Part shown: positions 1 through 64,000 of the stretch, one piece after another
Layout: every line of letters begins with the position of its first letter
Numbering within the stretch: the stretch's first letter is position 1
DNA from: a virus
IMG/VR virus record: IMGVR_UViG_3300025154_000052
Span: 73,578 to 137,577 of that record
DNA length: 64,000 bases
Direction: 5' to 3' (one strand)
Translations under genes and position numbers: made by a program
The notes under the pieces: generated by a model
What the model saw: the letters and a program-made list of their open reading frames with translations, nothing else
Told to the model about the DNA's origin: nothing
Databases searched by the model: none

Positions 1-104
1 AAGGCATGCGCCCATGAGTGCGACAGAACGCCAGCCATTCAGGAGATATAAGCCCAGTACCAGTCATAGCAGCGTCAGCGTCCACAATCCACCCAGCAAG
101 ATGG

Positions 105-350
105 TCAGTCGATACGCGCACCATCTTCAGAGGAGTCGGAATGAGACTCCTCTGATTGAATCCAAGTGTTGAGTTGATCGCGGAGCGCTTTGGCCGTCTC
201 GACGTCGAACGAACCGAGCAAAAAGAGGTCAGTGGTATGTTTGTGCGGCTTGATACACATCAGGGTAAGAAGTCCAGGGTACCAACGGCTTTCGCCGACG
301 GCATAGGTGTTCTTTTCGTTGCTATGGTCTCTGCAAATCTTGAATGGCAC
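105..350 (-). CDS. hypothetical protein
   Basis: 81-aa ORF, co-oriented with the neighbouring leftward genes. Confidence 0.5.
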   Translation of the reverse strand: MPFKICRDHSNEKNTYAVGESRWYPGLLTLMCIKPHKHTTDLFLLGSFDVETAKALRDQLNTWIQSEESHSDSSEDGARID

Positions 351-360
351 AACGCTCCTT

Positions 361-873
361 TCAGCCTATACGCTCGAAGTATTCGCCCTCGACGTATACG
401 GGCGAACAGATGAGGACGCCGTTGATGTCCTCGAAAAGTACATCCACGCCCTCAGATACGAATCGCCCGACGATGTAACTACCACCCACCGCTATGTGGT
501 ATATCCACCTTCCAGGATAAACCTTGTCGGGCCAGCAATGTAGCCGTGTCGGTTCCTCCCCGTGAACGCACTCCTCAAGGCTGGAGACGTCCAGTCCCCG
601 ATTCCGAAGAGCGTCAACTACAGCAGCCATCGGGATCGTACTCAGGAACCGCTCACACGCCCTGACCATGCTGTCGTGATGGCCGATCCACCCCTCGATG
701 TCGCAGAGGTCGGAGGGCGCATCTTCGCCGTCGCGCAGGAGTAGTGCCAGAGCCAGCATATCGGACTGGCCAGCCGACAACACGTACTCATCCGTGTCGC
801 AGTCGATGAGCACCTGGTCTTGCTCGGTAATGACGGTGAGCCGGTGCCCACGGGCGTCATTGATGGCTATCAT
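361..873 (-). CDS. hypothetical protein
   Basis: Likely start MIAINDARG at 873, overlapping the stop of 870..1664. Confidence 0.6.
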   Translation of the reverse strand: MIAINDARGHRLTVITEQDQVLIDCDTDEYVLSAGQSDMLALALLLRDGEDAPSDLCDIEGWIGHHDSMVRACERFLSTIPMAAVVDALRNRGLDVSSLEECVHGEEPTRLHCWPDKVYPGRWIYHIAVGGSYIVGRFVSEGVDVLFEDINGVLICSPVYVEGEYFERIG

Positions 874-1664
874 CGCTTCGCCCCTTTTGCCCGTCTGGCC
901 TCGAGCGACCGCACACCGGCATGACATCGTGCCCATTTGCCGTTGCACCGCTGGGACGCCGGCAATGTGGGATCACACTCACATGTGATCTGCCTGGCTT
1001 CGAGCTCGCCCACCCTGGCAGACAGCGCCGCATTCTCACGCCGGAGACGGGCGATCATGGCCTGACTGTCGTCATCCACCACCGGGAGGACAACCCGGGC
1101 CGGTGCCAACTCCGGCCACCCACGATTGATGATGTGACTAACGACGGTATGCCACCCGATGATCTCCACCACAGCGAGAAGACCGGGATCCCCGGGAGAG
1201 TCACCCTTCATCCATGTGGCCAGCGCCGCCTCGGGGTGTATGCCCCACGGCTCCTTCAGAGCGATGCTCCAGCCGTTGCTCCGAAGTCCACAGGTGTAGC
1301 CAGGCTCTACGTCAGAACTACCCATACGATGTTTGATTTCGTAGGACCTCGGGTGCTCGAGCGCTCTGAACTGGTCGTAACTCAAAGAAGCAGGGTAGAC
1401 CCGCCCCGCCGCCTTGACGATACGGGTGTTGTGCGAGATGAATTGGTCATCGAAGGTGACCCGCCACCCAGTCTTGACGTCGATATGCCGGGTGGCATAC
1501 TCCGATCGAAACACCGTCGCGCCCTCGTCCCGGTAGGGATTCCCCTGCTGGAGAGTGTCCCGCACCAGATACGGCCGATGATTCACGGTGTACACGAGCA
1601 CACCGTCTCCCAGATCCGACCAGTCGTCGTCAGTCTGGAAGATCTCTCCCAATGGACCACTCAC
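870..1664 (-). CDS. hypothetical protein
   Basis: 264 aa; GTGA-type overlap with the upstream gene; C-terminal Cys cluster. Confidence 0.7.
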   Translation of the reverse strand: MSGPLGEIFQTDDDWSDLGDGVLVYTVNHRPYLVRDTLQQGNPYRDEGATVFRSEYATRHIDVKTGWRVTFDDQFISHNTRIVKAAGRVYPASLSYDQFRALEHPRSYEIKHRMGSSDVEPGYTCGLRSNGWSIALKEPWGIHPEAALATWMKGDSPGDPGLLAVVEIIGWHTVVSHIINRGWPELAPARVVLPVVDDDSQAMIARLRRENAALSARVGELEARQITCECDPTLPASQRCNGKWARCHAGVRSLEARRAKGAKR

Positions 1665-1978
1665 AGTCGCTCCTTTCCGAATCTGAGCGTCAGCATCAGC
1701 CGCTCGCCCAATCCACCGTTCTCATCCGTAAACTGCTCACGAACGAACACCCGCCGTACATCGTTATCCAGCCGCAAAACCGCCGATCGAAGCGCCTGCT
1801 CTGTGACAGGAAGCGGATCAAGTACCACCACCCGAATCATTCCCCGCCCCTGAACACGCACCGCCGCCTCGAGCGCAGGGGGAATCATCACCTGAAACTC
1901 CCCCGTAAACCGCGCCACGTCAGACCATGTATCCCCGCCATCAGGAGACACCGATACCGTAGAGTCGAAGTCATGCAT
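1661..1978 (-). CDS. hypothetical protein
   Basis: 105 aa with GGAGG RBS; first gene of the leftward unit. Confidence 0.7.
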   Translation of the reverse strand: MHDFDSTVSVSPDGGDTWSDVARFTGEFQVMIPPALEAAVRVQGRGMIRVVVLDPLPVTEQALRSAVLRLDNDVRRVFVREQFTDENGGLGERLMLTLRFGKERL

Positions 1979-2116
1979 AGCTCAATCCTCCGAACATCTT
2001 TCGGGAAAATATGTACCACCATCACAACCCGATGGCGGCATCCACACAAGCACTCAAGTACATCGTCCAGAGTAATTCTATCACAGCTAACACAACTTTC
2101 AAATGTTATTTTACTG

Positions 2117-2159
2117 ATTCCAGTATTTTCTCACTACGATATACCGCAAATACTGGAAT
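2117..2159. repeat. 12-bp perfect inverted repeat
   Basis: ATTCCAGTATTT (2117-2128) / AAATACTGGAAT (2148-2159). Confidence 0.85.
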
Positions 2160-2667
2160 GAAAGTACATAAATGCTGTACTACCGGCAGTTTTACACTTA
2201 AGGATCTGGCTACTAGCAAAATGGCGCAAGTCCTCAATATATCACTTTATGCTATATGACAAAAGTGCTCACGATTTTGGAAAAGACAAGCATTCCAATA
2301 TGTTACAAGTTGGCGTTTATTCGACAGTTTCTGACACGGTGTCAGCGATTGACAGCGTGTCAGAAACTCATGGGCGGGGTAGCGGATTCAAGGACGGGAA
2401 GAGCAAGGTTGAGCCGTGTGGTAGAACGCGATAGAGAGACTGGTGTAACGGCGAGAGTGAAGGGGAGGAGAGTAGGGACAGTAATGTAAGGGATCGGGAG
2501 AGCGATAAGGGGACAGACGAGGGAAAAGGGCAGAGATCGCGGGAGAAGTGACCCACCCGCCGCCCTCACCGAGCCACCTCTGGCCCAAAATTCACCCCAT
2601 CCGCCACTCCACCATCTCAGCCATCCAATTATACTTGACTGTTCACCCTGTTGATTCCGTAAAGTAC

Positions 2668-2972
2668 CGTTTAAAGGAATGACGTAAAAAGCCGGGAAAA
2701 CACCACTCTTCGCAAAAACACGAACAGTCAACGCTATCTTGACGTACTGAAAAACACTGAAACCATCAATCCTGGCGTGATAATCTGGCATCTCACCCGG
2801 TGATATGGCCCCTGTTCTCCCTCTCCAGGAGGTCTCACCGTACCTGTCCATGCCCAGAATCAGCCTTAATTCGACTCTCCAGATAACTACTGACTAGTCG
2901 TATTGTTGAAATAGACAAACAACGCTTTAAGGAATGACGCTTAAACCCGGGAAAATACAGCACTTTGCAAAA
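2668..2972 (+). repeat. two imperfect ~50-bp direct repeats
   Basis: 2668-2717 and 2923-2972 share AAGGAATGACG, CCGGGAAAA and GCAAAA blocks. Confidence 0.75.
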
Positions 2973-4134
2973 GGGCGAGATTCAGTAGCCTACTGGATGA
3001 GTGGATATTGCTGAGACATAGGCTGGTGCTCACCCCAGAACACGGCTCTGGAGCGTTGACAGCGGCGCTGGCTGCGTGATAATAGGAGTGTCCGGAGCTG
3101 ATAAAACTGAGACACTAGCCTGGCTGCGATGTCTCCATCAAGGCCCAGTGTAGGGCGAGATACCCAGTGAGTTGAGGTTCCGATCGTTCATGGATTGTGA
3201 ATCACCAGCTATTCAAAGGGAGTCTACAAGGACGTGTAAAACCGTACCACTCCGTAAGCCTCTGTACTTCAATGGCATTATTGCCAGGTGCCTACTCGCT
3301 GCAAAGGGTCATAAGTTGTCATAATGTATGTTATCAGACGTAGGTTTGAGCCGTGTTTTCCCGATTATCGACGTAACTACTTGACAACACACATGTATCA
3401 TAATGGTCAAGTGAAGCTTGATATCCATGCGTAATCAAGAGTGAACATGCAACCCGCACCTGGAATTATCATGCCCAGGTTGTACCAGGAAGGGACGTCC
3501 ATCAAGCGCTCGCCGTCTCCCCCTACCTGATGATGATGTGGTTTGCTCGGCCATAGAGGCTGCCCAGTGTCCGAGTTGCGTTATCACCGGCCCGACGATC
3601 GCCACACAGCAGCGCTGCATACGAGTTCGTCATTCTCCGAGGGTGTCTCATTCTCTGGCCTGGCTCTCCTCCTTCGTCACGCGTACCACGCTACGAACCA
3701 ACCATCTCCTGGACGCCGGAGCAGTTCATACCTCACCCGGAAAGCGTAAGACAGACGTAAGTGCTCGCTATGATTAAAGATTGTACCATTTTGGGTAAGT
3801 GCCTGATTTTTCTACAGAAATTAGGATTTTCCACAGCGCCGGATGTTTACTCGACCCCTCTCGCAAATTTGTCCATTTTTCCTGGAAATCAGCCCACAGT
3901 CTAGTTACACCATACCGCCATAAGTTAACCATACCTCCCGTGTCCGAGATTCCCTCCCCTCGCGCATCCCCATTTCTTCAGAACCTGCCCCCGACTACTT
4001 GTACTTGTTCCTTGTATCATTGTCTCACCCGCATATACAAGCCGCTGCCCCTCACTCCACCCGATCACTGTTCCCCTGCCGAATCCTGATTCCGAATCGT
4101 CCAGAAAAATTTTCCCAGGTTCCGCTCAAAATCG

Positions 4135-4164
4135 TTGCAAACCATTAAAATAGTGTTGTATAAT
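4135..4164 (+). promoter_or_regulatory. sigma70-like promoter of the rightward arm
   Basis: TTGCAA-N18-TATAAT with CATTAAAATA inside the spacer. Confidence 0.65.
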
Positions 4165-4191
4165 AATCACACCACGACGGAGGTGCTTCAC

Positions 4192-4578
4192 ATGACGACT
4201 TATCGGCGCCTGGGTATCAACGACGACGTAGACTCCTGCGATTGCTGTGGGAAAACTGGCCTGAAGCGGGTGGTCTGGCTTGAGGACGAGCACGGGGCGG
4301 TAACCCATTTCGGTGTGAACTGTGCGGCTCGAGCCCTGGGGCTTTATGGAAGCTTCAAGACCAGTCAGGACCTGAAGGACGCGTTCGACCGTGCCCAGAC
4401 GGATCGTCAGGCGTATGAAGCAACTCGTACCCAGTGTACTGAGCAGACGGCCCGCACTGGTGAGGAGCATGTCATTCTGCGTAGCCGTAGCGGGCATGGG
4501 GTTCGCTACCTAGTCATCCGCGAGAAGGCGTTCAACGCCGCTCCTGAGCGGTACCGTAACTGTTCATTCATGAGGTGA
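4192..4578 (+). CDS. hypothetical protein with Cys cluster
   Basis: GGAGGT RBS; CDCC...C motif. Confidence 0.75.
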   Translation: MTTYRRLGINDDVDSCDCCGKTGLKRVVWLEDEHGAVTHFGVNCAARALGLYGSFKTSQDLKDAFDRAQTDRQAYEATRTQCTEQTARTGEEHVILRSRSGHGVRYLVIREKAFNAAPERYRNCSFMR

Positions 4579-5111
4579 GTATGAACTACATCAATCCCGA
4601 GAGTACAGAGATCGGAATGGGAGAGCGTGTTCTTTACCAGGCGCTCGAGCACAACACGCGCCATGGGTTTTCACTGGCGCTCACACAGACACTCGAAATG
4701 CTACTGGGCGCACTGTCTATATTGCGCGGCCAGACGCGGCGACAGTTGGCCGATGATCTCAGGCGAGCGGGAAGTCAACTCGCTGATGAACTCGAGCGCA
4801 TCGCCCGTTGCGGCCCGTGGATCGACGGGTACAGATGGCGGGCGGTTAAGGGCGCCGTCTATCGTGCCGACGTCGATCCCACGCCCGAAGAACGAAGCGA
4901 GTGGAACGTCGGGGCAGATGACGTGTTGCCTCTGCTTCGCATGGTTTACACCAGGCCGGTCATCCGGCGTATCCCTGCGGAAATTCAGGCTTACCTTGAG
5001 TCCGAGGGTCTGACTGCCAATCAGGCGACCGATGCGCCGTGGATTGGTTGGTTCAACTCTGCGGGTGAGATCGTGGCGGTGGTCGCGCCAATCGAGGAAG
5101 ATGGCGAGTAA
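4575..5111 (+). CDS. hypothetical protein
   Basis: 178 aa, coupled to the upstream gene. Confidence 0.7.
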   Translation: MSMNYINPESTEIGMGERVLYQALEHNTRHGFSLALTQTLEMLLGALSILRGQTRRQLADDLRRAGSQLADELERIARCGPWIDGYRWRAVKGAVYRADVDPTPEERSEWNVGADDVLPLLRMVYTRPVIRRIPAEIQAYLESEGLTANQATDAPWIGWFNSAGEIVAVVAPIEEDGE

Positions 5112-5191
5112 ACGGCGCAGTTAACCATTCATGAGGTAACAGAGACATCTGTACCGAGCGTGGGATTGACTGGAAGACGGCGATCGCGTAG

Positions 5192-5659
5192 TTGGAGGCT
5201 GTAGTGGGAACCAAGGCACACCTGTTTATCTTCCGTGGGCTTCCTGCGAGTGGGAAGAGTTCGATCTCTCAGTCCATGCTCGACGCGGGATTGCTGGATG
5301 TGGTCGTTACCCGGGATGACATCCGGCAGGAGATCAAGCCGGGTCGGAAGTTTGTTGATCGGGATCTGCAGTCCGATGCCGATCGTGAATTCGAGCGGAT
5401 CGTTCTTGAACGACGGAACACGCTGATTACGAGAGCGCTCTGCGCGGGCATGCGCGTAGCCTGTGCTGACACGAATCTCTCGGGGACTGCGTTGCGGGAG
5501 TTACATACTCTCGCCGGCAACAATTGTGCCGAGGTGACCATCATCACAGTGGACACTCCTCATTGTATCTGCATCGAGCGGGACAGTGCCCGGGTACGCC
5601 CTGTCGGCGCGAAGACAATCCAGCGGATGTCCCGCGATTGGCACTGGCAGCGTAGGTGA
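5192..5659 (+). CDS. AAA-family P-loop kinase (T4 Pnk kinase-domain-like)
   Basis: FRGLPASGKSS Walker A, TRDDIR, ADTNL, CIERDSAR motifs. Confidence 0.8.
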   Translation: MEAVVGTKAHLFIFRGLPASGKSSISQSMLDAGLLDVVVTRDDIRQEIKPGRKFVDRDLQSDADREFERIVLERRNTLITRALCAGMRVACADTNLSGTALRELHTLAGNNCAEVTIITVDTPHCICIERDSARVRPVGAKTIQRMSRDWHWQRR

Positions 5660-6117
5660 TCATGTCCCTGCTGGCTGACATCACCAGGATCATAGCGGTT
5701 CCGTGGTATTCGCCCGGCTTCCCGGAGGCGTGGCGCGAGTATGCCGACTCCGTGCAGCGGGCCAGGGCGTGTGATGTCTCCAACAGGGAGGTCCGCCAGT
5801 TGGTGGCGGTTTTTCTCAAGACGCCGACTGGATGCCGGGTCACGGAAGTGGTGCAGGACTGTGACGGGCTGGGGTTGTGTCTGAACTACTCGTGTCTGCT
5901 GGCCGATTGGCTGGTGGAGCGTGGCTACCCGGCGTTCGTTGAGTACATCGAGGTGCGACGACGGCCCCATTGGGTAGCGATATTGGGTGAAGTGCGGATC
6001 GATCTGACGATGCGTCAGTTTCGGCAGAATGCCGCATTCCCGTACTTCTCTCGGGTGGCTCGTTTTCAGAGTGCTGACATCACAGAATGCTTGAGCGGGC
6101 GTGTTACCGCATGCTGA
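5656..6117 (+). CDS. hypothetical protein, possible papain/transglutaminase fold
   Basis: GLCLNYSCLL...HWVAILGEVRIDLTMRQF (Cys-His-Asp). Confidence 0.55.
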   Translation: MIMSLLADITRIIAVPWYSPGFPEAWREYADSVQRARACDVSNREVRQLVAVFLKTPTGCRVTEVVQDCDGLGLCLNYSCLLADWLVERGYPAFVEYIEVRRRPHWVAILGEVRIDLTMRQFRQNAAFPYFSRVARFQSADITECLSGRVTAC

Positions 6118-6123
6118 CTTATC

Positions 6124-7539
6124 GTGGAGGCTGTTGTGAACGAGTTGATTCCCCGAACGACCGTGACCGAGATCTGCGCTCACCGTGGCGCTGCGATGTC
6201 CACCATGCGTGAAGCCGTGGCTGCTATGGTCCACGGTATTGAACTGGTTGAGAAGTCCGAATATCACGCTCAACATGCGTATGGAGCGGCGCACTTTACC
6301 CTTTCTGACCGGAGTGAGTTGACAGCATACAAGCGCCTATTCGAGGGGATCGACGCTGTTGCATCTCTCAAGGCGTATCGCCAACAGGTCGACGCCCGGG
6401 TGTGGATGAATCTCCTCGCACTGACCGGTATGGAGAGCATGATGGACCGGACGGCCAAGGATGAACTCTATAAGCAGCTCTGTGGCGACGTCCCCGAAGT
6501 CACCGAGGACACCGTCTGGTCGACGTTCGATTCTCTCGCGGGCCAGGCGAAACTCATCTTCCAGCGTGGCCTGGCTCGAGCCTTCATCGACCTTGACCGG
6601 CGATTCCGATCACACGACGGCTTCAAGATTGGGAGCCGGATCATTCTGACCCGCGTCTTTGATGACTGGGGCAGTTGGTCCCACTGGAACGGGACGCGAG
6701 ATACCATCTGCGACGTTGAGCGAGTGTTCGCGGTGCTGGACGGCAACAAGCCGAACCCGCGGGGACTGATTGCGGCCATTGATGACAGCAGGGGCGGCAG
6801 ATACGGGAAACGCCAGTCATACATGGAGAGCGAGTATTTCCGTATCCGCACGTTTCAGAACGGCAATGCTCACTTATGGTTCACCAGGGACGAACTCGTC
6901 GAGAAGGCCAACCTTCTCCTGGCCGAGTATTACGGCGAAGTGCTCCCGGACGGTGTCCCGGACGATGTCACCGCGAAGGACATCAAGCAGTGCACAGCGC
7001 TCTGCAAGGACCTGTCCTTCTACGCCACCCAGGAACCGGTCGTATCGACCATTCTTGACGGTGTCTACTTCCCAGACGGTGCCCATGTGCTCGAGCCATC
7101 TGCCGGGACGGGGAATATCGTCCGTGAACTGCTCCATCGGGGCATGCGGGTTGACGCTGTCGAGGTTGACCCTGGCCGCGTCCGGGTGCTTCAGGAGATG
7201 GAGCGGCAGATTCACGGGTTGACCGTCACACATGCCAACTTCCTGCAGATGGTTGCTCGGCCCATCTACACCCATGTCGTCATGAACCCGCCGTTCCACG
7301 GCACCCACTACATGCAGCATGTCATGCATGCATTCGACTTCCTGGCACCTGGCGGGGTGCTCGTCTCCATTCTCCCCGCAACAGTCGAGTTTGGGGAGAG
7401 CAAGAAACATGAGGCGTTCCGCAAGTGGGTGGAGCAGCACAAGGACAACTACTCCGCGTTCCGGGATCTGCCGATCGAGTCGTTCGCGAGTTCGGGAACG
7501 CGGATCAACACCGTGTACGTCGTGCTGCACAAGAGGTGA
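6124..7539 (+). CDS. DUF4942-domain SAM-dependent DNA methyltransferase
   Basis: VLEPSAGTG (motif I), VMNPPF (motif IV), FASSGTRINTV; N-terminal FKIGSRIIL...F.NGNAHLWF region. Confidence 0.85.
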   Translation: MEAVVNELIPRTTVTEICAHRGAAMSTMREAVAAMVHGIELVEKSEYHAQHAYGAAHFTLSDRSELTAYKRLFEGIDAVASLKAYRQQVDARVWMNLLALTGMESMMDRTAKDELYKQLCGDVPEVTEDTVWSTFDSLAGQAKLIFQRGLARAFIDLDRRFRSHDGFKIGSRIILTRVFDDWGSWSHWNGTRDTICDVERVFAVLDGNKPNPRGLIAAIDDSRGGRYGKRQSYMESEYFRIRTFQNGNAHLWFTRDELVEKANLLLAEYYGEVLPDGVPDDVTAKDIKQCTALCKDLSFYATQEPVVSTILDGVYFPDGAHVLEPSAGTGNIVRELLHRGMRVDAVEVDPGRVRVLQEMERQIHGLTVTHANFLQMVARPIYTHVVMNPPFHGTHYMQHVMHAFDFLAPGGVLVSILPATVEFGESKKHEAFRKWVEQHKDNYSAFRDLPIESFASSGTRINTVYVVLHKR

Positions 7540-7541
7540 CA

Positions 7542-7913
7542 ATGGAAGACAACGAACTCGAGAAAATCGGGCGGGCGTTGCCCCCTGGCTGGCTGCTACA
7601 GATTCATGTTGGCCATGATGTACTCGTCATGCTGCTCCCGCCCGGGAGCAAAAGGGACATGATTACGGGCTTCGAGGGAACGATCATCGAGCAACTTCAA
7701 GAGGCCGCCACAGAAGCGCACAAGATGCATCCCAATCCGTGGCCAATGGACTACGCGCATTGCGGCTCATGCCCTCACCAGTCTATCTATCGAGAGCATG
7801 AGAGCGGCACTTGCAAGTTGTTCGGTGAGAGTATCGACATCTTCCCGGTCACTGGCGGACGTGGCGCGATACGTAGCGCCCAGTGTATGAGACACCATGA
7901 AGATCCCTACTGA
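7542..7913 (+). CDS. hypothetical protein
   Basis: GAGGTG RBS, start MEDNELEK; Cys-rich C-terminus. Confidence 0.65.
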   Translation: MEDNELEKIGRALPPGWLLQIHVGHDVLVMLLPPGSKRDMITGFEGTIIEQLQEAATEAHKMHPNPWPMDYAHCGSCPHQSIYREHESGTCKLFGESIDIFPVTGGRGAIRSAQCMRHHEDPY

Positions 7914-8262
7914 CAACTTCGAACGCTTGGCTGATCGCCTCGAGCAGTGGGCGACTGAGTACGAAGCCCTTGCGGCGAAAGCGGACGCCGTGAAGGTTCA
8001 CCCTCACAGTGCTACTCGCTGGCGTGGTCGTGCACAAGGCTACCGGAGCGCTGCACAACTCATCCGGGACGAGATCCGGCGCGAGAACGAGCGGATTCTA
8101 TCCGCTGAATGCGGATGGTGTGGACAGACTGCCGAGATGGACGCTACTGGTCGAATCCTCTCTCACCCGTTTCCGCCTGACTCTGGCCTTGATGGTCCAT
8201 GCGACGGGGTGGGATTGACACTCGCTGAACAGTGGGAGCAGGCGACCTTTCGTGAGGAGTGA
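7897..8262 (+). CDS. hypothetical protein
   Basis: 121 aa; CGWC/CDG putative Zn ligands. Confidence 0.65.
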   Translation: MKIPTDNFERLADRLEQWATEYEALAAKADAVKVHPHSATRWRGRAQGYRSAAQLIRDEIRRENERILSAECGWCGQTAEMDATGRILSHPFPPDSGLDGPCDGVGLTLAEQWEQATFREE

Positions 8263-8265
8263 CAC

Positions 8266-8730
8266 ATGAACGAAGCACTTCAACGTGCCGGTTATCGCCC
8301 GATGCCAGAAGGCGAGGCACAAGAGGATGAGATCCTGAGTCCGTGGGAGGCGGAGGGCGGATTGTGGCAGTTTGTCTGTCCGCGCTATCAACTGCCTGAC
8401 ATTCTCTATCGTGGTGATTGGATCGAGTGGCGAGGTCATGGCGCGTGGTGTCGTCCTGTCAATGCCGTGACCGGCGACTACGATCCAGCAGGTTGGAATG
8501 AGCCGATCGTGCCGGCTGAACCGGGGTGGTGGCTCTGGGATGCCGACGACGGGCGGCGGATGATCTTCCGGATCGACATACCATCGATCGGACCACAAGC
8601 GCTCTTCGCTTGGGGTCCGGAACCAGTCGAGGACTACGACCTGGACCTGAGTGCCTACGTAGAACGGTTCTGCGTGATCAATGGCGGGCGATGGATCGGC
8701 CCCTGTCGCAAGCCAGGGTGTAAACCGTGA
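8266..8730 (+). CDS. hypothetical protein (Trp-rich)
   Basis: GAGGAG RBS, 154 aa. Confidence 0.7.
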   Translation: MNEALQRAGYRPMPEGEAQEDEILSPWEAEGGLWQFVCPRYQLPDILYRGDWIEWRGHGAWCRPVNAVTGDYDPAGWNEPIVPAEPGWWLWDADDGRRMIFRIDIPSIGPQALFAWGPEPVEDYDLDLSAYVERFCVINGGRWIGPCRKPGCKP

Positions 8731-9482
8731 TCCCTTTCTGGTGTACATCAGAAGATAGTGACCGGTGCGCCCGATGGCGACGTGTTGATGCCGAGATGAC
8801 TCGTGTACCCGCGCAACTCACCGGGCATGTACCCGGCACCGACGACAGAGACTCCGGTGCGACCGGTGCCCTATTGGCAGCAGATAGCTGCCCGAAAGCG
8901 GCGGAAGGGATGACGATGAGTACCAGGCTAACCAAAGATGCGTTTAAAGCATTGGTGGATCAGGATCTTCAGTGGCTCAAGTCCATGCCTTCTTCGCTGG
9001 AGCGTCAGCACATCCTGATGATACTGCTCGACGCCGTGGAACATTACTATCCGGATGCGCCCGACATCCGCCCGGCATCGGAGTTGACGCCCGAAAAACT
9101 GAAGGCGTGGCAGTGGTGGACCATCGTGGGTCAATTCGGTACGGATACCCGGAGTGACCTGTCCATCATCGACGACAGCGACCCGGATGGACCGGCGCTG
9201 CATGATGGCGGGTTCGAGCGGTGGTATCTGGACCGCGTCAGAGTGTATCCCTGTCATGATGGCAAGCCGTGGCGCCCGGCTTCGTGGCCCGAAGTCGATC
9301 AGGCGATACACGCAGCGGAAGCCTCGAAGCGCGAGGAGGATACTACCGGAGAGTGTCTTTCCTGCTCTGATGCGCGGGAGGAAGAGGTCTGCCCGAAGTC
9401 GAAGCGGGCATGTAAGCACCACTGCAATCATTCGTGGTCCCATGACGAGTGTTGCTGGTGTGGACAGACGTGGGACGAGTAA
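8727..9482 (+). CDS. hypothetical protein, Cys/His-rich C-terminus
   Basis: Start uncertain (could be ~8910); ends CPKSKRACKHHCNHSWSHDECCWC. Confidence 0.6.
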   Translation: MIPFWCTSEDSDRCARWRRVDAEMTRVPAQLTGHVPGTDDRDSGATGALLAADSCPKAAEGMTMSTRLTKDAFKALVDQDLQWLKSMPSSLERQHILMILLDAVEHYYPDAPDIRPASELTPEKLKAWQWWTIVGQFGTDTRSDLSIIDDSDPDGPALHDGGFERWYLDRVRVYPCHDGKPWRPASWPEVDQAIHAAEASKREEDTTGECLSCSDAREEEVCPKSKRACKHHCNHSWSHDECCWCGQTWDE

Positions 9483-9781
9483 TCGTGCAGTATCAAGATG
9501 CCGTCTCCCAGTGGCTCGAGGAAGTGCGGGCTGTTGGAGCTCACGGAACACGACTCATTGACTACCTGGTCTGGACGTATCCCGGCAACGGAGCAGCAAC
9601 GGACAGCGCTGACGGGCTACTCCGGGACCTTGTAGACATGGGCGCTGTAGTACCTGCCCGATGGAGTCCCACGACGTCACAGCGGGCGTTTATGGGCCTT
9701 GTTTATCCGGGTGGACTCCAGCAGGGTTTCGAAGCCGGTAAGCGTGCCTGCTGGTGGTATGAGGCTGTGAGTGAAGCGTAG
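9449..9781 (+). CDS. hypothetical protein
   Basis: In-operon ORF, start uncertain. Confidence 0.5.
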   Translation: MLLVWTDVGRVIVQYQDAVSQWLEEVRAVGAHGTRLIDYLVWTYPGNGAATDSADGLLRDLVDMGAVVPARWSPTTSQRAFMGLVYPGGLQQGFEAGKRACWWYEAVSEA

Positions 9782-9995
9782 ATCGAACTGTCTCATCGCT
9801 GTCCTGATTCTTCGACGACGGCTGAAATGTGGTCGTGTCAAGATGCGGTGGTGGCCACGTCGCCTATTACCTCACTTCTTTCTTGAACTCTCTGACGGCT
9901 GGTCCATCCATTACACCTGGCCGACAGAGAAGACTAAAAGTATCGGTTCGTGTTTGTGGTTTCGGGGCGAGTTTCGACTGGACAGATTCAGTTGA
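9771..9995 (+). CDS. hypothetical protein
   Basis: 74-aa in-operon ORF. Confidence 0.5.
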   Translation: MKRRSNCLIAVLILRRRLKCGRVKMRWWPRRLLPHFFLELSDGWSIHYTWPTEKTKSIGSCLWFRGEFRLDRFS

Positions 9996-10252
9996 ACGCA
10001 GGAGCAGTCATGAACTGGCTCGAGTACCTGAAGACGTGGTTCGTTCTCCCGGATGGGAGTAAGCGACGAGCCAGGTAGTCGGCGGTCCCTGGCTCGTGGT
10101 CCAGGTGGACGGCGGCGAGTGGCGGAATGTGGACTTCAAGTCGTCGCTAAAACTCAGGGCGACGATCTCAGCGTGCGATAACCTGGCGGAGATCGAGGCG
10201 TGGGTGGTCCATGGCTCGCAGTGGAGCCCGTTTGTGAAGGAGTGAGGAGATC

Positions 10253-10459
10253 ATGGGCGAAAAGAAACGTCGATTCAAACTGAGTGCCGAGTTGGTGGAC
10301 GGTGACCATTGGACGATCCTGGACCGTCCTGAAGATGTCCTGCAGATGGTGCAGGCATGGTGTGAGGAACGGCTCACGTACGGCGGAGCAGGCGAATCCT
10401 GCTCTATTGACGTAGTCGAGATGATTGACGAAGAGGTCGCGGCACTGCCGGAAATCTGA
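10253..10459 (+). CDS. hypothetical protein
   Basis: GAGGAG RBS, acidic 68 aa. Confidence 0.7.
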   Translation: MGEKKRRFKLSAELVDGDHWTILDRPEDVLQMVQAWCEERLTYGGAGESCSIDVVEMIDEEVAALPEI

Positions 10460-10474
10460 AGGGATGAGGGGATT

Positions 10475-11020
10475 ATGCGAAAAGGTGACTGGTGCCAAAC
10501 GTTCACGGGCCTGCAGTTCTGGCCGTTGGACCCGAGACCTGAGGAGATCTGTATCGAGGATATCGCCCATGCCTTGGCGCTCACATGCCGATTCAACGGG
10601 CACTGCCGGTGTTTCTATTCCGTCGCTCAACATTCTTACCTCGTAAGCCAGGAGTGCGGAGTTCTTGATCCTGATTGGTCCCCGATCGTGCAGTTGTGGG
10701 GACTCCTGCACGATGCGGCTGAGGCATACATTGGTGATATGGTGCGTCCTTTGAAACGGGACATGCCCGCCTTTAAGGACGCGGAGAGAGCGATCATGCG
10801 CGCCGTCTGCACGCGATTCGATTTGCCGATGGATGAGCCAGCGATTGTAAAACACGCCGACAACATTCTTCTGGCTACCGAAGCCAGGGATCTGATGGGT
10901 GCGCCTCCGGTCCCGTGGATGCCTCTGCCCGAACCGCTGCCGTTTCACATCGCGCCCGCGTCGCCCGACATGGCTGAGCGCATGTTTCTGAGCATGTTTA
11001 AGGGACTGAGGGAGGAGTGA
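10475..11020 (+). CDS. HD-domain 5'-deoxynucleotidase (YfbR/YfdR-like)
   Basis: IEDIAHAL...RFNGH...YSVAQHS...LLHDAAEAYIGD...ADNILLATE. Confidence 0.9.
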   Translation: MRKGDWCQTFTGLQFWPLDPRPEEICIEDIAHALALTCRFNGHCRCFYSVAQHSYLVSQECGVLDPDWSPIVQLWGLLHDAAEAYIGDMVRPLKRDMPAFKDAERAIMRAVCTRFDLPMDEPAIVKHADNILLATEARDLMGAPPVPWMPLPEPLPFHIAPASPDMAERMFLSMFKGLREE

Positions 11021-11241
11021 GATGCCTGACGGTCTCTACCGCTGCGTCATCTACTACGCCGTAGCGGCGTTTGTGGTCGAAGGTGGCACCGTGACCCGGT
11101 GCGCGCCGATCCTGCGGCGATGGACAAGAACGGCTCCAACGTGGTCCGAGCGACGAGGCGGGAGATCCGGGAGACACGGGAGCAGATCCGCTCAGCGATT
11201 CTGCGGGCGGGAGGTGTGCGTGGATTCTGTGGGAGGTAAGC

Positions 11242-11703
11242 GTGAGAAACCGACGTTCGTCCGCTCAACCTGATCCCGATCTTCCACCGGTGGACCCCGT
11301 GCTCGAGTCGGTATTGCCCTGGGGATGGACACGGATCGAGCCAGAGGGGGGAGGCCCCGCATTCTGGATCGGGTTCGAGCCGCAGACAGGGGATGTCTGG
11401 TATGTGGACCCTGGTACCCGTGGACAGCGTGAGGGATGGTGGATGGTACACGGCGCGGCAGGAGGGATCTCGTATACGTGGGGACGATCACCTGTGCAAG
11501 CGCTTCAGAGGGGGAAACGGCGGATCGAGGTAGAAGCCCGGCAAGAGGCAGTGAGGGCGGAGCGGAATAAGCGGGCATGGCGTATCGGAGGAAGAGATCC
11601 GCTTGTGTCGACCTGGTGGCAAGCGCGATATGGTAGTAGGAAGCGCATGTACCGAGAGAGGGCGGCTATATGGCGCAAACTCCCTCGACGGAGGCTCCCG
11701 TGA
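11242..11703 (+). CDS. hypothetical protein
   Basis: 153 aa, Trp/Arg-rich. Confidence 0.55.
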   Translation: MRNRRSSAQPDPDLPPVDPVLESVLPWGWTRIEPEGGGPAFWIGFEPQTGDVWYVDPGTRGQREGWWMVHGAAGGISYTWGRSPVQALQRGKRRIEVEARQEAVRAERNKRAWRIGGRDPLVSTWWQARYGSRKRMYRERAAIWRKLPRRRLP

Positions 11704-11903
11704 CAACAGTCGCATTCTGGCTGTTCAACCTGCTCGCGCTCGTCTGGTCGCGGGACCACCGGGCATGGCTCGCGGTACCTGCGGGCACCCTGTCGCTCTT
11801 CGCGTGGGCGGCGGTAGTAATGGGTAGCCTCGAGCCGGTGCTATTTGCGGTAATGATGATCGGGATCGGGGCGATAATAGCGACAATGGGAGGTGAACGA
11901 TGA
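11670..11903 (+). CDS. small membrane protein
   Basis: Two to three hydrophobic segments; start probably 11700. Confidence 0.55.
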   Translation: MAQTPSTEAPVTTVAFWLFNLLALVWSRDHRAWLAVPAGTLSLFAWAAVVMGSLEPVLFAVMMIGIGAIIATMGGER

Positions 11904-12100
11904 GTAGGCACCTTTGGACCGACGTGGACGGCGACGAGGGGTATGTTGAGATCATCGGCAGGTCGATCTGGCTGTGGCTTGCGAACGAGGAGGATGACGC
12001 TGAGGCATTCCACCGACTGACCCCCAAGACTGCCCGACAGGTGGCGCGGTATCTGATCGAGGCTGCGAGTTCGATCGATGGAAAGGGCGGAGATGAGTGA
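11900..12100 (+). CDS. hypothetical protein
   Basis: GGAGGT RBS, ATGA overlap. Confidence 0.65.
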   Translation: MSRHLWTDVDGDEGYVEIIGRSIWLWLANEEDDAEAFHRLTPKTARQVARYLIEAASSIDGKGGDE

Positions 12101-12491
12101 CGATACCTTGATCAACCGGCTGCGATGTCGGTATCCTATTGGACCCATCGGAGCCGACAGCGAGCCGGAGCAGCGGGCGGCAGCGATGACACTGGGGGGG
12201 GAGGCACGGGTGAAAGTCCTGTTGATCGGTGACAGTGACAGCGCCCGCGTGCAAGCGCTGATCGACGCAGCAAGGCAGCACGGCATCGACCTCACCGTCG
12301 AGACCGCGATCAGCGGTGTACCTCCGCGTATCCCCGGCGAACCGCGACACACCGAAGCAGCCAAGGAATCGCTCCGCGACGTGGCAATGATACTCAGTCG
12401 GCAGCCGGTGGAAGCCGTCGAGCTGATCAAGCAGGTGCCGCACTGGCAGGAGATCGGTGCTCGGAAGCGCCGGAAGTCGTGGCGAAGGTGA
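12078..12491 (+). CDS. hypothetical protein
   Basis: 137-aa in-operon ORF. Confidence 0.55.
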   Translation: MERAEMSDDTLINRLRCRYPIGPIGADSEPEQRAAAMTLGGEARVKVLLIGDSDSARVQALIDAARQHGIDLTVETAISGVPPRIPGEPRHTEAAKESLRDVAMILSRQPVEAVELIKQVPHWQEIGARKRRKSWRR

Positions 12492-12772
12492 AGCCAAGTA
12501 TCCTGCTACCGCTGGCTTTCCTGGGGTTGGGCGACGTGTGGGCACGGTCTGATCAGCAGTCGACGCATCGACCGTCACAACCGTCATCTGCTCAGGTGAT
12601 CGCGCGGAAAAAGCGCAAGAAGCGCAAGAAGCGCCGCGACCATGTGCGACGCAATCAAGGAAAGAAGCGATGACTGAACTTCTCATCCCCATCGCTCTGA
12701 TGGTCGGGCTTCCTCTCGCAGCCGCACTGGTAGGCGAGATCATTCACCGGATCGCCACACGGAAGAGTAAGC

Positions 12773-14059
12773 ATGAATCTGAATGAGCAGCAGCAAGCAG
12801 CGCTCGAGCAGATGGGAACGTTCCTGAAGGGGAAGGAGCGTCACTTCCTGCTGGAAGGATTCGCCGGCACAGGGAAGACGTTCTCCGTCCAGCAATTCCT
12901 GCTGTCTGCCAGGGTGAAAAAACTCGCCATAGCTGCACCCACCAACAAGGCGGTGAAGGTAATCCGCGACTTCGGCAAGACGACGGGACTGGATGGTGCT
13001 CACTACGCGACGGTTCACCGGCTACTGGGCCTGAAGGCACAGGTGGACCCTGACACCGGGAAACAGGTGTTTGTACCCGATCCATGGAACAAGACCACGC
13101 TCGAGAACTTCGACCTCGTTGTCATCGACGAGGCGTCGATGGTCGGGAAGCCGCTGTACGATCTCGTCTGCCGGTACATGGGCAAGAAGACGAAGATCGT
13201 CTGGATGGGTGACCCGGCGCAACTTCCGCCAGTTGGGGAGAAACACTCGCCTGTGTTCTCGACGTCCAACAGAGTACTTCTGACTCAGATCATGCGACAT
13301 GGTGGTTCCATCCAGGGTGCGGTGAACCTCGTTCGTGACCGCATCGGGAAGGGTGTGTTACCGGAGTTCCTGTCCTGCAACGACGGGAATGAGGGCGTCT
13401 GGTCTATCTCGAAGCGACAATGGCTTCAGCGGCTGGAAACCGACTTCACGAGCCAATCGTTCAAGGCTGACAGCGACTTCGTGCGAGCTGTTGCATGGAC
13501 GAATCGGGTAGTGGACTGGGGCAACAACCGCATCCACCGTGCCATCTACGGCGACGATGCTAAGCCGTTCATGCCGGGACAACGAGTCGTCGCTCGAGAC
13601 CCGGTCGTGGACGGTGAAGAGATCCTGATGACCACGTCCGAAGAGGCGACGGTCATCACCGCAGAACCGACTACGGCGAAGGGACTGGCCGCCTGGGAAC
13701 TCAAACTGGAGATCGAGACGGGCACCGGCTCATCCATCATCTACGTTCATGCACTGGACCCATCCGCTGAGATGTCGTTCCAGAACGAACTCGAGCGACT
13801 CAGAGCGCGGGCACTGTCCGCTACCCCGCGTGACAAGTCCAGTGCATGGAGGGCCTATTACGCCTACCTGCAATACTTCGCCCCGCTGGGCCCAATCTAT
13901 TGGAGCACGGTACATAAGGCCCAGGGGAGTACCTTTACCCGGTGCTATGTCGCGTTGGGAGACGTGAAGCGTAACCCGAACCGACTCGAGCGAGACCGGT
14001 GCATCTACACGGCATACACCAGAGCGGCGAAGCAGTTGGTGATCCCGAGTGGAAGTTGA
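12773..14059 (+). CDS. Dda/RecD2-like SF1B DNA helicase
   Basis: LEGFAGTGKT, AAPTNKA, VIDEASM, GDPAQLPPV, STVHKAQGSTF, YTAYTRA. Confidence 0.92.
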   Translation: MNLNEQQQAALEQMGTFLKGKERHFLLEGFAGTGKTFSVQQFLLSARVKKLAIAAPTNKAVKVIRDFGKTTGLDGAHYATVHRLLGLKAQVDPDTGKQVFVPDPWNKTTLENFDLVVIDEASMVGKPLYDLVCRYMGKKTKIVWMGDPAQLPPVGEKHSPVFSTSNRVLLTQIMRHGGSIQGAVNLVRDRIGKGVLPEFLSCNDGNEGVWSISKRQWLQRLETDFTSQSFKADSDFVRAVAWTNRVVDWGNNRIHRAIYGDDAKPFMPGQRVVARDPVVDGEEILMTTSEEATVITAEPTTAKGLAAWELKLEIETGTGSSIIYVHALDPSAEMSFQNELERLRARALSATPRDKSSAWRAYYAYLQYFAPLGPIYWSTVHKAQGSTFTRCYVALGDVKRNPNRLERDRCIYTAYTRAAKQLVIPSGS

Positions 14060-14086
14060 AGTGAAGCAACCAGAACAGGAGCAGTC

Positions 14087-14800
14087 ATGCAAGCACAACT
14101 GATAGCAGATGAAGCAACAATGGATTGCCAGCGGGCATTCGTGCAGTTGGTACAGGTGGTTCAGCAGCAGACCGGTGAGCCGATGCGCTTTTCCGTCGAG
14201 CGATTGGCCAGACTTTCGCTTGACAACGAACAGATCAACGAAGCGTTCTTGGTGCTCCGGCACTTCATGTACGTGAAAGGATGGACCGCCCAGGGGTTCT
14301 CCCAACGGTTCAAGAACGGTATCACCTTGGATGGCGTATCTGTCGCGCTCGTTCCTTACGCAGCCGACAGGGATAAGCGGTGGCGCGTCGTCGACACCGT
14401 CCCCGAAGTGACACGGTGTCCCGATGAGAAGCAGGATGTTCGTCACCTGCTCGATCGCATTGAGCAGGTGACGAACCAGTACGGGCGGGATGGCGCGGAC
14501 ATTGTCGAGTGGCTGAAGTTTGCACTGGACGATCGGCTCGACTTCAGAGCGTCAGTTGGTGTCCTGGAAAACGAATTGCAGAGCCTGTGGACAAGGGCGC
14601 AAGACCTCGGTCTGCCCGTCGAAAGTGATGCCGGGAAGGTCGTGGACCAGATCATCAGTGAGATCGGCAGACTGCAGAAGAGCGCCGGCGTCGTCCGGAA
14701 GATCCGCAACCTCGTTCTGGACGTCGAAAGCGACGAACGGCCGCGAAGTCTCGCCACGGATGTGATCTCCGACATGTCAGACTCAGAGTGCCGTGTCTGA
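14087..14800 (+). CDS. hypothetical protein
   Basis: AGGAG RBS, 237 aa, coiled-coil C-terminus. Confidence 0.75.
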   Translation: MQAQLIADEATMDCQRAFVQLVQVVQQQTGEPMRFSVERLARLSLDNEQINEAFLVLRHFMYVKGWTAQGFSQRFKNGITLDGVSVALVPYAADRDKRWRVVDTVPEVTRCPDEKQDVRHLLDRIEQVTNQYGRDGADIVEWLKFALDDRLDFRASVGVLENELQSLWTRAQDLGLPVESDAGKVVDQIISEIGRLQKSAGVVRKIRNLVLDVESDERPRSLATDVISDMSDSECRV

Positions 14801-14810
14801 TCTTTCCTCC

Positions 14811-14839
14811 TTGACCCGTTGCTTTCGCCTCGGTACAAT
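14811..14839 (+). promoter_or_regulatory. sigma70-like promoter
   Basis: TTGACC-N17-TACAAT. Confidence 0.7.
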
Positions 14840-14844
14840 CTCAC

Positions 14845-14946
14845 CCAGCGACACCAGAGTTGAACCGGGAGCCCTGAACCGGGGTCCCCTCCAAAGTTAA
14901 CTGGTGAAGCTATGCCCTTGGGTCGCGAGGCTCAGGGGCTTTTTTG
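14845..14946 (+). ncRNA. candidate ~100-nt small RNA
   Basis: ORF-free unit between a strong promoter and an intrinsic terminator. Confidence 0.5.
14914..14946 (+). terminator. intrinsic terminator
   Basis: GCCCTTGGGTC-GCGA-GGCTCAGGGGC followed by T6. Confidence 0.8.
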
Positions 14947-14963
14947 TTTACACCCCACGGAAA

Positions 14964-15006
14964 CATTAAAATGAGGATTGACTGATTCTCTAGCGTCGGC
15001 TATGAT
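14964..15006 (+). promoter_or_regulatory. promoter with upstream CATTAAAAT box
   Basis: CATTAAAATG-N4-TTGACT-N17-TATGAT. Confidence 0.7.
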
Positions 15007-15040
15007 CTCAGGTAGCTGTATAACACAGGGAGGACATAGC

Positions 15041-15337
15041 ATGCGTAAGAATTTCGTTCCCTCAGATTGCATTCACTACGAAGAGCCGGGGCAGATCGAG
15101 CGGTTGACCTACCGCGAAATCGACAACAGACGCCTATATCTGGAGCATCCCGCACGGATGACCCGGGCCGATATGCTGGCGGGCAAAGCCGCTGACTGGA
15201 CCGATGAGCGGGTGGATGCATACGCCGCCCAGTTCACCCTACCGGCGCCTTTCCGCATGCACTGCACGGTCCAGGGCCCGGCGAGCGCTGCGCCCAATGC
15301 CCCTATGATCGTCATCTGCGACATCCGGAGAAACTAA
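15041..15337 (+). CDS. hypothetical protein
   Basis: GGAGG RBS, start MRKNF. Confidence 0.7.
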   Translation: MRKNFVPSDCIHYEEPGQIERLTYREIDNRRLYLEHPARMTRADMLAGKAADWTDERVDAYAAQFTLPAPFRMHCTVQGPASAAPNAPMIVICDIRRN

Positions 15338-15339
15338 CC

Positions 15340-16530
15340 ATGCCACGGGTGGAGGGCTACTGTCATCGGTGCGGAACGTGGCTTCGTATGGAGAAGGTTC
15401 CCGACCGTCGCACTGCCGACTGGCGATCTGCGAACCGCACCTTCACCTGTGATCCGTGCAAGGAGTTCATCAGACGAGAGCGTACGCGGATGGCAGCCAA
15501 AATCAATGCCGCTCGAGGCCGCCCTCCACTGGTAGGAAGCCAGTCCCAAATTGACTGGGCCGAGACAATCCGGCTCGAGGTTCTTCAGAAGGTGGAGGAC
15601 GCCATCAATCGCATCTACATGGTGGACCCGGTGGCGAGTGCAGCAGACATATTCATGTGCCGCTCGCTTGGTGTGCAGGCGTGGGATCGGCTGCTGGTCG
15701 CCATCGAGGCGCTCGAGCAGCAGGACGATGCTCACTGGTGGATCGACAACCGAGAGTCCTTTCATGTCGGCATCATCGGTGAGATGGCTCGAGCCGTCCT
15801 GTCACCTGAGCAGGTGGAAGCCAAGGAGGCTCAAGAGGCGAACACCCAGGCCGCTATTGAGGATAGTACAATCGGTCCACCGATCGGTATCGCGCTTCAG
15901 TCTCCACTCCCCGTGGAGATTCGTGTTGGTTCGTCGATGGTGACCGCCCTTCTGCCTGACCGCCACGAGTCGTTCCGTGTACTGGTTCGGTCGCTCGGAT
16001 ACCGATGGAATCCAGACGTTCGTGTCTGGCAACGTCTAATCGATGATCGCAATGGTCCAAGCGATGACCGGGCCGTTGAACTTGCACATAGATTGCTGAC
16101 GGCAGGCTTTCGGGTTTGTATCCACGACTCGGTTCTGCGCCGACGAGTTGCCGCTGCCGAATTTATGCCTGAGCATACTCGGTGGATCATGCGCCGGGGC
16201 GAGGGCAAATATACCGGGTGGTTCGCCATCCAGTGGGCGCGTGGGGAGGATTACTACCAGCGCGCCAAGCGGCTGCCAGGCTCGAGATATGACAAGCCCT
16301 ACGTTGTTGTGCCTTCGTCGGCTTACGAGTCGGTGGCAGATTTCGCGGAGTTGTATGACTTCAGATTCTCGGCTGTTGCCAATCAACTCCTTGAGCAGGC
16401 CGAGAAGGCGGTCCAGGCTACTCGCCTAGAGAAACTGGCCAAACGACTCGAGAAGCCAAAGCCGAAGGACGGGCTGAGAGAGATCCTGTCCACAACATCC
16501 GGAATCCCAGCCGAGTTACTTGATGACTAA
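15340..16530 (+). CDS. hypothetical protein with N-terminal CxxC pairs and two HARP-like repeats
   Basis: CHRC/CDPC; LVGSQSQIDWAETIR; LGYRWNPDVRVWQ and AKRLPGSRYDK segments. Confidence 0.65.
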   Translation: MPRVEGYCHRCGTWLRMEKVPDRRTADWRSANRTFTCDPCKEFIRRERTRMAAKINAARGRPPLVGSQSQIDWAETIRLEVLQKVEDAINRIYMVDPVASAADIFMCRSLGVQAWDRLLVAIEALEQQDDAHWWIDNRESFHVGIIGEMARAVLSPEQVEAKEAQEANTQAAIEDSTIGPPIGIALQSPLPVEIRVGSSMVTALLPDRHESFRVLVRSLGYRWNPDVRVWQRLIDDRNGPSDDRAVELAHRLLTAGFRVCIHDSVLRRRVAAAEFMPEHTRWIMRRGEGKYTGWFAIQWARGEDYYQRAKRLPGSRYDKPYVVVPSSAYESVADFAELYDFRFSAVANQLLEQAEKAVQATRLEKLAKRLEKPKPKDGLREILSTTSGIPAELLDD

Positions 16531-17956
16531 GACTGATCTCCTACCATTTCAGATTCCTGCCGTGGAAAAGCTTCAGCCGTTGCGTGTTGGGGCGCTCTTT
16601 ATGGACATGGGGCTTGGCAAGAGCAGGGCCGCCATCGAACTCGTTGCGCGGCGGCAAGAGAAGATCAGTCGAGTCGTCTGGTTCTGTCCAGTCAGTCTGA
16701 AGGAGACGATTGAGTTTGAGATCCACAAGCATGTGGACACGGAGTCGCACCCGGTTTACGTCTTCGACGACAAGACACATCAGGGCGCAATCCCACGAGC
16801 GTTCTGGTACGTGATCGGGCTCGAGTCGATGGGTTCCAGCAGTCGAGTTATCCTGGCCGCTCGAGATCTGATGGACGAGAGCACATGTGTCATCGTGGAC
16901 GAGTCGGACTTCATCAAGGGCCACCGTTCGCAGCGGACCTGGTGGGTCACTGAGATCAGCAAAAACACTCGATATCGCCTCATCCTGAGTGGCACATCGG
17001 TTACCCAGGGTATCGTGGACCTTTACGCCCAGTTTCGCTTCCTATCCCCTCTCATCCTCGGGTATCGGTCATTCTACAGCTTTGCCGCGAATCATCTTGA
17101 GTACAGTGAGAAGTACCCGGGTTTGATCGTTCGGTCGCTCAACACCGGATACATCGCGGCGAAGATTGCGCCGTTCACCTATCAGGTGACGAAGGACGAA
17201 TGTCTGACCTTGCCCAAGAAATTGTACGAGACGAGATATTTCGGAATGACACCACAACAGGAGATGACGTATCAGCAGGCGAAGTATGAACTCCTGATGG
17301 ACGTGGACCCGGACGAGATGAACTCGTGGGTCATCTTCCGGCTGTTCACGGCGCTCCAGCAGATCGTCTGTGGCTTCTGGAATCGACGGCCACCGCGAGA
17401 GAACCGGCGCGACCGTCCCGAAATGGAGCACATCGATCTGCCACACTATCGTCTGGAGGTGCTTCAGGACGTGCTGGCGCGGATTCCAGGCGATGAGAAG
17501 GTGATCATCTGGGCCAAGTTCGACTACGACGTACAGGGGATTATGGGCGCCTTAAACGCTCACTACGGAGCAAGCCAGGTCTCTCTGTTCTGCGGTAAGA
17601 ACGCGGCGACACGAGATGAAGAACTCGAGCGCTTCCGTGGTCCTGCCCGGTTCCTCGTTGCTACCCCGTCCAGTGGCGGGCGCGGTCTTACAGTCAACGA
17701 TGCCCGATTCATGGTGTTCTACAACAACGGGTTCAAATACAGCGAGAGGAAGCAAGCCGCTGATCGCAACTACCGGATCGGGCAGGATATGCCGGTCACG
17801 ATTATCGACATCATCTGCAACGCTGGCATTGATCTCCGAATCATGGATGCACTGGCCACCAAACAAGGTGTGGTCCAGTCATTCCGACGTGAGGTCAAGA
17901 AACTTCGCGAGATGAAGGACGAAAAAAAATTCGCTGAGTTGGTCGCTTCGGTGTGA
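16520..17956 (+). CDS. SNF2-family (SF2) helicase/ATPase
   Basis: LFMDMGLGKS, IVDESDFIK, ILSGT, FTALQQI, GGRGLTV, QAADRNYRIGQ. Confidence 0.92.
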   Translation: MMTKTDLLPFQIPAVEKLQPLRVGALFMDMGLGKSRAAIELVARRQEKISRVVWFCPVSLKETIEFEIHKHVDTESHPVYVFDDKTHQGAIPRAFWYVIGLESMGSSSRVILAARDLMDESTCVIVDESDFIKGHRSQRTWWVTEISKNTRYRLILSGTSVTQGIVDLYAQFRFLSPLILGYRSFYSFAANHLEYSEKYPGLIVRSLNTGYIAAKIAPFTYQVTKDECLTLPKKLYETRYFGMTPQQEMTYQQAKYELLMDVDPDEMNSWVIFRLFTALQQIVCGFWNRRPPRENRRDRPEMEHIDLPHYRLEVLQDVLARIPGDEKVIIWAKFDYDVQGIMGALNAHYGASQVSLFCGKNAATRDEELERFRGPARFLVATPSSGGRGLTVNDARFMVFYNNGFKYSERKQAADRNYRIGQDMPVTIIDIICNAGIDLRIMDALATKQGVVQSFRREVKKLREMKDEKKFAELVASV

Positions 17957-17963
17957 TTTCCTG

Positions 17964-17992
17964 TTGACGCCGAATATACGTAAGCGTATATT
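17964..17992 (+). promoter_or_regulatory. promoter with overlapping palindromic operator
   Basis: TTGACG-N17-TATATT; AATATACG-taag-CGTATATT (17973-17992). Confidence 0.8.
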
Positions 17993-18024
17993 TAAGCCAT
18001 ACCACATCACATCGGAGATACATC

Positions 18025-18441
18025 ATGGCCACCCAGATTAAGATTGAGCGCTTCGAAGGTCGGTCCCCTCGGTTCTGGTCCTTGATGGGACCGGTCTTTG
18101 CAGGTCGTGCGTACCGGAAGGAGTTCCCCCATCTGCACGACGATGAGGGCTATATCTGGTTCCTCGGTCTGGATGGTGACAAGGTGGCCGGTGGAGGCGC
18201 CTGTCACATAGTCGGCACGACCGGTCACCTTCACGGGATCTTCGTCATGCAGCCGTATGCCGGTGCCGGGCTGTATAGTCGACTGGTGAGCGAGCGGATC
18301 GATTTCATGCGCTCCAAGGGCGTCAAGGTAATCCGGATCAAGGCGTTCGCCTCGAGTGTTCCGGTGCTCGAGGCGCTGGGGTTCAAGGCCACAGGGAAGT
18401 TTGGGACGGTGGTCCCGATGGAACTCAAACTGGAGGAATGA
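18025..18441 (+). CDS. GNAT-family acetyltransferase
   Basis: LHGIFVMQPYAGAGLYSRL...VLEALGFK. Confidence 0.8.
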   Translation: MATQIKIERFEGRSPRFWSLMGPVFAGRAYRKEFPHLHDDEGYIWFLGLDGDKVAGGGACHIVGTTGHLHGIFVMQPYAGAGLYSRLVSERIDFMRSKGVKVIRIKAFASSVPVLEALGFKATGKFGTVVPMELKLEE

Positions 18442-18606
18442 ATGATGTTGTCACAGGAACAGCATGCGGCCAGGTTCGCCTATGTCGCGAAGTATCCTCA
18501 CCTTAATTCTATCCGCGACTGGAGGACATTCTGTCTCAATGCCAGCAGGTTGAGTTGCGCGGGTATCCCGGTTCGTCACTTGTTGGTGATTACGAGAGAC
18601 TAGGCC

Positions 18607-18807
18607 ATGACGGTTCAAGAAGTTGCGGCACGACTCGGGACGTCGATCCGAGTCGTGCAGGACATGTGTAAACGCGGCGTGCTCGGTGCCGTTCCCCCTC
18701 GGGACTGGGATGTGTGCCCCTTGTGCCTCGAAGAGTATGTGCTGAGACCTCGGGGCAAGGGACGCCGGCAGCCGAAACAGGTATGCAGTCACAGGAAGGA
18801 AACGTGA
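18607..18807 (+). CDS. MerR/excisionase-type HTH protein
   Basis: MTVQEVAARLGTSIRVVQDMCKRGVLGA. Confidence 0.75.
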   Translation: MTVQEVAARLGTSIRVVQDMCKRGVLGAVPPRDWDVCPLCLEEYVLRPRGKGRRQPKQVCSHRKET

Positions 18808-18974
18808 TGAGAGAAAAAGGAGCATGGTACATCGAGACGTCGTCGGGGAGCATATATTACTACCACGTCAAGTTTGACGTGGCCGAACGGATGGCTCGTA
18901 AGATCGAGCGTGAGAGGGGTCTACCTGAGTTCTCCCTGATGGTCCGGTGGTACGATGACTGGCAGAGGTGAGGT

Positions 18975-19268
18975 ATGCGTTTTCTTGTTGTACGCGCAGT
19001 GGCCCTTCTGCCGGATAATCTTCGGTTGGAGATTGAGGAGACCATCGAAGCGATTGGTTTCCATGGGATCGTCGAGCAGGTTGACGGGGTCGACTTCGAT
19101 TACTCGACCATCCCAGGATTGGGCGATGGGTGCGTCATTCCGATTCCCGGCTTTCCGTTTGCGGATGCCGAGAACACTGAAGAGGCGATCACAGAGTACC
19201 GGCAGGGGCATAATGCCGGCGTGTTTGAGACCAGAGAGATGGCTGAGCGATTTACGAGGGATGAGTGA
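18975..19268 (+). CDS. hypothetical protein
   Basis: GAGGT RBS, acidic 97 aa. Confidence 0.65.
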   Translation: MRFLVVRAVALLPDNLRLEIEETIEAIGFHGIVEQVDGVDFDYSTIPGLGDGCVIPIPGFPFADAENTEEAITEYRQGHNAGVFETREMAERFTRDE

Positions 19269-19918
19269 TGTATTACAGATGCACGTTCCGCGACTGCACG
19301 CAGATCCTGATGTGTCGGGATCTGGAGGACCCGCAGACGATAGAGGATTACCGCAGGTTGATGCCGCCTCGGGTACGACTGGTATACTCGGACCCGCCGT
19401 GGAATCCCGGAAATGCCACCTACTGGCGCACGCATGCGCAGATGGCCCCTTGCCCGTCATACGACCGGTTTCTCGATGCATTCATCTCTGTGGTCGGGCT
19501 CGCGGTGGAGCGCGGCGCCTTTGACCTACTCATTGAGCAGTCGATCAATGAGGCGCACAGCGATTACCTGCTACGGGCGCTCGAGCGCAATGTGGTGCTC
19601 ATGCCTCTTCGTCGCAGATACGAGGTCATCTATTCGGGAAGACCGAATGCCCTGTTCCACTTCGGTATGCGTGACCTGCATACCGACCCGACCGGGATGT
19701 CGGAGGATGAGATGACTCTGCGCGCATGCGTAGGTGTATGGGCACCTGTCGGCTCGTGGGTCGTCGAACCATGCGTCGGCAAGGGCATGACAAGCCGGGC
19801 CGCTCACGCTCTCGGGTGGAATCTGATTGGCAGCGAGTTGGCCCAACACAGGCTCGATATCACGCTGAAATGGCTCGAGCGGCGTGGGTATCGTGTTGAG
19901 GAGCGGTATGATCCATGA
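19265..19918 (+). CDS. SAM-dependent amino-methyltransferase (beta-class motif order)
   Basis: LVYSDPPW precedes VVEPCVGKGMT and LIGSEL. Confidence 0.75.
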   Translation: MMYYRCTFRDCTQILMCRDLEDPQTIEDYRRLMPPRVRLVYSDPPWNPGNATYWRTHAQMAPCPSYDRFLDAFISVVGLAVERGAFDLLIEQSINEAHSDYLLRALERNVVLMPLRRRYEVIYSGRPNALFHFGMRDLHTDPTGMSEDEMTLRACVGVWAPVGSWVVEPCVGKGMTSRAAHALGWNLIGSELAQHRLDITLKWLERRGYRVEERYDP

Positions 19919-20258
19919 CGCTTGGATGGTCTTGATAAGGCGCGAGTATTTTTTGAGGTCCTTCGCCCGCAAGATCGCCCAAGTGGACATAGTTTTTGAG
20001 TTCAACGGGGGCCCGATAGGTGTTTACTGCCCACATGTGGATAAGTCTGGCTTTTTCCGCGTCGGTCCGATATGGGTTCATCCGGACTATCGCGGCAAGG
20101 GCTATTGCAGCGCCTTTGTCGCATCAGTGACGAAAGGTAAAAAGGCGCGCGCCCTGATCGAGGACACCAACGAGGCTTCTCAGCGGGCGTTCTCTGCCGC
20201 CGGATTCATACTCCAGGGAAGAGGGAATAGAATCAGTTCCTGGTGGGTGAAGCCGTGA
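19908..20258 (+). CDS. GNAT-family acetyltransferase
   Basis: VGPIWVHPDYRGKGY...NEASQRAFSAAGF. Confidence 0.85.
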   Translation: MIHDAWMVLIRREYFLRSFARKIAQVDIVFEFNGGPIGVYCPHVDKSGFFRVGPIWVHPDYRGKGYCSAFVASVTKGKKARALIEDTNEASQRAFSAAGFILQGRGNRISSWWVKP

Positions 20259-21121
20259 TCCACATCGGACTCGACACCGCCTCGAAATCTCGCGTGGTCG
20301 GGGAACTCTGCCAGCGCGAGGATATCAACCGCGTGGTTATCATCTCGACGATTGGCAGAGAGTTTCCCTGCGCTCACAGTCGCTACGAAGTGGTGACTTA
20401 TGAACAAGTCATCCAATACGCTTACTTCTATAGGCTTCTGCAGGAGATAGACAAACGGACGCTGGTTGTAGTCAACGAGTGCCTGCGGACGCAGAACCGG
20501 CACGACCTGACCTATAATTGCATCCGCCACTTTTTGAACCAGGCCGGGCATGTACTGGTGTTCCAATACCTACCGCTGATCGACACCGCAGAGGACTTCA
20601 GTATCCTCTTCGACTTTGACACTCAGAGCCGGTGGAAGCGGTCGAAGTTCGCGGACCTGCCGCTCGAGGAAGCACGGCTGGAGGTGGCACCTCGACGGCT
20701 CGAGTTCAGCAACACCGACGTCCGCGTGTCGCCCTCGTTCCGTGCCCGCTACCTGGCCGAGAAGGAGCGGCTGTTCGCCAACCTGGGTGCCAGTGACCCC
20801 CACACGCTACCACGCAACCTGCACCTGTTTACCGGCCGGCCCAAGTTGGGTGCTATGGATCCTTCGAGGCAGTACGTCTGTCGTAACGGGCGTTTCAACG
20901 AGCCCAGCCTGACCACCTATGAAAACGCCCAGCCCGGGCGGGAATACGCCATCTTCGAGTGGTGCCATCGATACATCGACTTCACCGACTTCCTTTGGAC
21001 GACGGGCCAGGACCGATTTGATGTACTCAGCACGGACCTGCCGGTAGATCAGTGGTATCTGCAACGGTATACGGATTGGAGGGATAAGTTGGATGCCTGC
21101 TATTCAGCGATACAGCGATAA
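20243..21121 (+). CDS. hypothetical protein, possibly a degenerate SF2 helicase fold
   Basis: LVVVNECLR in place of DExx; no Walker A visible. Confidence 0.6.
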   Translation: MGEAVIHIGLDTASKSRVVGELCQREDINRVVIISTIGREFPCAHSRYEVVTYEQVIQYAYFYRLLQEIDKRTLVVVNECLRTQNRHDLTYNCIRHFLNQAGHVLVFQYLPLIDTAEDFSILFDFDTQSRWKRSKFADLPLEEARLEVAPRRLEFSNTDVRVSPSFRARYLAEKERLFANLGASDPHTLPRNLHLFTGRPKLGAMDPSRQYVCRNGRFNEPSLTTYENAQPGREYAIFEWCHRYIDFTDFLWTTGQDRFDVLSTDLPVDQWYLQRYTDWRDKLDACYSAIQR

Positions 21122-22220
21122 GACGGTTTTGGAAGCTGCCAGGGAGCGCATCGCCTTTCTCTTCGATCACTACGAGACAATCCACGTTTCTATCAGTGGA
21201 GGGAAGGACTCGACGGTGCTTGCTCATCTGGCGCTGCTCGAGGCATATCGACGCGGGCGCAAGGTGGGCCTGTTCCTACTCGACGAGGAGGCCATGTACC
21301 AGAGTTCTGTGGACCAGGTCGAATACCTGATGAGCCTGTTCCCGGAGAACTGTAATCGCCTATGGCTTCAGGTGCCGTTCTACCTGACCAATGCCACCAG
21401 TTTGACAGAGAGCCAGTTACAGGCATGGGAGCCAGGCAAACACAAGATCTGGATGCGTTCCAAAGGGGAGGGGAATATTAAGGCTCCTCCATGGGCTGGG
21501 CCTCCTAAATTCCGAACAGGTTATTCCTGGCTGGATTTCTACGGCGTGATCGACAACTTCGAAGCCTGCTATGAGAACACAGTTTTTCTGGTCGGCCTAC
21601 GAGCTGCTGGCGAGTCCCCCAACCGGTGGCGCGCCGTCACCAAGAACCCGGTCACGGTGGCAGGTCAGGATGTCTACTGGGGCACTCAGAAGGGGCGAAA
21701 TATCGCCTTCTACCCCATCTACGACTGGAACTTCAGCGACGTGTGGAAGTACATTGCGATCAACGGATTGCGTTACTCCCGCGTCTATGACTGGCAGTTC
21801 AAGAAGGGATTCGGCATTTCAGAGATGCGCGTTTCGAGCCTCATTCACGAGCGCTCCTTCAAAAGTCTTGTAGAACTCCCGGAGTTTGAGCCGAAGACCT
21901 ACGACCGGCTGTGCAAACGCATCAAGGGCATCCAGTTCGCTCAGGAGACCGGCAAGAACGCCAAGATGATGAAGTGTCGGAAGTTGCCGAAGAACTTCAC
22001 ATCCTGGCGCGTTTACCGGAACTTCCTGCTTGAAACCTACCCGGTAGCCGACCACAAGCCGACCTTCGAGCGGCGTTTTGCCCGACAACTAGATAACGAG
22101 TACGTGGCCAGGCAGCAGTGCCGACAACTGGTACTCAACGACTACGAAAACAACCTTCATGTGGACAACAAGCCAGACCCACGTGAAGAGTTGATCGAAT
22201 ACTATCGGAGGGTGCTGTGA
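21093..22220 (+). CDS. PAPS-reductase-family PP-loop protein (IbrA-like) 1
   Basis: HVSISGGKDSTVL, LVGLRAAGESPNR, YPIYDW, MRVSSLIHE. Confidence 0.88.
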   Translation: MPAIQRYSDKTVLEAARERIAFLFDHYETIHVSISGGKDSTVLAHLALLEAYRRGRKVGLFLLDEEAMYQSSVDQVEYLMSLFPENCNRLWLQVPFYLTNATSLTESQLQAWEPGKHKIWMRSKGEGNIKAPPWAGPPKFRTGYSWLDFYGVIDNFEACYENTVFLVGLRAAGESPNRWRAVTKNPVTVAGQDVYWGTQKGRNIAFYPIYDWNFSDVWKYIAINGLRYSRVYDWQFKKGFGISEMRVSSLIHERSFKSLVELPEFEPKTYDRLCKRIKGIQFAQETGKNAKMMKCRKLPKNFTSWRVYRNFLLETYPVADHKPTFERRFARQLDNEYVARQQCRQLVLNDYENNLHVDNKPDPREELIEYYRRVL

Positions 22221-22723
22221 AGATTCTCTTCCCGTGTCTCAATACCTTCATGGTGCCACGTGTCCGCGTCGTGGCTAACAACTGGAATCCCAACCACGTG
22301 AGTTCGGACAAGATGCGGCTACTCATGCAGTCCATCATCGATAATGGTTGGTGTTTCCCTATTGTGACGGTTCATGATTCGGACGAAGACGTTTATCGTG
22401 TGGTCGATGGCTTCCACCGTTGGACGATTGCCGGCCCCGAATGGCTAGACTTGCCGGAGGTTCCGATCGTAGTCATCGCTGTGTCTGTTGCCCAGCGGAT
22501 GGCCGCGACAGTCCAATTCAACAAGGCACGTGGGGTCCACCAGGTAGATCTTGACGCCGACCTGATCCGGGCGCTCATCGAACAGGGCATGAGCGAGGAA
22601 GAGATCTCTTTGCATCTCAGTATCGAGATGGAAACCATCCACCGCTACAAGTCACTGACCGGAATAGCGGCTCTCTTTGCCAATGCCACATGGTCCACGG
22701 CATGGACCATGGAGGAGACGTGA
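22217..22723 (+). CDS. ParB/Srx-domain protein (IbrB-like) 1
   Basis: VVANNWNPN...PIVT...VVDGFHR...NKARGVH. Confidence 0.88.
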   Translation: MKILFPCLNTFMVPRVRVVANNWNPNHVSSDKMRLLMQSIIDNGWCFPIVTVHDSDEDVYRVVDGFHRWTIAGPEWLDLPEVPIVVIAVSVAQRMAATVQFNKARGVHQVDLDADLIRALIEQGMSEEEISLHLSIEMETIHRYKSLTGIAALFANATWSTAWTMEET

Positions 22724-23799
22724 TCCCGAATGGGTGCAAACTCTACCTACCCAAGAACGTTCTCGAGGCCGCTATTGAGCGTATAGCCTGGATATTCGAC
22801 CATTACGAGAACGTCTGTGTCTCCGTCTCGGGAGGAAAGGATAGTTCCGTGCTGGTCGAACTGGCACGGCGTGAGGCCGAGAGACGTGGACGGGTGATTC
22901 ACGTTTTCTTTCTCGACCAGGAAGTTGAGTACCGTTCCACGGTTGAAGTCATGCGGTACATCATGACTCGCCCGGCTGTAAAGGCACACTGGGTACAGGT
23001 CCCCATCCGAATGACGAACGCCACATCCTATGAGGACGAGTTCTTGTATGCCTGGGGACCGGGTGAGGAATGGGTCAGGCCGAAGGAGCCCGACTCCATC
23101 CATGAACTCCCGGATGCACCAGATCGATTCTACTCGTTCTTCGACTGGTGGGAAGCCCAGTGGCCTGAGAACACAGCGTGTCTTGTCGGTCTTCGGGCCG
23201 AAGAGAGTCTAAATCGGTTTGGCGCTGTGACCCGTCATCCTGCCATTCCAGGCATCAACTGGTCGTCTCCTGGCGGCGGGAAGAGCATTAAGTTCTACCC
23301 TCTCTACGACTGGACGTTCGAGGACATCTGGACGTTCATCGGCAACGAGGGACCGGTCTACAACCGCGTCTATGACTGGATGTGGGCCAAGGGGCGAAAC
23401 ATCGGAGATCTTCGGGTCTCCAACCTCATTCATGAGCGTGCGTTCAAGAGCCTGGCTGACCTTCAGGAGTTCGAGCCCGATACATACGATGCGCTCATTC
23501 GCAGGCTAAAGGGTGTGCACACAGCTGCTCTGTACAGTCGAGAGCAGATGGTGTTCAGCACGAAGAAACGGCCAGCGCAGTTCTCATCCTGGCGAGCGTA
23601 CCGAGACTTTTTACTCGAGACGCTTCCGAACGAGAGACGACAACAATTTCTCGAGCGGTTCGGAAATCAACTCCAGAGCGAATCCGTGTTCCGGCAGCAG
23701 GTCCGCCAGCTCCTGCTGAACGATTGGGAGAACAACATCCCGGTGGTCCAGCAGCCGGATCGGCCGAACCCATTACTGAAGTGGATGGACATCCTATGA
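22720..23799 (+). CDS. PAPS-reductase-family PP-loop protein (IbrA-like) 2
   Basis: CVSVSGGKDSSVL, LVGLRAEESLNR, YPLYDW, LRVSNLIHE; GGAGG RBS with GTG start. Confidence 0.88.
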   Translation: MIPNGCKLYLPKNVLEAAIERIAWIFDHYENVCVSVSGGKDSSVLVELARREAERRGRVIHVFFLDQEVEYRSTVEVMRYIMTRPAVKAHWVQVPIRMTNATSYEDEFLYAWGPGEEWVRPKEPDSIHELPDAPDRFYSFFDWWEAQWPENTACLVGLRAEESLNRFGAVTRHPAIPGINWSSPGGGKSIKFYPLYDWTFEDIWTFIGNEGPVYNRVYDWMWAKGRNIGDLRVSNLIHERAFKSLADLQEFEPDTYDALIRRLKGVHTAALYSREQMVFSTKKRPAQFSSWRAYRDFLLETLPNERRQQFLERFGNQLQSESVFRQQVRQLLLNDWENNIPVVQQPDRPNPLLKWMDIL

Positions 23800-24356
23800 G
23801 CCAGATCACATTCCCTTGTTGCCATGTGCAGATGGTTACTGCTGTTAAGGTGGTATCCAACGACTACAACCCTAACAACGTGGCAACGCCAGAGATGGAC
23901 CTGCTTGCCCTCTCCATCGAAGAGGATGGAGTTACTCAGCCCATCGTTGTTGTTTATGATCCGGTCCTGGATCTGTATGTGGTGGTGGATGGCTTCCACC
24001 GGTACACCATCCTGACAAAGAGGTTCAAGTGTCCAGAGATCCCGGTGGTGGTGATCGACAAGTCCATCAATGACCGCATGGCCTCCACCATTCGGCATAA
24101 TCGAGCTCGTGGCAAGCACAAGGTAGACATGATGTCTGTCCTTGTCGAGAAGCTTCTCAAACTCGGCTGGAGCGACACCGACATCGCGAAGCAGTTGGGG
24201 ATGGAGGCAGAGGAGGTGCTTCGGCTCAAGCAGATGACCGGGTTGGCGGGCCTGTTCAAGGGCCAGGGTTACAGCCGATCATGGACACGCCCGGAAGGGG
24301 CGCCGCTATTCCAGGACGAGCCCACCAATGATGACGACCGGGAAGACTCCGAGTAG
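23796..24356 (+). CDS. ParB/Srx-domain protein (IbrB-like) 2
   Basis: VVSNDYNPNNVA...TQPIVV...VVDGFHR...RHNRARGKH. Confidence 0.9.
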   Translation: MSQITFPCCHVQMVTAVKVVSNDYNPNNVATPEMDLLALSIEEDGVTQPIVVVYDPVLDLYVVVDGFHRYTILTKRFKCPEIPVVVIDKSINDRMASTIRHNRARGKHKVDMMSVLVEKLLKLGWSDTDIAKQLGMEAEEVLRLKQMTGLAGLFKGQGYSRSWTRPEGAPLFQDEPTNDDDREDSE

Positions 24357-24366
24357 TCCAGCGATA

Positions 24367-24409
24367 CATTAAAATACCTGTTGATTAGTACGTCGATCAC
24401 CTATATACT
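24367..24409 (+). promoter_or_regulatory. promoter with CATTAAAATA box
   Basis: CATTAAAATA-N4-TTGATT-N17-TATACT. Confidence 0.75.
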
Positions 24410-24414
24410 GAGTC

Positions 24415-25074
24415 ATGGCTACTGTGGAGGCTGTGACGAGTATGCATGTCCTGACTACCCCCAATTACCCACCCGGCTATGTCGCGATAGACAACCCTGG
24501 CGACATAGCCGTCCTTGACCTCGAACATTGCTCCATCAAAGACCCCGTCACCCTTGTCATTATGAAGGACTGGAGACCGCGCGCCCAGTACTGCACTCAA
24601 TTAGAGTACGGCTGGACGGCTCGACTATCACAGCCTCGAGGGCCGGGTAACGAGAGGACCCCTACCTATTTTGAGATTTATGCCGAGCGTGACGACTTCG
24701 ACCGTACACAGGCATGCTGGACGCTCACAGGTTTGACCATCCAACAGGCTATCCATGAGATTCAGGAGATGGCGCCCATCGTTAAAGACTGGTTCGATCA
24801 ACGGGAAGGCGTGAACGCTGCACAGTCGCTCGAGGACCTGTTGACGCTCATCAAGGAGAACCATCCATCTACACGCCTTCCCAGTGGTGGTCGCAGGGTG
24901 CGCTGGCCCAAGTTCGGAGGACCAGTCATTCCACATCCGTGGGTAATCTCATGGGATGAAGAGCGCGCACTGGTGTGTAATTTCGATTACGCCGACATCG
25001 TGACCAGGGGCGATGTCGAAGACATGTGGCAGGAGTGGAAACGTGGTGAACCGTCACGATGCCCCAAAGACTGA
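24415..25074 (+). CDS. hypothetical protein
   Basis: 219 aa directly after a promoter. Confidence 0.7.
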   Translation: MATVEAVTSMHVLTTPNYPPGYVAIDNPGDIAVLDLEHCSIKDPVTLVIMKDWRPRAQYCTQLEYGWTARLSQPRGPGNERTPTYFEIYAERDDFDRTQACWTLTGLTIQQAIHEIQEMAPIVKDWFDQREGVNAAQSLEDLLTLIKENHPSTRLPSGGRRVRWPKFGGPVIPHPWVISWDEERALVCNFDYADIVTRGDVEDMWQEWKRGEPSRCPKD

Positions 25075-25321
25075 GGCTGAGCTACTTCAGAAGCGTGAAC
25101 GGGTAGCCCGACAAGTCAGGGCTGTCTTTCGCGGTGAACCTGTCCGGTGTGGGTGTGGCTGGGTCCCTCCTACTCTATCCATCTATCGGTGCTACTACTG
25201 CGCCGAGTGGTACTGCGAGCGGTGCGCCCCCGATCACTTCGGGGGCAAGCGTGAAGCGATTGCGAGCGTCACTCAAAGTGGAGGACATCATGAGACTCGG
25301 AACGAAGCATGTGGAGATTGA
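25013..25321 (+). CDS. small Zn-finger protein
   Basis: CGC...CYYCAEWYCERCAPDH; start uncertain. Confidence 0.5.
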   Translation: MSKTCGRSGNVVNRHDAPKTEAELLQKRERVARQVRAVFRGEPVRCGCGWVPPTLSIYRCYYCAEWYCERCAPDHFGGKREAIASVTQSGGHHETRNEACGD

Positions 25322-25519
25322 GCCAGGTGTCTCGCCGCGTCAGCGTGGTGCAAGTTGGCCCGTGATGGACGGCAGCAACCTCATTGGCACGGTCAGGCGT
25401 GAACGTCATCGCCAGCAGGGATATCAAGCGGTCGTCACAGTCTGTGGGCAAGAAATTCATGTGAGCGGTCACCGTCGTAAGGATGTCTTGTCTCGTCTTC
25501 GTCGCCGTGTGGCGAGTCT

Positions 25520-26101
25520 TTGAGTGAGGAGTATTGGCATGAAGGTGTTAGCCAAGAAGGAGTGGGCTTCTCATCTACGAGTGGTCCGCCTGTCGATGGA
25601 GTGGAAGTTGGAGGACTTTTGGGTCGGTGCATCCTGGCGACGTCAGCCAGGGCATCTTCAAGTCTGGGCCTGTTTGGTTCCGTGCCTCCCGATTCATCTC
25701 AGTTGGACGCGGCTGTAATCGAAGACCCCAGGATCATGAGGCATGCAGTGAAGACCGTTCTTGACCAGTGGCTCGAGCGTGTGAAGCGCAATGCAGAACC
25801 GTTCATCTCGGCAGAAGAGCAGGGACAGATCCTGCGGTGTATTGATGACCTTGACGACGCCTGTACGCCTCGACCGCCACAACCGGAGTGGTTCGGTACG
25901 GGTCCGGGGCAGTGGGATTCGTGGACAATACTTGGACTAGGCCAGCCTGGCAAGTGGCGACCCATTCAAAGGTCGAAGCACTGGCAATACTACGTCGAGT
26001 TGATGTTGGTGACGGGCGGGTGCCTCGTTGTCCCTGTTCGTCGTCCGCCCGATCCGCCTGCGATGGATGTTGGGTGGGGAGTTATAGATGGGAGTAAATA
26101 G
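25520..26101 (+). CDS. hypothetical protein
   Basis: Start uncertain (possibly ~25737). Confidence 0.5.
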   Translation: MSEEYWHEGVSQEGVGFSSTSGPPVDGVEVGGLLGRCILATSARASSSLGLFGSVPPDSSQLDAAVIEDPRIMRHAVKTVLDQWLERVKRNAEPFISAEEQGQILRCIDDLDDACTPRPPQPEWFGTGPGQWDSWTILGLGQPGKWRPIQRSKHWQYYVELMLVTGGCLVVPVRRPPDPPAMDVGWGVIDGSK

Positions 26102-26103
26102 AA

Positions 26104-26733
26104 ATGATGTATCTCGATGATTTCACTGACGGTATTGATGTGCTGGCAAAGGCGTGTGAGCGTGCAGGCATTTCAGACCCCGGATATGGTCCGGATGGAG
26201 TGGAGTGTGACCCTGACTTGACGCCAGAAGAGATGACACTTTTACGGCGATGCGGATGGATCAGAATCCAACTCAATGGGCGAGTGCTTTGGACAACCCA
26301 TATGCAGATCGACCATGAGAAAACCACGCTGGCCGGCATTCCCAACAGCGAGTTGGGCACAAAGGTTTTATCCTGGTATCGCAGTGGTGATCACGGCATC
26401 TCCTCTGAGTATCTGGCTGCCACTGCACTGGACGATACGGCGTGGGTTGCGAGACTTCGCCTGAGTGCGCCATGGCCTCACGATGCCAGCGACTTCGGGC
26501 GATGTTATCGACTGGTGGAGCAGATTCCAAAAGTAAAGGAACTCGCTTTTGCCAGACTGGCCGATCATCCGGTGTGGGGCAAGCTCGTCGCCGCGTGGGA
26601 CGATCTTTCTGCACAATACCTGAAGGCGTTGCAGGAGAGTAAGGACCAGGAAAGCCTTCTAAAAGGGCAGCGGCGCTATCCGATCTCCACACGCCTTCAC
26701 AACCGTATCAAGAGGTGTGGTCATCATCAATAG
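26104..26733 (+). CDS. conserved phage hypothetical protein
   Basis: W..SGDHGISS...PHDASDFGRCYRL motif. Confidence 0.7.
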   Translation: MMYLDDFTDGIDVLAKACERAGISDPGYGPDGVECDPDLTPEEMTLLRRCGWIRIQLNGRVLWTTHMQIDHEKTTLAGIPNSELGTKVLSWYRSGDHGISSEYLAATALDDTAWVARLRLSAPWPHDASDFGRCYRLVEQIPKVKELAFARLADHPVWGKLVAAWDDLSAQYLKALQESKDQESLLKGQRRYPISTRLHNRIKRCGHHQ

Positions 26734-27155
26734 GTCTATGCACGCCACATGAAGGGAGGCAACAATTGAAGGGTGACAGGCTGTTCAAATGGTTCGGTAA
26801 CTACATCGTTGCGCCGTCGATTGACGCGGCGTGGCAGGGCCTTCAGGAACAATTCGTCGATGAACCTGATGTGAAAGGCGGGTTCCATTCGATGGAGGAA
26901 GTCGCTGAACACTACTACACTGATCGTCAGGATCTCTGGCCATTGTATCAGAGTGTCAACGCTCGAGAGTATCTGGCTGCCGTCGATCCGTGCGAGTATG
27001 TGGAACTGGTGGAATATGAACTTCCGTCGTCGCATGTGCGCGTGTCGGGCACCGTTACTGAAGGATTGGAACCTCCAGTGTTTCTGGCCCGCGCCGAGGC
27101 TCGTGTGTGGGCTGAACTGCTTCCCACCGGGTTCATCTACAAGGCTGACTATTGA
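26715..27155 (+). CDS. hypothetical protein
   Basis: GGAGG RBS near 26755; start probably TTG at ~26766. Confidence 0.6.
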   Translation: MWSSSIGLCTPHEGRQQLKGDRLFKWFGNYIVAPSIDAAWQGLQEQFVDEPDVKGGFHSMEEVAEHYYTDRQDLWPLYQSVNAREYLAAVDPCEYVELVEYELPSSHVRVSGTVTEGLEPPVFLARAEARVWAELLPTGFIYKADY

Positions 27156-27296
27156 TGGATATGCAAGCGATTGTGGACGAGTTGCAGCGGGTGCTGGCGC
27201 TACTTGTGTCGATAGAGATGATCGCAGGTGACGGCAGGATGTCACCCGACTGGCGGCTGATCAGGATAGCGGACTTGGCGCGGAAGGTGGTGAGGG

Positions 27297-28244
27297 ATGA
27301 GGTTTTACCTGGGGACTCATCAGACGGGATGGCTGTTCGACCAACGACTGATTGGTGTTCCCTTGTTCGTCAGCCGGAGAACACTGAATCCGTTGCGACT
27401 TTCTAAATTAAAAGGCCCACAAGCACCTGACTCCCGAGTCATCCGTATTGATATGCGCCTCGACGCATCGGGGCGATGGGTTCCCGTTGCAGTAGATGGG
27501 GACGGGTGCGTCTTGCCGGTCAAAAGTCGCAAGCCGTGGCGGCGTGCTGTCACTCGCTGGGCGCTGGACTCTGGTGGATTTCAGGAACTTGATCTGCACG
27601 GTAAATGGACGGTACCCGCTCGACAGTACGTGGAAGAAGTCCGGATCTGTGCAGAGGAGATTGGCGGTCTTGACTGGGCTGCTATTCAGGACTGGATGTG
27701 TGAGCCTCGAATCAGAGAGAAGACAGGTCTGTCCACGGAAGAACACCAGAAGCGGACGATTGCATCGTACCTTGAACTTTCCTCCATGGCACCAGATCTG
27801 CCGTGGGCACCGGTCATCCAAGGGTGGTCCCTCTGGTCGTATTTCCGACATCTTGAGATGTACGACAAGGCTGGAATCGATCTGAGGAAGTTCAAAGTGG
27901 TGGGTGTGGGAAGTGTTTGCCGGCGCCAGGGAACGTATGAAGCAGCCGGGATTATGGAGTCCCTTGCTCGAGAAGGCATACGTCTTCACGGCTTCGGCTT
28001 CAAGCAACTGGGCTTGAAGATGGCAGCGGCTTCTATGACTAGTGCCGACAGTCTGGCGTGGTCGTTCGAAGCTCGACGGGCAGCTATCGCCAACGGACAG
28101 GCGTTTACTCATCGGCTGTGCCATGACCCAATAGCCACTCATCAGAACTGCGCGAATTGTCTTGAGTGGGCGCTGATGTGGCGGCGGTATGTGCTGGATT
28201 CAATTGAGCATGGTGAGAGCCAGGTTCAGATGGGGCTGTTCTAA
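27297..28244 (+). CDS. TGT/DpdA-like transglycosylase (queuine tRNA-ribosyltransferase-like)
   Basis: ALDSGGF, AIQDWMCEP, PVIQGW, VGVGSVCRR, LHGFGFK, SADSLAWS. Confidence 0.75.
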   Translation: MRFYLGTHQTGWLFDQRLIGVPLFVSRRTLNPLRLSKLKGPQAPDSRVIRIDMRLDASGRWVPVAVDGDGCVLPVKSRKPWRRAVTRWALDSGGFQELDLHGKWTVPARQYVEEVRICAEEIGGLDWAAIQDWMCEPRIREKTGLSTEEHQKRTIASYLELSSMAPDLPWAPVIQGWSLWSYFRHLEMYDKAGIDLRKFKVVGVGSVCRRQGTYEAAGIMESLAREGIRLHGFGFKQLGLKMAAASMTSADSLAWSFEARRAAIANGQAFTHRLCHDPIATHQNCANCLEWALMWRRYVLDSIEHGESQVQMGLF

Positions 28245-29314
28245 TGGGAGATGTGGCAAGGCTTATTGTGGAGTCAGACGGAGTCTACTACTACGGATCG
28301 CGGAAGGTGGCTTTTATCGAGCGCAGACGGGGTGATATGCGGGTCTGTCGGATAGATGGCTCTCCTGTCAGCACTTCGGTTGACTCGCCTGCTGCTGCCC
28401 TCTCTATCGTCCGCGAATGGGTTGAAGAAGTGCAGTCTCATGAGGACGCCAGGGCGGTCAGAAACCCGGTGTTCGCTGAGCCCGATCCTCTGGACAAAAT
28501 TCCCCAGGAAGAACGAGAGCAGCCTGATACAACTGTAGCCGAAAAACTTCGGGCTGGTGTAGCAAAAAAGCGCGCCGAGCTCGACAAGAAGGTGAAGATT
28601 CTTGATGTGGAGGAGTGCAAAGCCGAGTGTGAACCCACGCGGCTGGCATTCAAGCGTGAACGTGATGAGCAGAAGCAGAAAAGGAGAGTAGTGATGGCAG
28701 GAAATCCCAAAGTGACACAGGCGATGAAGGAACACGGTATCGCGACATGGCGAGGACTCTCGGAGTGTCTCGATATCCCGATCAAAACACTGTCCGGGAT
28801 GAACACAAGCCGGAGCCTTCGTACCGCACGTCGGAAGGTGGCCGAATTCCTCGGTGAGCAGCCCCAGTACCTCTGGCCCCACATGTACACGCCCGATGGT
28901 CAAGATCTGCCGACGTCGACCGGCGTAATCAACGCTGTGGCTGAACTCGAGCCCGACATGTCGATAATTCAGTCCGAACCAGAGTATGTGGAGTTGACGC
29001 CGGTCCAAGACTCCCCGGTGGTCGCCGTCCCCAATAAGCCGGTCAACGTGCATGATCTGAATGTACCCGTTCTGAGAGAATTATCCGTTCTGACGGAGCA
29101 GTTCGTCACTCGAGCACTCCATCGTGCCGAACTGCTGCACGAGGTTCATATCCTGACGGCGGGTGTTCAACTCGGGCGGCTGGGCTGGTGTCTGGAAATG
29201 AACGTGCCCGTCGAGCCGGACCCGGCGCTGTGGCTGCTCAAGAATCACATGCCGGAAACCATTGCCATTTTGAAGCGATGGCACCCGGACAACGAGATCT
29301 TGGCCCGCTGGTAG
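28244..29314 (+). CDS. hypothetical protein with internal Ner-like HTH
   Basis: WRGLSECLDIPIKTLS...RKVAEFLGEQPQYLWP. Confidence 0.65.
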   Translation: MGDVARLIVESDGVYYYGSRKVAFIERRRGDMRVCRIDGSPVSTSVDSPAAALSIVREWVEEVQSHEDARAVRNPVFAEPDPLDKIPQEEREQPDTTVAEKLRAGVAKKRAELDKKVKILDVEECKAECEPTRLAFKRERDEQKQKRRVVMAGNPKVTQAMKEHGIATWRGLSECLDIPIKTLSGMNTSRSLRTARRKVAEFLGEQPQYLWPHMYTPDGQDLPTSTGVINAVAELEPDMSIIQSEPEYVELTPVQDSPVVAVPNKPVNVHDLNVPVLRELSVLTEQFVTRALHRAELLHEVHILTAGVQLGRLGWCLEMNVPVEPDPALWLLKNHMPETIAILKRWHPDNEILARW

Positions 29315-29316
29315 AC

Positions 29317-29799
29317 CTACGACCGCCACCCCGCTTGCATACCTACCCGCTCCAGCCACTTTCCGCCCACCCATAGATGGACGTCCAGCGAAAAGATGCG
29401 GTCGATTGCGGCCTGGAAGCGCTGTAGTAGCGTGGGATCGGCTAGGAAGTCACGTATACCAGGCTCAGGGACCAAAAGGTGAAGATCGGTCAGGATGGCC
29501 TGCACGGAGTCGTTAACGGCTTCTACCGTAGCATCCTCGGTCGCGAAGCCCTGCTTACAGGTGTGCAACACGTCCGCCTCGACAGTGGTCCACCAGCGAT
29601 GCTCAAACGAGTAATGCCGGTGAGTCGTCGTCAGTTTCAGGTGTACGGTCGGACGTGACGACCAGCACCGGGGACATCTGGGCGAGTCCTCGAACGAACG
29701 ACGGGCGCTATTGCTGGTGAACTCGACATGATGACCACATTCGAAGGTGTGGCTGGTGGCAGTAGGGGAAGGGACCTCGAGCGAACCTGGCTTGAACAT
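29317..29799 (-). CDS. hypothetical protein with Zn ribbon
   Basis: CGH...CPRC. Confidence 0.6.
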   Translation of the reverse strand: MFKPGSLEVPSPTATSHTFECGHHVEFTSNSARRSFEDSPRCPRCWSSRPTVHLKLTTTHRHYSFEHRWWTTVEADVLHTCKQGFATEDATVEAVNDSVQAILTDLHLLVPEPGIRDFLADPTLLQRFQAAIDRIFSLDVHLWVGGKWLERVGMQAGWRS

Positions 29800-29840
29800 G
29801 ATACCTCCGTTTACCCACCGTCAGGTGGGTGTCTAGTGTG

Positions 29841-30074
29841 TTACCAGCGTGCAATCATGCGCCGTCCATCCGTCGCCATCGTCTCGTCATGGACGCGATA
29901 TCCCAGAGCGGATTCGGCGCGTTCCCGGATCTCCCGAACCGCATACTTTGCATGGGGTGACCACGCCATCGTCCGGGATTGGTAAACCAGCGCTTCCAGG
30001 TGACGCTTGTCGCCTGTGGCGATTGCTGCGTCCACATGGGATCTCAAGTCAGCCACGTTCTTAATCATTGGCAT
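29841..30074 (-). CDS. hypothetical protein
   Basis: GGAGG RBS, 77 aa. Confidence 0.65.
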   Translation of the reverse strand: MPMIKNVADLRSHVDAAIATGDKRHLEALVYQSRTMAWSPHAKYAVREIRERAESALGYRVHDETMATDGRRMIARW

Positions 30075-30273
30075 CCTCCATCTCCCATTTCAGTGGGATG
30101 TCGCTCACTCGCCGGTATCCGTCCGGCGTCGGTCCCCGATAGACCACATTGCCGGTGTCGTCGCACCAGTCGTTGGAAAGAGGGTGCTGCTTGTACAGTG
30201 TTTCAGGGAGGTTTCGCTGTGCCTCTCTGATATGGCGTGCGTAGTCGCTGAGAAAATGTTTCACGTCGTCCAT
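30061..30273 (-). CDS. hypothetical protein
   Basis: AGGAGG RBS. Confidence 0.75.
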   Translation of the reverse strand: MDDVKHFLSDYARHIREAQRNLPETLYKQHPLSNDWCDDTGNVVYRGPTPDGYRRVSDIPLKWEMEDAND

Positions 30274-30411
30274 AAAACCTCCTGTTGTTACTCTCCGTCA
30301 TTCGTCCCGCCGTCCGACAGTGCCGGGCGGCGATTCGAAGGGCGGTTACCGGAAATTGGTGCATCCCCATGCCCAGTTTTGCCGGGGGATCAAGAGGCGG
30401 CCCCCAACCGA

Positions 30412-31212
30412 TTACAGCGGCCAGATGGCCGCCACCAGTTGCCGGAACGGCCCGTGCCCGTAGTGGGACACGCCGTCATGCGCGTCATATGCCGCCACCG
30501 CATCAGGTCGCACGCTCCGTAGATACGCCCGGACATTGGGCCGGGTCATCACCGTAGGTCCCGCGTCAAGCAGGTCCTCGGGTACGGTCTGGCGACTCCC
30601 GGGAAACATCGCCCGAGTCTCATCGGTATGCTCCATCGGTACCGGCGGCGGCGCGACGACAACGCTCGATCCGAACTGCTCGACGAGCCGGGCAACGACG
30701 GGCGGGCGGGTCTTCCACTCCGCCCACTCGGTGCGGCGACGGAAGAGTATGGCACCGTCCGATGCCCGGGTCCCGATAAGGTAGTGTGTCTCGATCCACG
30801 TCCGCGCCTGCTGGGCGGTCTGGATATGGAGATAACCGGCGTCGGCAGGGCCGCCGTACAACTCGAGGGCGACGACGGTCAGAACCTTTTCAGGGTCCGC
30901 TTCGGCGGTCACAATCACCTCTGAGATGTGCCGCCACTGCGAGCCGTTCAGGTGCTTCCCGTCCGCGAGGACGAGAAGCCACGTCCACGATGTCACGGTG
31001 ACGGTCTTGTGCCCGCCGCCGGTAAAGTGGTCATTCGGCTGGTGAGTGTATTCCCGGGCGCTGTAGGCAATGCGCCCATCAGTCTGGATTGTCTGATTCA
31101 GTCTGCCGTTGGGGCAGTGGCTATTGTCGTAAAATGAAATCTGCCGCGTCCACTTACGCCAGATTTCCGTTGTGGTCAGGGCGATACCGAGCTGCTTCAG
31201 GATTGCTTCCAT
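30412..31212 (-). CDS. hypothetical protein
   Basis: Start MEAILKQ after a purine-rich RBS; ends FRQLVAAIWPL. Confidence 0.75.
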   Translation of the reverse strand: MEAILKQLGIALTTTEIWRKWTRQISFYDNSHCPNGRLNQTIQTDGRIAYSAREYTHQPNDHFTGGGHKTVTVTSWTWLLVLADGKHLNGSQWRHISEVIVTAEADPEKVLTVVALELYGGPADAGYLHIQTAQQARTWIETHYLIGTRASDGAILFRRRTEWAEWKTRPPVVARLVEQFGSSVVVAPPPVPMEHTDETRAMFPGSRQTVPEDLLDAGPTVMTRPNVRAYLRSVRPDAVAAYDAHDGVSHYGHGPFRQLVAAIWPL

Positions 31213-31292
31213 TCCACTCTCCCCTTCTTCGTTTTCGTTTTCGTTGTTGTCCACGATGCCCGCCTCACATCGGGCATCGGTGTCAGGCGTAG

Positions 31293-31592
31293 TCAGAGCG
31301 CAGTGACACCGAGAATCTGCGCCCATTCCTCACGGTAGCGGCGGCGCCCTTCCGCCTCCTGGTTTTCCATCGCGATCCGGTCGGCGTGGGTGCCGAACCG
31401 GGCGAGGTGCTCCGCCTGCTCAACGGTCACATCTACGTGCCGATACTCCAAAGGGATGTATCCGTGTCCCGGGCTTACCACCTTCACCAGTTCCCCCACC
31501 TTTTCGGTGGAGGGGTCCCACGATACGACTATCCGCCGCCCCTGGATCGGATTGCGGCCATAACCACACCCGGCTTTCCACTGAACCTGCAT
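31293..31592 (-). CDS. hypothetical protein
   Basis: AAGGAG RBS, start MQVQWKAG. Confidence 0.7.
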   Translation of the reverse strand: MQVQWKAGCGYGRNPIQGRRIVVSWDPSTEKVGELVKVVSPGHGYIPLEYRHVDVTVEQAEHLARFGTHADRIAMENQEAEGRRRYREEWAQILGVTAL

Positions 31593-31656
31593 CTCATACT
31601 CCTTTGCAACTTCGTTCTCCTCTGCCTCCGGACATCGGGGGCAGGAGAAAACGGCA

Positions 31657-32403
31657 TCACCGGACCTGAAACAGCCCGGTCCGCTGTCCCGACCTCGTGA
31701 CGTCGGTGACAAGAATCGCGACCCCGGGATATGTGACATGGACGGCATCGATGATCCGCCCGTCCTGCGGCACCAGGATCGCGTCGTACCCCTCGCACCC
31801 GGGGGGCACCTGCACCGTCCCGCCCGGCAACCGGAGTGTCTGTAACTCGACGGGGACCTGCGCCAGATCCGGACCGTCGGCGACCTCCACCGCGAACGAC
31901 CCGGGGATCGCCCGGTGAAGGTGGTAGGCCATGAGCGGGAGGGTGGGACACTTGATAAACCCCGCCGCCTGCCACGTCGGAGTGTCGTCCATACACTCGT
32001 CTTCCGAGTCCTCGGGCCACTCGCCCGGGTCGAGGAATTCCACCTCGAGCCCCTCCGGAGCAGGCTCAAGGACGTCGCAGACAAACGACCCGTTCTGCTG
32101 CCGCTGGCCGGAAAGCGGGACGCAGAACGGGATGAGCCCGGCAGCGCGAACCCACCGGACCGCAGGGGCAAATCGGGGCACGATGACTACGCCATCGTGA
32201 CTCTCAACACCGCCGTCGAGTCCGACGGAAGAGCCGTCCGTCGACCTCCATAAGCGCACATCGGGGCCGTTAAACCCCAACAGCACCGGGAACGCCGGAT
32301 GACTGCCCGGCGCGGTGACCGGAGTGAAAACGAGCGGAGCAGGGACCGCCGCGGGGTACGTGACACCCGCGACGGCGACGGCGAAATGACACAGATTCAG
32401 CAT
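31657..32403 (-). CDS. hypothetical protein
   Basis: GAAGGAG RBS, 248 aa. Confidence 0.7.
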   Translation of the reverse strand: MLNLCHFAVAVAGVTYPAAVPAPLVFTPVTAPGSHPAFPVLLGFNGPDVRLWRSTDGSSVGLDGGVESHDGVVIVPRFAPAVRWVRAAGLIPFCVPLSGQRQQNGSFVCDVLEPAPEGLEVEFLDPGEWPEDSEDECMDDTPTWQAAGFIKCPTLPLMAYHLHRAIPGSFAVEVADGPDLAQVPVELQTLRLPGGTVQVPPGCEGYDAILVPQDGRIIDAVHVTYPGVAILVTDVTRSGQRTGLFQVR

Positions 32404-32467
32404 GATCGTTCTCCTTCGTCTCCTTTGCCCGGTATTCCGGGCGTCTCACGTCTCCGAAAGGACGGGG

Positions 32468-32665
32468 TCAACCCTCATCAGTCTCTTTCCAGGCGGTTAC
32501 GTCGCACACCTCTTCGGGGTGAACACGGGAGTATTCTCTCGCTGCCTCCCGCCTCCTCCGCAACTCCAGTGCGGCTGCCATGTCCGTTACACTGCTTCGC
32601 GGGTAGATACAACCGTCCGGGCGGACGGCGTATCCAGGTGGAACCACTACGTTTTTCAGATCCAT
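32468..32665 (-). CDS. hypothetical protein
   Basis: AAGGAG RBS, start MDLKN. Confidence 0.7.
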   Translation of the reverse strand: MDLKNVVVPPGYAVRPDGCIYPRSSVTDMAAALELRRRREAAREYSRVHPEEVCDVTAWKETDEG

Positions 32666-32817
32666 CTCGTTCTCCTTCTGCCCGGTCTTGCCGGGCTGTT
32701 GTTTCGCCACTTCATCCGATCGTCCGTCTGGCAGTCGGGCGATCGATCAAGGGACGGTGGGCGTCCAAATCGATTACAGCGGCCAGCTAGCCGCGACCAA
32801 CTGTCTGAACTGCGCGT

Positions 32818-33081
32818 TTATTCCACGCGAGCGGCGGATGCACCGCCCGCCCTCCACAATATCGCCCCGGAAACGACCTCGCCATCCTTGAGCCACAGGA
32901 TGTGCTCGGCGAGTACGGCACCGTCGATGCCGTCCGGCACGACGGCGGACGCTGTGCCCTGCCGGGAGAATACACGTTCGCCGGGCGTGACCGGCCGGAC
33001 ATGCCAGCCGCAGGGGCTTGCTATGACTACCTTGGGCTTGAGTTGGTAGTCAGTGGCGTGGAGAGTGTATCGGTGCTTCAT
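32818..33081 (-). CDS. hypothetical protein
   Basis: AGGAGG RBS, start MKHRY. Confidence 0.7.
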   Translation of the reverse strand: MKHRYTLHATDYQLKPKVVIASPCGWHVRPVTPGERVFSRQGTASAVVPDGIDGAVLAEHILWLKDGEVVSGAILWRAGGASAARVE

Positions 33082-33218
33082 CTCGTCCTCCTGCCCTCTC
33101 GGGCTGTTTCGTCCGTTTTCCTCTGCCTCCGATCGTCGGGGGCAGGAGAAAACGGCCCGCCGAAGCGGGCCCGGTGCTATTCGTCGTCCCCCCCCAGACG
33201 ACGGGGAGGACGGGCAAA

Positions 33219-33551
33219 TCAGGTGGTCTGAGGCGGTAGCACGATAGCCGCCTCGTCCCACCTGGAGTGCAGCCGGTGGCGCGTATCCCACGCCTCGTCG
33301 GTGGGCGGCCAGTCCCGCTCCGCATCCAGCAGGGACCACCCATCCTCCGATACCGTTACGCGGCCGTGTGCCGCCGCGTGGGCCGTCTGACCTGGACGGG
33401 GAGCGATACCCGCCGCCGACAATCTACGGACCGGGACGGCCGCCCCGGTCGGACCGAACGGCTCAACTTCCTGCCCGTTACGGTCCTGATATTTATGCCG
33501 GCCCCACAGAGCCTGCCATAACTGCCCATGGCTATCGAAAAAGTAACTCAC
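33219..33551 (-). CDS. hypothetical protein
   Basis: AAGGAG RBS, GTG start. Confidence 0.65.
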   Translation of the reverse strand: MSYFFDSHGQLWQALWGRHKYQDRNGQEVEPFGPTGAAVPVRRLSAAGIAPRPGQTAHAAAHGRVTVSEDGWSLLDAERDWPPTDEAWDTRHRLHSRWDEAAIVLPPQTT

Positions 33552-33645
33552 TTCATCTCCTTGCTGTGCCCGGTCTCCCGGGCTGTTGTCGTCCGTTCAT
33601 CCGATCGTCCGTCTGGCAGTCGGGCGATCGATCAAGGGGCGGAGG

Positions 33646-33840
33646 CTATAGCGAAGCGTCCAATTTCCGGCAGCGGGCGGTCACCCGTGCCTCGAAGTCG
33701 GTATTGGACTCGCCCTCCTGCTGGTCGATGGTCTCAACCACACCCGACCAGTTGCCGGCGGGGATCTCCTCGTCGGGCTCGAAGGCGTGGACGCCAGGGG
33801 TGTATACGCCGGTGTTCTGGATGAGTTGGTACGATTTCAT
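33646..33840 (-). CDS. hypothetical protein
   Basis: AAGGAG RBS, start MKSYQL. Confidence 0.7.
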   Translation of the reverse strand: MKSYQLIQNTGVYTPGVHAFEPDEEIPAGNWSGVVETIDQQEGESNTDFEARVTARCRKLDASL

Positions 33841-33898
33841 TTCTATTCTCCTTCTCGTCTTAATCTCCGGCCGCCTCATTGCGACCGTTGATGATATA

Positions 33899-33927
33899 AG
33901 TATATCCCCAGCGGGTATGCGTGTCAA
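33899..33927 (-). promoter_or_regulatory. promoter
   Basis: TTGACA-N17-TATACT on the minus strand. Confidence 0.85.
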
Positions 33928-33955
33928 CAGAAAAAGATACCCATTGGGGATTATT

Positions 33956-34156
33956 TTACTTCGCCCGCTCCGCCCGAATCCGGGCAATCTCCGCCTCCGA
34001 AACCAGGGGCTGCCTGGGCTCCAGGGGCTGGCCCTCTGGGTCCCGGGCATAGTCCAGTTGCAGCGGCGCCCGTTTCCGGTCCGCCAATTGGCGGATTGAG
34101 TTTTTGTCGGCGAACCCGAGTTCTCGGGCCGCCGCACGAACTGAGTACCATTTCAT
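33956..34156 (-). CDS. HTH DNA-binding protein
   Basis: YSVRAAARELGFADKNSIRQLA; GGAGG RBS. Confidence 0.75.
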   Translation of the reverse strand: MKWYSVRAAARELGFADKNSIRQLADRKRAPLQLDYARDPEGQPLEPRQPLVSEAEIARIRAERAK

Positions 34157-34185
34157 CGTGTATCCTCCGGTTATCCCCCTCTGGA

Positions 34186-34214
34186 GATATACCCGGCGGG
34201 GAGAGGGAAGTCAA
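34186..34214 (-). promoter_or_regulatory. promoter
   Basis: TTGACT-N17-TATATC. Confidence 0.6.
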
Positions 34215-34289
34215 GGGTCGTTCCTCTCTGCCCCCGGTCATCGGGGACACGGAGGAGCGAGCCGGGATAGGCTCCCGGCGGGCTCGGGG

Positions 34290-34505
34290 TCAGTAGTCGG
34301 GGTGAGCGTACACGTGCCCTCGGCGCCACTCCCAACCAGGATACGCAGCCTCGAGCGCAGCATCCGCCTCGGCCTCGGTGGCGTACCTGCCGAGTTCGGA
34401 ATCGCGTTCGTCCCCTGCGGTTCCGCCAACCGGGACGGGCAGGGACCGACCGACACCCCCACTCGCGTCCACCACCGCCGCCCACTCGATCCGTGTCTCG
34501 TCCAT
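34290..34505 (-). CDS. hypothetical protein
   Basis: GGGAG RBS, 71 aa. Confidence 0.6.
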   Translation of the reverse strand: MDETRIEWAAVVDASGGVGRSLPVPVGGTAGDERDSELGRYATEAEADAALEAAYPGWEWRRGHVYAHPDY

Positions 34506-34617
34506 CTCCCATCTCCCTTGCGGCTTCCCGCCGCTCTCGGCCCCACCGTCTCGGTATCGGGGCCAGGGTTGGACTCCGGCACAATGCCGGGGTCGGGCTG
34601 AGGGCGCCCGCTGAAAA

Positions 34618-34866
34618 CTACAACTTCACATTTCGATACTTGTAGGGCGGCTTTATTGGCTGCCCCACTGCGTCAGTACCCCGGGCCAACTCCCGGATGT
34701 CGTACTGCTCGAATGCCAGCATCCACTCATCAGACTTCGACTCCATATCCAACGCTTGAAGCGCCTCCATCATCTTGCGACTGCTGGCGGTGTTCCGCTG
34801 AGTCTGCCGCTCGATCTGCTCGGCCTTCTCTGAATTTCGCCTTGTCCTGATCTGGGCTGCTGTCAT
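34618..34866 (-). CDS. hypothetical protein
   Basis: GGAGG RBS, start MTAAQ. Confidence 0.75.
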   Translation of the reverse strand: MTAAQIRTRRNSEKAEQIERQTQRNTASSRKMMEALQALDMESKSDEWMLAFEQYDIRELARGTDAVGQPIKPPYKYRNVKL

Positions 34867-34900
34867 TAGTTGTCCTCCCAACCTCGATTATCTGATTAGG

Positions 34901-34929
34901 ATTATATGTCCCGGCTGGACATATGTCAA
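34901..34929 (-). promoter_or_regulatory. consensus promoter with palindromic operator
   Basis: TTGACA-N17-TATAAT; ATATGTCC-N5-GGACATAT. Confidence 0.9.
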
Positions 34930-34956
34930 CAGGTAAAATTCACTTTCGTAAAAAAA

Positions 34957-35205
34957 TCACGATTTTTTTCGAGACGGCGGAATCGGGTTCGGATTCCGCT
35001 TTTTCGGCAAGATGAACCCGTCTACCGCATCGTGGGGAATACGGTAACGGCGGACGGTTAGATCTTTAGCCTGGTCAGCGGGTACCCACCCCTGCTCATC
35101 GGTAAGTGCATCACCGGCGAGCAACCCGTCACTGAGCCATCGACGCACCGCCCGTGTACTACGGCCATATCGCTCAGCAATCTCGTCTTGAGTAAGATAG
35201 TTCAT
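34957..35205 (-). CDS. excisionase/MerR-type HTH protein
   Basis: YLTQDEIAERYGRSTRAVRRWLSDG. Confidence 0.8.
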   Translation of the reverse strand: MNYLTQDEIAERYGRSTRAVRRWLSDGLLAGDALTDEQGWVPADQAKDLTVRRYRIPHDAVDGFILPKKRNPNPIPPSRKKS

Positions 35206-35232
35206 GTTGTCCTCGGCAAAAGGGTACGCTGT

Positions 35233-35261
35233 ATTATACGACCAGCCGGGACGTAATGCAA
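35233..35261 (-). promoter_or_regulatory. promoter with operator
   Basis: TTGCAT-N17-TATAAT. Confidence 0.75.
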
Positions 35262-35268
35262 GAGGAGA

Positions 35269-36369
35269 TTACTTGGAGGGGAACTTCTCAGCCATGCGGT
35301 CCACGATCTCCTGCTTGTGCGCGTTTAACAGATGGGAGTAGCGCATGGTCATCTGGAGGGACTTGTGACCCAGAATAGCAGCCACGTCGGCGAGGCTGGC
35401 GCCGGACATGATCAGGTAGCTGGCGGCTGTGTGTCTGAGCGTGTGCCGGGTGACGCCCTGTAACCCAGTCTCGCGGATGCATGCGTCCCAAGCTCGCTTT
35501 AGGTCCAGGGGTTTACAGGTGTCGATCGTACTAGGGAAGAGCAGATCCACACCGAGTAGCCGGTGATGGTTCGTCCAGTCTCGGATTGCGCCCAGCGCAG
35601 GTGCAGCTAGGGGGACGTAGCGAGGTTCGCTGTTCTTAGTCGTCCCCTCGCGCAGTACCAGGTGACGGTGCTCGATATCCACCTGTTCCCAGCGCAGGCC
35701 CATGATCTCGGACAGCCGGCAACCGGTGTAGATGAGCAGGACTGCTACCGGGTACATAGCCGGGTTCTGACGCTTCGCCGCCTCGAGTAACTGTGCCCGC
35801 TCGGAGTCGGTCAAAAACCGGGTTCGGCCTCGAGGTTCACGCTGCTTTCGGACCTTGACCATCGGGTTGGCATCCATCCATCCCCAGTCCTTGACTGCAG
35901 CGGTGAACGCGGTACTGAGTGCAGCCAGGTACCGGTTGACCGTGGCAGGTGTCCGGACCTGACCGCGGGGAGTCAGTCCTCGTGCAAGATCGTCTCGAGC
36001 CTGGGTAAGCATGGTGGCAGCGACATCTGGCAACGCTACATCTCCCAGTTGCGCCTTCCACCAGAAGAGCTCTCGCTCAGTGTCCCGGGCGCTCTTCGGC
36101 CTATTGGGAAGCACCTCGTCTATATACCGGTCGATCAGGTCTGCCACGGTGCGACTCTGGGCCACAACATCGGGTCTGAGCCTCTCTTCTCTAATGACCG
36201 CCTTGGTCGTGTCCTGCCAGTATTTAGCGTCCTGGAGGCGGTCGAAGGTTTTCACCTGGGGTGCATACCCCTTGATCCGGACTTCGACCCGGTAGACCTT
36301 CCGTCCGGTAGGGTAGACTCGCTCGATTATCCCCGGTGGGAGTCGCTTACCCTGCTTGGTAGTGCCCAT
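35269..36369 (-). CDS. int: tyrosine integrase
   Basis: TGCRLSEI, TTKN, HTLRH, LGHKS, TMRYSH catalytic set. Confidence 0.95.
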   Translation of the reverse strand: MGTTKQGKRLPPGIIERVYPTGRKVYRVEVRIKGYAPQVKTFDRLQDAKYWQDTTKAVIREERLRPDVVAQSRTVADLIDRYIDEVLPNRPKSARDTERELFWWKAQLGDVALPDVAATMLTQARDDLARGLTPRGQVRTPATVNRYLAALSTAFTAAVKDWGWMDANPMVKVRKQREPRGRTRFLTDSERAQLLEAAKRQNPAMYPVAVLLIYTGCRLSEIMGLRWEQVDIEHRHLVLREGTTKNSEPRYVPLAAPALGAIRDWTNHHRLLGVDLLFPSTIDTCKPLDLKRAWDACIRETGLQGVTRHTLRHTAASYLIMSGASLADVAAILGHKSLQMTMRYSHLLNAHKQEIVDRMAEKFPSK

Positions 36370-36388
36370 GGATACCTCCCGATGCGAC

Positions 36389-36630
36389 TGCTACGGATTC
36401 GCGACCGGAACGAAAAAAGGGGCTGCACCAGTCAGGCACAACCCCTTGATTTCGTTGAAAGCCGAAGGCCGGATTCGAACCGGCGACCTGCTGATTACGA
36501 ATCGGGAAAGCACACTGGACTATTACAGCACTTGTTTCGATCTTTCGCAGGCTTACAAGTGAGTCGCGTTAGCGTATTGCTACTGATTACTGTCCCGAAT
36601 CAGGTGTCACTGCTACGGGAAATGCTACGG
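36389..36630. mobile_element. attP-like site: 3' half of tRNA-Thr(CGT) core with arm repeats and IHF site
   Basis: Minus strand 36503-36460 GATTCGTAATCAGCAGGTCGCCGGTTCGAATCCGGCCTTCGGCT without the tRNA 5' half; TGCTAC(G/T)G x4; WATCAANNNNTTR match at 36439-36451. Confidence 0.85.
36413..36447 (-). terminator. terminator downstream of the tRNA fragment
   Basis: AGGGGTTG...CAGCCCCT followed by a T run. Confidence 0.65.
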
Positions 36631-36811
36631 GTGCGGGCGAGTATTGTTGGTGCTAGAGCGGCATGAGCGGCAGCGTCTGCAGGAAATGGCTACTGCGTTT
36701 GATCATGCCATAGTGGTATCTGGCTGTCCATTAGATTTCGCTATCTCGAATATCTCCACCCAGTTGGTAGATAATTCTCTGCTTAAAAGTAAAAGAGTAT
36801 TTTAAAAGTCC

Positions 36812-36840
36812 TTGACGACCGGTTGCGCCTCGTCCATACT
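36812..36840 (+). promoter_or_regulatory. promoter
   Basis: TTGACG-N17-CATACT with AT-rich upstream tract. Confidence 0.7.
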
Positions 36841-36860
36841 CCTAGCAGTGCCTTGCTGGA

Positions 36861-37265
36861 GTGAATATGAACGTGCGTGACCTGACGATAGGCGAATTGA
36901 TAGATCTACTGGGGCAATTAGCGGTGATGGCGCCTCAACTTCAGGCGCAGTTGGAGCAGGTACAGCGCTCGCAGGGCGCTCGTCAGCCTCCTATCATTCA
37001 GACGGAGAATGGCCTTGACGACTGGATTCCGCTGAAGGAATGGTGCCAGCGCATGCCATGGCCCGAAAAGGAAAGTCAACTTCGATGGTGGGTGTTCAAC
37101 GCTGAGCACAACGGATTCAACCGTGTTTTCAGTAAGGTGGGGAATCGAATCCTCATCTCAAAAAAGGCGTTTGGCGAGTGGATAGCGTCCAATGGCCGGG
37201 TTGACATTCCAGCGGCAGCCAAACCCGCTGCGCGTCCACAGCGCAAGACTATCAAGCACCGTTGA
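36861..37265 (+). CDS. excisionase-like DNA-binding protein
   Basis: WIPLKEWC...QLRWWVFN...KVGNRILISKKAFGEWI, adjacent to attP. Confidence 0.65.
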   Translation: MNMNVRDLTIGELIDLLGQLAVMAPQLQAQLEQVQRSQGARQPPIIQTENGLDDWIPLKEWCQRMPWPEKESQLRWWVFNAEHNGFNRVFSKVGNRILISKKAFGEWIASNGRVDIPAAAKPAARPQRKTIKHR

Positions 37266-37353
37266 TACTTTTAAGTAGTATTTTAGTGTTACGTGTGATA
37301 CGCTCTGTCTTGTACCGGGTGACCGGGACCATAACCCAAACAACGGGGAGTCA

Positions 37354-37668
37354 ATGCTTTTCCTCCTCATCCTGATGGTCGCACTCGTCAGTGTCGCCGT
37401 ATTCCTGTCACACCAGGAGCCCGTCGCACGAGAGTGGACCCGCCAGACCCGCGGCGTAATGGCGGGCATTCTAGCGCTCGAGGGCGCGTTCCCGGAGCTG
37501 GCGATCTGGGAGCCACCGAATTATGACTGTCCAGCCGTGCCGGGGCGAGCCCGGCCACTCCGTAGTCTTCGGTTCACCAGATACGTCCGGAATGGTAGAA
37601 CCGAGTTACCGGAGTGGCGCACGCCGGGGCGAGCCCGGCTCAATCTCCACTTCGCCCAGTGGGTGTGA
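37354..37668 (+). CDS. membrane-anchored hypothetical protein
   Basis: N-terminal hydrophobic helix, GGGGAG RBS. Confidence 0.6.
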   Translation: MLFLLILMVALVSVAVFLSHQEPVAREWTRQTRGVMAGILALEGAFPELAIWEPPNYDCPAVPGRARPLRSLRFTRYVRNGRTELPEWRTPGRARLNLHFAQWV

Positions 37669-37853
37669 CACCGGACGGAGCGTCAGATTCTGATCGATTC
37701 GTCTTTTCTTGCGATTTTGCTGCTCCTGCTCTTTTCCGCTGTTCATCTTCCATAGCCGCTGCCGCCGATCCAGATGCCGATACATTAAATAATCCTTGAT
37801 AATATCAAAACTGCGGGCATATACTGGCCCCAATCCACACAAGGAGGTCAATC

Positions 37854-38243
37854 GTGCAAAAGGACAAGGTAGTCGAACAGTTGGAAGCAGATGAACAAGA
37901 GTTGCGAAAAAAAGCAGAGGAGATAATCAAGGAGGGGCAAGAACTCATTAAAAAGGCCAACTTGTTGCGTAGTGCTCGAGAGGTTTACCTCGGACAGCCC
38001 ATTGCCGAGACTGGTGCTGTTCGCAAGATCTCGAAACGATCTGGAACCGACAGTCCCACCCGTGGCAGAGTGGTAGCATACGTAATCGAGCGCAATGCTG
38101 TTCTCACGATATCGGAGGTAGCGGACGCTTTAGGCATCAAATCAGGCCAGGTTGGCAATGTCGTGAAGCGGGCCGTCTATCTGGGTATGCTCTCCCAACC
38201 CGCTCGAGGTCAGGTCGCCCCGCCAAGATGGGGGCAGGAGTAG
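37854..38243 (+). CDS. coiled-coil plus C-terminal HTH protein
   Basis: LTISEVADALGIKSGQVGNVVKR; AGGAGG RBS; promoter at 37796-37825. Confidence 0.75.
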   Translation: MQKDKVVEQLEADEQELRKKAEEIIKEGQELIKKANLLRSAREVYLGQPIAETGAVRKISKRSGTDSPTRGRVVAYVIERNAVLTISEVADALGIKSGQVGNVVKRAVYLGMLSQPARGQVAPPRWGQE

Positions 38244-38409
38244 CAACAGAATACCGTTCACAACCTCGCCAACATACCTGCCCTTCTGTTTACTTTAGTG
38301 AATGATTAAAATAGTATTTGACTGTCGTGCATCTCCCGCGCATAGTTGATCATGTGGTGGCCGGGCTGTCCGGGCGGCTACGGAGATCGAAGCAGACGTG
38401 GAGGTGCTT

Positions 38410-38796
38410 ATGCGGTTTGATCTCTATCGCGACACGATGTACGTTCGCTCGTTGGATTTCGGCTCCAAGGAACGGGCTGATAAGTACGCTCAACTCAGGT
38501 ATGGGACTCAGGGCCGCGCCGAAGTGGCCATCCAGTCGAAACACTCGCCGGATTTCGTTATAATCGAGGAACATGCGAGCGTCGTGAAGTTGGAACCGAC
38601 GTTCAACCGGTACAACTGTCTACCAGCGCTGTGCCCGCCGCCCCCACTCCCCATGCGCGGCACTCCCAACCCACTTCCTGGGCGTACAGTTCCCCCGGTG
38701 AGGCGCCTCCCCAGGACGGTTCTTGCCACTGTCCTTGGTGCTGTATCAGCGGTGGCTGCTGTGATTGCCATCGCAACAGCCACCGGAGTGTGGTGA
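38410..38796 (+). CDS. hypothetical protein, C-terminal TM helix
   Basis: GGAGGT RBS; promoter TTGACT-N17-CATAGT at 38318-38346. Confidence 0.65.
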   Translation: MRFDLYRDTMYVRSLDFGSKERADKYAQLRYGTQGRAEVAIQSKHSPDFVIIEEHASVVKLEPTFNRYNCLPALCPPPPLPMRGTPNPLPGRTVPPVRRLPRTVLATVLGAVSAVAAVIAIATATGVW

Positions 38797-38800
38797 GCGC

Positions 38801-39058
38801 CTACTTCTTGTGAGGGGTCTTCTCCATCAGCGCATCGACGATCTGTTCTAGTAGCGTTTGTGGTGGCTGGATCTGCTTCTGAACCTTCTCTCCCTTACCC
38901 TTCTGCATCTGCCAGTGCTGCTGAATGGCGGCCTTGATCGACTCAATGATCATGCCACCAGCATAAGCCTCCTGAGAAACCAAACATCCTGCCAGAATTA
39001 CGGACACAGCGATTCTTTTCATTACGACCTCGGTAGTTGGGGTTTTATACAGCCCCAC
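38801..39058 (-). CDS. small exported protein
   Basis: MKRIAVSVILAGCLVSQEAYA signal-like segment; start likely ~39022. Confidence 0.55.
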   Translation of the reverse strand: MGLYKTPTTEVVMKRIAVSVILAGCLVSQEAYAGGMIIESIKAAIQQHWQMQKGKGEKVQKQIQPPQTLLEQIVDALMEKTPHKK

Positions 39059-39092
39059 TCAGCAATACTCGCCCAGCTCCGCAGTGGAGATA

Positions 39093-39839
39093 CTAGTCGC
39101 TTTTCTTGTCTACTGCAAGTCCTAACACAACCGACACGGTTGTGTTGCCATGGTTAGCCATTGCTGCCTTGCTGTAACGTCGGGTCTCAACGCGAAGCCG
39201 ATGAATCAGATCGCGCCCTACATCGTCGGGGACCTCTGCTGTCATCGTCAACAGGTGCCCGGTGCTGTCCTGGCGTTCAATAGCTGGGATTACATGGCCA
39301 AACAAGGCATCGAGCGCCACCTTGACATGCTGGCCGATGTCGCCCAACTGTCGAGCTTCGTACTCGGGGACGTTGTCACCCAGGCGGTAGCCACCATTCG
39401 ACTCGACCACGACGGACTTGATCCGCATGGCCAGTAGTGCGGCATGTAAGGTCTGCTCGCTCAGCGCCGGAAGTGCCGCTCGTAGTTCGTCAAAAGTGAC
39501 CGCCCGGGGAATGTACTCGAGCAGCACCTTGGTAATCTGCCAGATAGGAGCCTGCGTGCCCAGACTCGCGAGTAGTGCCAGTTCGCCAAGACCGAATTCC
39601 TCGATAATTGCGTGATGATCAACATCCGGGCATTTCTTCCTTGGCTCGACTCCCGTTGTCAGGTAGTCTAGTGACACATCCAACGCATCGGCAATCCTGA
39701 GTGCGACATCCAGTCCCGGAGTTGCCCCTTGGGAATATTTCGTCAGTGCAGATGGGCTGATATGCACTGACCTGGCGAGATCACGCGACGAAAGCCCTTT
39801 CTCTTTAAGTAGTTGCGCCAGAACTTCCTTAAACTTCAT
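39093..39839 (-). CDS. XRE-family repressor with extended C-terminus
   Basis: KGLSSRDLARSVHISPSALTKYSQGATPGLDVALRIADALDVSLDYL. Confidence 0.88.
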   Translation of the reverse strand: MKFKEVLAQLLKEKGLSSRDLARSVHISPSALTKYSQGATPGLDVALRIADALDVSLDYLTTGVEPRKKCPDVDHHAIIEEFGLGELALLASLGTQAPIWQITKVLLEYIPRAVTFDELRAALPALSEQTLHAALLAMRIKSVVVESNGGYRLGDNVPEYEARQLGDIGQHVKVALDALFGHVIPAIERQDSTGHLLTMTAEVPDDVGRDLIHRLRVETRRYSKAAMANHGNTTVSVVLGLAVDKKSD

Positions 39840-39857
39840 GCCGCCCTCAAAAATACA

Positions 39858-39959
39858 TTGACAGGGTTGTCCGCTGCGACTAGAGTGAACTCAACAGCTT
39901 GCTTGTTTACTATAGTAAATCGTTTACAGCAGTATAGCAGCTTTCCCAGTAGGCGACAA
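39858..39959. promoter_or_regulatory. face-to-face promoters with central palindrome
   Basis: + TTGACA-N17-TAGAGT (39858-39886); - TTGTCG-N17-TATACT (39959-39931); TTTACTATAGTAAA (39906-39919). Confidence 0.65.
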
Positions 39960-40211
39960 ATGCAGATTTTATTTGCTGACGGTGTTTCCTTTCAAGGCTC
40001 CCCTATCGACATCGTGTCCCAGATGCGTGACACGATGTTCACGCGGTCGGACCTCCCGACAATGCCTCTCGGGGACTTCATTGACTGGCTGCGCGGCGAG
40101 TTGAAAACCAGTCTCGGTGTGTTACTCGACGTGCCACCGGGCAACGATAAATACAGATGTGTTGTGCTGCTGCGACGACTGTTGGATGCCGAAGTAATCA
40201 AGGAGGATTGA
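39960..40211 (+). CDS. hypothetical protein
   Basis: Probable start MQILFADG. Confidence 0.55.
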   Translation: MQILFADGVSFQGSPIDIVSQMRDTMFTRSDLPTMPLGDFIDWLRGELKTSLGVLLDVPPGNDKYRCVVLLRRLLDAEVIKED

Positions 40212-40213
40212 AC

Positions 40214-40465
40214 ATGGGACACGTTTGCTGTAAACATTGCGGGTGCACGGATGACGATCCGTGCACCATGGAGTTTGACACCCGGGAGGAGATGAGAGAG
40301 TTCTGCTCCGGGTTGAACATCAGTCCCGTGGAGACGGAGCGGCATATCCGTGTCGCGTTCGACCACGCGCCGGCCGGATTCAGTCCTTGCTGGTGGGCCG
40401 GAGATGTGTGCAGCAAGTGCGCTGCTCATCTGCACGTAGCCATTCCCGAAGCTTCTGCCGCTTAA
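40214..40465 (+). CDS. Cys-rich hypothetical protein
   Basis: AGGAGG RBS; CCKHCGCTDDDPC...CWW...CSKC. Confidence 0.7.
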   Translation: MGHVCCKHCGCTDDDPCTMEFDTREEMREFCSGLNISPVETERHIRVAFDHAPAGFSPCWWAGDVCSKCAAHLHVAIPEASAA

Positions 40466-40593
40466 ACCTGCCCTTCATTAAAATACCAGTTGACTCTTTC
40501 TATTCCGCATGACATTCTATTACATACCGTCAAGACGTAATGACGTTCTCAGTATCTCCTTGTGTGGTGATGTCTTGACGGGTCTTTTTCGGA

Positions 40594-41349
40594 GTGTGCA
40601 TGCGGAAGCAGGTAGGGCGGTGGAACGAAAAAGCTGAGTTGATACAAGGTCCGCCCGTGGGCGCTCCCCTCACGCCATTCTCAGGCCAACATGTCTGGCG
40701 TGACATGTTCCGCTACTACTCCTTACCTGATGGTCACCAGTTCGCAGGCGTGACTACCATCCTGGCCGCAACAAAGACTCCTCGGGACAAAGCAAAACTC
40801 GATGAGTGGCGTAAGCGTGTTGGCGAGTTCGAAGCCAACCTTATCAGCCACCGGGCGACTGATCGCGGGACGGGGATGCATGCCGCTGCTGAGGCGAGAC
40901 TCACAACTCAACCCGTCGTCATCGCTGACGTGGCTGCTCCCTACTGGGAGTCGATCCAACACGTCTTCCCGATGATTATTCGTCCCTACCTTGTCGAGGG
41001 CGTCGTCTGGCACCCTTACGGGTTTGCCGGTAGCACCGACCTTGTTGCTCATGTCGAGTGGCCCGGGATTGTCGGCGGTGTGCCAGTTGTGCTCGACTGG
41101 AAGACGTCGGACAAGGTGAAGAAGGAAGGCTTCCTGGATGACTATCGGTGTCAGACGGCGGGCTACTGTGCGGCTGTGAACCGGTTATACGGTCATCCAT
41201 ACGGTGGTATCAAACACGGCATGATCGTGATCGCCGTCCCTGGCCAGGAAGCCCAGATCATCCGGTTGGCTCCCTGGGAGATGAAACACTACTGGGACCT
41301 GTTTAAAAAACGAGTCGCCAAATTTCACCAGATGATGAGGGAAGTATGA
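40594..41349 (+). CDS. PD-(D/E)xK exonuclease
   Basis: GVTTIL...LDEWRKRVG...RGTGMH...GSTDLV...VLDWKTS...QTAGY; start may be 40705. Confidence 0.85.
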   Translation: MCMRKQVGRWNEKAELIQGPPVGAPLTPFSGQHVWRDMFRYYSLPDGHQFAGVTTILAATKTPRDKAKLDEWRKRVGEFEANLISHRATDRGTGMHAAAEARLTTQPVVIADVAAPYWESIQHVFPMIIRPYLVEGVVWHPYGFAGSTDLVAHVEWPGIVGGVPVVLDWKTSDKVKKEGFLDDYRCQTAGYCAAVNRLYGHPYGGIKHGMIVIAVPGQEAQIIRLAPWEMKHYWDLFKKRVAKFHQMMREV

Positions 41350-41724
41350 CGTCGCTGTTGTTACTACACGGGCTGTTTCCGTGCTGGCTCGAGATTCAGC
41401 CGATTCTTGTCCTGCTTCCGTACATCGGGACGGTGGTTCTCATGGCTCGAGCGCTATGGATGCGGGTCCGGAGGTGGTGGTGAAGCGGCTTGATCTGGGG
41501 ACGAATCCGATACGTGATGGAGCCGTTGTCGACGTCGTTTCTAAGTATTCATGCTTCGGCGGATGCTCGAAGACGTGGGCCGAAAACGATGGTGGCTGGC
41601 TCTGTTTTGAATCTGACGAGACCGGTGGCGCTCAACTCCGACCCGCTTGGTATTGCGACGAGTGCAACGGGAAACGCAGTGATGGCGGACTGAAAGCCGA
41701 CACTGGCAACTGAGGAGCATAACT

Positions 41725-42720
41725 ATGCACGGCATCGAGTATTTGAACCATCAGACTCACCCCGACACCGGCGCCGTACTCAAAGGCGAGACATGGAACG
41801 TCGGGTATGGATGCAGGGGATGCGAACAGGGTCGGAACTGCTGGGCGCTGGGGCAGATTCCGAGGCAAGCGAAGAACACCCCGGGCTCCCGGGAAACATG
41901 GGCACCGGACGGCGCAAACCGGATTACATGGACCGGAGAATGGCTGAGTCTTCCCGAACGACTCCAACAACCCTTGTGCTGGCGAGATCCGCGCATGATC
42001 GCGGTGCAGTTCATGGGTGACATCAGTCTGGCGCCGCCTGAATACTTCGCCGCCGTCATGGGAGTCATCGCCGCCACGCCTCAGCACATGTGCCTGATGC
42101 TGACCAAGTGGCCGGATGTGCTCCGGGAGCGGTTCGAGTGGATAGCACAAATCGGCGTACCTCTGGCGGACTGCTTTCGTCATCTCGACAACCATGGGAT
42201 AGCAGCCACATTCCCTGACAATCCACGATGGCCCCTGCCCAACCTCATCCTCGGCGCCAGTGCATCGACGCAGGATCTGCTCGAGCGACGATGGCAGGAC
42301 CTCGCACAGATCCCGGCTCGGTGGCGCGTCGTCAGCCTGACTCCGAAGGAGGGGTTAGATCTGTCGGTATGTCGCTATGAGATACCGACACCGAAGGATT
42401 TCCCGTGGGCGAGAGGTTGCTATGGCTTCAAAAAGCCCAACCTTGTCATCTTCGACGGCTCGAACGGACGCGGGGCATGGCCCACGGATCTGTCGTGGGT
42501 CCGGTCGCTCCGGGACCAGTGCCGGGAGTTGGGCATCGGGTTCCGGCTGAAGCAGGTGGGGAGTAAGCCGTTCAGTGTTGCAGACCGGATATCAGCGCAG
42601 GGCGTCACGCTGCCCAAAGGGAAGCCCAACGGCTTCTACCGATTCCTGAATGACCCCGCCGGCGGCGACATGTCCGAGTGGCCCGATGACCTTCAGAACT
42701 GTCGTGAATGGCTGTGGTGA
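41725..42720 (+). CDS. DUF5131 (Gp37/Gp68-like) radical-SAM-like protein
   Basis: TWNVGYGC...NCWA, W..P.MIAV..MGD, ATPQH...MLTKWP, LPNLILGAS, FRLKQVG. Confidence 0.8.
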   Translation: MHGIEYLNHQTHPDTGAVLKGETWNVGYGCRGCEQGRNCWALGQIPRQAKNTPGSRETWAPDGANRITWTGEWLSLPERLQQPLCWRDPRMIAVQFMGDISLAPPEYFAAVMGVIAATPQHMCLMLTKWPDVLRERFEWIAQIGVPLADCFRHLDNHGIAATFPDNPRWPLPNLILGASASTQDLLERRWQDLAQIPARWRVVSLTPKEGLDLSVCRYEIPTPKDFPWARGCYGFKKPNLVIFDGSNGRGAWPTDLSWVRSLRDQCRELGIGFRLKQVGSKPFSVADRISAQGVTLPKGKPNGFYRFLNDPAGGDMSEWPDDLQNCREWLW

Positions 42721-42728
42721 GGTGACTC

Positions 42729-43109
42729 ATGGCATGCGCGTGTATCTATGTAGACACAGATAACTGTTCACCTACGGTCCATCGTGTCTCATTCCGTTGC
42801 GCCAAGAAGCAGTATCGCTGTGGTGAGTGTGGCGGGACGATCAATCCCGGTGACCAGTACGAGTATGTGTTCGGCATATGGGGTGGAAGTCCAGACTATC
42901 ACCGGACGTGCCTTGTCTGTCGTGAGATCAGAGATACACTGCTCTGTACCTGGATTTACACGGAGATGTGGGAAACTCTTATGAACCACTGGATCGAGAA
43001 TCCATCGTCCATACCGTGGTCTGACATTGGCGGGCTTTCCATTCCTGCTCGCGAGCGTGTCTGCGCTCAGATCGAAGAGTTGTGGGAAGACGAAGAAGAC
43101 GACGATTGA
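42729..43109 (+). CDS. Zn-finger hypothetical protein
   Basis: CGECGGTI.PG..Y...CLVC. Confidence 0.7.
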   Translation: MACACIYVDTDNCSPTVHRVSFRCAKKQYRCGECGGTINPGDQYEYVFGIWGGSPDYHRTCLVCREIRDTLLCTWIYTEMWETLMNHWIENPSSIPWSDIGGLSIPARERVCAQIEELWEDEEDDD

Positions 43110-43119
43110 GAGGTGACTC

Positions 43120-43428
43120 ATGGCCTTCGACTGTCAACATTCCTTCTGCCTCGTCTGCCCCTTCATGGTGGACAGGGCCTGCACCGCTCCTGAGACATGG
43201 ATCGAGATCAATGCCGGTTCGGATGTGGCTCGAGCCATGGGAGAACCAGAAGGCTACTCGTGTCCGAAAGAGGAGATGGCAGAACGTCAGGCACGGTATG
43301 AAGAGTGGCTTGAGGCGCGAAAGCTTAGCTACTATGCTCGGGACCATTCGGACTTCTCTGTGTACGAGGCGCGACGTGAAGCAATTAAGGCGGGTGCATA
43401 CGGCCTGGTGCTGGAGGATCTGAGTTGA
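43120..43428 (+). CDS. hypothetical protein
   Basis: GAGGT RBS, Cys cluster. Confidence 0.65.
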   Translation: MAFDCQHSFCLVCPFMVDRACTAPETWIEINAGSDVARAMGEPEGYSCPKEEMAERQARYEEWLEARKLSYYARDHSDFSVYEARREAIKAGAYGLVLEDLS

Positions 43429-43739
43429 GTGGTGCAAAGATAGAGAACATGCTTCACCGACTACGGGCGGCCGGGTTCGTTCTGGAGCACCATGGCGCTC
43501 TAGGATACGTTGTCATCTACGAGCACAATCGTTTTGAGTCGGGCTCGACATTCTATGATCACATCTCTGCGCAACTTAACACGGATGGTGAGATCGAGAT
43601 GGATGTCTGGGTGGATCTGGTTCTTGACGACGGGAAGGAATACCTTGGGCGAGTATTCCTCTGGGAATTGGCGTATCCGCCATGGCCTGAGTGGGTACGA
43701 AGAGCGGCTGGTGCGCTGGCTGTCTGCGGGTGGGAGTGA
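43425..43739 (+). CDS. hypothetical protein
   Basis: Coupled in-operon ORF. Confidence 0.55.
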   Translation: MSGAKIENMLHRLRAAGFVLEHHGALGYVVIYEHNRFESGSTFYDHISAQLNTDGEIEMDVWVDLVLDDGKEYLGRVFLWELAYPPWPEWVRRAAGALAVCGWE

Positions 43740-44028
43740 TGATGTTCAAACGACTGTTCAAATGGCGACCTCGTTTCTACACGATGAACGTGTGGAAAGC
43801 ATCGAACGCACGCCCAGTCTTTCCTGCTCTGATGTGGTCACCCGGTGGCTTCTGGGTGGAGAACAAGACACGACTTGTGCGGACGCCTTCCGTCCATCTT
43901 TGCTGGCTCTGGCGGGGATGCGGGGTCTGGCTCGAGGACCCGGAAGGTATGAAGGCGTGGAGTTGTGAGATGGCCGAGTTCCAGAGACAACTTCGTGACC
44001 GATACGGCTTCAAAGATATGGGTGCATA

Positions 44029-44496
44029 GTGGCCTGGCATCCGCATCTAAGCCTTGAAGTACAGGCCATGTTCCGTTCACTCTCTGGTCGTGCTGATGAA
44101 CAGTACGAGGTCTATGTCCAGGCACGTCGAGAGGCAAGACGAGAGCAATTTCGCCGATGGTATTGGCTTCACTCTAGAGAGCCGAGAGAGGTCCTGGCTA
44201 CGTCTATCCACAATCAGACCATGTGTCAAGCCAGGAAAACGGACTCCGTCAAGTGGGAGGCTCACAAGGCCGATTCCAGACGGCGACATCGTGACAAGCA
44301 GAGTCAGGTAGTGGCTGAGCGGGGCGTCGAGCGTCGTACATGCCCGACCTGCAATGAATCGTATGTGGTGGACCCACGATCGAACGGGCGCGGACGTCGA
44401 GTGTACTGCACATCGAAGTGCAGGTTGAAGGCGAACAATAACAAGGCATACGCAAAGGTAAAGGCGAAGCGTCTAGCACTGGAGCGTGAACCATGA
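44029..44496 (+). CDS. hypothetical protein with C-terminal treble-clef-like Zn finger
   Basis: CPTC...YCTSKCR. Confidence 0.6.
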   Translation: MAWHPHLSLEVQAMFRSLSGRADEQYEVYVQARREARREQFRRWYWLHSREPREVLATSIHNQTMCQARKTDSVKWEAHKADSRRRHRDKQSQVVAERGVERRTCPTCNESYVVDPRSNGRGRRVYCTSKCRLKANNNKAYAKVKAKRLALEREP

Positions 44497-44876
44497 TTCG
44501 TCTTGCTCACTATGCAGTAGCGAAGCAGTATTCTCGCCCATGGATCGCCATCTCGAACGGCGTTCCGAAATGGATCGACGTAGACGAACACCGCAGGGAC
44601 CTTGCGCCTGAGTGGTCGGACGTTGAAGCGGCGAAGTCTGGACGTATGACAATACACGAGTTCACGCGTCGGTATTGGGCGCAGTTGAATGCGCTCTATG
44701 CGTTCGGCGGCATGTCACTGGAATTGCCCGACGACTGCACGCTGTTCTGCTGGGAAAAGCCTGTCGAGTTCTGCCATCGGAGGATTCTCGCGGCATTTCT
44801 GGTGCGTCATGGTGTCGATGTGGAGTTGGACGGGCAGCCGGTTGGCAGCGACTTTCGGATCGGTGCTGGAATATGA
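44493..44876 (+). CDS. DUF488-family protein
   Basis: DLAPEW...FTRRYWAQL...TLFCWEKPVEFCHRRILAAFL. Confidence 0.75.
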   Translation: MIRLAHYAVAKQYSRPWIAISNGVPKWIDVDEHRRDLAPEWSDVEAAKSGRMTIHEFTRRYWAQLNALYAFGGMSLELPDDCTLFCWEKPVEFCHRRILAAFLVRHGVDVELDGQPVGSDFRIGAGI

Positions 44877-45880
44877 CACGCCCTACTCGCTTCATTGAAC
44901 TCTGTGGGGCCTCTCTCTGCACAACTCTCCGGTTGGGATGGGAGGTCCACAAGATCACCATTCCGATGTGGGGGAGTAAGTTCAACTTCTTGGACGCGCT
45001 TCTTCCTGCTATGCGGGTTACGCCGGGGATGGGCGCTGACTCTTATCTGGCCGTTGAACCGGGACCGTATGGCGAGTTCTGGCAGGTTGTAAAAAACCAC
45101 GACGACAGGGCAGCACTGGTATCGTGCCTCAAGTCGTGGCAGGACACCGATCCTTCTACTCTATGGGAGAGAATTGCAAAGTCGCCCGTTCCAGATGGGA
45201 TTCTCGGACGTGTCTGCCACTGGTCCACACTGCAATTCTGGGGCTACGGTCGGAAAATCATTTATCCCGTGTGTGTCGCAGGCACTGCTCGAGATGGCCT
45301 TATCCAGACACATACTGGACACGCCCGGCGCTGGAAGACGCACGGCATGGATCAGACGGCGCCCTACAACCGGGAATACCGGGAGAAACGCGGTGAAGGG
45401 GTAGGCCGGCGCAACGTCCGTCTTCCAGATCTGATCGAGCGCATTGAAGCACTTCCGGAACTGTCATCACTGACTGTACTCCATTGCTCAGCGCTGGAAG
45501 TAGATCCTACCGTGTGGGGCGGGCCCGGTGTGCTGGTCCTGATTGACCCACCCTACGAGGGGACTGAGGGCTATGGAGAGTACGTCTTCTCGCGGGCGGA
45601 CGTCGTCAGGGTGGCTCGAGTCTGGGCCACTACTGGCGCTCGAGTCGTCATCTGCGAGGCTGAACCGATCACCATGGGGACTGGCTGGCAGTATGTCGAG
45701 ATCACTCAATACCTGAAGGGCAGAGGGCGGACAAACGGCTGCCGTGAATGGCTCACGATGAACTTCGCTCCCGGCGACTTACCGACACACCCAGCCGATA
45801 ATCGTTCGCGATCAGATACCAGACGACGCCGAACACAGCCAGCGTGCTCAACGCCTGAAGCACGTATCCGGCTGCTTTGA
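44873..45880 (+). CDS. divergent Dam-like adenine methyltransferase
   Basis: FIELCGAS, PMWGSK, LIDPPYEGT, REWLTMNF; ATGA overlap with the upstream gene. Confidence 0.7.
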   Translation: MTRPTRFIELCGASLCTTLRLGWEVHKITIPMWGSKFNFLDALLPAMRVTPGMGADSYLAVEPGPYGEFWQVVKNHDDRAALVSCLKSWQDTDPSTLWERIAKSPVPDGILGRVCHWSTLQFWGYGRKIIYPVCVAGTARDGLIQTHTGHARRWKTHGMDQTAPYNREYREKRGEGVGRRNVRLPDLIERIEALPELSSLTVLHCSALEVDPTVWGGPGVLVLIDPPYEGTEGYGEYVFSRADVVRVARVWATTGARVVICEAEPITMGTGWQYVEITQYLKGRGRTNGCREWLTMNFAPGDLPTHPADNRSRSDTRRRRTQPACSTPEARIRLL

Positions 45881-46055
45881 CCGGATCGACGAACAAACTG
45901 AACAGCGCCGGCCCGATCAGGTTCTTCTGTGCTTCAGGAACGCGCTCCTTCAGCAGATCGAAAAACAGTGGGCGGTGCTCGGCACATTCGGCCAGGGACA
46001 AGCCACAAGGGCAGGTAACGGACACGAGTTCAATCTTCACTTCACTGGGACGCAT
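45753..46055 (-). CDS. small antisense membrane protein
   Basis: GGAGGAG RBS, CPC motif, hydrophobic C-terminal helix. Confidence 0.6.
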   Translation of the reverse strand: MRPSEVKIELVSVTCPCGLSLAECAEHRPLFFDLLKERVPEAQKNLIGPALFSLFVDPVKAAGYVLQALSTLAVFGVVWYLIANDYRLGVSVSRRERSSS

Positions 46056-46079
46056 AGTCTCCTCCAAGGATTTGGTGGC

Positions 46080-46991
46080 ATGGTAGCAGCGATTACGGTT
46101 AGTGGCAAAAATGGGCTTGAGCCGCGGCCGTTCCTTCGGTGGGCGGGTGGTAAGGACCAACTACTCGAGCCGATCCTGAGTCTCGTCCCGAAGCGGTTCA
46201 ACGCCTACCATGAGCCATTCATCGGTGGAGGTGCTGTCTACTTCGCCATGGTCCGGGAGAGACGGATCAAAGGAGCTGCTTATCTGTCCGACCTGAACCA
46301 TAGGCTGGTCACCTGCTATCGAATGGTCCGTAGCCGACCACAAGATGTGATCGATGAACTCGAGCGACTCATGCAGGAGCGAACGCTGGAGGGCTATCTG
46401 CGAGCTCGTACAGAGTTCAATCGTGGAGTACGCGAGAGACGGTCAGGTGTGTTTGGGCTGTTCACCGACTCAACGCCACCCAGCCCGATAAGGCTTGCGG
46501 CCCTGTTCGTCTTCCTGAACCGGATATGCTTCAACGGGCTGTTCCGGGAGAACCAGAAGGGAGAGTTCAACGTCAGCTTCGATCCATCCAAGGTGACGGC
46601 TGATGTGGTGCGTGGAGATGTCCTCCTGGCCGCGTCATCGTCGCTCCAGGGTGCTGAAATACTCGAGGCCGACTTCCTTTCCAGTACATCTCTGGCCCGA
46701 GCCGGTGACTTCATCTTCTTCGACCCACCCTACGTTCCTGTCTCTGTGACCGCCTCGTTCGACCAGTACACGGCTGATGGATTCGGAATGGATCACCAGG
46801 CAAGTCTGGCTGAAGCATGCCAAGACCTGGCGAAGCGCTCTATCAACTTCCTCCTATGCAACAGCGCTCACCCTGCCGTGCTCGAGTTGTACAAGGGCTT
46901 TGAGATCTCCCACGTCCGCGCCATCCGTTCCGTCAACTGCAAGGGCACCGGGCGTGGAGCCGTCGACGAAGTCCTGATCAGGAATTATTGA
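46080..46991 (+). CDS. dam: Dam-family (D12 class) DNA adenine methyltransferase
   Basis: PFLRWAGGK, HEPFIGGGAV, LSDLN, FLNRICFNGLFREN.KG.FNV, FDPPY. Confidence 0.9.
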   Translation: MVAAITVSGKNGLEPRPFLRWAGGKDQLLEPILSLVPKRFNAYHEPFIGGGAVYFAMVRERRIKGAAYLSDLNHRLVTCYRMVRSRPQDVIDELERLMQERTLEGYLRARTEFNRGVRERRSGVFGLFTDSTPPSPIRLAALFVFLNRICFNGLFRENQKGEFNVSFDPSKVTADVVRGDVLLAASSSLQGAEILEADFLSSTSLARAGDFIFFDPPYVPVSVTASFDQYTADGFGMDHQASLAEACQDLAKRSINFLLCNSAHPAVLELYKGFEISHVRAIRSVNCKGTGRGAVDEVLIRNY

Positions 46992-47089
46992 CCTAAACAC
47001 AGAAACATTAAAATAATAGTTGACAGCTACGCTAACGAACATTATAAATTGAGTCATTGAATGTTCATCACACACTAGGAGCAAACATC

Positions 47090-47338
47090 ATGTTGACTCA
47101 ATCCGGTCTTCCCGTCGTTGGTTCCACCTGGATTCATGGCGCCATGTCCGTTCACGTCGTTGAGGTTGCCCAGTGCGTTCGCCCCATCGTGCGCGTCGTC
47201 ACCGACGACGACGTCAAGGGGACCATCTCTCTGGACAACTTCAGCAGGCACTTCCACCCGGCTGGGTCGAGTCTGTCCGAGCGCCTGTCCGTCGCACTCC
47301 ACACGATCGCTGCTGCCCTGATTCCCGCTCTCTCCTGA
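47090..47338 (+). CDS. hypothetical protein
   Basis: AGGAG RBS; promoter TTGACA at 47020. Confidence 0.65.
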   Translation: MLTQSGLPVVGSTWIHGAMSVHVVEVAQCVRPIVRVVTDDDVKGTISLDNFSRHFHPAGSSLSERLSVALHTIAAALIPALS

Positions 47339-47399
47339 TTTTGTGATTCCCGCCCTTACAGGCTATCCTTTGCTCATACCCTTCAATGATGGAGATCGT

Positions 47400-47873
47400 A
47401 TGAGCAACACGCCTTTGGAAATAGCTATATCTGAGATCGGAATGCAGGAGGCTCCGGACGGCTCAAATCGTACCAAGTACGGAGAATGGTACGGGGAGAC
47501 TGCTGGGCAGAACTGGGATGGCCAGCCCTGGTGCGGCATGTTCGTCTCGTGGTGTTTTGACGAGGCGGGCACACCCCTTCCTGAACTTCAAGCCCCTGGA
47601 TATAACGGCTTTGCTTCCGTCGCCATCGGCCTCGAGGCGTTTCGCCAGCGCGGGTGGTTGGTCGACGACCCGGAACCCGGATACATCGCCTTCATGGATG
47701 TCCGGGGGAATGGCAAGCCCAATCATGTGGGTATCGTCGAGATGTCCAACTCATGCTGTGTCGTCACGGTGGAGGGCAACACCGCGCCTCCCAGCGGTGG
47801 TAAATCTTCGCATGTCGCGCGTCGTCTCCGCAAGAGAGCGCTCTGCCTCGGGTTCGGTCGACCGAACCTTTAA
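47400..47873 (+). CDS. CHAP-domain cell-wall hydrolase (endolysin-like)
   Basis: GQPWCGMFVSWCF, NHVGIVE, TVEGNT. Confidence 0.88.
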   Translation: MSNTPLEIAISEIGMQEAPDGSNRTKYGEWYGETAGQNWDGQPWCGMFVSWCFDEAGTPLPELQAPGYNGFASVAIGLEAFRQRGWLVDDPEPGYIAFMDVRGNGKPNHVGIVEMSNSCCVVTVEGNTAPPSGGKSSHVARRLRKRALCLGFGRPNL

Positions 47874-47880
47874 GACGAAT

Positions 47881-47924
47881 CATTAAAATAGTTGTTGACT
47901 GTATATCTAGGGTCATGGTACAGT
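47881..47924 (+). promoter_or_regulatory. promoter of the RNA island
   Basis: CATTAAAATA-N4-TTGACT-N18-TACAGT with extended -10 TG. Confidence 0.7.
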
Positions 47925-47930
47925 CTGGTA

Positions 47931-48254
47931 AAGACTGGGCGGTTGATCCAGTGACTGAGTTGAGTGGCGTTCCTGCTGAGTTGTACATCCGGAGTGGAAG
48001 CAGCGCTGTCCTGAGTGGAACCAGTACCGTCAGCCCAGTCTTTTATTCTTTCGGCACCCGGGTGAAACTCCCGGCAGAGTAGCGCTCCCGACTCTCTGTG
48101 CATGAGTCATCGGGAGGCGGTATGGTAACCGGCGCCCTGTAACCTCCGGGGCAAAGCAACCGACCTCAGATTGAGTGGTGGCGCACTCTCTGAGCCCATG
48201 CGGGCGTGAAGGCTCGACGAGACAGAGCCAGGCAGCCGGGAAAGACGAGCATAC
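47931..48254 (+). ncRNA. large structured ncRNA, possibly GOLLD-like
   Basis: No convincing ORF on this strand; 10-bp helix AAGACTGGGC/GCCCAGTCTT; GAAA-loop hairpins; located next to tRNAs. Confidence 0.45.
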
Positions 48255-48914
48255 GGGGCTGTAGTTCAGTGGGGGAACGTCTGGCCTGCAGTATACAAGA
48301 CGTTTGTATGTGGAGCGCACATAGCCTGACAGAGATTGGCACCAGAGGATAGCGGTTCAAGCAGAAAAGTACTTCAGTGGCGCAAGAAGAGTCAGAGTAC
48401 ATCACATCTGATAGCTATGATGGCTACTTCAGGAAACTGTATGCTAAGGTGTGTGCTCAATGTGGAGCAACGTTTTATTTGCCAAGGCACATACTTAATG
48501 GTGCAAAGTTTTGTAGCAAAAAGTGCCATGCTAAGACGAAGCAACGCCGCGAGACTCTCACATGCTCACAATGTGGAAAGCAATTCGTCAAACTAACAGG
48601 CAAGAAAAAGAATTCAAGACATGGTTTTTACTTTTGTACCAGAGCATGCAAGGATTTGGCTCAGAGAATTGGCGGGATTGAGGAAATACGGCCAGGACAA
48701 TACAAAAACGGAAAGAGTTATTACAGGGAACGTGCACTCCGGGAATACGGGCAGAAATGTTGTCAATGTGGATACGACAAGTATTCTGCAATGTTAGACG
48801 TTGATCATATCGATAATAACCGTGAACATAATTCACTGGAAAATCTGCAAGTATTATGCGTCTGGTGCCATGCTTTAAAAACGAGAAAGACGCCAGTTCA
48901 CGACCGCTAGTCCA
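48255..48914 (+). pseudogene. tRNA-like element interrupted in the anticodon loop and T-loop
   Basis: GGGGCTG-TA-GTTC/GAAC D arm; TCTGG/CCAGA stem; AGCGG-TTCAA...CCGCT T arm split by the HNH ORF. Confidence 0.55.
48377..48910 (+). CDS. HNH homing-endonuclease-like protein
   Basis: Two CxxC...FCS/TxxC modules plus CCQC...VDHIDNNREHNSLENLQVLCVWCH; AT-rich relative to flanks. Confidence 0.88.
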   Translation: MAQEESEYITSDSYDGYFRKLYAKVCAQCGATFYLPRHILNGAKFCSKKCHAKTKQRRETLTCSQCGKQFVKLTGKKKNSRHGFYFCTRACKDLAQRIGGIEEIRPGQYKNGKSYYRERALREYGQKCCQCGYDKYSAMLDVDHIDNNREHNSLENLQVLCVWCHALKTRKTPVHDR

Positions 48915-49114
48915 AAATGGCGCCGACTCCATTTGAATCCTCACTGGCTCGGCTTTCCGCCCTTCGTCAGTGCCGTTGGCTTGACCAACGGAGACATGCA
49001 CTAGGCTTAAGGCTGCGTGCGGCCGCATGTCTGCAAATTACCGCAGATAGGCACTATGGACTGGCCTCCTTGTGTTGAATGTTAGCCTGGCGGGCTGGAA
49101 AAGGCCCGCGTTAT

Positions 49115-49198
49115 GGGATCGTAGCTCAATCGGATAGAGCAACTACACGGCGCGCCAAGGTGTAGCAAGTGCCAGTTCGATCCTGGCCGATTCCACCA
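49115..49198 (+). tRNA. tRNA-like RNA with Ala identity and non-canonical anticodon arm
   Basis: GGGATCG/CGATTCC with G3:U70, A73, CCA; canonical D and T arms; 6-bp stem with 11-nt loop. Confidence 0.8.
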
Positions 49199-49241
49199 GA
49201 GACGGTCATCCAAGACTCCCACGTCGTTAAATACTTGGAGT

Positions 49242-49360
49242 CTTCGGCATGTGCGTGAGGCATTTACGGGCATGCCTTCAGGAATCCCGAACCTGAAGTA
49301 TTAGCGCAGCCCGAAGGGGACGGACAGGGGAAGCTGCTCGTTCGATCCGAGCGCCGATGT
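49242..49360 (+). ncRNA. tRNA-like shell with expanded centre
   Basis: CTTCGGC/GCCGATG acceptor-like stem; GCTCG-TTCGATC-CGAGC T arm. Confidence 0.45.
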
Positions 49361-49485
49361 AAGGTGTCTGAAACTGCCTTATCTGTGTAGGGCGTGACCC
49401 GGCACGTTAACCGGGAGTCTTTCATGAGGCGCCCATACTACGGGCTTAATGGCGCTGCTTGTTGAACAGCGCCGCCTTATCTTTC

Positions 49486-49558
49486 ACCGCTGCAGCGTGG
49501 CTGGATCGCACGCCGGGACGCGCAACCGGAAGCCTGGGTTTGATTCTCAGCGGCGGTC
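49486..49558 (+). pseudogene. degenerate tRNA (nominal GCG anticodon)
   Basis: 73-nt cloverleaf; T-loop TTTGATT; no U33, no CCA. Confidence 0.5.
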
Positions 49559-49582
49559 GTTAACGTGAACATGGAGGCTGAA

Positions 49583-50083
49583 ATGCAGTATCAACTTGGT
49601 GACATGGTCCAGTGGAGTAGTCAGGCTGCCGGTCATGTGAAGGTAAAGACCGGTGAAGCTCTAGCAGTCCTGCCCGCCAAGGTCGCTGTCCATAAGGTCG
49701 TCAAGCCGATATTGGCGGATGGTCAACATACCAGCGAGATACCGGGCAAGGCGCGCCCGAAGCTTTACTGGCCTCGAGTGTCGGCACTGTCTCTCGTGAG
49801 TCGTCCGGAGTTGTCGGTTGAGGAAGATGTTGATGACGAGTCGGACGTTGACTCAGTGACCCTGGCCACGTTCAAGCACAAGTCCGGCAGCAAGAAGCGA
49901 ATGACCGGAACCGTGTTGACCAGCGGTGTGAGCGCTGAGACTGCCGCGTACCAATTCGCCCGCACTCACCGGATCTGTTTCAACACGAATTCCGAGGGCG
50001 ATGTCTTCATCGAGATCCCCTCGTTGCACCGCAAGCCGCGTCTGTACTGTCGGCGCGGATGTCAGGTCAGTTACTCGATGTGA
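49583..50083 (+). CDS. hypothetical protein
   Basis: GGAGG RBS, start MQYQLGD. Confidence 0.65.
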   Translation: MQYQLGDMVQWSSQAAGHVKVKTGEALAVLPAKVAVHKVVKPILADGQHTSEIPGKARPKLYWPRVSALSLVSRPELSVEEDVDDESDVDSVTLATFKHKSGSKKRMTGTVLTSGVSAETAAYQFARTHRICFNTNSEGDVFIEIPSLHRKPRLYCRRGCQVSYSM

Positions 50084-50171
50084 TCCTGTTCGATTGGCTA
50101 CACGAGTCCTGCACATGCAGCCGGTAAGAGTCCGGAAGTTCAGTGCCGTTGAACACGACGGCGCTACCTTT

Positions 50172-50242
50172 GGTCCCATAGTCTAGTGGCAAGACACCGC
50201 TCTTTCACGGCGGAAGCCAGGGTTCAATTCCCTGTGGGATCA
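50172..50242 (+). tRNA. tRNA-Glu(TTC)
   Basis: Canonical cloverleaf, loop CTTTCAC; CCA not encoded. Confidence 0.93.
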
Positions 50243-50247
50243 TTCAC

Positions 50248-50439
50248 ATGGAGATCGACGTGGATAAAGAAAGCGACTTCCTCAAGTCCATTCTGTTGAC
50301 CAGTCCCGAGTCTGGTAAGGCACTCCATGTCACGGATGTGAGAGGCAAAGAGGCAGGTCTTGACCATCTCGAGATCACAACCGAGTCTGACGACAAGATG
50401 GAGCGGTGGAAATACTCCATCAAGGTCGAAGAGGTCTAA
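50248..50439 (+). CDS. hypothetical protein
   Basis: 63 aa between the two tRNAs. Confidence 0.55.
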   Translation: MEIDVDKESDFLKSILLTSPESGKALHVTDVRGKEAGLDHLEITTESDDKMERWKYSIKVEEV

Positions 50440-50440
50440 C

Positions 50441-50512
50441 GCTTCCATAGCTCAGTGGTAGAGCAGCCGGCTTTTAACCGGCAGGTCGTAGGTTCAAATC
50501 CTACTGGGGGCA
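50441..50512 (+). tRNA. tRNA-Lys(TTT)
   Basis: Canonical cloverleaf, loop CTTTTAA; CCA not encoded. Confidence 0.95.
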
Positions 50513-50529
50513 TTCCATTTTACAGTTTC

Positions 50530-50885
50530 GGGGGCGAAATAGATTCGACGGGGGAACGGTAGATCAGGGCAGCGTGCAGAGGTGGGTCGCCTCGTTAAAC
50601 AGGCTCAAAACCATAGTCGCAAACAACACCGACTACTACGCCGACTACGACCGTCAGGCCGCTTAGTGGGCTGTTCGCCTGGTTCAGACTGCGGGGCCAG
50701 GTGGGCATAATGCCAGCAGTCAAAACCCTCGTGGAGCGCAGGACTAAACGAGGGAATATCACCTGCTAGCCCGGCAGACTGTGTGCCTGCAGATCTAGGG
50801 CGAAACTGATCAGAGCACTACGCACGTAGACACCTTGAGTCGAGTTCTTTCGGACCCGATGGGCGGTACATCGGCGCCTCCACCA
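50530..50885 (+). ncRNA. ssrA: tmRNA; tag (A)ANNTDYYADYDRQAA*
   Basis: GGGGGCG/CGCCTCC-ACCA with G3:U70; GATTCGAC; resume context ATAGTC-GCA at 50619. Confidence 0.95.
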
Positions 50886-50907
50886 TTTCTGGCAAGCCCA
50901 GTTGACA

Positions 50908-50950
50908 AAAAGGGGCGATTCTATCGCAGAGTCGCCCCTTTTTCTTTTCT
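50908..50950. terminator. intrinsic terminator, possibly bidirectional
   Basis: AAAAAGGGGCGATTCT...AGAGTCGCCCCTTTTT. Confidence 0.85.
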
Positions 50951-51107
50951 TCTACCAAACTCATCCATTTGACCCCTGAACGCTGCCCGATGGCATCAGA
51001 TTTGCGCATGCCCACACGCTGGGGATAATAGAGTTAGGCACTCACGACGCGTGTTGATTTTTGTCAACACGCCGCATTTGGGATACTGTTGAGACAGGAG
51101 ACGGGAC

Positions 51108-51419
51108 ATGACACCGGGAACCACGGTGGGCTTGGGTGAGGTCATCAAGACCTTTGCAAACTCGAGTCCAAACTACATCCCCTACATCGTGATTCTGATC
51201 TCCATCATCCTGGGGGTGCGGGCAGTCTGGGCACGGTTTGCCCCGCATATCTCAAAGACAATGGAACTCTTGAACAGATCCCTTGAGCACTCCCTGCAGA
51301 TGGGCATGGAGGAAAGGAGACTGCTTCAGGAGGTGAAAGAGGAGATCCGTCGTGAGAAATCAACTCGCAAGCGTGGTGGGCGCGTATCAGGACCCCGGGG
51401 ATCCGACGACAGCGAGTGA
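51108..51419 (+). CDS. small TM protein (holin-like candidate)
   Basis: One TM helix plus coiled-coil and basic tail. Confidence 0.5.
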   Translation: MTPGTTVGLGEVIKTFANSSPNYIPYIVILISIILGVRAVWARFAPHISKTMELLNRSLEHSLQMGMEERRLLQEVKEEIRREKSTRKRGGRVSGPRGSDDSE

Positions 51420-51602
51420 TGTTGCATTCGAGATCCACCGGCACCGTCACAGTCGGGCGATCAAGCGGTATGCCAAGATTGCCGGACTGTACCTGGCTAT
51501 CAATGTCTTGCGGGGGTCGGTTCTGAGTTATTCACTGATGGTAGGCATGGGGGCGATGCTTACCACATGCACGATCGCGGATGCCCCGGCGCAGAAAGCG
51601 GA

Positions 51603-53363
51603 ATGGAAACACGTTGGGAAAAGATAGCAAAGCTTCAGGAACTCGAGAAGATCAGCGCAGTCGCGCGGGCCAGAAAGGTCAAGCAGGCGCGACATGACAC
51701 CAACGTCTTCGTCGAGTATTGCTTTTCCGACTCCCGGCGCAAGAACCCGGACGGAACCCCGCATCAGGTCCGCCAGTCGCAAGTTCATCGCGATTTCCAG
51801 TCCGCCATAGATACCCAGGAATACATCTTTGGCGAACTTCCTCGAGACACCGGCAAGACGACACAGTGTGTGGCCAGAGTGTTGTTCTGGCTGGGCAATA
51901 ACCCGGATGAACTCATCAAGATCATCTGCGTGAGTGATGCGGAAGCCAAGAAGCGTGTCCGCGAGATCACAGAGCACATTCTGCACAACCCACGAGTGCA
52001 TGAAGTCTTCCCCCACCTGAAGCCAGCGAACATGGCAGGGTGGACTCAACACGCAATCTATTGCCAGCGTAAGATCATCTCGAAGGACGCCAGCGTCGAA
52101 GCTTACGGCCTGGACAGCTCTGGTATTGGTGGTCGTGCCACACGACTGCTATTCGATGACGTGGTCAATCCCAAATCCGTCCGCTCCGAGGCTATGCGTG
52201 AGGCGACAAAGGAGACCTTCTTCGGTGTCTGGCTCCCGATGGTCGAAGAGGACGACGACGGGGAAGCAGCGGGCTCACCAGTCAACGACGACGGGGAGGA
52301 GACCGACTTCAACTCTCTTCCCGACACGCTACCGGACAGACGCGCTCGAGGCGGACAACTGGCCGAGTTACCTGAACGAGAATGCGCAGACGGGGCCAAA
52401 GTCGTCTGGATCGGGACGCCATGGCACAAAGCGGACCTCCATAGCGAGTTGAAGGCCAAGGCCCCTGAGATGGGCTGGTTTCTGTTCAGTCGTCCGGTGG
52501 GTGGCGAGTGGGCCAGGCAGCAGGCAGAAGCACGCGGCGAGGTCGCTGATGAGTTCAGTCCGGTGTGGCCTGAACAATGGGGACGAGTACGGCTTCAGAA
52601 ACGCTTCGCGCGCCTCCCTCGCATCCACTTCGCTCGAGCCTACTTGCTTCAGCCGATGTCTGACGATGATCGGATCTGGGATACAACGAAATTCCAGTTT
52701 ACGACATGGGAAGTTATCGAAAACGTGGAGATGGCGGGGGCGGTCGGAGCGTGGGACTTCGCCTTCACAGAGAAGAGCCGGAACGACCGTAACGGCTATG
52801 TATCGGTGGCTCTGGGCGAAGATCTGAATATCTACGTCTTCAGGTCTTCAGCCTTCCGTGGAGGGCTCCAGAAGACGGCCAGGGCGATTGTCGACTGGGC
52901 CATCCGCGATCAACTCCAACACGTCGGTATGGAGGAGGTGGCGGCCCAGACATGGATGCGCCAGTACGTGAAAGAGATGGCGCTGCTGCCGCTCCGTCCG
53001 CTCCGTCCCCAGAAGGTGGGTGGGGACAAGATCAGCCGAGCCATCCGCACTCAGCCATACGTGGACCAGTGCCGAGTCTACTTTCTTCCCGGGACAGAAG
53101 ATCTACAGGCCGAGATGGGGGACTTCCCGTTCGGTGTCCATGACGACCTCGTTGACGCCTTCGTCTACTGCATCATCCTACTCATCGAATACTACCTGAT
53201 GAACGAGGACATGCTCGAGGAAGGTGTACGATCACATGACACGTATGACGACGGGGCGCTACGAGTCCGAAGCATGGGCTTACAGATGACGACAGACAGC
53301 GATGATGTGGATGTGGAGTACGAGCGACCAGTGAGCGTTTTCGATCAGGTGAGGTGGATGTAA
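51603..53363 (+). CDS. terL: terminase large subunit
   Basis: PRDTGKT, LLFDDVVNP, WIGTPWH, AWDFAF...D, VHDDLVDAF. Confidence 0.92.
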   Translation: METRWEKIAKLQELEKISAVARARKVKQARHDTNVFVEYCFSDSRRKNPDGTPHQVRQSQVHRDFQSAIDTQEYIFGELPRDTGKTTQCVARVLFWLGNNPDELIKIICVSDAEAKKRVREITEHILHNPRVHEVFPHLKPANMAGWTQHAIYCQRKIISKDASVEAYGLDSSGIGGRATRLLFDDVVNPKSVRSEAMREATKETFFGVWLPMVEEDDDGEAAGSPVNDDGEETDFNSLPDTLPDRRARGGQLAELPERECADGAKVVWIGTPWHKADLHSELKAKAPEMGWFLFSRPVGGEWARQQAEARGEVADEFSPVWPEQWGRVRLQKRFARLPRIHFARAYLLQPMSDDDRIWDTTKFQFTTWEVIENVEMAGAVGAWDFAFTEKSRNDRNGYVSVALGEDLNIYVFRSSAFRGGLQKTARAIVDWAIRDQLQHVGMEEVAAQTWMRQYVKEMALLPLRPLRPQKVGGDKISRAIRTQPYVDQCRVYFLPGTEDLQAEMGDFPFGVHDDLVDAFVYCIILLIEYYLMNEDMLEEGVRSHDTYDDGALRVRSMGLQMTTDSDDVDVEYERPVSVFDQVRWM

Positions 53364-55537
53364 TGGAAGAGCAGGGATATAGCGGCTGGGAAATCAAGGT
53401 GTGCAGTCTGGGTGGGGCAGAGGACCAACCGCAAGAGCGATGGGAAGACGCGATCGACAATGCTGATCGGGAGATCACCGCGAAAGATGCGGGAAACGCC
53501 ACTGGGGACGCGTGGATCGACCGGCATGCACCGGCTCGAGCCAGCGTCCAGAAGTCAAGCATCCAGAAAAGTGACGACGGCGGGCCGCAGGACCTGGGCC
53601 GTATCGAGCCCGACATCATTCGGGTGGATGAGAACAAGCTCAACACGCTCTTCTCCGGTGTGGGCGTCATCCCGCCAGCGATCAGTTTTGCCTGGCTGGG
53701 CTTCATCGTTCGCAACTCCCCATCCATCCGTCAGAACATCGAGGCGTACAATCACGGTATCGACGCGCACGGATACCAGCTCATGCCACGGGTGGATCTG
53801 GCATCTGAAAAGGTGGACGACGAGATCCGCGCCGTCATCTACATGGAGCGACTTCACGAGGCACGGGTGAAGCACTGGACGGATGGGGGAGACCCGCCCG
53901 AAGTGCAGTTGGAGATCGACGACTCTGAGGTAGACGCCAGGAAGAAGCGGCTCAAACTCGAGATGGCGGCCGAGCAGGCACGGTTGCGGCTGTTCTTCGA
54001 CAATCCGAATCCCAAGGAGACCCTGATCCGGATTCGCCGGCGCCTTCGCTGGGACCTGGAGACCTACGGCAACGGCTTCCTGGCCATCAATCGTAATCCA
54101 TGGGGTGAGCCGCTTTCTCTGTGGTGGGTTCCCGCTCGCACGACTCGAGCCGTGAAGTTGTCTCCCGAGGACATGAACGTCGAGGTCAGCGACCGCGTGA
54201 AGATCAGCCCGGTTTCTTACGACAAGGTGAAGGTAATCCGGTCGTTCCGGCGATACGTCCAGGGCATCGGTGAAGGAGACACACCGGCCGTGCCGAATGT
54301 GTACGGCGGCGGCATGATCTTCTTCAAGGAGATAGGCGACCCACGGCTGATCGGCAATCGCACCGGCCAGACGTACAAGACGAAGGCTGAACTGGACAAG
54401 GCGATCAAGATGGGGACCGAGACCGGGCCCGCCCTTGAGATGATCCATTTCACGCTGATCAATACTGAGCATGACGTTTACGGCGTCCCTCGCTGGCAGG
54501 GTCTTGTCGTGGGAGCTCTGGGAGAGATCGAGGCCGAGCAGGTCAACCTGATGACACTGCGTAACGACGCGATCCCGGACCTGATGATTCTGGTAGAGGG
54601 TGGGAGGTTTGCAGCAGGAGCTGTCGAGAAGATCGAGAAGCACCTGAAGACGAAGTTGAAGGGCCACAACCGCACCAGCGGTATCCTGACGCTCGAGGCC
54701 GCGCCGTCTGGTGTTGGTAGAGGCTCGCCCGTTGTCGGTGACGCGCCAATCCCAAAGATCCACGTCATCCCCCTCACCCAGTACCAGCGCGACGATGCGC
54801 TCTATGTCCGATACCGGAAGGACGAAGGGGATAAGATCGACAGCGCCTTCGGCAACCCGCCCATGTCCGTGGGTAAGTTCATGGGCATGAATCGAGCGAC
54901 GGCCACAGTCATGGCCGATCACGTCGAGAAGCACACCTATGAGCCGGAGAGGAAGGATATCGACGACGTCATCAACATTCGCCTGCTCCCGATCTTCGGT
55001 GCCCGCTACTGGGACTATCGAAGCAACGCGCCCATCAACCGGGACTCGAGAGAACTGATCGAGCTCGCAGACGTGGCAGTGCGCGCCGGGTTCCTCACGC
55101 TGGACGAGGCCCGGCTCATCGCCGCCGATGCTCTGAATCACTCCCTGCCGCCATACGATAGCGAATGGTCGAAGTTGCCGCTGCCAGTATACCTGGCACA
55201 GATGAAGGGCGTCACAGGGGCGCCTGGGGCGATGGGTACGTCTCCTGAAGGGGTTGGTAAGGCTATCGACTTCCTCGCTCAGAAGCGGGCGTCTGGCGGC
55301 GTCTCTCGTGAGGATGTGCTGGGGTTCCTGTCTGATCTTCGTTCCGATATGCTGGAGCAGATGAACAGTCTGACGAAGCAGGCGACCTTGATGGGGATCG
55401 ATGAGCACATACTCAGGGATTCACTGGGCAGGCTCGAGCGGGGCGATGGTGAGAAGATCGAAGTGGATGCGAACGTGTTGAAGGAATGGGTCATGCTGGG
55501 TGGGCGCGCCATGCCTTCACTGGGCAGTCTTCGCTGA
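53354..55537 (+). CDS. portal protein
   Basis: DLETYGNGFL, MIHF...DVYGVPRW, NDAIPDLMILVEGG; follows terL. Confidence 0.85.
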   Translation: MDVMEEQGYSGWEIKVCSLGGAEDQPQERWEDAIDNADREITAKDAGNATGDAWIDRHAPARASVQKSSIQKSDDGGPQDLGRIEPDIIRVDENKLNTLFSGVGVIPPAISFAWLGFIVRNSPSIRQNIEAYNHGIDAHGYQLMPRVDLASEKVDDEIRAVIYMERLHEARVKHWTDGGDPPEVQLEIDDSEVDARKKRLKLEMAAEQARLRLFFDNPNPKETLIRIRRRLRWDLETYGNGFLAINRNPWGEPLSLWWVPARTTRAVKLSPEDMNVEVSDRVKISPVSYDKVKVIRSFRRYVQGIGEGDTPAVPNVYGGGMIFFKEIGDPRLIGNRTGQTYKTKAELDKAIKMGTETGPALEMIHFTLINTEHDVYGVPRWQGLVVGALGEIEAEQVNLMTLRNDAIPDLMILVEGGRFAAGAVEKIEKHLKTKLKGHNRTSGILTLEAAPSGVGRGSPVVGDAPIPKIHVIPLTQYQRDDALYVRYRKDEGDKIDSAFGNPPMSVGKFMGMNRATATVMADHVEKHTYEPERKDIDDVINIRLLPIFGARYWDYRSNAPINRDSRELIELADVAVRAGFLTLDEARLIAADALNHSLPPYDSEWSKLPLPVYLAQMKGVTGAPGAMGTSPEGVGKAIDFLAQKRASGGVSREDVLGFLSDLRSDMLEQMNSLTKQATLMGIDEHILRDSLGRLERGDGEKIEVDANVLKEWVMLGGRAMPSLGSLR

Positions 55538-55639
55538 CATCGCCTGCTGAATCAACTCGTTCAGCACATCTCCAAGAGACTTAACGCCGCGCCGCTTTAC
55601 TTCAGCGTCAATCCATGCCCGGCGCTCCACCGTGGTCAT
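55517..55639 (-). CDS. small ribbon-helix-helix-like protein
   Basis: MTTVERRAWIDAEVKRRGVKSLGDVLNELIQQAM. Confidence 0.45.
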   Translation of the reverse strand: MTTVERRAWIDAEVKRRGVKSLGDVLNELIQQAMSAKTAQ

Positions 55640-55728
55640 GAAGGATACACCTACCGAACGCGAGACGGCTTCCTTGATGGGCGTGTGATGACCTGGCGGG
55701 CGTCTACCGTTGCGACCGCGCGGCTTGA

Positions 55729-56133
55729 TTAGGGGCATGACGGCGGCATCCTGATCTTCTCGAGTACGTCTTGCGGACCTCCCCACCACACGGCAGGGAT
55801 GGTCTTGTCGCCACGGATTATGGCGGCAAGAAGCCGGTGGTTTCCGTCTCGCACTGGATACCATGTCGGTGACCGTTTGATCGGCACATCTATCTCGACG
55901 CTGCCTTGGTATCCGTTCTCGACGAACCACGCAATCCGTGCCGCATGTGCGAGGTAGTAGCGAGTATCGAACGGGATATTCTCCCCTTCGGACGGGGACA
56001 AACTCCACTTCTTTGCGATGCAGAACGCCACATCCTCGCGGCGCATAGCCTCACACCACAGCCCATGATCAAACGGTGACCATAACTCCTCGAGAGCGGA
56101 GACAGAAGCGGTGATGTGCTCAAGCATGGTCAT
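55729..56133 (-). CDS. ParB/Srx-like domain protein
   Basis: YPVRDGNHRLLAAIIRG. Confidence 0.7.
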   Translation of the reverse strand: MTMLEHITASVSALEELWSPFDHGLWCEAMRREDVAFCIAKKWSLSPSEGENIPFDTRYYLAHAARIAWFVENGYQGSVEIDVPIKRSPTWYPVRDGNHRLLAAIIRGDKTIPAVWWGGPQDVLEKIRMPPSCP

Positions 56134-56719
56134 CCTTCCCCACCATCGACTGAAGGCGGGCGTTGAACTCCTGCAGTTCCCGCCGTGCTCGCTGCCGGTT
56201 GTGCTGAAAGATGTCCTCGGTGCCCCGGAGTATAGCCCGAGCATCCGAGTGGATCGTGCCTGCCGCCACCATCTCATCGAGGTCACGGATAAGCAGTGTC
56301 CGAACGAAGGCATCCTTGTCCGCCACATTGCTGATGTCCGTCACCGGAGGTATCCGGAGCCGCGCCCACCATATCGCGGTGAGCCGATCGGAGGCGTACA
56401 GGTCCGACCCGCTCACAAGGTCCCGAAGGCACACATCGGAGACGCCCGACCGCGCCAGGATGGCGATCGTCTCGTGTCGCCGCTCTGCCCCCTCAAGCGT
56501 CATCTCCTCCGCGCACTGCCCCCATGCGGGCACGTCCACGCCGATAAGGGGCAATGTCTGCTCGAGGCAGATACGCGCAGCCAGAGCGTCGAAGGGTGCC
56601 CACTCCCGATCGAGGGCTTCCCGCTCTTTCACCCGCCGCTCAGTCTCGCGGAGCGCTTCCGCACGTTCTGCTTCAGGATTTCGGCGTTTGCGTCTCATGA
56701 TTCCTCTAAGTGCTTCCAC
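56120..56719 (-). CDS. hypothetical protein
   Basis: 199 aa. Confidence 0.65.
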   Translation of the reverse strand: MEALRGIMRRKRRNPEAERAEALRETERRVKEREALDREWAPFDALAARICLEQTLPLIGVDVPAWGQCAEEMTLEGAERRHETIAILARSGVSDVCLRDLVSGSDLYASDRLTAIWWARLRIPPVTDISNVADKDAFVRTLLIRDLDEMVAAGTIHSDARAILRGTEDIFQHNRQRARRELQEFNARLQSMVGKDDHA

Positions 56720-57276
56720 AGATCAGTCAACCGAGCAAACGCACACCCGGTCCTATAACAGACCTTGTCCGCGTAACCCGCTGGATGCTCCTCACGCATG
56801 ACGTGATACCGACCCCGGGCACTCCCGGGACCGTTACAGAAATCCCAGATGACCAAGCCAGGCCATTTCGACAGTCGCGGCAGTTTGGCATACCGCTCTG
56901 TCGGCTTGCCGTCGCGATCCGTGGCCAGGACCACCCATATCAGCGTGGGCGTTGCAGGCTTCTGAATCCGTGCATACTCATCACGCATCGTGCCCGGAAG
57001 TGCGTCCTCCCGTGCGGCGGTTTCAGCAGCCCGGTACAGGTCCGGCAGTTCGTCGGCATCGTAGATGCCCGCATCACCCAGAAGGAGATGTCCGGCGGTC
57101 AGTGCATTCTCGCGTGCTTCCGGGGTCCTGGGACGCCGTGAAGGGACACCGCGCAATCGGAAGCCCATGAGACCGGACACCATGCCATCTGACCACAGGC
57201 AGACGGCGATGCCATCATAGGTGTGAGACCGGGCGATCTCATGCGCGTCGGACTGTCCACAAGAGCATGTCATCAT
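56695..57276 (-). CDS. hypothetical protein
   Basis: 193 aa, purine-rich RBS. Confidence 0.7.
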   Translation of the reverse strand: MMTCSCGQSDAHEIARSHTYDGIAVCLWSDGMVSGLMGFRLRGVPSRRPRTPEARENALTAGHLLLGDAGIYDADELPDLYRAAETAAREDALPGTMRDEYARIQKPATPTLIWVVLATDRDGKPTERYAKLPRLSKWPGLVIWDFCNGPGSARGRYHVMREEHPAGYADKVCYRTGCAFARLTDLWKHLEES

Positions 57277-57321
57277 CTCTCTCTCCCTGCCCGGATTGCC
57301 CGCCGGGCTCGGGGTGTGGAA

Positions 57322-57765
57322 CTACTCGAGCGTCAGGTCCTGTTCGGCCCAGGCCATCCGCTCCCACTCGTCCTGGTACGACTCAAACGAGCCGTTATCA
57401 TTGGCATAAGCCAGCAGGAGCGCCGCCCATTCGGACGAATACTCGCGCTGGCAAGAGACGTAACCAGCGCCGCTATATCGCACGCCGTCAAGGATGTAGC
57501 CGTGGTGGTGCGTACTGTCGTCCATCCCGTCGAACGATGTGGACTCGAATTGCCCTGCTACCGCCTCCACGTCCTTTGTCCGCGGGCCATCCGTCCAAGC
57601 GACATCAACAGTCGAGCCCATGGAGTATGACCGCGACCGGACGCTGAACTTGATACCAGGGAATGCGACCTTCAGCGCTGACCGGATTTTCTTGGCCGTC
57701 TCAGCGGGTGTCTCGTAGATTGTCTCCATCTGTCGCCTGGTGCTCATGTTGATGATGGTCGCCAT
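57322..57765 (-). CDS. LPD29-like (large polyvalent protein-associated) domain protein
   Basis: ETAKKIRSALKVAFPGIKFSVRS...VDVAWTDGP; promoter TTGACA-N17-TATATT upstream. Confidence 0.7.
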   Translation of the reverse strand: MATIINMSTRRQMETIYETPAETAKKIRSALKVAFPGIKFSVRSRSYSMGSTVDVAWTDGPRTKDVEAVAGQFESTSFDGMDDSTHHHGYILDGVRYSGAGYVSCQREYSSEWAALLLAYANDNGSFESYQDEWERMAWAEQDLTLE

Positions 57766-57904
57766 GTCCTACTCTCCCGTGATTTGTTTTTGCCAGCGTC
57801 TATGTACCTAATATAAGGCAGGCTTTGATTACTGTCAATAGTAGAAATGACAATGCTTCAAATTATTTTTAAGGGAATAAGAGTAGGAGGGAGGAAGAAG
57901 GCTA

Positions 57905-58426
57905 TCAGGGCGTTACGGCGGCATAATCTCGTCCGTACACAACGCACGCCACAACGGCGGCGACTATCACCGCGTGGGCCATAAACGGGCTTTCCTCGCA
58001 CACACACGGATCGCCTGTTAGCCCAGTGTGAAACATTGCAGACCACACAGAACCGTCGTATTCGACTGCCAACGTCAGGTGACGCCCGGTCCATTCTCTT
58101 ACGGCTTTGACGATCGGTTCCGGGTCGAAGGCTCCGGGACGGCAGAGGTCCGCGATCGGGCGGCGGTAGTGCCTTACCTCATAGACATATCGGGTGGCAG
58201 TACCGTCGTACTCAGGGGCGCCTCGGCGGACCATGTCAAGCGCCTCTGACTCATCCATGAGTCCTGCGTTGACATGCTTGATCGCCTCCTCTATCGGTAC
58301 ATCCCCATCCCTGCGCATCATCTCATGCGCCAGGCGGTTGAACTCCGTTCGCCCTTCCGGTGTCTCCGGGTCGAACGTGGCGAGTGCCGTCAAGTCATCA
58401 CTGGTCAGATCCTTCATGTGGTTCAC
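57905..58426 (-). CDS. hypothetical protein, possible ABA-sandwich C-terminus
   Basis: ...WSAMF...AHAVIVAAVVA. Confidence 0.55.
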   Translation of the reverse strand: MNHMKDLTSDDLTALATFDPETPEGRTEFNRLAHEMMRRDGDVPIEEAIKHVNAGLMDESEALDMVRRGAPEYDGTATRYVYEVRHYRRPIADLCRPGAFDPEPIVKAVREWTGRHLTLAVEYDGSVWSAMFHTGLTGDPCVCEESPFMAHAVIVAAVVACVVYGRDYAAVTP

Positions 58427-58620
58427 GTCTCAGTCTCCCTTAGTTCCTCTTCTGTGCCTCTAAACTCTGGAGGAAGCCACGCCGCATCCTCATCAGCGTC
58501 CGCCCGTCCTGTGCCCTCGCAGTCAGGGCAATCCCGCTCGGTGACGATCGTGCAGAGTCGCCGGGTTTTTACCGTGCCACGCCCCCGACAAGTGCGGCAT
58601 TTTAAGCCTTGGTGCTTCAT
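58423..58620 (-). CDS. DnaJ-type CxxCxGxG Zn-finger protein
   Basis: CRTCRGRG and CPDCEGTG. Confidence 0.7.
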   Translation of the reverse strand: MKHQGLKCRTCRGRGTVKTRRLCTIVTERDCPDCEGTGRADADEDAAWLPPEFRGTEEELRETET

Positions 58621-58637
58621 CGCTTTCTCCTATACCA

Positions 58638-58883
58638 TCAAACCGACTCTTCCCGCAGATGAGTAGCCGTGTCTTCTGGCGTCGATACCGCCCGACGATA
58701 GGTCTCGATATCGAAGTGGAGGGTGTCCCCCTCCTGTGTCGGCTCGAGAAGGTCAGCCGGGAGTGTCACGGTTGAGGGCGGGAGGTGGACACCCTTGTAG
58801 TTGATGACACCCGGCATAAGCCGAGTGATCGCCAAGGGGAGATGGTTTGCCTGTCGCCAGCGGATCTCACGCTTCTCCATCAC
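58638..58883 (-). CDS. hypothetical protein
   Basis: 81 aa. Confidence 0.55.
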   Translation of the reverse strand: MMEKREIRWRQANHLPLAITRLMPGVINYKGVHLPPSTVTLPADLLEPTQEGDTLHFDIETYRRAVSTPEDTATHLREESV

Positions 58884-58893
58884 TCGTTTCCCT

Positions 58894-59055
58894 TCACAGC
58901 ACCGACACCAGGCCCAGACCGCACATCACGCCGGTCATCGCAATCAGACCGACCATCAGCACCAGTTTCCATGTGCTCACGAACGGTGACGGCGTCTCGT
59001 CCGTCACAAACACGATCTGCACCGGCCGCAACAAATGCCTGTACTCGCTCCGCAT
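58894..59055 (-). CDS. small membrane protein
   Basis: C-terminal TM helix; GAGG RBS. Confidence 0.55.
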   Translation of the reverse strand: MRSEYRHLLRPVQIVFVTDETPSPFVSTWKLVLMVGLIAMTGVMCGLGLVSVL

Positions 59056-59150
59056 GTCCGCCTCAGCAGTAGTTGTTGACTTATTAAAGGGGGTCTTACA
59101 TACTGTACCCATTAGTGGCGTAAGATTCAACTACTATTTTATAGTGCGGC

Positions 59151-59603
59151 ATGCAAGATCGATCCGCTCAAGTCGTAGAACTGCTGAAACTTCACGGGCC
59201 GCAGACCATTGGCCAGTTGTGCGAGCGCTGGAGCACGCCCATCTCACGCCAGGTGATGAACCGTCGTGTAAGGCGGCTCGAGAAGCAGGGTGTCGTCAAG
59301 CGGGTGGGGAACGCTGCCACCTTCAGTCGAGGCCGTCAGCCGATCATCTTCGCCATCGCCTCCAAGCGGGTGAAGTTGGATGTGGTCACGATTGAGCAGG
59401 TTAAGAAGGCTTGCAAGGTCAAGGCGGGTACGACATGGGCGGCGAAGAATAACCCGAGCCGGATTGTGACAGTAGATGAGATTTTCAAACTCCCGGACGG
59501 CAGGCGGGGTGCTCGGCTATCGGATGGCAGGCTCGTCTACGAGGAAACATTGATCCGTATCTACACGGAAGTGAAGGAGAATCATGGGACAACGGCCGAA
59601 TAG
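59151..59603 (+). CDS. winged-HTH protein
   Basis: LLKLHGPQTIGQLCE...RQVMNRRVRRLEKQGVVKR; divergent promoters at 59076-59140. Confidence 0.75.
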   Translation: MQDRSAQVVELLKLHGPQTIGQLCERWSTPISRQVMNRRVRRLEKQGVVKRVGNAATFSRGRQPIIFAIASKRVKLDVVTIEQVKKACKVKAGTTWAAKNNPSRIVTVDEIFKLPDGRRGARLSDGRLVYEETLIRIYTEVKENHGTTAE

Positions 59604-60045
59604 AGAAGACGCGGTCACACGAGTGTATCAGAAGATCGGGGAGCAGCGGCTTGTGGCGGCTGTGCTCGAAACGTTCCAGTTGGAAGGACAGTTGACCGGT
59701 AAGCCCCCGGTCTACACCGAGAAGCAACTCGTGGATCGAACGGCGGATCTTCTGACCTACATGCTCGAGTACCTGTACGACTGTGGCCAGGGCTTCGAAC
59801 AGGCATTCGAGACCGCTCGAGCCATGCTCGCTCACAAGGTCCTCGGGCTACCTGAGCCGGTGGTCCAGACGTTCAAGGGCGGGAAGCGCACGGACAGCGC
59901 TGTCCATCCTCGCAATAAGGGGCGTGTCACACGAGTTGCAATGGCCGACCCGTCGATGGGCACCATCCCAGTGGAGAAGAACCGGGTCAACGCCGATGAA
60001 CGTCTGGTCGTACTCACGGATGCCGCCGGCAGAATACTCCATTGA
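59584..60045 (+). CDS. hypothetical protein
   Basis: AAGGAG RBS. Confidence 0.7.
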   Translation: MGQRPNREDAVTRVYQKIGEQRLVAAVLETFQLEGQLTGKPPVYTEKQLVDRTADLLTYMLEYLYDCGQGFEQAFETARAMLAHKVLGLPEPVVQTFKGGKRTDSAVHPRNKGRVTRVAMADPSMGTIPVEKNRVNADERLVVLTDAAGRILH

Positions 60046-60467
60046 AAGGCAGGCGGTGTCCGCTGTGTAAACTCGGGTGGATTACACCTGAGAAACGTGA
60101 CCTTGTGGTGACGTTCGGGGATCGCGTTCATGGCGAGACACCTATGGACTATGTTGTCGCTTCCGTCCCGGGCCATCGCTGCGACAACCCTCTTACTCAG
60201 CCGGATGGTTCCTTCGTCTGTCGTCGCTGGATACCTGATCCGTCATGGGGCGATGGATCGGAACGCGCCGGGCTCGCCTGGAAAAAGGCATGGTCACAGC
60301 ACTCAAAAGCCTTCCAAAACGCCTTCCCTCGCTGTCAGCGCTGCAACATGTGGACGAATCACACTCATCATCGGATCTATCGGTCACAAGGTGGGAGTGA
60401 CGCCTGGGAGAACCTTGAGGCGCTGTGTGCGAAGTGTCACGAGGATGAACACCGGGCAAGAAAATAA
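60042..60467 (+). CDS. HNH endonuclease with N-terminal Zn ribbon
   Basis: CQRC...HHRIYRSQGGSDAWENLEALCAKCHEDEH. Confidence 0.85.
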   Translation: MKGRRCPLCKLGWITPEKRDLVVTFGDRVHGETPMDYVVASVPGHRCDNPLTQPDGSFVCRRWIPDPSWGDGSERAGLAWKKAWSQHSKAFQNAFPRCQRCNMWTNHTHHRIYRSQGGSDAWENLEALCAKCHEDEHRARK

Positions 60468-60522
60468 ACCAGCGGCATGGCCCAGATTGCCGTGACCAGA
60501 GAACCATGCCGCTGTGGGTAGG

Positions 60523-61545
60523 CTACAGGTGACGGGCCGAGATGGCTTGGTCCACCATGTCGAGTTGCTTACTGGTCAGGGTCACCGACTTCGAGCCGGT
60601 CAAAATCGTGGCACTGCCCATCATCGCCCGTTCGGCGCCTCGCTCGTCACGCTTGAGCGGCTTGAATAGAAGTCCCTGCCCATCCGCCCATCCCGCCGCC
60701 TGGATGAGTTCTATGGTCCTCGGATGGGCATTGGCGTGAGCGATCACACAGGCATGCCCCTTGTCCCTGGCACCATACCGGGCGATGGTGGCCAGGTTCT
60801 CTTCCATGTCGTGGCCCTTAGTCTTCGCCTTGGCCGCGTCCACGTCGAAGTCCGCGTGCCCCATCTCGTGATGAACCAGTCGCTCTTTCTCCCACTCCTC
60901 ACGAGATGGCCAGGCGGGAAGGCTGAGCGTCATCGTCCACAAGGGGACGTAGCCCTCCTTCCAGAGGTTCCGGTCCTTCTTGCTGACCGTGCTCAGGCTC
61001 CCGAACACCACCGCACCCTTGGATACCCACTTGCTGTTCCGCCAGAGAATGCGGAACGCCCGAGGGTCTTCTGGAAGTCCGGCGTCCTTGAACTCCGGCT
61101 GAATGAGCAGCCGGTCGATGATGGACCGCACGTCGAAGCCGGGGAGTTTCTCGAGCCGTTCATTCGGCATGTAGTCCGGCAGGGCTGTGATCCACTCCCT
61201 CATTACGTCGATGGAGCCTGCCTGGATATCCTTTCCCTCCCGGATGTCCTCCGCACGCCACATCTCGTTTCTAATGTGAACCGGCGCCCAGTCACACACG
61301 CCGTCTACGGTGATGTAGTCGGCGGTCTGATCTGTGATCTCCAGATAGGCTTTCATCACCTTCTGGTATTCGTCCAAGTCCTCCACTGGACGGCCGGGGT
61401 GGTAATCGGTGACGAGTCGGAGCCAGGCTTCATCCACCTTGTCTCGCGTCTCGTCTTCTTTGATTCTCAGAATTTTGTAAGGGCTTTCCGCTATCACTTC
61501 AACTTCCTCCACATGTTCAGCGTCGGGCGCCCACCTTGAGCGCAC
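60523..61545 (-). CDS. J-domain-like plus phage metallopeptidase fusion
   Basis: PYKILRI...AWLRLVTDYHPG; LVHHEMGH (HExxH) and GHDMEE. Confidence 0.7.
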   Translation of the reverse strand: MRSRWAPDAEHVEEVEVIAESPYKILRIKEDETRDKVDEAWLRLVTDYHPGRPVEDLDEYQKVMKAYLEITDQTADYITVDGVCDWAPVHIRNEMWRAEDIREGKDIQAGSIDVMREWITALPDYMPNERLEKLPGFDVRSIIDRLLIQPEFKDAGLPEDPRAFRILWRNSKWVSKGAVVFGSLSTVSKKDRNLWKEGYVPLWTMTLSLPAWPSREEWEKERLVHHEMGHADFDVDAAKAKTKGHDMEENLATIARYGARDKGHACVIAHANAHPRTIELIQAAGWADGQGLLFKPLKRDERGAERAMMGSATILTGSKSVTLTSKQLDMVDQAISARHL

Positions 61546-63154
61546 CGAATATCTCGTTCTCGATTCTTGCCTTCTGTGACGGCGTAAGCGGCTTAGGTTC
61601 CTTACTGGGCCGCTTCTTAACCGTTAGCGGGCGTCCATCCTGCCCGCACAGTCCGGTGTCACTGATGAGCCGTAGAGCCTGCTTTGCCCGGGTGTATGCG
61701 ACGTACTCGAGGTTTCTCTCCTGCTGGAGTTCCCAGTCTTGTGTCGCCCATCGGCCCGGCAGCAAGTCGGGATTGAGCAGCCAAACGTTATCAGCATCGA
61801 GCCCCTTGGCCTTGTGGATGGTGGCCAGGGTCAGAACGTTCGCCTTTGAGTTCTCGGGGGCGAACGTCGTCCTTATGGCATCCTTGAGGTTGGCCGCCGT
61901 CTCAAGGTCATGACGGCTGTCCATAATGGCGCGTAGGGAGTCAGCCTTGTCGTGAACGGACTGGGCAAGCCCCGGTCTGTCAGCCAGTGCGAAACTCAAG
62001 GATTCCTTGTCCTCCCACTTACCAAGGCGGATGTACAGCCCATCTGGGCCGTCGATGGTTCTGACATCGAGTTTGTCGATCAGGGTGATGAGTCCCTGAC
62101 CGATGTCCTTGCCAAGTACGCGACAAGGGACACCTTGACCGATGATTCGATAGGCGAGTGACACCAGCGGCGCTGTGCAGCGGCAGACCACGAGATCAGC
62201 AGGCGTGAAGTCGCTCACTCGGTATGACGATGGCGACTCGACAACACCTTCTACTGCGTTTGCAGCCGCTTCGATCTCCGGCACAAGTTTCTGAGCCAGA
62301 GCGACAACCGAACGGGGACAGCGGTATGTCACACTGAGCGGTAGAACGGTGGCTCTGAACTCCTCAATGATCTTGTCGATGGAGTCTGAAGCAGCGCCCC
62401 TGAAGCCATAGATGGCCTGATTTTCGTCACCTACTCCAATGAAGCGACCAGTAGGTTTGAGCGCACGCTTGATCATCGTTCGCTGAACAGGCGACCAGTC
62501 TTGAACCTCATCCCCGAAGACGAAATCGAACTGCGGGAAATCTGCGCCGGCGATGACGGGCATATAAAGCTGATCGTCGTAGTCGATGACCGACCGGGAT
62601 GTCTTGATCCCCTCCTTCAATACCTGGCTCACACGGATCATCGCCCGGTCGCGGTCCTGCGCCTTGATGGCGATCCCGTACCGTTCGATGAAATACTTCC
62701 ACGTCTCGGGACAGTCGGGCATGAGCCCTTGAAAGTGAGAAGCGCCGGCAGGCACGACACCATGACTCTTAGCCAGTGCTACCAAGGTCTCAATCTCCGC
62801 TCCGTAGGCATCACCTTCAGCGTAAGAAAGAATGGACCGGAGTAGGTTACTAGTCTTGTGCTTGTTGACCTCCGGGTACGACCTGGCCCACGAGAACCAA
62901 GCCTTGACGCCGAACGAATTGAGCGTTCTCGCCTGACAATGGGCAGGGACACGTCGCGCCAGTTCGTCAGCGATGTCCTTGTTGAACGCGACGAAAAGGA
63001 CGCTGCACCGAGACGGGATACGCTCGAGCGCACGGACGATGCTTGAGGTCTTCCCTGATCCTGCGACCGCTTTCACAACAGCATGCCCCATGCCGTTGTC
63101 AATCCAATCATACAGCGCTCGCTGGTGTTTACTCGGCGTCCAATCGCTCGGCAT
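61517..63154 (-). CDS. UvrD/Rep-like SF1A helicase
   Basis: AVAGSGKT, GDEVQD, VGDENQAIYGFRGA, TYRCP, TIHKAKGL, YVAYTRA. Confidence 0.92.
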   Translation of the reverse strand: MPSDWTPSKHQRALYDWIDNGMGHAVVKAVAGSGKTSSIVRALERIPSRCSVLFVAFNKDIADELARRVPAHCQARTLNSFGVKAWFSWARSYPEVNKHKTSNLLRSILSYAEGDAYGAEIETLVALAKSHGVVPAGASHFQGLMPDCPETWKYFIERYGIAIKAQDRDRAMIRVSQVLKEGIKTSRSVIDYDDQLYMPVIAGADFPQFDFVFGDEVQDWSPVQRTMIKRALKPTGRFIGVGDENQAIYGFRGAASDSIDKIIEEFRATVLPLSVTYRCPRSVVALAQKLVPEIEAAANAVEGVVESPSSYRVSDFTPADLVVCRCTAPLVSLAYRIIGQGVPCRVLGKDIGQGLITLIDKLDVRTIDGPDGLYIRLGKWEDKESLSFALADRPGLAQSVHDKADSLRAIMDSRHDLETAANLKDAIRTTFAPENSKANVLTLATIHKAKGLDADNVWLLNPDLLPGRWATQDWELQQERNLEYVAYTRAKQALRLISDTGLCGQDGRPLTVKKRPSKEPKPLTPSQKARIENEIFGALKVGARR

Positions 63155-63271
63155 CCGCTCCTCCGTAGTGGTCAGATACGAGTATACAACGGCTATTTTA
63201 AAGTTTCAACACCTTACTACGGTTTGCGGGAAAAAAGTCCTGCCGGTACGATAGGTCGTAGGAGGCGTGAT

Positions 63272-64000
63272 ATGTGCATGCACAGATTGAGCAAGTCAGC
63301 ACCACGGGTAATTGACGCAGATTATCTGGTCGCTTCGCCTGTCCGATGTGTCGCCACGTTGAAGGACGCCAGGGAAGCATTGGGTGGGCGAACGGTGGGC
63401 CGGCAAGGATGGGTGCTGGTTACAGAGCGAGACGGTGACGTCGTGTCTGTGGAGCGTCTTGCGGCCGGTCTATCCTACGTCGATGCAGAGTTGCTGGCTG
63501 AGAAAGCCGTTGCGCCCGATTCCGCTGTTACCCTGGCCTACGCCGTAGAGGGTAACGGCAAGGGGACGATCTACAAGCGTGCGGTCACGCTCGACTACAC
63601 CGACATCCTTGCAAGGTTGAACTCGGGTATCGCTGATATCGACGTCATGATGGCCGCTGCGGGGTTCACCACGTCGATTCAGAAGGCGGATGACATCTTC
63701 CCCCAGGACGAGCAAACCGAGCGGCTTGTGGCGAAACTGGCGAAGTTGGCGAAGGGCACGGTAGACGCCACCGTGGCTGAACTCGTGGAGATTGCGGAGT
63801 CTACTGACTGGGTAGCGCTGGGCGAAGTCGAACTCGGGAAGCAGATCACAGCCATCGCCGATGGGTTCACCAAGGCAGGAGGCGCCTTCGCTGGGTTACT
63901 CGCCTCTCCACTCCTGCAGCACGGAATGCGCGTGGTCAAGGCTGTACGAGCCTGGGACGCGAAGAAGTATGAATGGGGGCCAGGTGGGAGCAAGGTCCCC
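63272..64000 (+). CDS. partial ORF running off the window (possible head-morphogenesis gene)
   Basis: AGGAGG RBS, ATG at 63272, open to 64000; promoter TTGCGG-N17-TACGAT. Confidence 0.65.
   Translation, partial: MCMHRLSKSAPRVIDADYLVASPVRCVATLKDAREALGGRTVGRQGWVLVTERDGDVVSVERLAAGLSYVDAELLAEKAVAPDSAVTLAYAVEGNGKGTIYKRAVTLDYTDILARLNSGIADIDVMMAAAGFTTSIQKADDIFPQDEQTERLVAKLAKLAKGTVDATVAELVEIAESTDWVALGEVELGKQITAIADGFTKAGGAFAGLLASPLLQHGMRVVKAVRAWDAKKYEWGPGGSKVP

Follow-up and report, generated by a model that had tools for sequence, protein, structure and literature searches.

Two adjacent IbrA–IbrB cassettes in a groundwater phage operon, a possible ATP-dependent and DNA-directed modification machine

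Known pairs of ParB-like and PP-loop proteins

IbrA and IbrB of E. coli prophages, and their K-12 paralogues YbdN and YbdM, are encoded as a two-gene unit in which a protein with PAPS_reduct and DUF3440 domains is accompanied by a ParB-like partner; phages carry the same Pfam and PHROG families (phrog_2302 and phrog_2159), e.g., Flavobacterium phage FCL-2. In DndB–DndC (and SspD), likewise, a ParB-superfamily protein is paired with a PP-loop ATP pyrophosphatase of the PAPS-reductase family that acts at DNA, and bacterial Dpd joins a ParB-like ATPase (DpdB) and SNF2-type helicases to a DNA-modifying enzyme, the transglycosylase DpdA. Subtype IV-B (Csf1-Cas11-Csf2-Csf3; e.g., on the Mycobacterium sp. 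JS623 plasmid) includes a CysH-like protein, CasCysH, which is, like IbrA, a cysteine-less PP-loop protein of the PAPS-reductase family. Fusions of a ParB fold with an N6_N4 methyltransferase are frequent in phages (10.1101/2025.10.10.680097).

In a groundwater phage known from a short-read metagenome, the IbrAB unit occurs twice, as A1–B1 and A2–B2, in an operon of 13 closely spaced plus-strand genes downstream of a promoter-like site, the last of which ends at position 24356 of the window, i.e., the whole stretch of 64,000 nt that was analysed (Table 1). By sequence comparison, a methyltransferase-like gene (MT-like), a gene termed X292, A1 and B1 constitute cassette 1, and A2–B2 is a separate cassette 2. 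The latter is an ordinary IbrAB member, with 43% and 54% identity to gp09 and gp08 of FCL-2, which likewise adjoin an SNF2-like gene; A1–B1 differs from known IbrAB in forming a separate clade and in being accompanied by X292 and the MT-like gene. Unlike DndB–DndC or SspD, the operon comes without the cysteine dyad, desulfurase and DndD/DndE, and has an MT-like enzyme and SNF2-type proteins instead. Unlike in bacterial Dpd, the DpdA nearby is not co-conserved with the cassette, and DpdC is absent. The commonest gene order in related loci, B followed by MT, has the look of a split form of the phage fusions (e.g., phrog_498, the ParB part of which is matched by both B1 and B2); however, the halves are here separate genes, the MT half, at 216 aa, is very small, and IbrA and X292 always stand alongside.

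Table 1. Positions, in the window, of the operon genes and neighbouring features
Feature	Position	Strand	Remarks
396-aa protein, upstream of SNF2	15340–16530	+	phrog_16123, unknown function
SNF2-family ATPase	16520–17956	+	SNF2-rel_dom E 5.5e-14; Helicase_C E 1.9e-9; phrog_62 E 8e-89
Sigma-70-like promoter, TTGACG-17-TATATT	17964–17992	+	10/12 positions match
GNAT1, acetyltransferase-fold protein	18025–18441	+	Acetyltransf_1 E 1.6e-10
53-aa ORF	18442–18603	+	public gene calls
HTH, 66 aa	18607–18807	+	HTH_17 E 9.9e-6, 26.2 bits vs cut-off 27
54-aa ORF	18807–18971	+	public gene calls
97-aa ORF	18975–19268	+	public gene calls
MT-like, member of cassette 1	19268–19918	+	DPPW, then CVGKG motif I
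GNAT2, accessory acetyltransferase-fold protein	~19908–20258	+	domain match
X292, cassette-1 signature gene	20255–21121	+	AlphaFold2 pLDDT 89.6; 658 homologues
A1, IbrA-like PP-loop ATP pyrophosphatase, cassette 1	21093–22220	+	PAPS_reduct + DUF3440
B1, IbrB-like	22217–22723	+	ParB_N, phrog_2159; DGFHR, then HTH-like stretch
A2, IbrA-like PP-loop enzyme, FCL-2 phage type, cassette 2	22720–23799	+	PAPS_reduct + DUF3440
B2, IbrB-like partner of A2, cassette 2	23796–24356	+	ParB_N, phrog_2159
DpdA	27297–28244	+	PF23859 E 1e-68; 3 kb downstream of operon

Operon layout and the two IbrAB subfamilies

The layout described in an earlier note on this DNA, a promoter-like site with a palindrome followed by packed plus-strand genes up to 24356, is confirmed. 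The site is one of three promoter-like matches within 14500–30000. A perfect 8+4+8 palindrome, AATATACG-TAAG-CGTATATT (17973–17992), which occurs once in the 137.6-kb record, is located in its spacer and across the -10 element and is a candidate operator, at which the HTH protein might act in the autoregulation supposed in the earlier note. Perfect inverted repeats with 8-bp arms and loops of 0–8 nt number 29 in the window versus about 10.5 in shuffled sequences; a palindrome of such size is not rare in itself, and its position is the sole suggestive feature. The upstream genes are separated by gaps of at most 3 nt and neighbouring genes from MT-like to B2 overlap by 4–29 nt, with 4 nt at three junctions, given the starts of the public gene calls, which correct earlier starts for A2 and B2 (to 22720 and 23796, respectively). 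The operon is surrounded by DNA-metabolism genes (Dda-like helicase, SNF2, DpdA).

GNAT1 (searched with tblastn), the HTH gene and the small ORFs have no counterparts in ~120 related loci, and the four small ORFs of 18442–19268, HTH included, are lineage-specific on this comparison. GNAT2 is found in 7 of 54 cassette-1 loci, plus two A2-type loci.

All domain calls of the earlier note were upheld, by Pfam and PHROG matches or, for X292, by a structure model, and SGGKDS is indeed present in both PP-loop copies and VVDGFHR in both ParB copies. The view of the two pairs as duplicates was not borne out. Both A1 and A2 match phrog_2302 (E 5e-80 and 5e-92), with identities of 49% between A1 and A2 and 44% between B1 and B2, and the pairs are located in different clades of the IbrA tree; judged from their sequences, they are two adjacent subfamilies and not a recent tandem duplication. 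Relatives of A1 (more than 120 clusters at 66–75% identity) occur on X292-bearing contigs, while IbrA of the A2 clade has homologues in 223 deposited phages, none of which has two IbrA genes.

A structure model of the A1–B1 complex scored 0.76, with 0.05 for the best of three controls; 58 of 80 solved complexes attain this mark, as do 2 of 110 mismatched pairs, a rough calibration only, in which own alignments were used. At least 67% of the contacts agree between runs, and partner pLDDT is at least 67. The interface involves B1 residues 149–168 and A1 residues 1–15 and 211–242, and binding between A1 and B1 is thus predicted, with a conserved C-terminal peptide of B1 docked on A1.

The analogy with DndC/SspD drawn in the earlier note fails on the chemistry. 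Phosphorothioation of the Dnd/Ssp kind, with IbrA as DndC/SspD and IbrB as DndB, could be suggested by the resemblance of the ParB-like plus PAPS-reductase-like pairing to DndB–DndC and by weak matches of A1 and A2 to DndC (PADLOC, NCBIfam; E 1e-5 to 1e-6), which are far under the family cut-off (22 versus 290 bits). However, sulfur carriage by DndC needs a cysteine dyad (PMC10853773), and IbrA does not provide it: A1 and A2 share no invariant cysteine, and among 54 family members no cysteine reaches 90% conservation. No cysteine desulfurase was found in the record (87% complete), nor any DndD/DndE-type ABC ATPase gene in the operon. Since IbrA is without a conserved cysteine and the phage without a desulfurase, we regard this reading as very improbable indeed.

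MT-like is best described as a minimal beta-class N6/N4-type methyltransferase-like protein (216 aa): it scores only 19.8 bits against Pfam N6_N4_Mtase (cut-off 26.7), and D-P-P and CxGxG are kept at 90% or more across its family. X292 matched nothing in Pfam and PHROG searches. Its model matches the SNF2-family ATPase cores of INO80, ISWI and Chd1 (Foldseek E ~2e-8), therefore the “helicase-like” label of the earlier note is correct, and as modelled it is a compact SNF2-fold protein of two RecA-like lobes. The Walker A motif GxGK[ST] was absent in a motif check that included the family alignment, so X292 may not hydrolyse ATP. Its homologues (44–54% identity) are on the same contigs as the A1 relatives; it had no match among deposited phages or plasmids, and only 8 of 185,579 species genomes carry it, the cassette being almost confined to viruses.

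Conservation and alternating partners of cassette 1

The earlier note had proposed a single co-conserved pathway, and had named absence of co-conservation beforehand as what would refute it; in the synteny survey, only MT, X292, A1 and B1 travel together. The survey covered 54 distinct metagenomic cassette-1 loci with flanks of 10 kb; 51 of them have the long IbrA, 51 have B and 50 have MT.

The partner next to cassette 1 is SNF2 only in 26 of these loci and Csf only in 23; none has both within these flanks, and five have neither (Fisher p 9e-11, uncorrected for kinship), though the alternation should not be taken as absolute. Mapped on the IbrA tree, partner type switches 9–10 times, at least 3–5 of these switches being forced by well-supported branches. 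The Csf proteins are type IV Cas8, Cas11, Cas7 and Cas5 (E 1e-23 to 1e-78) and form IV-B sets without an array; 20 of the 23 Csf loci include a CysH-like short PP-loop gene. Among the SNF2 loci a short PP-loop ORF was seen in L074 only, where it is an IbrA cut at the contig end. Unlike the IV-B loci, the present record is without any Csf gene and has, instead, the SNF2 ATPase after the 396-aa protein. The MT-X292-IbrA-IbrB cassette is not described in the type IV-B literature examined.

SNF2-type loci often have the 396-aa protein as well, as here at 15340–17956, and its homologues precede SNF2 in numerous other loci of this kind (L055, L069, L071 and others). This recurrent partner, SNF2 often with the 396-aa protein, lies outside the region delimited in the earlier note. 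The 396-aa protein had no match in a Pfam search, and its closest ESM Atlas clusters consist of hypothetical proteins from viruses; a HARP-like identity was not confirmed. SNF2 adjoins A2-type pairs too (L001, i.e., phage FCL-2, L004, L006–L010 and L055).

The linkage data also bear on the role of DpdA, which follows the operon at a distance of 3 kb in the same orientation. The cassettes might serve a phage 7-deazaguanine system as accessory steps, in decoration of the DpdA base or in its insertion, with IbrB in the place of DpdB, the ParB-like ATPase with which bacterial DpdA works; the record is, moreover, without QueC. We consider this very unlikely: no DpdA homologue occurs within 10 kb of the cassette in ~120 related loci, and here the operon and DpdA have five unrelated genes and another promoter-like site (24381–24409) between them.

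A tentative mechanism

The identities of the domains, the packing of the operon, the conservation of the cassette, the alternation of its partners and the in-silico A1–B1 interface were computed here; the substrate, chemistry, step order and biological role set out below are what we infer for the IbrAB cassettes. Our tentative reading, which we hold with somewhat less than even confidence, is that the operon comprises two independent IbrA–IbrB cassettes forming an ATP-dependent, DNA-directed modification machine. The general idea of the earlier note, a DNA-directed multi-enzyme system using ATP, SAM and acyl groups, is thereby retained, without its single co-conserved pathway.

Cassette 1 (MT-like, optional GNAT2, X292, A1, B1) would work with the upstream SNF2 ATPase, and probably with its 396-aa neighbour; cassette 2 would be A2–B2, of the IbrAB type found in the deposited phages. 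IbrB would bind DNA with its HTH and its ParB-type, NTP-binding N-domain, and its conserved C-terminal peptide would hold IbrA. The nearest structures to the A1 N-terminal domain are CysH, the PAPS domain of FAD synthase and CysD, and the PP-loop together with this CysD/FMN-adenylyltransferase-like fold points to adenylylation: IbrA may, in a sulfur-free, ATP-driven reaction, adenylylate a nucleic-acid group, readying it for substitution or joining. The DPPW enzyme would then add a SAM-derived group and, in some lineages, GNAT an acyl group, with X292 as a scaffold gripping the DNA. The target would be exposed by the SNF2 motor or, in other phages, by the array-less type IV-B Csf complex with the CysH-like enzyme. 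The likely product would be a covalent mark on phage DNA, shielding it from host nucleases. Several points count against this reading: MT-like is below the Pfam cut-off and has no recognisable target-recognition domain, X292 is without Walker A, and the PP-loop enzymes characterised so far have, for the most part, tRNA or small molecules as substrates. The cassette substrate could be RNA.

In a system for counter-defence or host takeover, phage DNA would stay unmarked and the targets would be the nucleic acids, RNA or nucleotide pools of the host, with, e.g., adenylylation or depletion of a host molecule or modification of host tRNA or crRNA. PP-loop enzymes being often tRNA-acting, this alternative is in keeping with the fold neighbours TtuA and LarE of A1; for B2, the scores against ParB are matched by those against the ParB-fold kinases SerK and SbnI, and the rarity of X292 in species genomes and the near restriction of the cassette to viruses fit as well. 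The Csf complex of type IV-B binds RNAs other than those of CRISPR, and AMPylation of targets or production of signals has been suggested for CasCysH. However, the MT-like enzyme, the SNF2 motor, X292 and a ParB-HTH protein are typical dsDNA-handling parts, and we think this alternative unlikely.

Genetics of E. coli IbrA/IbrB reportedly describe activators of eib gene expression, not modification enzymes, and the pairs could, without any DNA modification, be DNA-bound regulators of phage gene expression or replication timing, with IbrB as an NTP-gated DNA clamp or a repressor/activator like ParB, KorB or DndB, and IbrA as its nucleotide-handling cofactor. In B1 (read by eye) and B2, the ParB N-domain is followed by an HTH-like stretch, and some phage homologues are labelled “co-activator of prophage gene expression” in RefSeq. 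The E. coli ybdNM genes are a regulated operon of unknown role (PMC9068703). On the other hand, pure regulation hardly explains why an MT-like enzyme, a protein of SNF2 fold and either a motor or a Csf complex should be so strictly linked to the pair; ~100 IbrA positions besides the PP-loop SGGKDS are conserved at 90% or more, which is enzyme-like, and in some phages the IbrAB pair lies between the terminase and portal genes. We also judge this improbable.

The position of cassette 1 beside either an SNF2 motor or a guide-less type IV-B complex provides a testable clue to the functions of both.

Composition and setting of the operon

The promoter with its palindrome, the gene list and the protein domains proved to be present as claimed in the earlier note (profile matches, ORFs and public gene calls), and SGGKDS in both IbrA-like copies and VVDGFHR in both IbrB-like copies were confirmed. 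Downstream of the promoter-like site come GNAT1, a 53-aa ORF, an HTH_17 protein, a 54-aa ORF and a 97-aa ORF, followed by the DPPW methyltransferase-like gene (MT-like), GNAT2, a 288-292-aa ORF (X292) and the IbrA-like/IbrB-like genes twice (A1-B1 and A2-B2). The public gene calls are concordant and place the start of A2 at 22720 and that of B2 at 23796; with these starts, neighbouring genes from MT-like through B2 share 4 to 29 nt, 4 nt at three of the junctions.

Coordinates of the features discussed (window positions, except where the whole record or a numbered locus is named)
Feature	Position	Strand	Evidence or remark
Dda-like helicase	12773-14059		
Promoter-like TTGACC-17-TACAAT with hairpin (14914-14939 + T run)	14811-14939	+	10/12 positions
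396-aa protein	15340-16530		
SNF2 ATPase	16520-17956		
Promoter-like TTGACG-17-TATATT	17964-17992	+	10/12 positions
Perfect palindrome AATATACG-TAAG-CGTATATT	17973-17992		
HTH_17 protein, 66 aa	18607-18807	+	E 9.9e-6, slightly below cut-off
MT-like	19268-19918	+	
X292	20255-21121	+	
A1 (IbrA-like)	21093-22220	+	PF01507 E 9.6e-10; PF11922 E 3.1e-9; phrog_2302 E 5e-80
B1 (IbrB-like)	22217-22723	+	phrog_2159 E 2.8e-43; Pfam ParB_N 24.2 bits (cut-off 26.3)
A2 (IbrA-like)	22720-23799	+	PF01507 E 8e-15; PF11922 E 6e-13; phrog_2302 E 5e-92
B2 (IbrB-like)	23796-24356	+	phrog_2159 E 3.2e-63; Pfam ParB_N 26.8 bits (cut-off 26.3)
Promoter-like TTGATT-17-TATACT	24381-24409	+	9/12 positions
Next gene	24442-25074		
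DpdA-family DNA transglycosylase	27297-28244	+	PF23859 E 1e-68; 3 kb downstream of operon
Third SNF2 candidate	record 42153-44051	-	own SNF2 HMM
Second SNF2-family ATPase, 560 aa	record 58510-60192 (L068:2511-4193)	+	SNF2-rel_dom E 1.7e-19
Mom-family protein	record 63010-63816 (L068:7011-7817)	-	PF25680 E 1.9e-22
PP2C phosphatase	L068:8394-9209		
Third PAPS-reductase-family gene (506 aa) with its neighbour	record 66038-68666 (L068:10039-12667)	-	PF01507 E 2.3e-8
Short PP-loop-like ORF fragment	record 69827-70177		
X292-IbrA-IbrB unit, twice in tandem	L111:8663-13507; L113:8669-13486		metagenomic phages
Cas6-like gene	L067:8514-9398		also in L083, L084 and L123

Including the promoter-like site of the operon, 15.5 kb of sequence contain three such matches. 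The palindrome occupies the spacer of this site, overlaps the -10 element and occurs a single time in the whole record, so that no operator family can be defined. Perfect inverted repeats with 8-bp arms and loops of 0-8 number 29 in the window versus about 10.5 in shuffles; the size of the palindrome alone is not rare, and it is solely its position that argues for a candidate operator. Directly past the B2 stop, a further promoter-like site precedes the next gene, which suggests that the operon ends at 24356; no terminator was predicted there. Another promoter-like sequence, at 14811, is followed about 100 nt on by a strong terminator-like hairpin, with no ORF between the two.

A 137.6-kb IMG/VR virus record, which CheckV rates as 87% complete, ends with the 64 kb of the window; the surroundings of the operon are phage DNA-metabolism genes. 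Groundwater metagenome assemblies contain the identical sequence, and it is present in four sequencing runs from the source groundwater study, all of DNA; no RNA data set is listed for it. Among deposited phages, BLASTN with the 6.5-kb region recovered only two short, weak matches. Upstream of the window (in part numbered as locus L068), the record encodes a second, different SNF2-family ATPase, a third SNF2 candidate, a short PP-loop-like ORF fragment and a third PAPS-reductase-family gene; the latter adjoins a protein that weakly matches radical-SAM and has a PP2C phosphatase nearby. A Mom-family protein is also encoded there, and the phage therefore has three or more distinct candidate systems of DNA modification: Mom-like, DpdA and the IbrAB cassettes. 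Searches of Pfam, PHROGs and Atlas left the HARP identity of the 396-aa protein unconfirmed.

Two cassettes joined in one operon

We compared all operon proteins by TBLASTN with phage FCL-2 and the 60 IMG/VR loci that A2 had retrieved. Each of these loci has one IbrA and one IbrB, always nearer to A2/B2 than to A1/B1. A1 is not a degenerate copy: over 120 database clusters match it at 66-75% identity. From the gene maps of three contigs with A1 and X292 relatives and iterated HMM searches over further loci, we assembled 54 distinct loci; a single X292 sequence as the query found no related loci, and an alignment of homologues was needed. A long IbrA and an IbrB are each present in 51 of these 54, MT-like in 50 and GNAT2 in seven. 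Because they co-occur in these loci, X292, long IbrA, IbrB and MT-like form a defined cassette (cassette 1), while A2-B2 make up cassette 2.

In a quick IbrA tree, the cassette-1 clade (51 rows; SH-aLRT 100) stands apart from the A2/FCL-2 clade, where A2 groups with the IbrA of locus L004 (support 99), and B1 and B2 are split in the same way. The two pairs are therefore members of distinct subfamilies joined in one operon and not the product of duplication; a recent tandem A-B duplication was rejected on the same tree. Thus, what the earlier note had called duplicated pairs are two different cassettes from separate clades. Neither does a single co-conserved pathway hold: the synteny survey shows a composite operon, with GNAT1, the HTH protein and the small ORFs having homologues in no related locus. 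A DNA-directed multi-enzyme system, the other part of that interpretation, is plausible.

None of the 223 deposited phages with an IbrA homologue has two IbrA genes. In two metagenomic phages (L111 and L113), the X292-IbrA-IbrB unit occurs twice in tandem after one SNF2 gene and the second IbrA copy sits on its own branch, a layout that parallels the two cassettes of the window.

SNF2 ATPase or type IV-B Csf proteins beside cassette 1

The neighbour of cassette 1 is an SNF2 ATPase in 26 of the 54 loci, often with a 396-aa-protein homologue ahead of it, as in the window, and a set of type IV Cas8/Csf1, Cas11, Cas7/Csf2 and Cas5/Csf3 genes in 23 (identified with PADLOC, E 1e-23 to 1e-78, and our own HMMs). 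No locus has both partners and five have neither, several of the latter being short contigs (Fisher p 9e-11, uncorrected for kinship). The partner label switches 9-10 times on the IbrA tree, where well-supported branches force at least 3-5 switches. Within the cassette-1 subfamily, there is a strong, though not absolute, tendency towards an either/or rule; the nearest relative of A1 (75% identity) occurs in a Csf/CysH-like context.

A short CysH-like PAPS-reductase gene lies beside 20 of the 23 Csf sets, and no CRISPR-like arrays occur within 10 kb of the Csf loci; these cassette-linked, array-less sets are subtype IV-B-like. Some of them include a Cas6-like gene, which is unusual for subtype IV-B with no array within 10 kb. 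A paper of September 2026 (PMC13676074) still called the function of type IV-B CRISPR-Cas unclear, and the only accessory gene that we found described in the type IV-B literature is the CysH-like one.

In the record under study, csf1, cas11, csf2 and csf3 are absent throughout (TBLASTN with the Csf proteins of loci L064, L066 and L067; iterated HMMs). Beside the cassette in the window, there is no PAPS_reduct gene of 240-310 aa, and the 359-aa A2 occupies the slot after B1. We rejected A2 as a long form of the CysH-like gene, since it groups with IbrA of the FCL-2 type and is paired with a B2 of its own.

Since one conserved four-gene cassette adjoins either partner, the pattern suggests that SNF2 and the IV-B Csf/CysH-like set do the same job for it, which is probably that of giving access to DNA. 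The real unit reaches upstream to the SNF2 genes, past the region delimited in the earlier note.

Candidate activities and proposed mechanism

A1 and A2 have the PP-loop followed by DUF3440, as the IbrA family requires. The N-terminal domain is closest to CysH, the PAPS-reductase-like domain of FAD synthase and CysD, all of them enzymes that split ATP at the alpha-phosphate and use the AMP or pass it on. An action on host RNA or nucleotides is an alternative that we deem unlikely. Like DndC and SspD, A1 and A2 are PP-loop ATP pyrophosphatases of the PAPS-reductase family, but they differ from DndC, which requires a sulfur-carrying cysteine dyad (PMC10853773), in that no cysteine column is common to the two. 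The IbrA family keeps the PP-loop and some 100 other positions but no cysteine: among 54 members, none is conserved at 90% or more, the best reaching 80%. Moreover, the 137.6-kb record has no PF00266 match that could indicate a cysteine desulfurase (DndA/SspA), although host IscS could serve, and the TIGR03183 score is 22.1 bits versus a curated cut-off of 290.4. For these reasons, phosphorothioation of the Dnd/Ssp type is very unlikely, and the analogy drawn in the earlier note fails the test that defines it.

B1 and B2 are co-oriented with their own A genes, which they overlap by 4 nt, and this adjacency is kept in related loci. IbrB consists of a ParB N-domain with DGFHR (at least 90% conserved across 52 members; in an alignment of 32 sequences, D, G, H and R do not vary) and an HTH-like stretch. 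It scores alike against ParB/Noc and the ParB-fold kinases SerK and SbnI; a regulatory role for the system is a reading to which we give a low probability. The predicted A1-B1 complex scored 0.76 versus 0.05 for the best of three controls, a mark that 58 of 80 solved complexes and two of 110 mismatched pairs attain; these counts apply roughly, since our own alignments were used. Contacts agreed by at least 67% between model runs, with a partner pLDDT of at least 67. In this predicted complex, a conserved C-terminal peptide of B1 (residues 149-168) sits on residues 1-15 and 211-242 of A1. B2 ends in a similar peptide and, judging from this likeness, cross-pairing between the two A/B pairs may be possible.

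X292 has no Pfam or PHROG match, including none to Pfam SNF2/helicase families. Its AlphaFold2 model (pLDDT 89.6) has two RecA-like lobes and resembles the SNF2-family ATPase cores of INO80, ISWI and Chd1 (E about 2e-8); the best 40+ Foldseek matches are all SNF2 cores (E 2e-8 to 4e-6; query-normalised TM at most 0.66). The family lacks Walker A GxGK[ST] and the DExH box; in its consensus, the P-loop position reads LGLDxxxK and motif II reads NEC. Its 658 homologues (44-54% identity) occur on the same contigs as A1 relatives; TBLASTN matched neither PLSDB plasmids nor the deposited phages of INPHARED, and just eight of 185,579 species genomes, over several phyla, carry X292. Fused, longer forms were not found, which is weak evidence.

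MT-like (216 aa) has DPPW at residues 43-46 and EPCVGKG at 168-174, that is, motif IV and motif I in beta-class order, and D-P-P and CxGxG are at least 90% conserved among 50 family members. It scores 19.8 bits against Pfam N6_N4_Mtase (cut-off 26.7), the alignment being confined to the C-terminal 50 residues. MT-like and IbrB together look like the two halves of the ParB-N6_N4 methyltransferase fusions that are frequent in phages, encoded as separate genes.

The Dpd system differs in that its co-occurrence of a ParB-like gene with dpdA is absent. DpdA, although present near the operon here, lies within 10 kb in none of the related loci and is not co-conserved with IbrAB cassettes; a functional link to it is very unlikely. 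QueC is absent from the 87%-complete record and any 7-deazaguanine precursor would therefore come from the host.

Together, the parts would form a DNA-bound machine, in which IbrB would anchor IbrA on DNA, IbrA would activate a group using ATP, MT-like, sometimes also a GNAT, would transfer a group, X292 would grip the DNA, and SNF2 or the Csf complex would give access to the duplex. We consider it slightly short of an even chance that the outcome is a covalent, non-sulfur modification of the phage's own DNA, the chemistry being a proposal. Bolder and rather doubtful is a model in which MT-X292-IbrA-IbrB would supply the enzymatic effector that phage-borne type IV-B CRISPR-Cas lacks. For this cassette, SNF2, often with its 396-aa partner, would be a guide-free, interchangeable means of delivery; the cassette would write an undescribed ATP-dependent, non-sulfur covalent DNA mark, and this phage would have two writers (A1-B1 and A2-B2) with different specificities.

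Pairs of the IbrA/IbrB type are found in hundreds of phages and also, as YbdN/YbdM, in E. coli K-12; our literature searches yielded no functional study of IbrA/IbrB, DUF3440 or a PAPS reductase with ParB. The value of the window is that a cassette found elsewhere next to type IV-B CRISPR-Cas occurs here with a motor and free of Csf, side by side with an ordinary phage IbrAB pair that can serve as a comparison. Simple constructs can be made from this Csf-free phage, with the motor included or left out. Should the product prove to be a new DNA mark, phage anti-restriction would gain a new chemistry, and the system might become a tool for modifying DNA at chosen sites.

Follow-up and report, generated by a model that had tools for sequence, protein, structure and literature searches.

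Does the tRNA-derived gene at 49115–49198 (+) of the IMGVR_UViG_3300025154_000052 stretch, whose presence we confirmed together with its A73 and encoded CCA, still read codons, and if it does not, is it the relic of a tRNA or an RNA that selection has kept? The record is that of a groundwater phage, 137.6 kb in length, and the window that we analysed, 64,000 nucleotides in full, is its last 64 kb. Although the record is classed as linear, a gene of a related contig (L117, 4848–6404) matched both of its ends (63392–64000 of the window and 10–810 of the record), and since one gene spans the two ends the genome is probably complete and circularly permuted. The sequence with the element is present, without differences, in four DNA runs from one groundwater study; only DNA runs were listed for it, with no RNA run among them. 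In Logan contigs from three samples of one groundwater study the 3-kb island showed 0 differences over 3051 bases. Identical copies in three samples exclude an accident of assembly, though the window may itself derive from these samples.

Read from its 5' end, the element consists of GGGATCG TA GCTC AATCGGATA GAGC A(A) CTACAC GGCGCGCCAAG GTGTAG (C)AAGT GCCAG TTCGATC CTGGC CGATTCC A CCA (Table 1). The Rfam tRNA model (RF00005) aligned end to end with 49115–49195 (model positions 1–71) at 46.1 bits, against a gathering cut-off of 29 bits, with E-values of 5.6e-8 in 3 kb and 6e-10 in the genome, so that a cloverleaf with all four arms is recognised above the cut-off. The full cloverleaf had a computed energy of -27.0 kcal/mol, against a minimum free energy (MFE) of -27.1 kcal/mol. 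Twenty of the 21 stem pairs are intact, 27:43 being the sole non-standard pair that the Rfam model reported, and every base that we checked for tertiary contacts is also intact (U8, A9, A14, A15/U48, G18 G19, A21 and G53:C61); the variable region is 4–5 nt long and ends G46...U48. Infernal placed the anticodon arm in a register with a 5-bp stem that includes an A27·C43 mismatch and with 15 nt replacing the 7-nt loop. These 15 nt resolve into two additional pairs and an 11-nt loop (GGCGCGCCAAG), and the arm folded alone gave a 6-bp stem with an 11-nt loop at -6.8 kcal/mol. An earlier note on this DNA had described the acceptor end with G3:U70, A73 and an encoded CCA, together with canonical D and T arms, and both the sequence and the Rfam match agree with it; its description of a 6-bp stem with an 11-nt loop that lacks U33 was likewise borne out by the isolated-arm fold and the sequence. 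Genes of this sort are overlooked by default tRNA finders and by filtered Rfam scans: ARAGORN at its default settings did not call the element, and a 64-kb gathering run of Rfam filtered it out, so that a 46-bit match was missed. We rejected a coding role for the region, the minus-strand ORF of 63 aa that runs across the element having no family match.

Table 1. Features of the element, of the RNA island around it and of the integrase region (positions are those of the window).
Feature	Position	Strand	Remarks
Whole element	49115–49198	+	tRNA-Ala-derived, non-decoding; Rfam RF00005 46.1 bits, sequence, cloverleaf energy equal to MFE
Acceptor 5' strand GGGATCG	49115–49121	+	7-bp stem with 49188–49194 (CGATTCC); G3:U70, G2:C71
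D arm GCTC-AATCGGATA-GAGC	49124–49140	+	G18 G19, A20; tRNA-Arg type, not the G20 of tRNA-Ala
Anticodon arm	49143–49165	+	6-bp stem CTACAC/GTGTAG around 11-nt loop GGCGCGCCAAG
Loop palindrome GGCGCGCC	49149–49156	+	8 nt, GC only; self-pairing (kissing) potential
T arm GCCAG-TTCGATC-CTGGC	49171–49187	+	Canonical
Discriminator A73 and encoded CCA	49195–49198	+	Read from the sequence
RNA island	47895–50943	+	Promoter-like site to strong terminator; between CHAP endolysin and terminase
Promoter-like site	47895–47924		5' boundary of island
HNH endonuclease gene	48377–48910		In island; 205 bases upstream of element
Lone T arm GCTCG-TTCGATC-CGAGC	49335–49351		Perfect; tRNA-like remnant
Acceptor and T-arm remnant, 73 nt	49486–49558		7-bp acceptor stem; D and anticodon arms poor; loop ACGCGCA, C33
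tRNA-Glu(UUC)	50172–50242		In island; encoded CCA absent
tRNA-Lys(UUU)	50441–50512		In island; encoded CCA absent
tmRNA, one-piece, 356 nt	50530–50885		132 bits; encoded CCA; 1.3 kb downstream of element; missed by ARAGORN
phrog_11941 ORF			In island
Strong terminator	50907–50943		3' boundary of island
Tyrosine integrase	35269–36369	-	PF00589, 105 bits
tRNA-Thr(CGU)-like sequence	36460–36529	-	Good 3' half, poor 5' half; adjoins integrase, then terminator

AlaRS does not need the anticodon in order to charge a tRNA, and the bases at the acceptor end of the element point to alanine. Among 324 distinct tRNAs from the phage loci that we fetched, G3:U70 was present in 8 of the 11 tRNA-Ala and in only 2 of the 313 others, one of the two non-Ala cases probably being a register error. 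Since the pair is nearly exclusive to tRNA-Ala, the G3:U70 of the element is no chance wobble, and the count upholds the alanine identity set that had earlier been placed at this end of the molecule. A73 and G2:C71 of the same set are also present; at the position of the minor determinant G20 the element has A20. When we scanned GTDB genomes with the exact acceptor and A73-CCA we found one true tRNA, a bona fide tRNA-Ala(UGC) that matches the element exactly in acceptor stem, A73 and CCA and lies in an unrelated, phage-like tRNA array on a Polyangiaceae MAG contig with zero proteins in common with this phage. The 3' half of the element ranked closest to Ala in a tRNA sample that was biased. 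The D-arm 21-mer GTAGCTCAATCGGATAGAGCA occurred in 116 IMG/VR stretches, all of them in other tRNAs and almost all in tRNA-Arg. The loop as placed by Infernal has A32-C33-GGC at its 5' end and U38 at its 3' end, and the anticodon loop of E. coli tRNA-Ala(GGC) is AUGGCAU; after allowing for the choice of register and anticodon, the resemblance between the two is only suggestive. The element is of tRNA origin and its acceptor is of the alanine type, and as an Arg-type D arm is joined to this acceptor it is no plain copy of a standard tRNA-Ala; the best description is a derivative of tRNA-Ala whose D arm is unusual.

The island in which the element lies retains only two canonical tRNAs, tRNA-Glu and tRNA-Lys, and several tRNA-like pieces in different states of preservation. 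The most upstream of these (~48246–48376) has the acceptor strand GGGGCTG, a D arm, the anticodon stem TCTGG/CCAGA, the T stem AGCGG and the T loop TTCAAGC; its anticodon stem holds ~57 nt starting CCTGCAG. The HNH ORF begins directly after this T loop and has CCGCT at its end, and we saw no 3' acceptor strand for the piece and no match to an Rfam family. Its layout suggests a tRNA gene, possibly one for Ala (UGC), that a homing endonuclease has disrupted, by analogy with SegB; this homing endonuclease is encoded within the tRNA cluster of T4 and recognises a T-arm motif (PMC2330249). The remnant at 49486–49558 matched only the mascRNA model, and that weakly (21 bits). Downstream of the promoter-like site, an ORF-free and hairpin-rich sequence of ~300 nt (47930–48245) leads up to the first tRNA-like piece; no Rfam family matched there at E-values up to 10, and for the island ORF at 49565–50083 we found no homologues other than itself. 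The phage encodes no SmpB, FemAB, AlaRS, RNA ligase, RtcB or PTH2, the last of these (PF01981) being absent from the 137.6-kb record at E-values up to 1. Outside the window, at 57690–57803 of the record, a 201-aa frame had a weak match to a nucleotidyltransferase of the PolyA_pol/CCA-adding type (21.8 bits, or 23.9 bits with its neighbours, against a cut-off of 23); judged by this match it may be a phage tRNA nucleotidyltransferase.

Whether the element can decode turns on its loop. The only U among the 15 nt in the place of the anticodon loop is the last base, and the element is therefore without U33; in three registers tried, no contiguous deletion restored a loop with U33 and a purine at position 37 (R37). 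The element thus has neither the 7-nt anticodon loop nor the U33 and purine 37 of a tRNA, and with its anticodon loop rebuilt by two extra pairs into an 11-nt loop without U33 it cannot read codons, as the earlier note had concluded from the lack of a decodable anticodon; no register that we tried supplied a U33. A way around this would be the excision of an 8-nt (or 6-nt) insert from the loop, which would leave a working tRNA-Ala(GGC) or Leu(CAA). With introns allowed ARAGORN did call Leu(CAA) with a 6-nt intron and C33, and cutting 8 nt after GGC would give ACGGCGU with the Ala anticodon correctly placed, but U33 is missing from every possible product and 8 nt is far too small for a group I intron or a bulge-helix-bulge substrate. 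No intron family of Rfam matched at the 6–8-nt insert, and the element does not class as an intron-containing tRNA. A long variable arm is expected of bacterial tRNA-Leu, and the Leu(CAA) call, with C33 and no such arm, is a forced fit. The host of the phage is moreover bacterial, judged by the tmRNA and the CHAP endolysin, and we know of no protein-based tRNA splicing in bacteria. We regard a tRNA restored by excision as extremely improbable. An enlarged loop could also be that of an expanded-anticodon decoder, a tRNA that shifts frame or reads a multi-base codon. The known frameshift suppressor tRNAs have 8–10-nt loops with U33, however, and the loop of the element, at 11–15 nt and with neither U33 nor a purine-37 context, is not that of a quadruplet-reading tRNA; nor does the phage have a matching recoding site or a Pth2 gene, and the chance that the element is such a decoder is next to negligible.

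The locus might instead act as DNA, the element being a recombination or endonuclease site (an attP or an HNH target) and not an RNA gene. In favour of this the phage has an integrase, the HNH gene lies close upstream of the element (Table 1), and T4 SegB recognises tRNA genes. Against it, the integrase is 13 kb away and has a tRNA-Thr 3' half of its own beside it, and an attP needs just the 3' part of a tRNA, whereas the element is a complete cloverleaf with CCA. We rejected the element as an attP tRNA fragment, as it has no adjacent integrase and is not limited to a 3' part, and any role of this kind at the DNA level is very improbable. The integrase, the tRNA-Thr(CGU) 3' half and the terminator together are likely a typical attP; with an integrase and a likely attP the phage is temperate, and a host tRNA-Thr gene is its probable site of integration.

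There remain a relic and an RNA under selection. The most likely reading, to which we give about an even chance, is that the element is a recently disabled tRNA-Ala, without a selected role, that represents one stage in the decay of a temperate phage's tRNA array. If the RNA island is transcribed, the element would fold into the L-shape, be cut by RNase P and end in its encoded CCA. By the established rules for AlaRS, the host enzyme would probably alanylate it through G3:U70 and A73, and the alanylated RNA would be bound by EF-Tu and then rejected at the ribosome, as we propose, for want of an anticodon. Unless some factor uses the RNA, the element would be a harmless or mildly costly by-product. 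We infer transcription, processing and charging, as well as the absence of selection. The graded decay of the neighbouring tRNA-like pieces favours the disabled tRNA-Ala, with further support from the mobile endonuclease that sits within the tRNA array and from the lack, in the phage, of any SmpB, FemAB, AlaRS, RNA ligase, RtcB or PTH2 to make use of the RNA. The absence of tRNA and tmRNA genes from the DNA upstream of the terminase in the nearest phages fetched points the same way. Other features do not fit it well. All of the damage is in the loop, and to pass from a canonical loop to the present one requires, as a minimum, that sequence be inserted and U33 be lost; as a rough estimate, damage confined to the loop would be unlikely under uniform neutral change (p 0.003–0.02) unless it arose in one complex event. 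The new arm is a clean helix, its loop is palindromic (p ~0.015), CCA is encoded in the element and the tmRNA and not in tRNA-Glu or tRNA-Lys, and an Arg-type D arm is joined to an Ala-type acceptor. It also counts against a relic that useless DNA is usually deleted fast from phage genomes.

The main alternative, a tentative one to which we give some credence, is that the element is a selected, non-decoding, alanine-accepting tRNA mimic, in which the rebuilt arm keeps the RNA off the decoding pathway. It could work by tying up a host factor specific for the acceptor/T-arm half of tRNAs, e.g., a toxin or defence enzyme directed at the CCA end or the acceptor stem, or as a non-ribosomal donor of alanine, and two molecules could pair by their GGCGCGCC loops. 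Consistent with selection, the tRNA body is intact and the changes are limited to the loop, and the element combines the alanine identity set with an encoded CCA, which the tRNA-Glu and tRNA-Lys of the phage lack. Its gene lies inside a promoter-to-terminator RNA unit beside the Lys and Glu tRNAs and the tmRNA, tRNA-shaped genes with enlarged anticodon arms are found in other IMG/VR contigs, and the loop palindrome would allow two loops to pair at a computed -20.9 kcal/mol. On the other hand, the element is a single occurrence with no relative found, and hence offers no evidence of conservation; the phage encodes no partner protein and PTH2 is absent. GGCGCGCC is at its expected frequency in the genome and (GC)n slippage is possible, a stoichiometric sponge would be poor against a catalytic enzyme, and the neighbouring elements look decayed. 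We consider unlikely the more elaborate proposal of an alanine-chargeable mimic that forms kissing-loop dimers and soaks up a host factor for the acceptor or CCA end, or supplies alanine for non-ribosomal use, as part of a translation-shielding island together with tRNA-Lys, tRNA-Glu and the tmRNA. The earlier note had held that the preserved charging elements argue against simple decay; this argument is weak, since a freshly disabled tRNA-Ala would retain exactly those elements and look alike. Of the roles that it had suggested, a decoy for anticodon nucleases is unlikely, the loop being unlike any anticodon loop that they target. A role like that of tmRNA is also unlikely, given the canonical D arm and anticodon stem, the lack of an mRNA-like part and a phage without SmpB. 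That of an aminoacyl donor is not supported; the phage has no FemAB-type aminoacyl-transferase.

The palindrome in the loop deserves separate comment. The probability of an 8-nt palindrome within an 11-mer is 0.013–0.016; (GC)n runs are inherently palindromic, and that of the element could stem from GC slippage. GGCGCGCC was observed in 7 copies in the genome against 6.3 expected, and on this count we rejected an engineered AscI linker and restriction avoidance as its source. We also rejected the loop as an antisense seed: the genome has a single complement to the 11-mer, with a chance probability of ~0.2, and it falls at a gene start, on the non-coding strand.

Set beside known systems, the element belongs with the aberrant tRNA genes that occur in phage tRNA clusters and do not decode, and its loop-only remodelling is unusually clean. 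Like the pseudogenes and aberrant tRNAs of such clusters it is tRNA-derived and non-decoding and lies beside decayed remnants and a homing-endonuclease gene; it differs from them in that its damage is confined to the loop and spares the acceptor, D arm, T arm, tertiary bases and CCA, and in that an ordered extension of the helix, capped by a palindromic loop, stands in place of the original loop. The RNA species I and II of T4 are longer than the element and are not complete cloverleaves with alanine identity, and to our knowledge they have no function that is known. They are stable small RNAs encoded in the tRNA gene region of T4 (gene map, PMC2330249). They share with the element that they are encoded by non-decoding small RNA genes among phage tRNAs, presumably matured by the tRNA-processing machinery. 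The tRNA-like domain of tmRNA (RF00023) shares G3:U70, A73 and an encoded CCA with the element, and is chargeable with alanine without an anticodon; in contrast to tmRNA, the element is 84 nt long, with a full D arm and anticodon stem, and has no mRNA-like frame and no pseudoknots, and its best Rfam family is tRNA and not tmRNA. Phage tRNAs with substitutions in the anticodon loop escape tRNA-targeting defences (van den Berg et al. 2023, PMC10264068). The element is likewise a phage tRNA gene that deviates in the anticodon loop, but those tRNAs keep a 7-nt loop and decode, which the element cannot do. The dimerisation initiation site of HIV-1 has a hairpin loop containing GCGCGC, and both it and the element thus present a GC-only, self-complementary hexamer or octamer in a hairpin loop, with the potential for loop-loop pairing; the two molecules are unrelated, and this likeness may reflect GC slippage. 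The YrlA family of Y RNA-like tRNA mimics (RF02553) gave no match to the element at E-values up to 10.

Should the element be merely a disabled tRNA-Ala, it would be an ordinary by-product of the turnover of a tRNA array and a clean example of loop-only inactivation. Were selection to maintain it, aminoacylation and decoding would be uncoupled in a natural RNA, and a non-decoding tRNA look-alike would join the known answers of phages to tRNA-targeting defences.

Our search for relatives of the element found no phage carrying it in IMG/VR, JGI metagenomes, GTDB genomes or cultured phages, and exact scans of IMG/VR gave 0 matches to the anticodon arm and 0 matches to the T arm plus acceptor. A sequence look-up likewise turned up no look-alike in any other genome. 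The nearest phages that we fetched had 52–54% terminase identity; upstream of their terminases there was no tRNA or tmRNA within up to 4.5 kb, and the DNA there had no similarity to this phage. Closer terminase relatives (61–63% identity) were P0002 and P0003, encoded on contigs of 7.2 kb and 137 kb, and no close relative was found among cultured phages. A search with the 5'-end pattern of the tmRNA returned only permuted tmRNAs of alpha- and beta-proteobacteria and no relatives, and in the literature we found no paper on phage tRNA-like genes with greatly enlarged loops.

Enlarged anticodon arms were, in themselves, seen elsewhere, in tRNA-shaped genes on other IMG/VR contigs (L145, L149, L150, L160 and L163; L155; L157). 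One type, with two sequence variants, was seen on five contigs, and the gene on L157 has a 6-bp stem and a 10-nt loop. Genes on five further contigs (L143, L148, L151, L153 and L161) resemble tRNA-Tyr genes with introns and may belong to eukaryotic viruses. The unrelated phage-like array on the Polyangiaceae MAG contig (C131, locus L142, 8109–14027) comprises 17 tRNA genes, and beside its tRNAs, at 11972–12099, there is a match to the YrlA (Y RNA-like) model at 58.8 bits, against a cut-off of 69.
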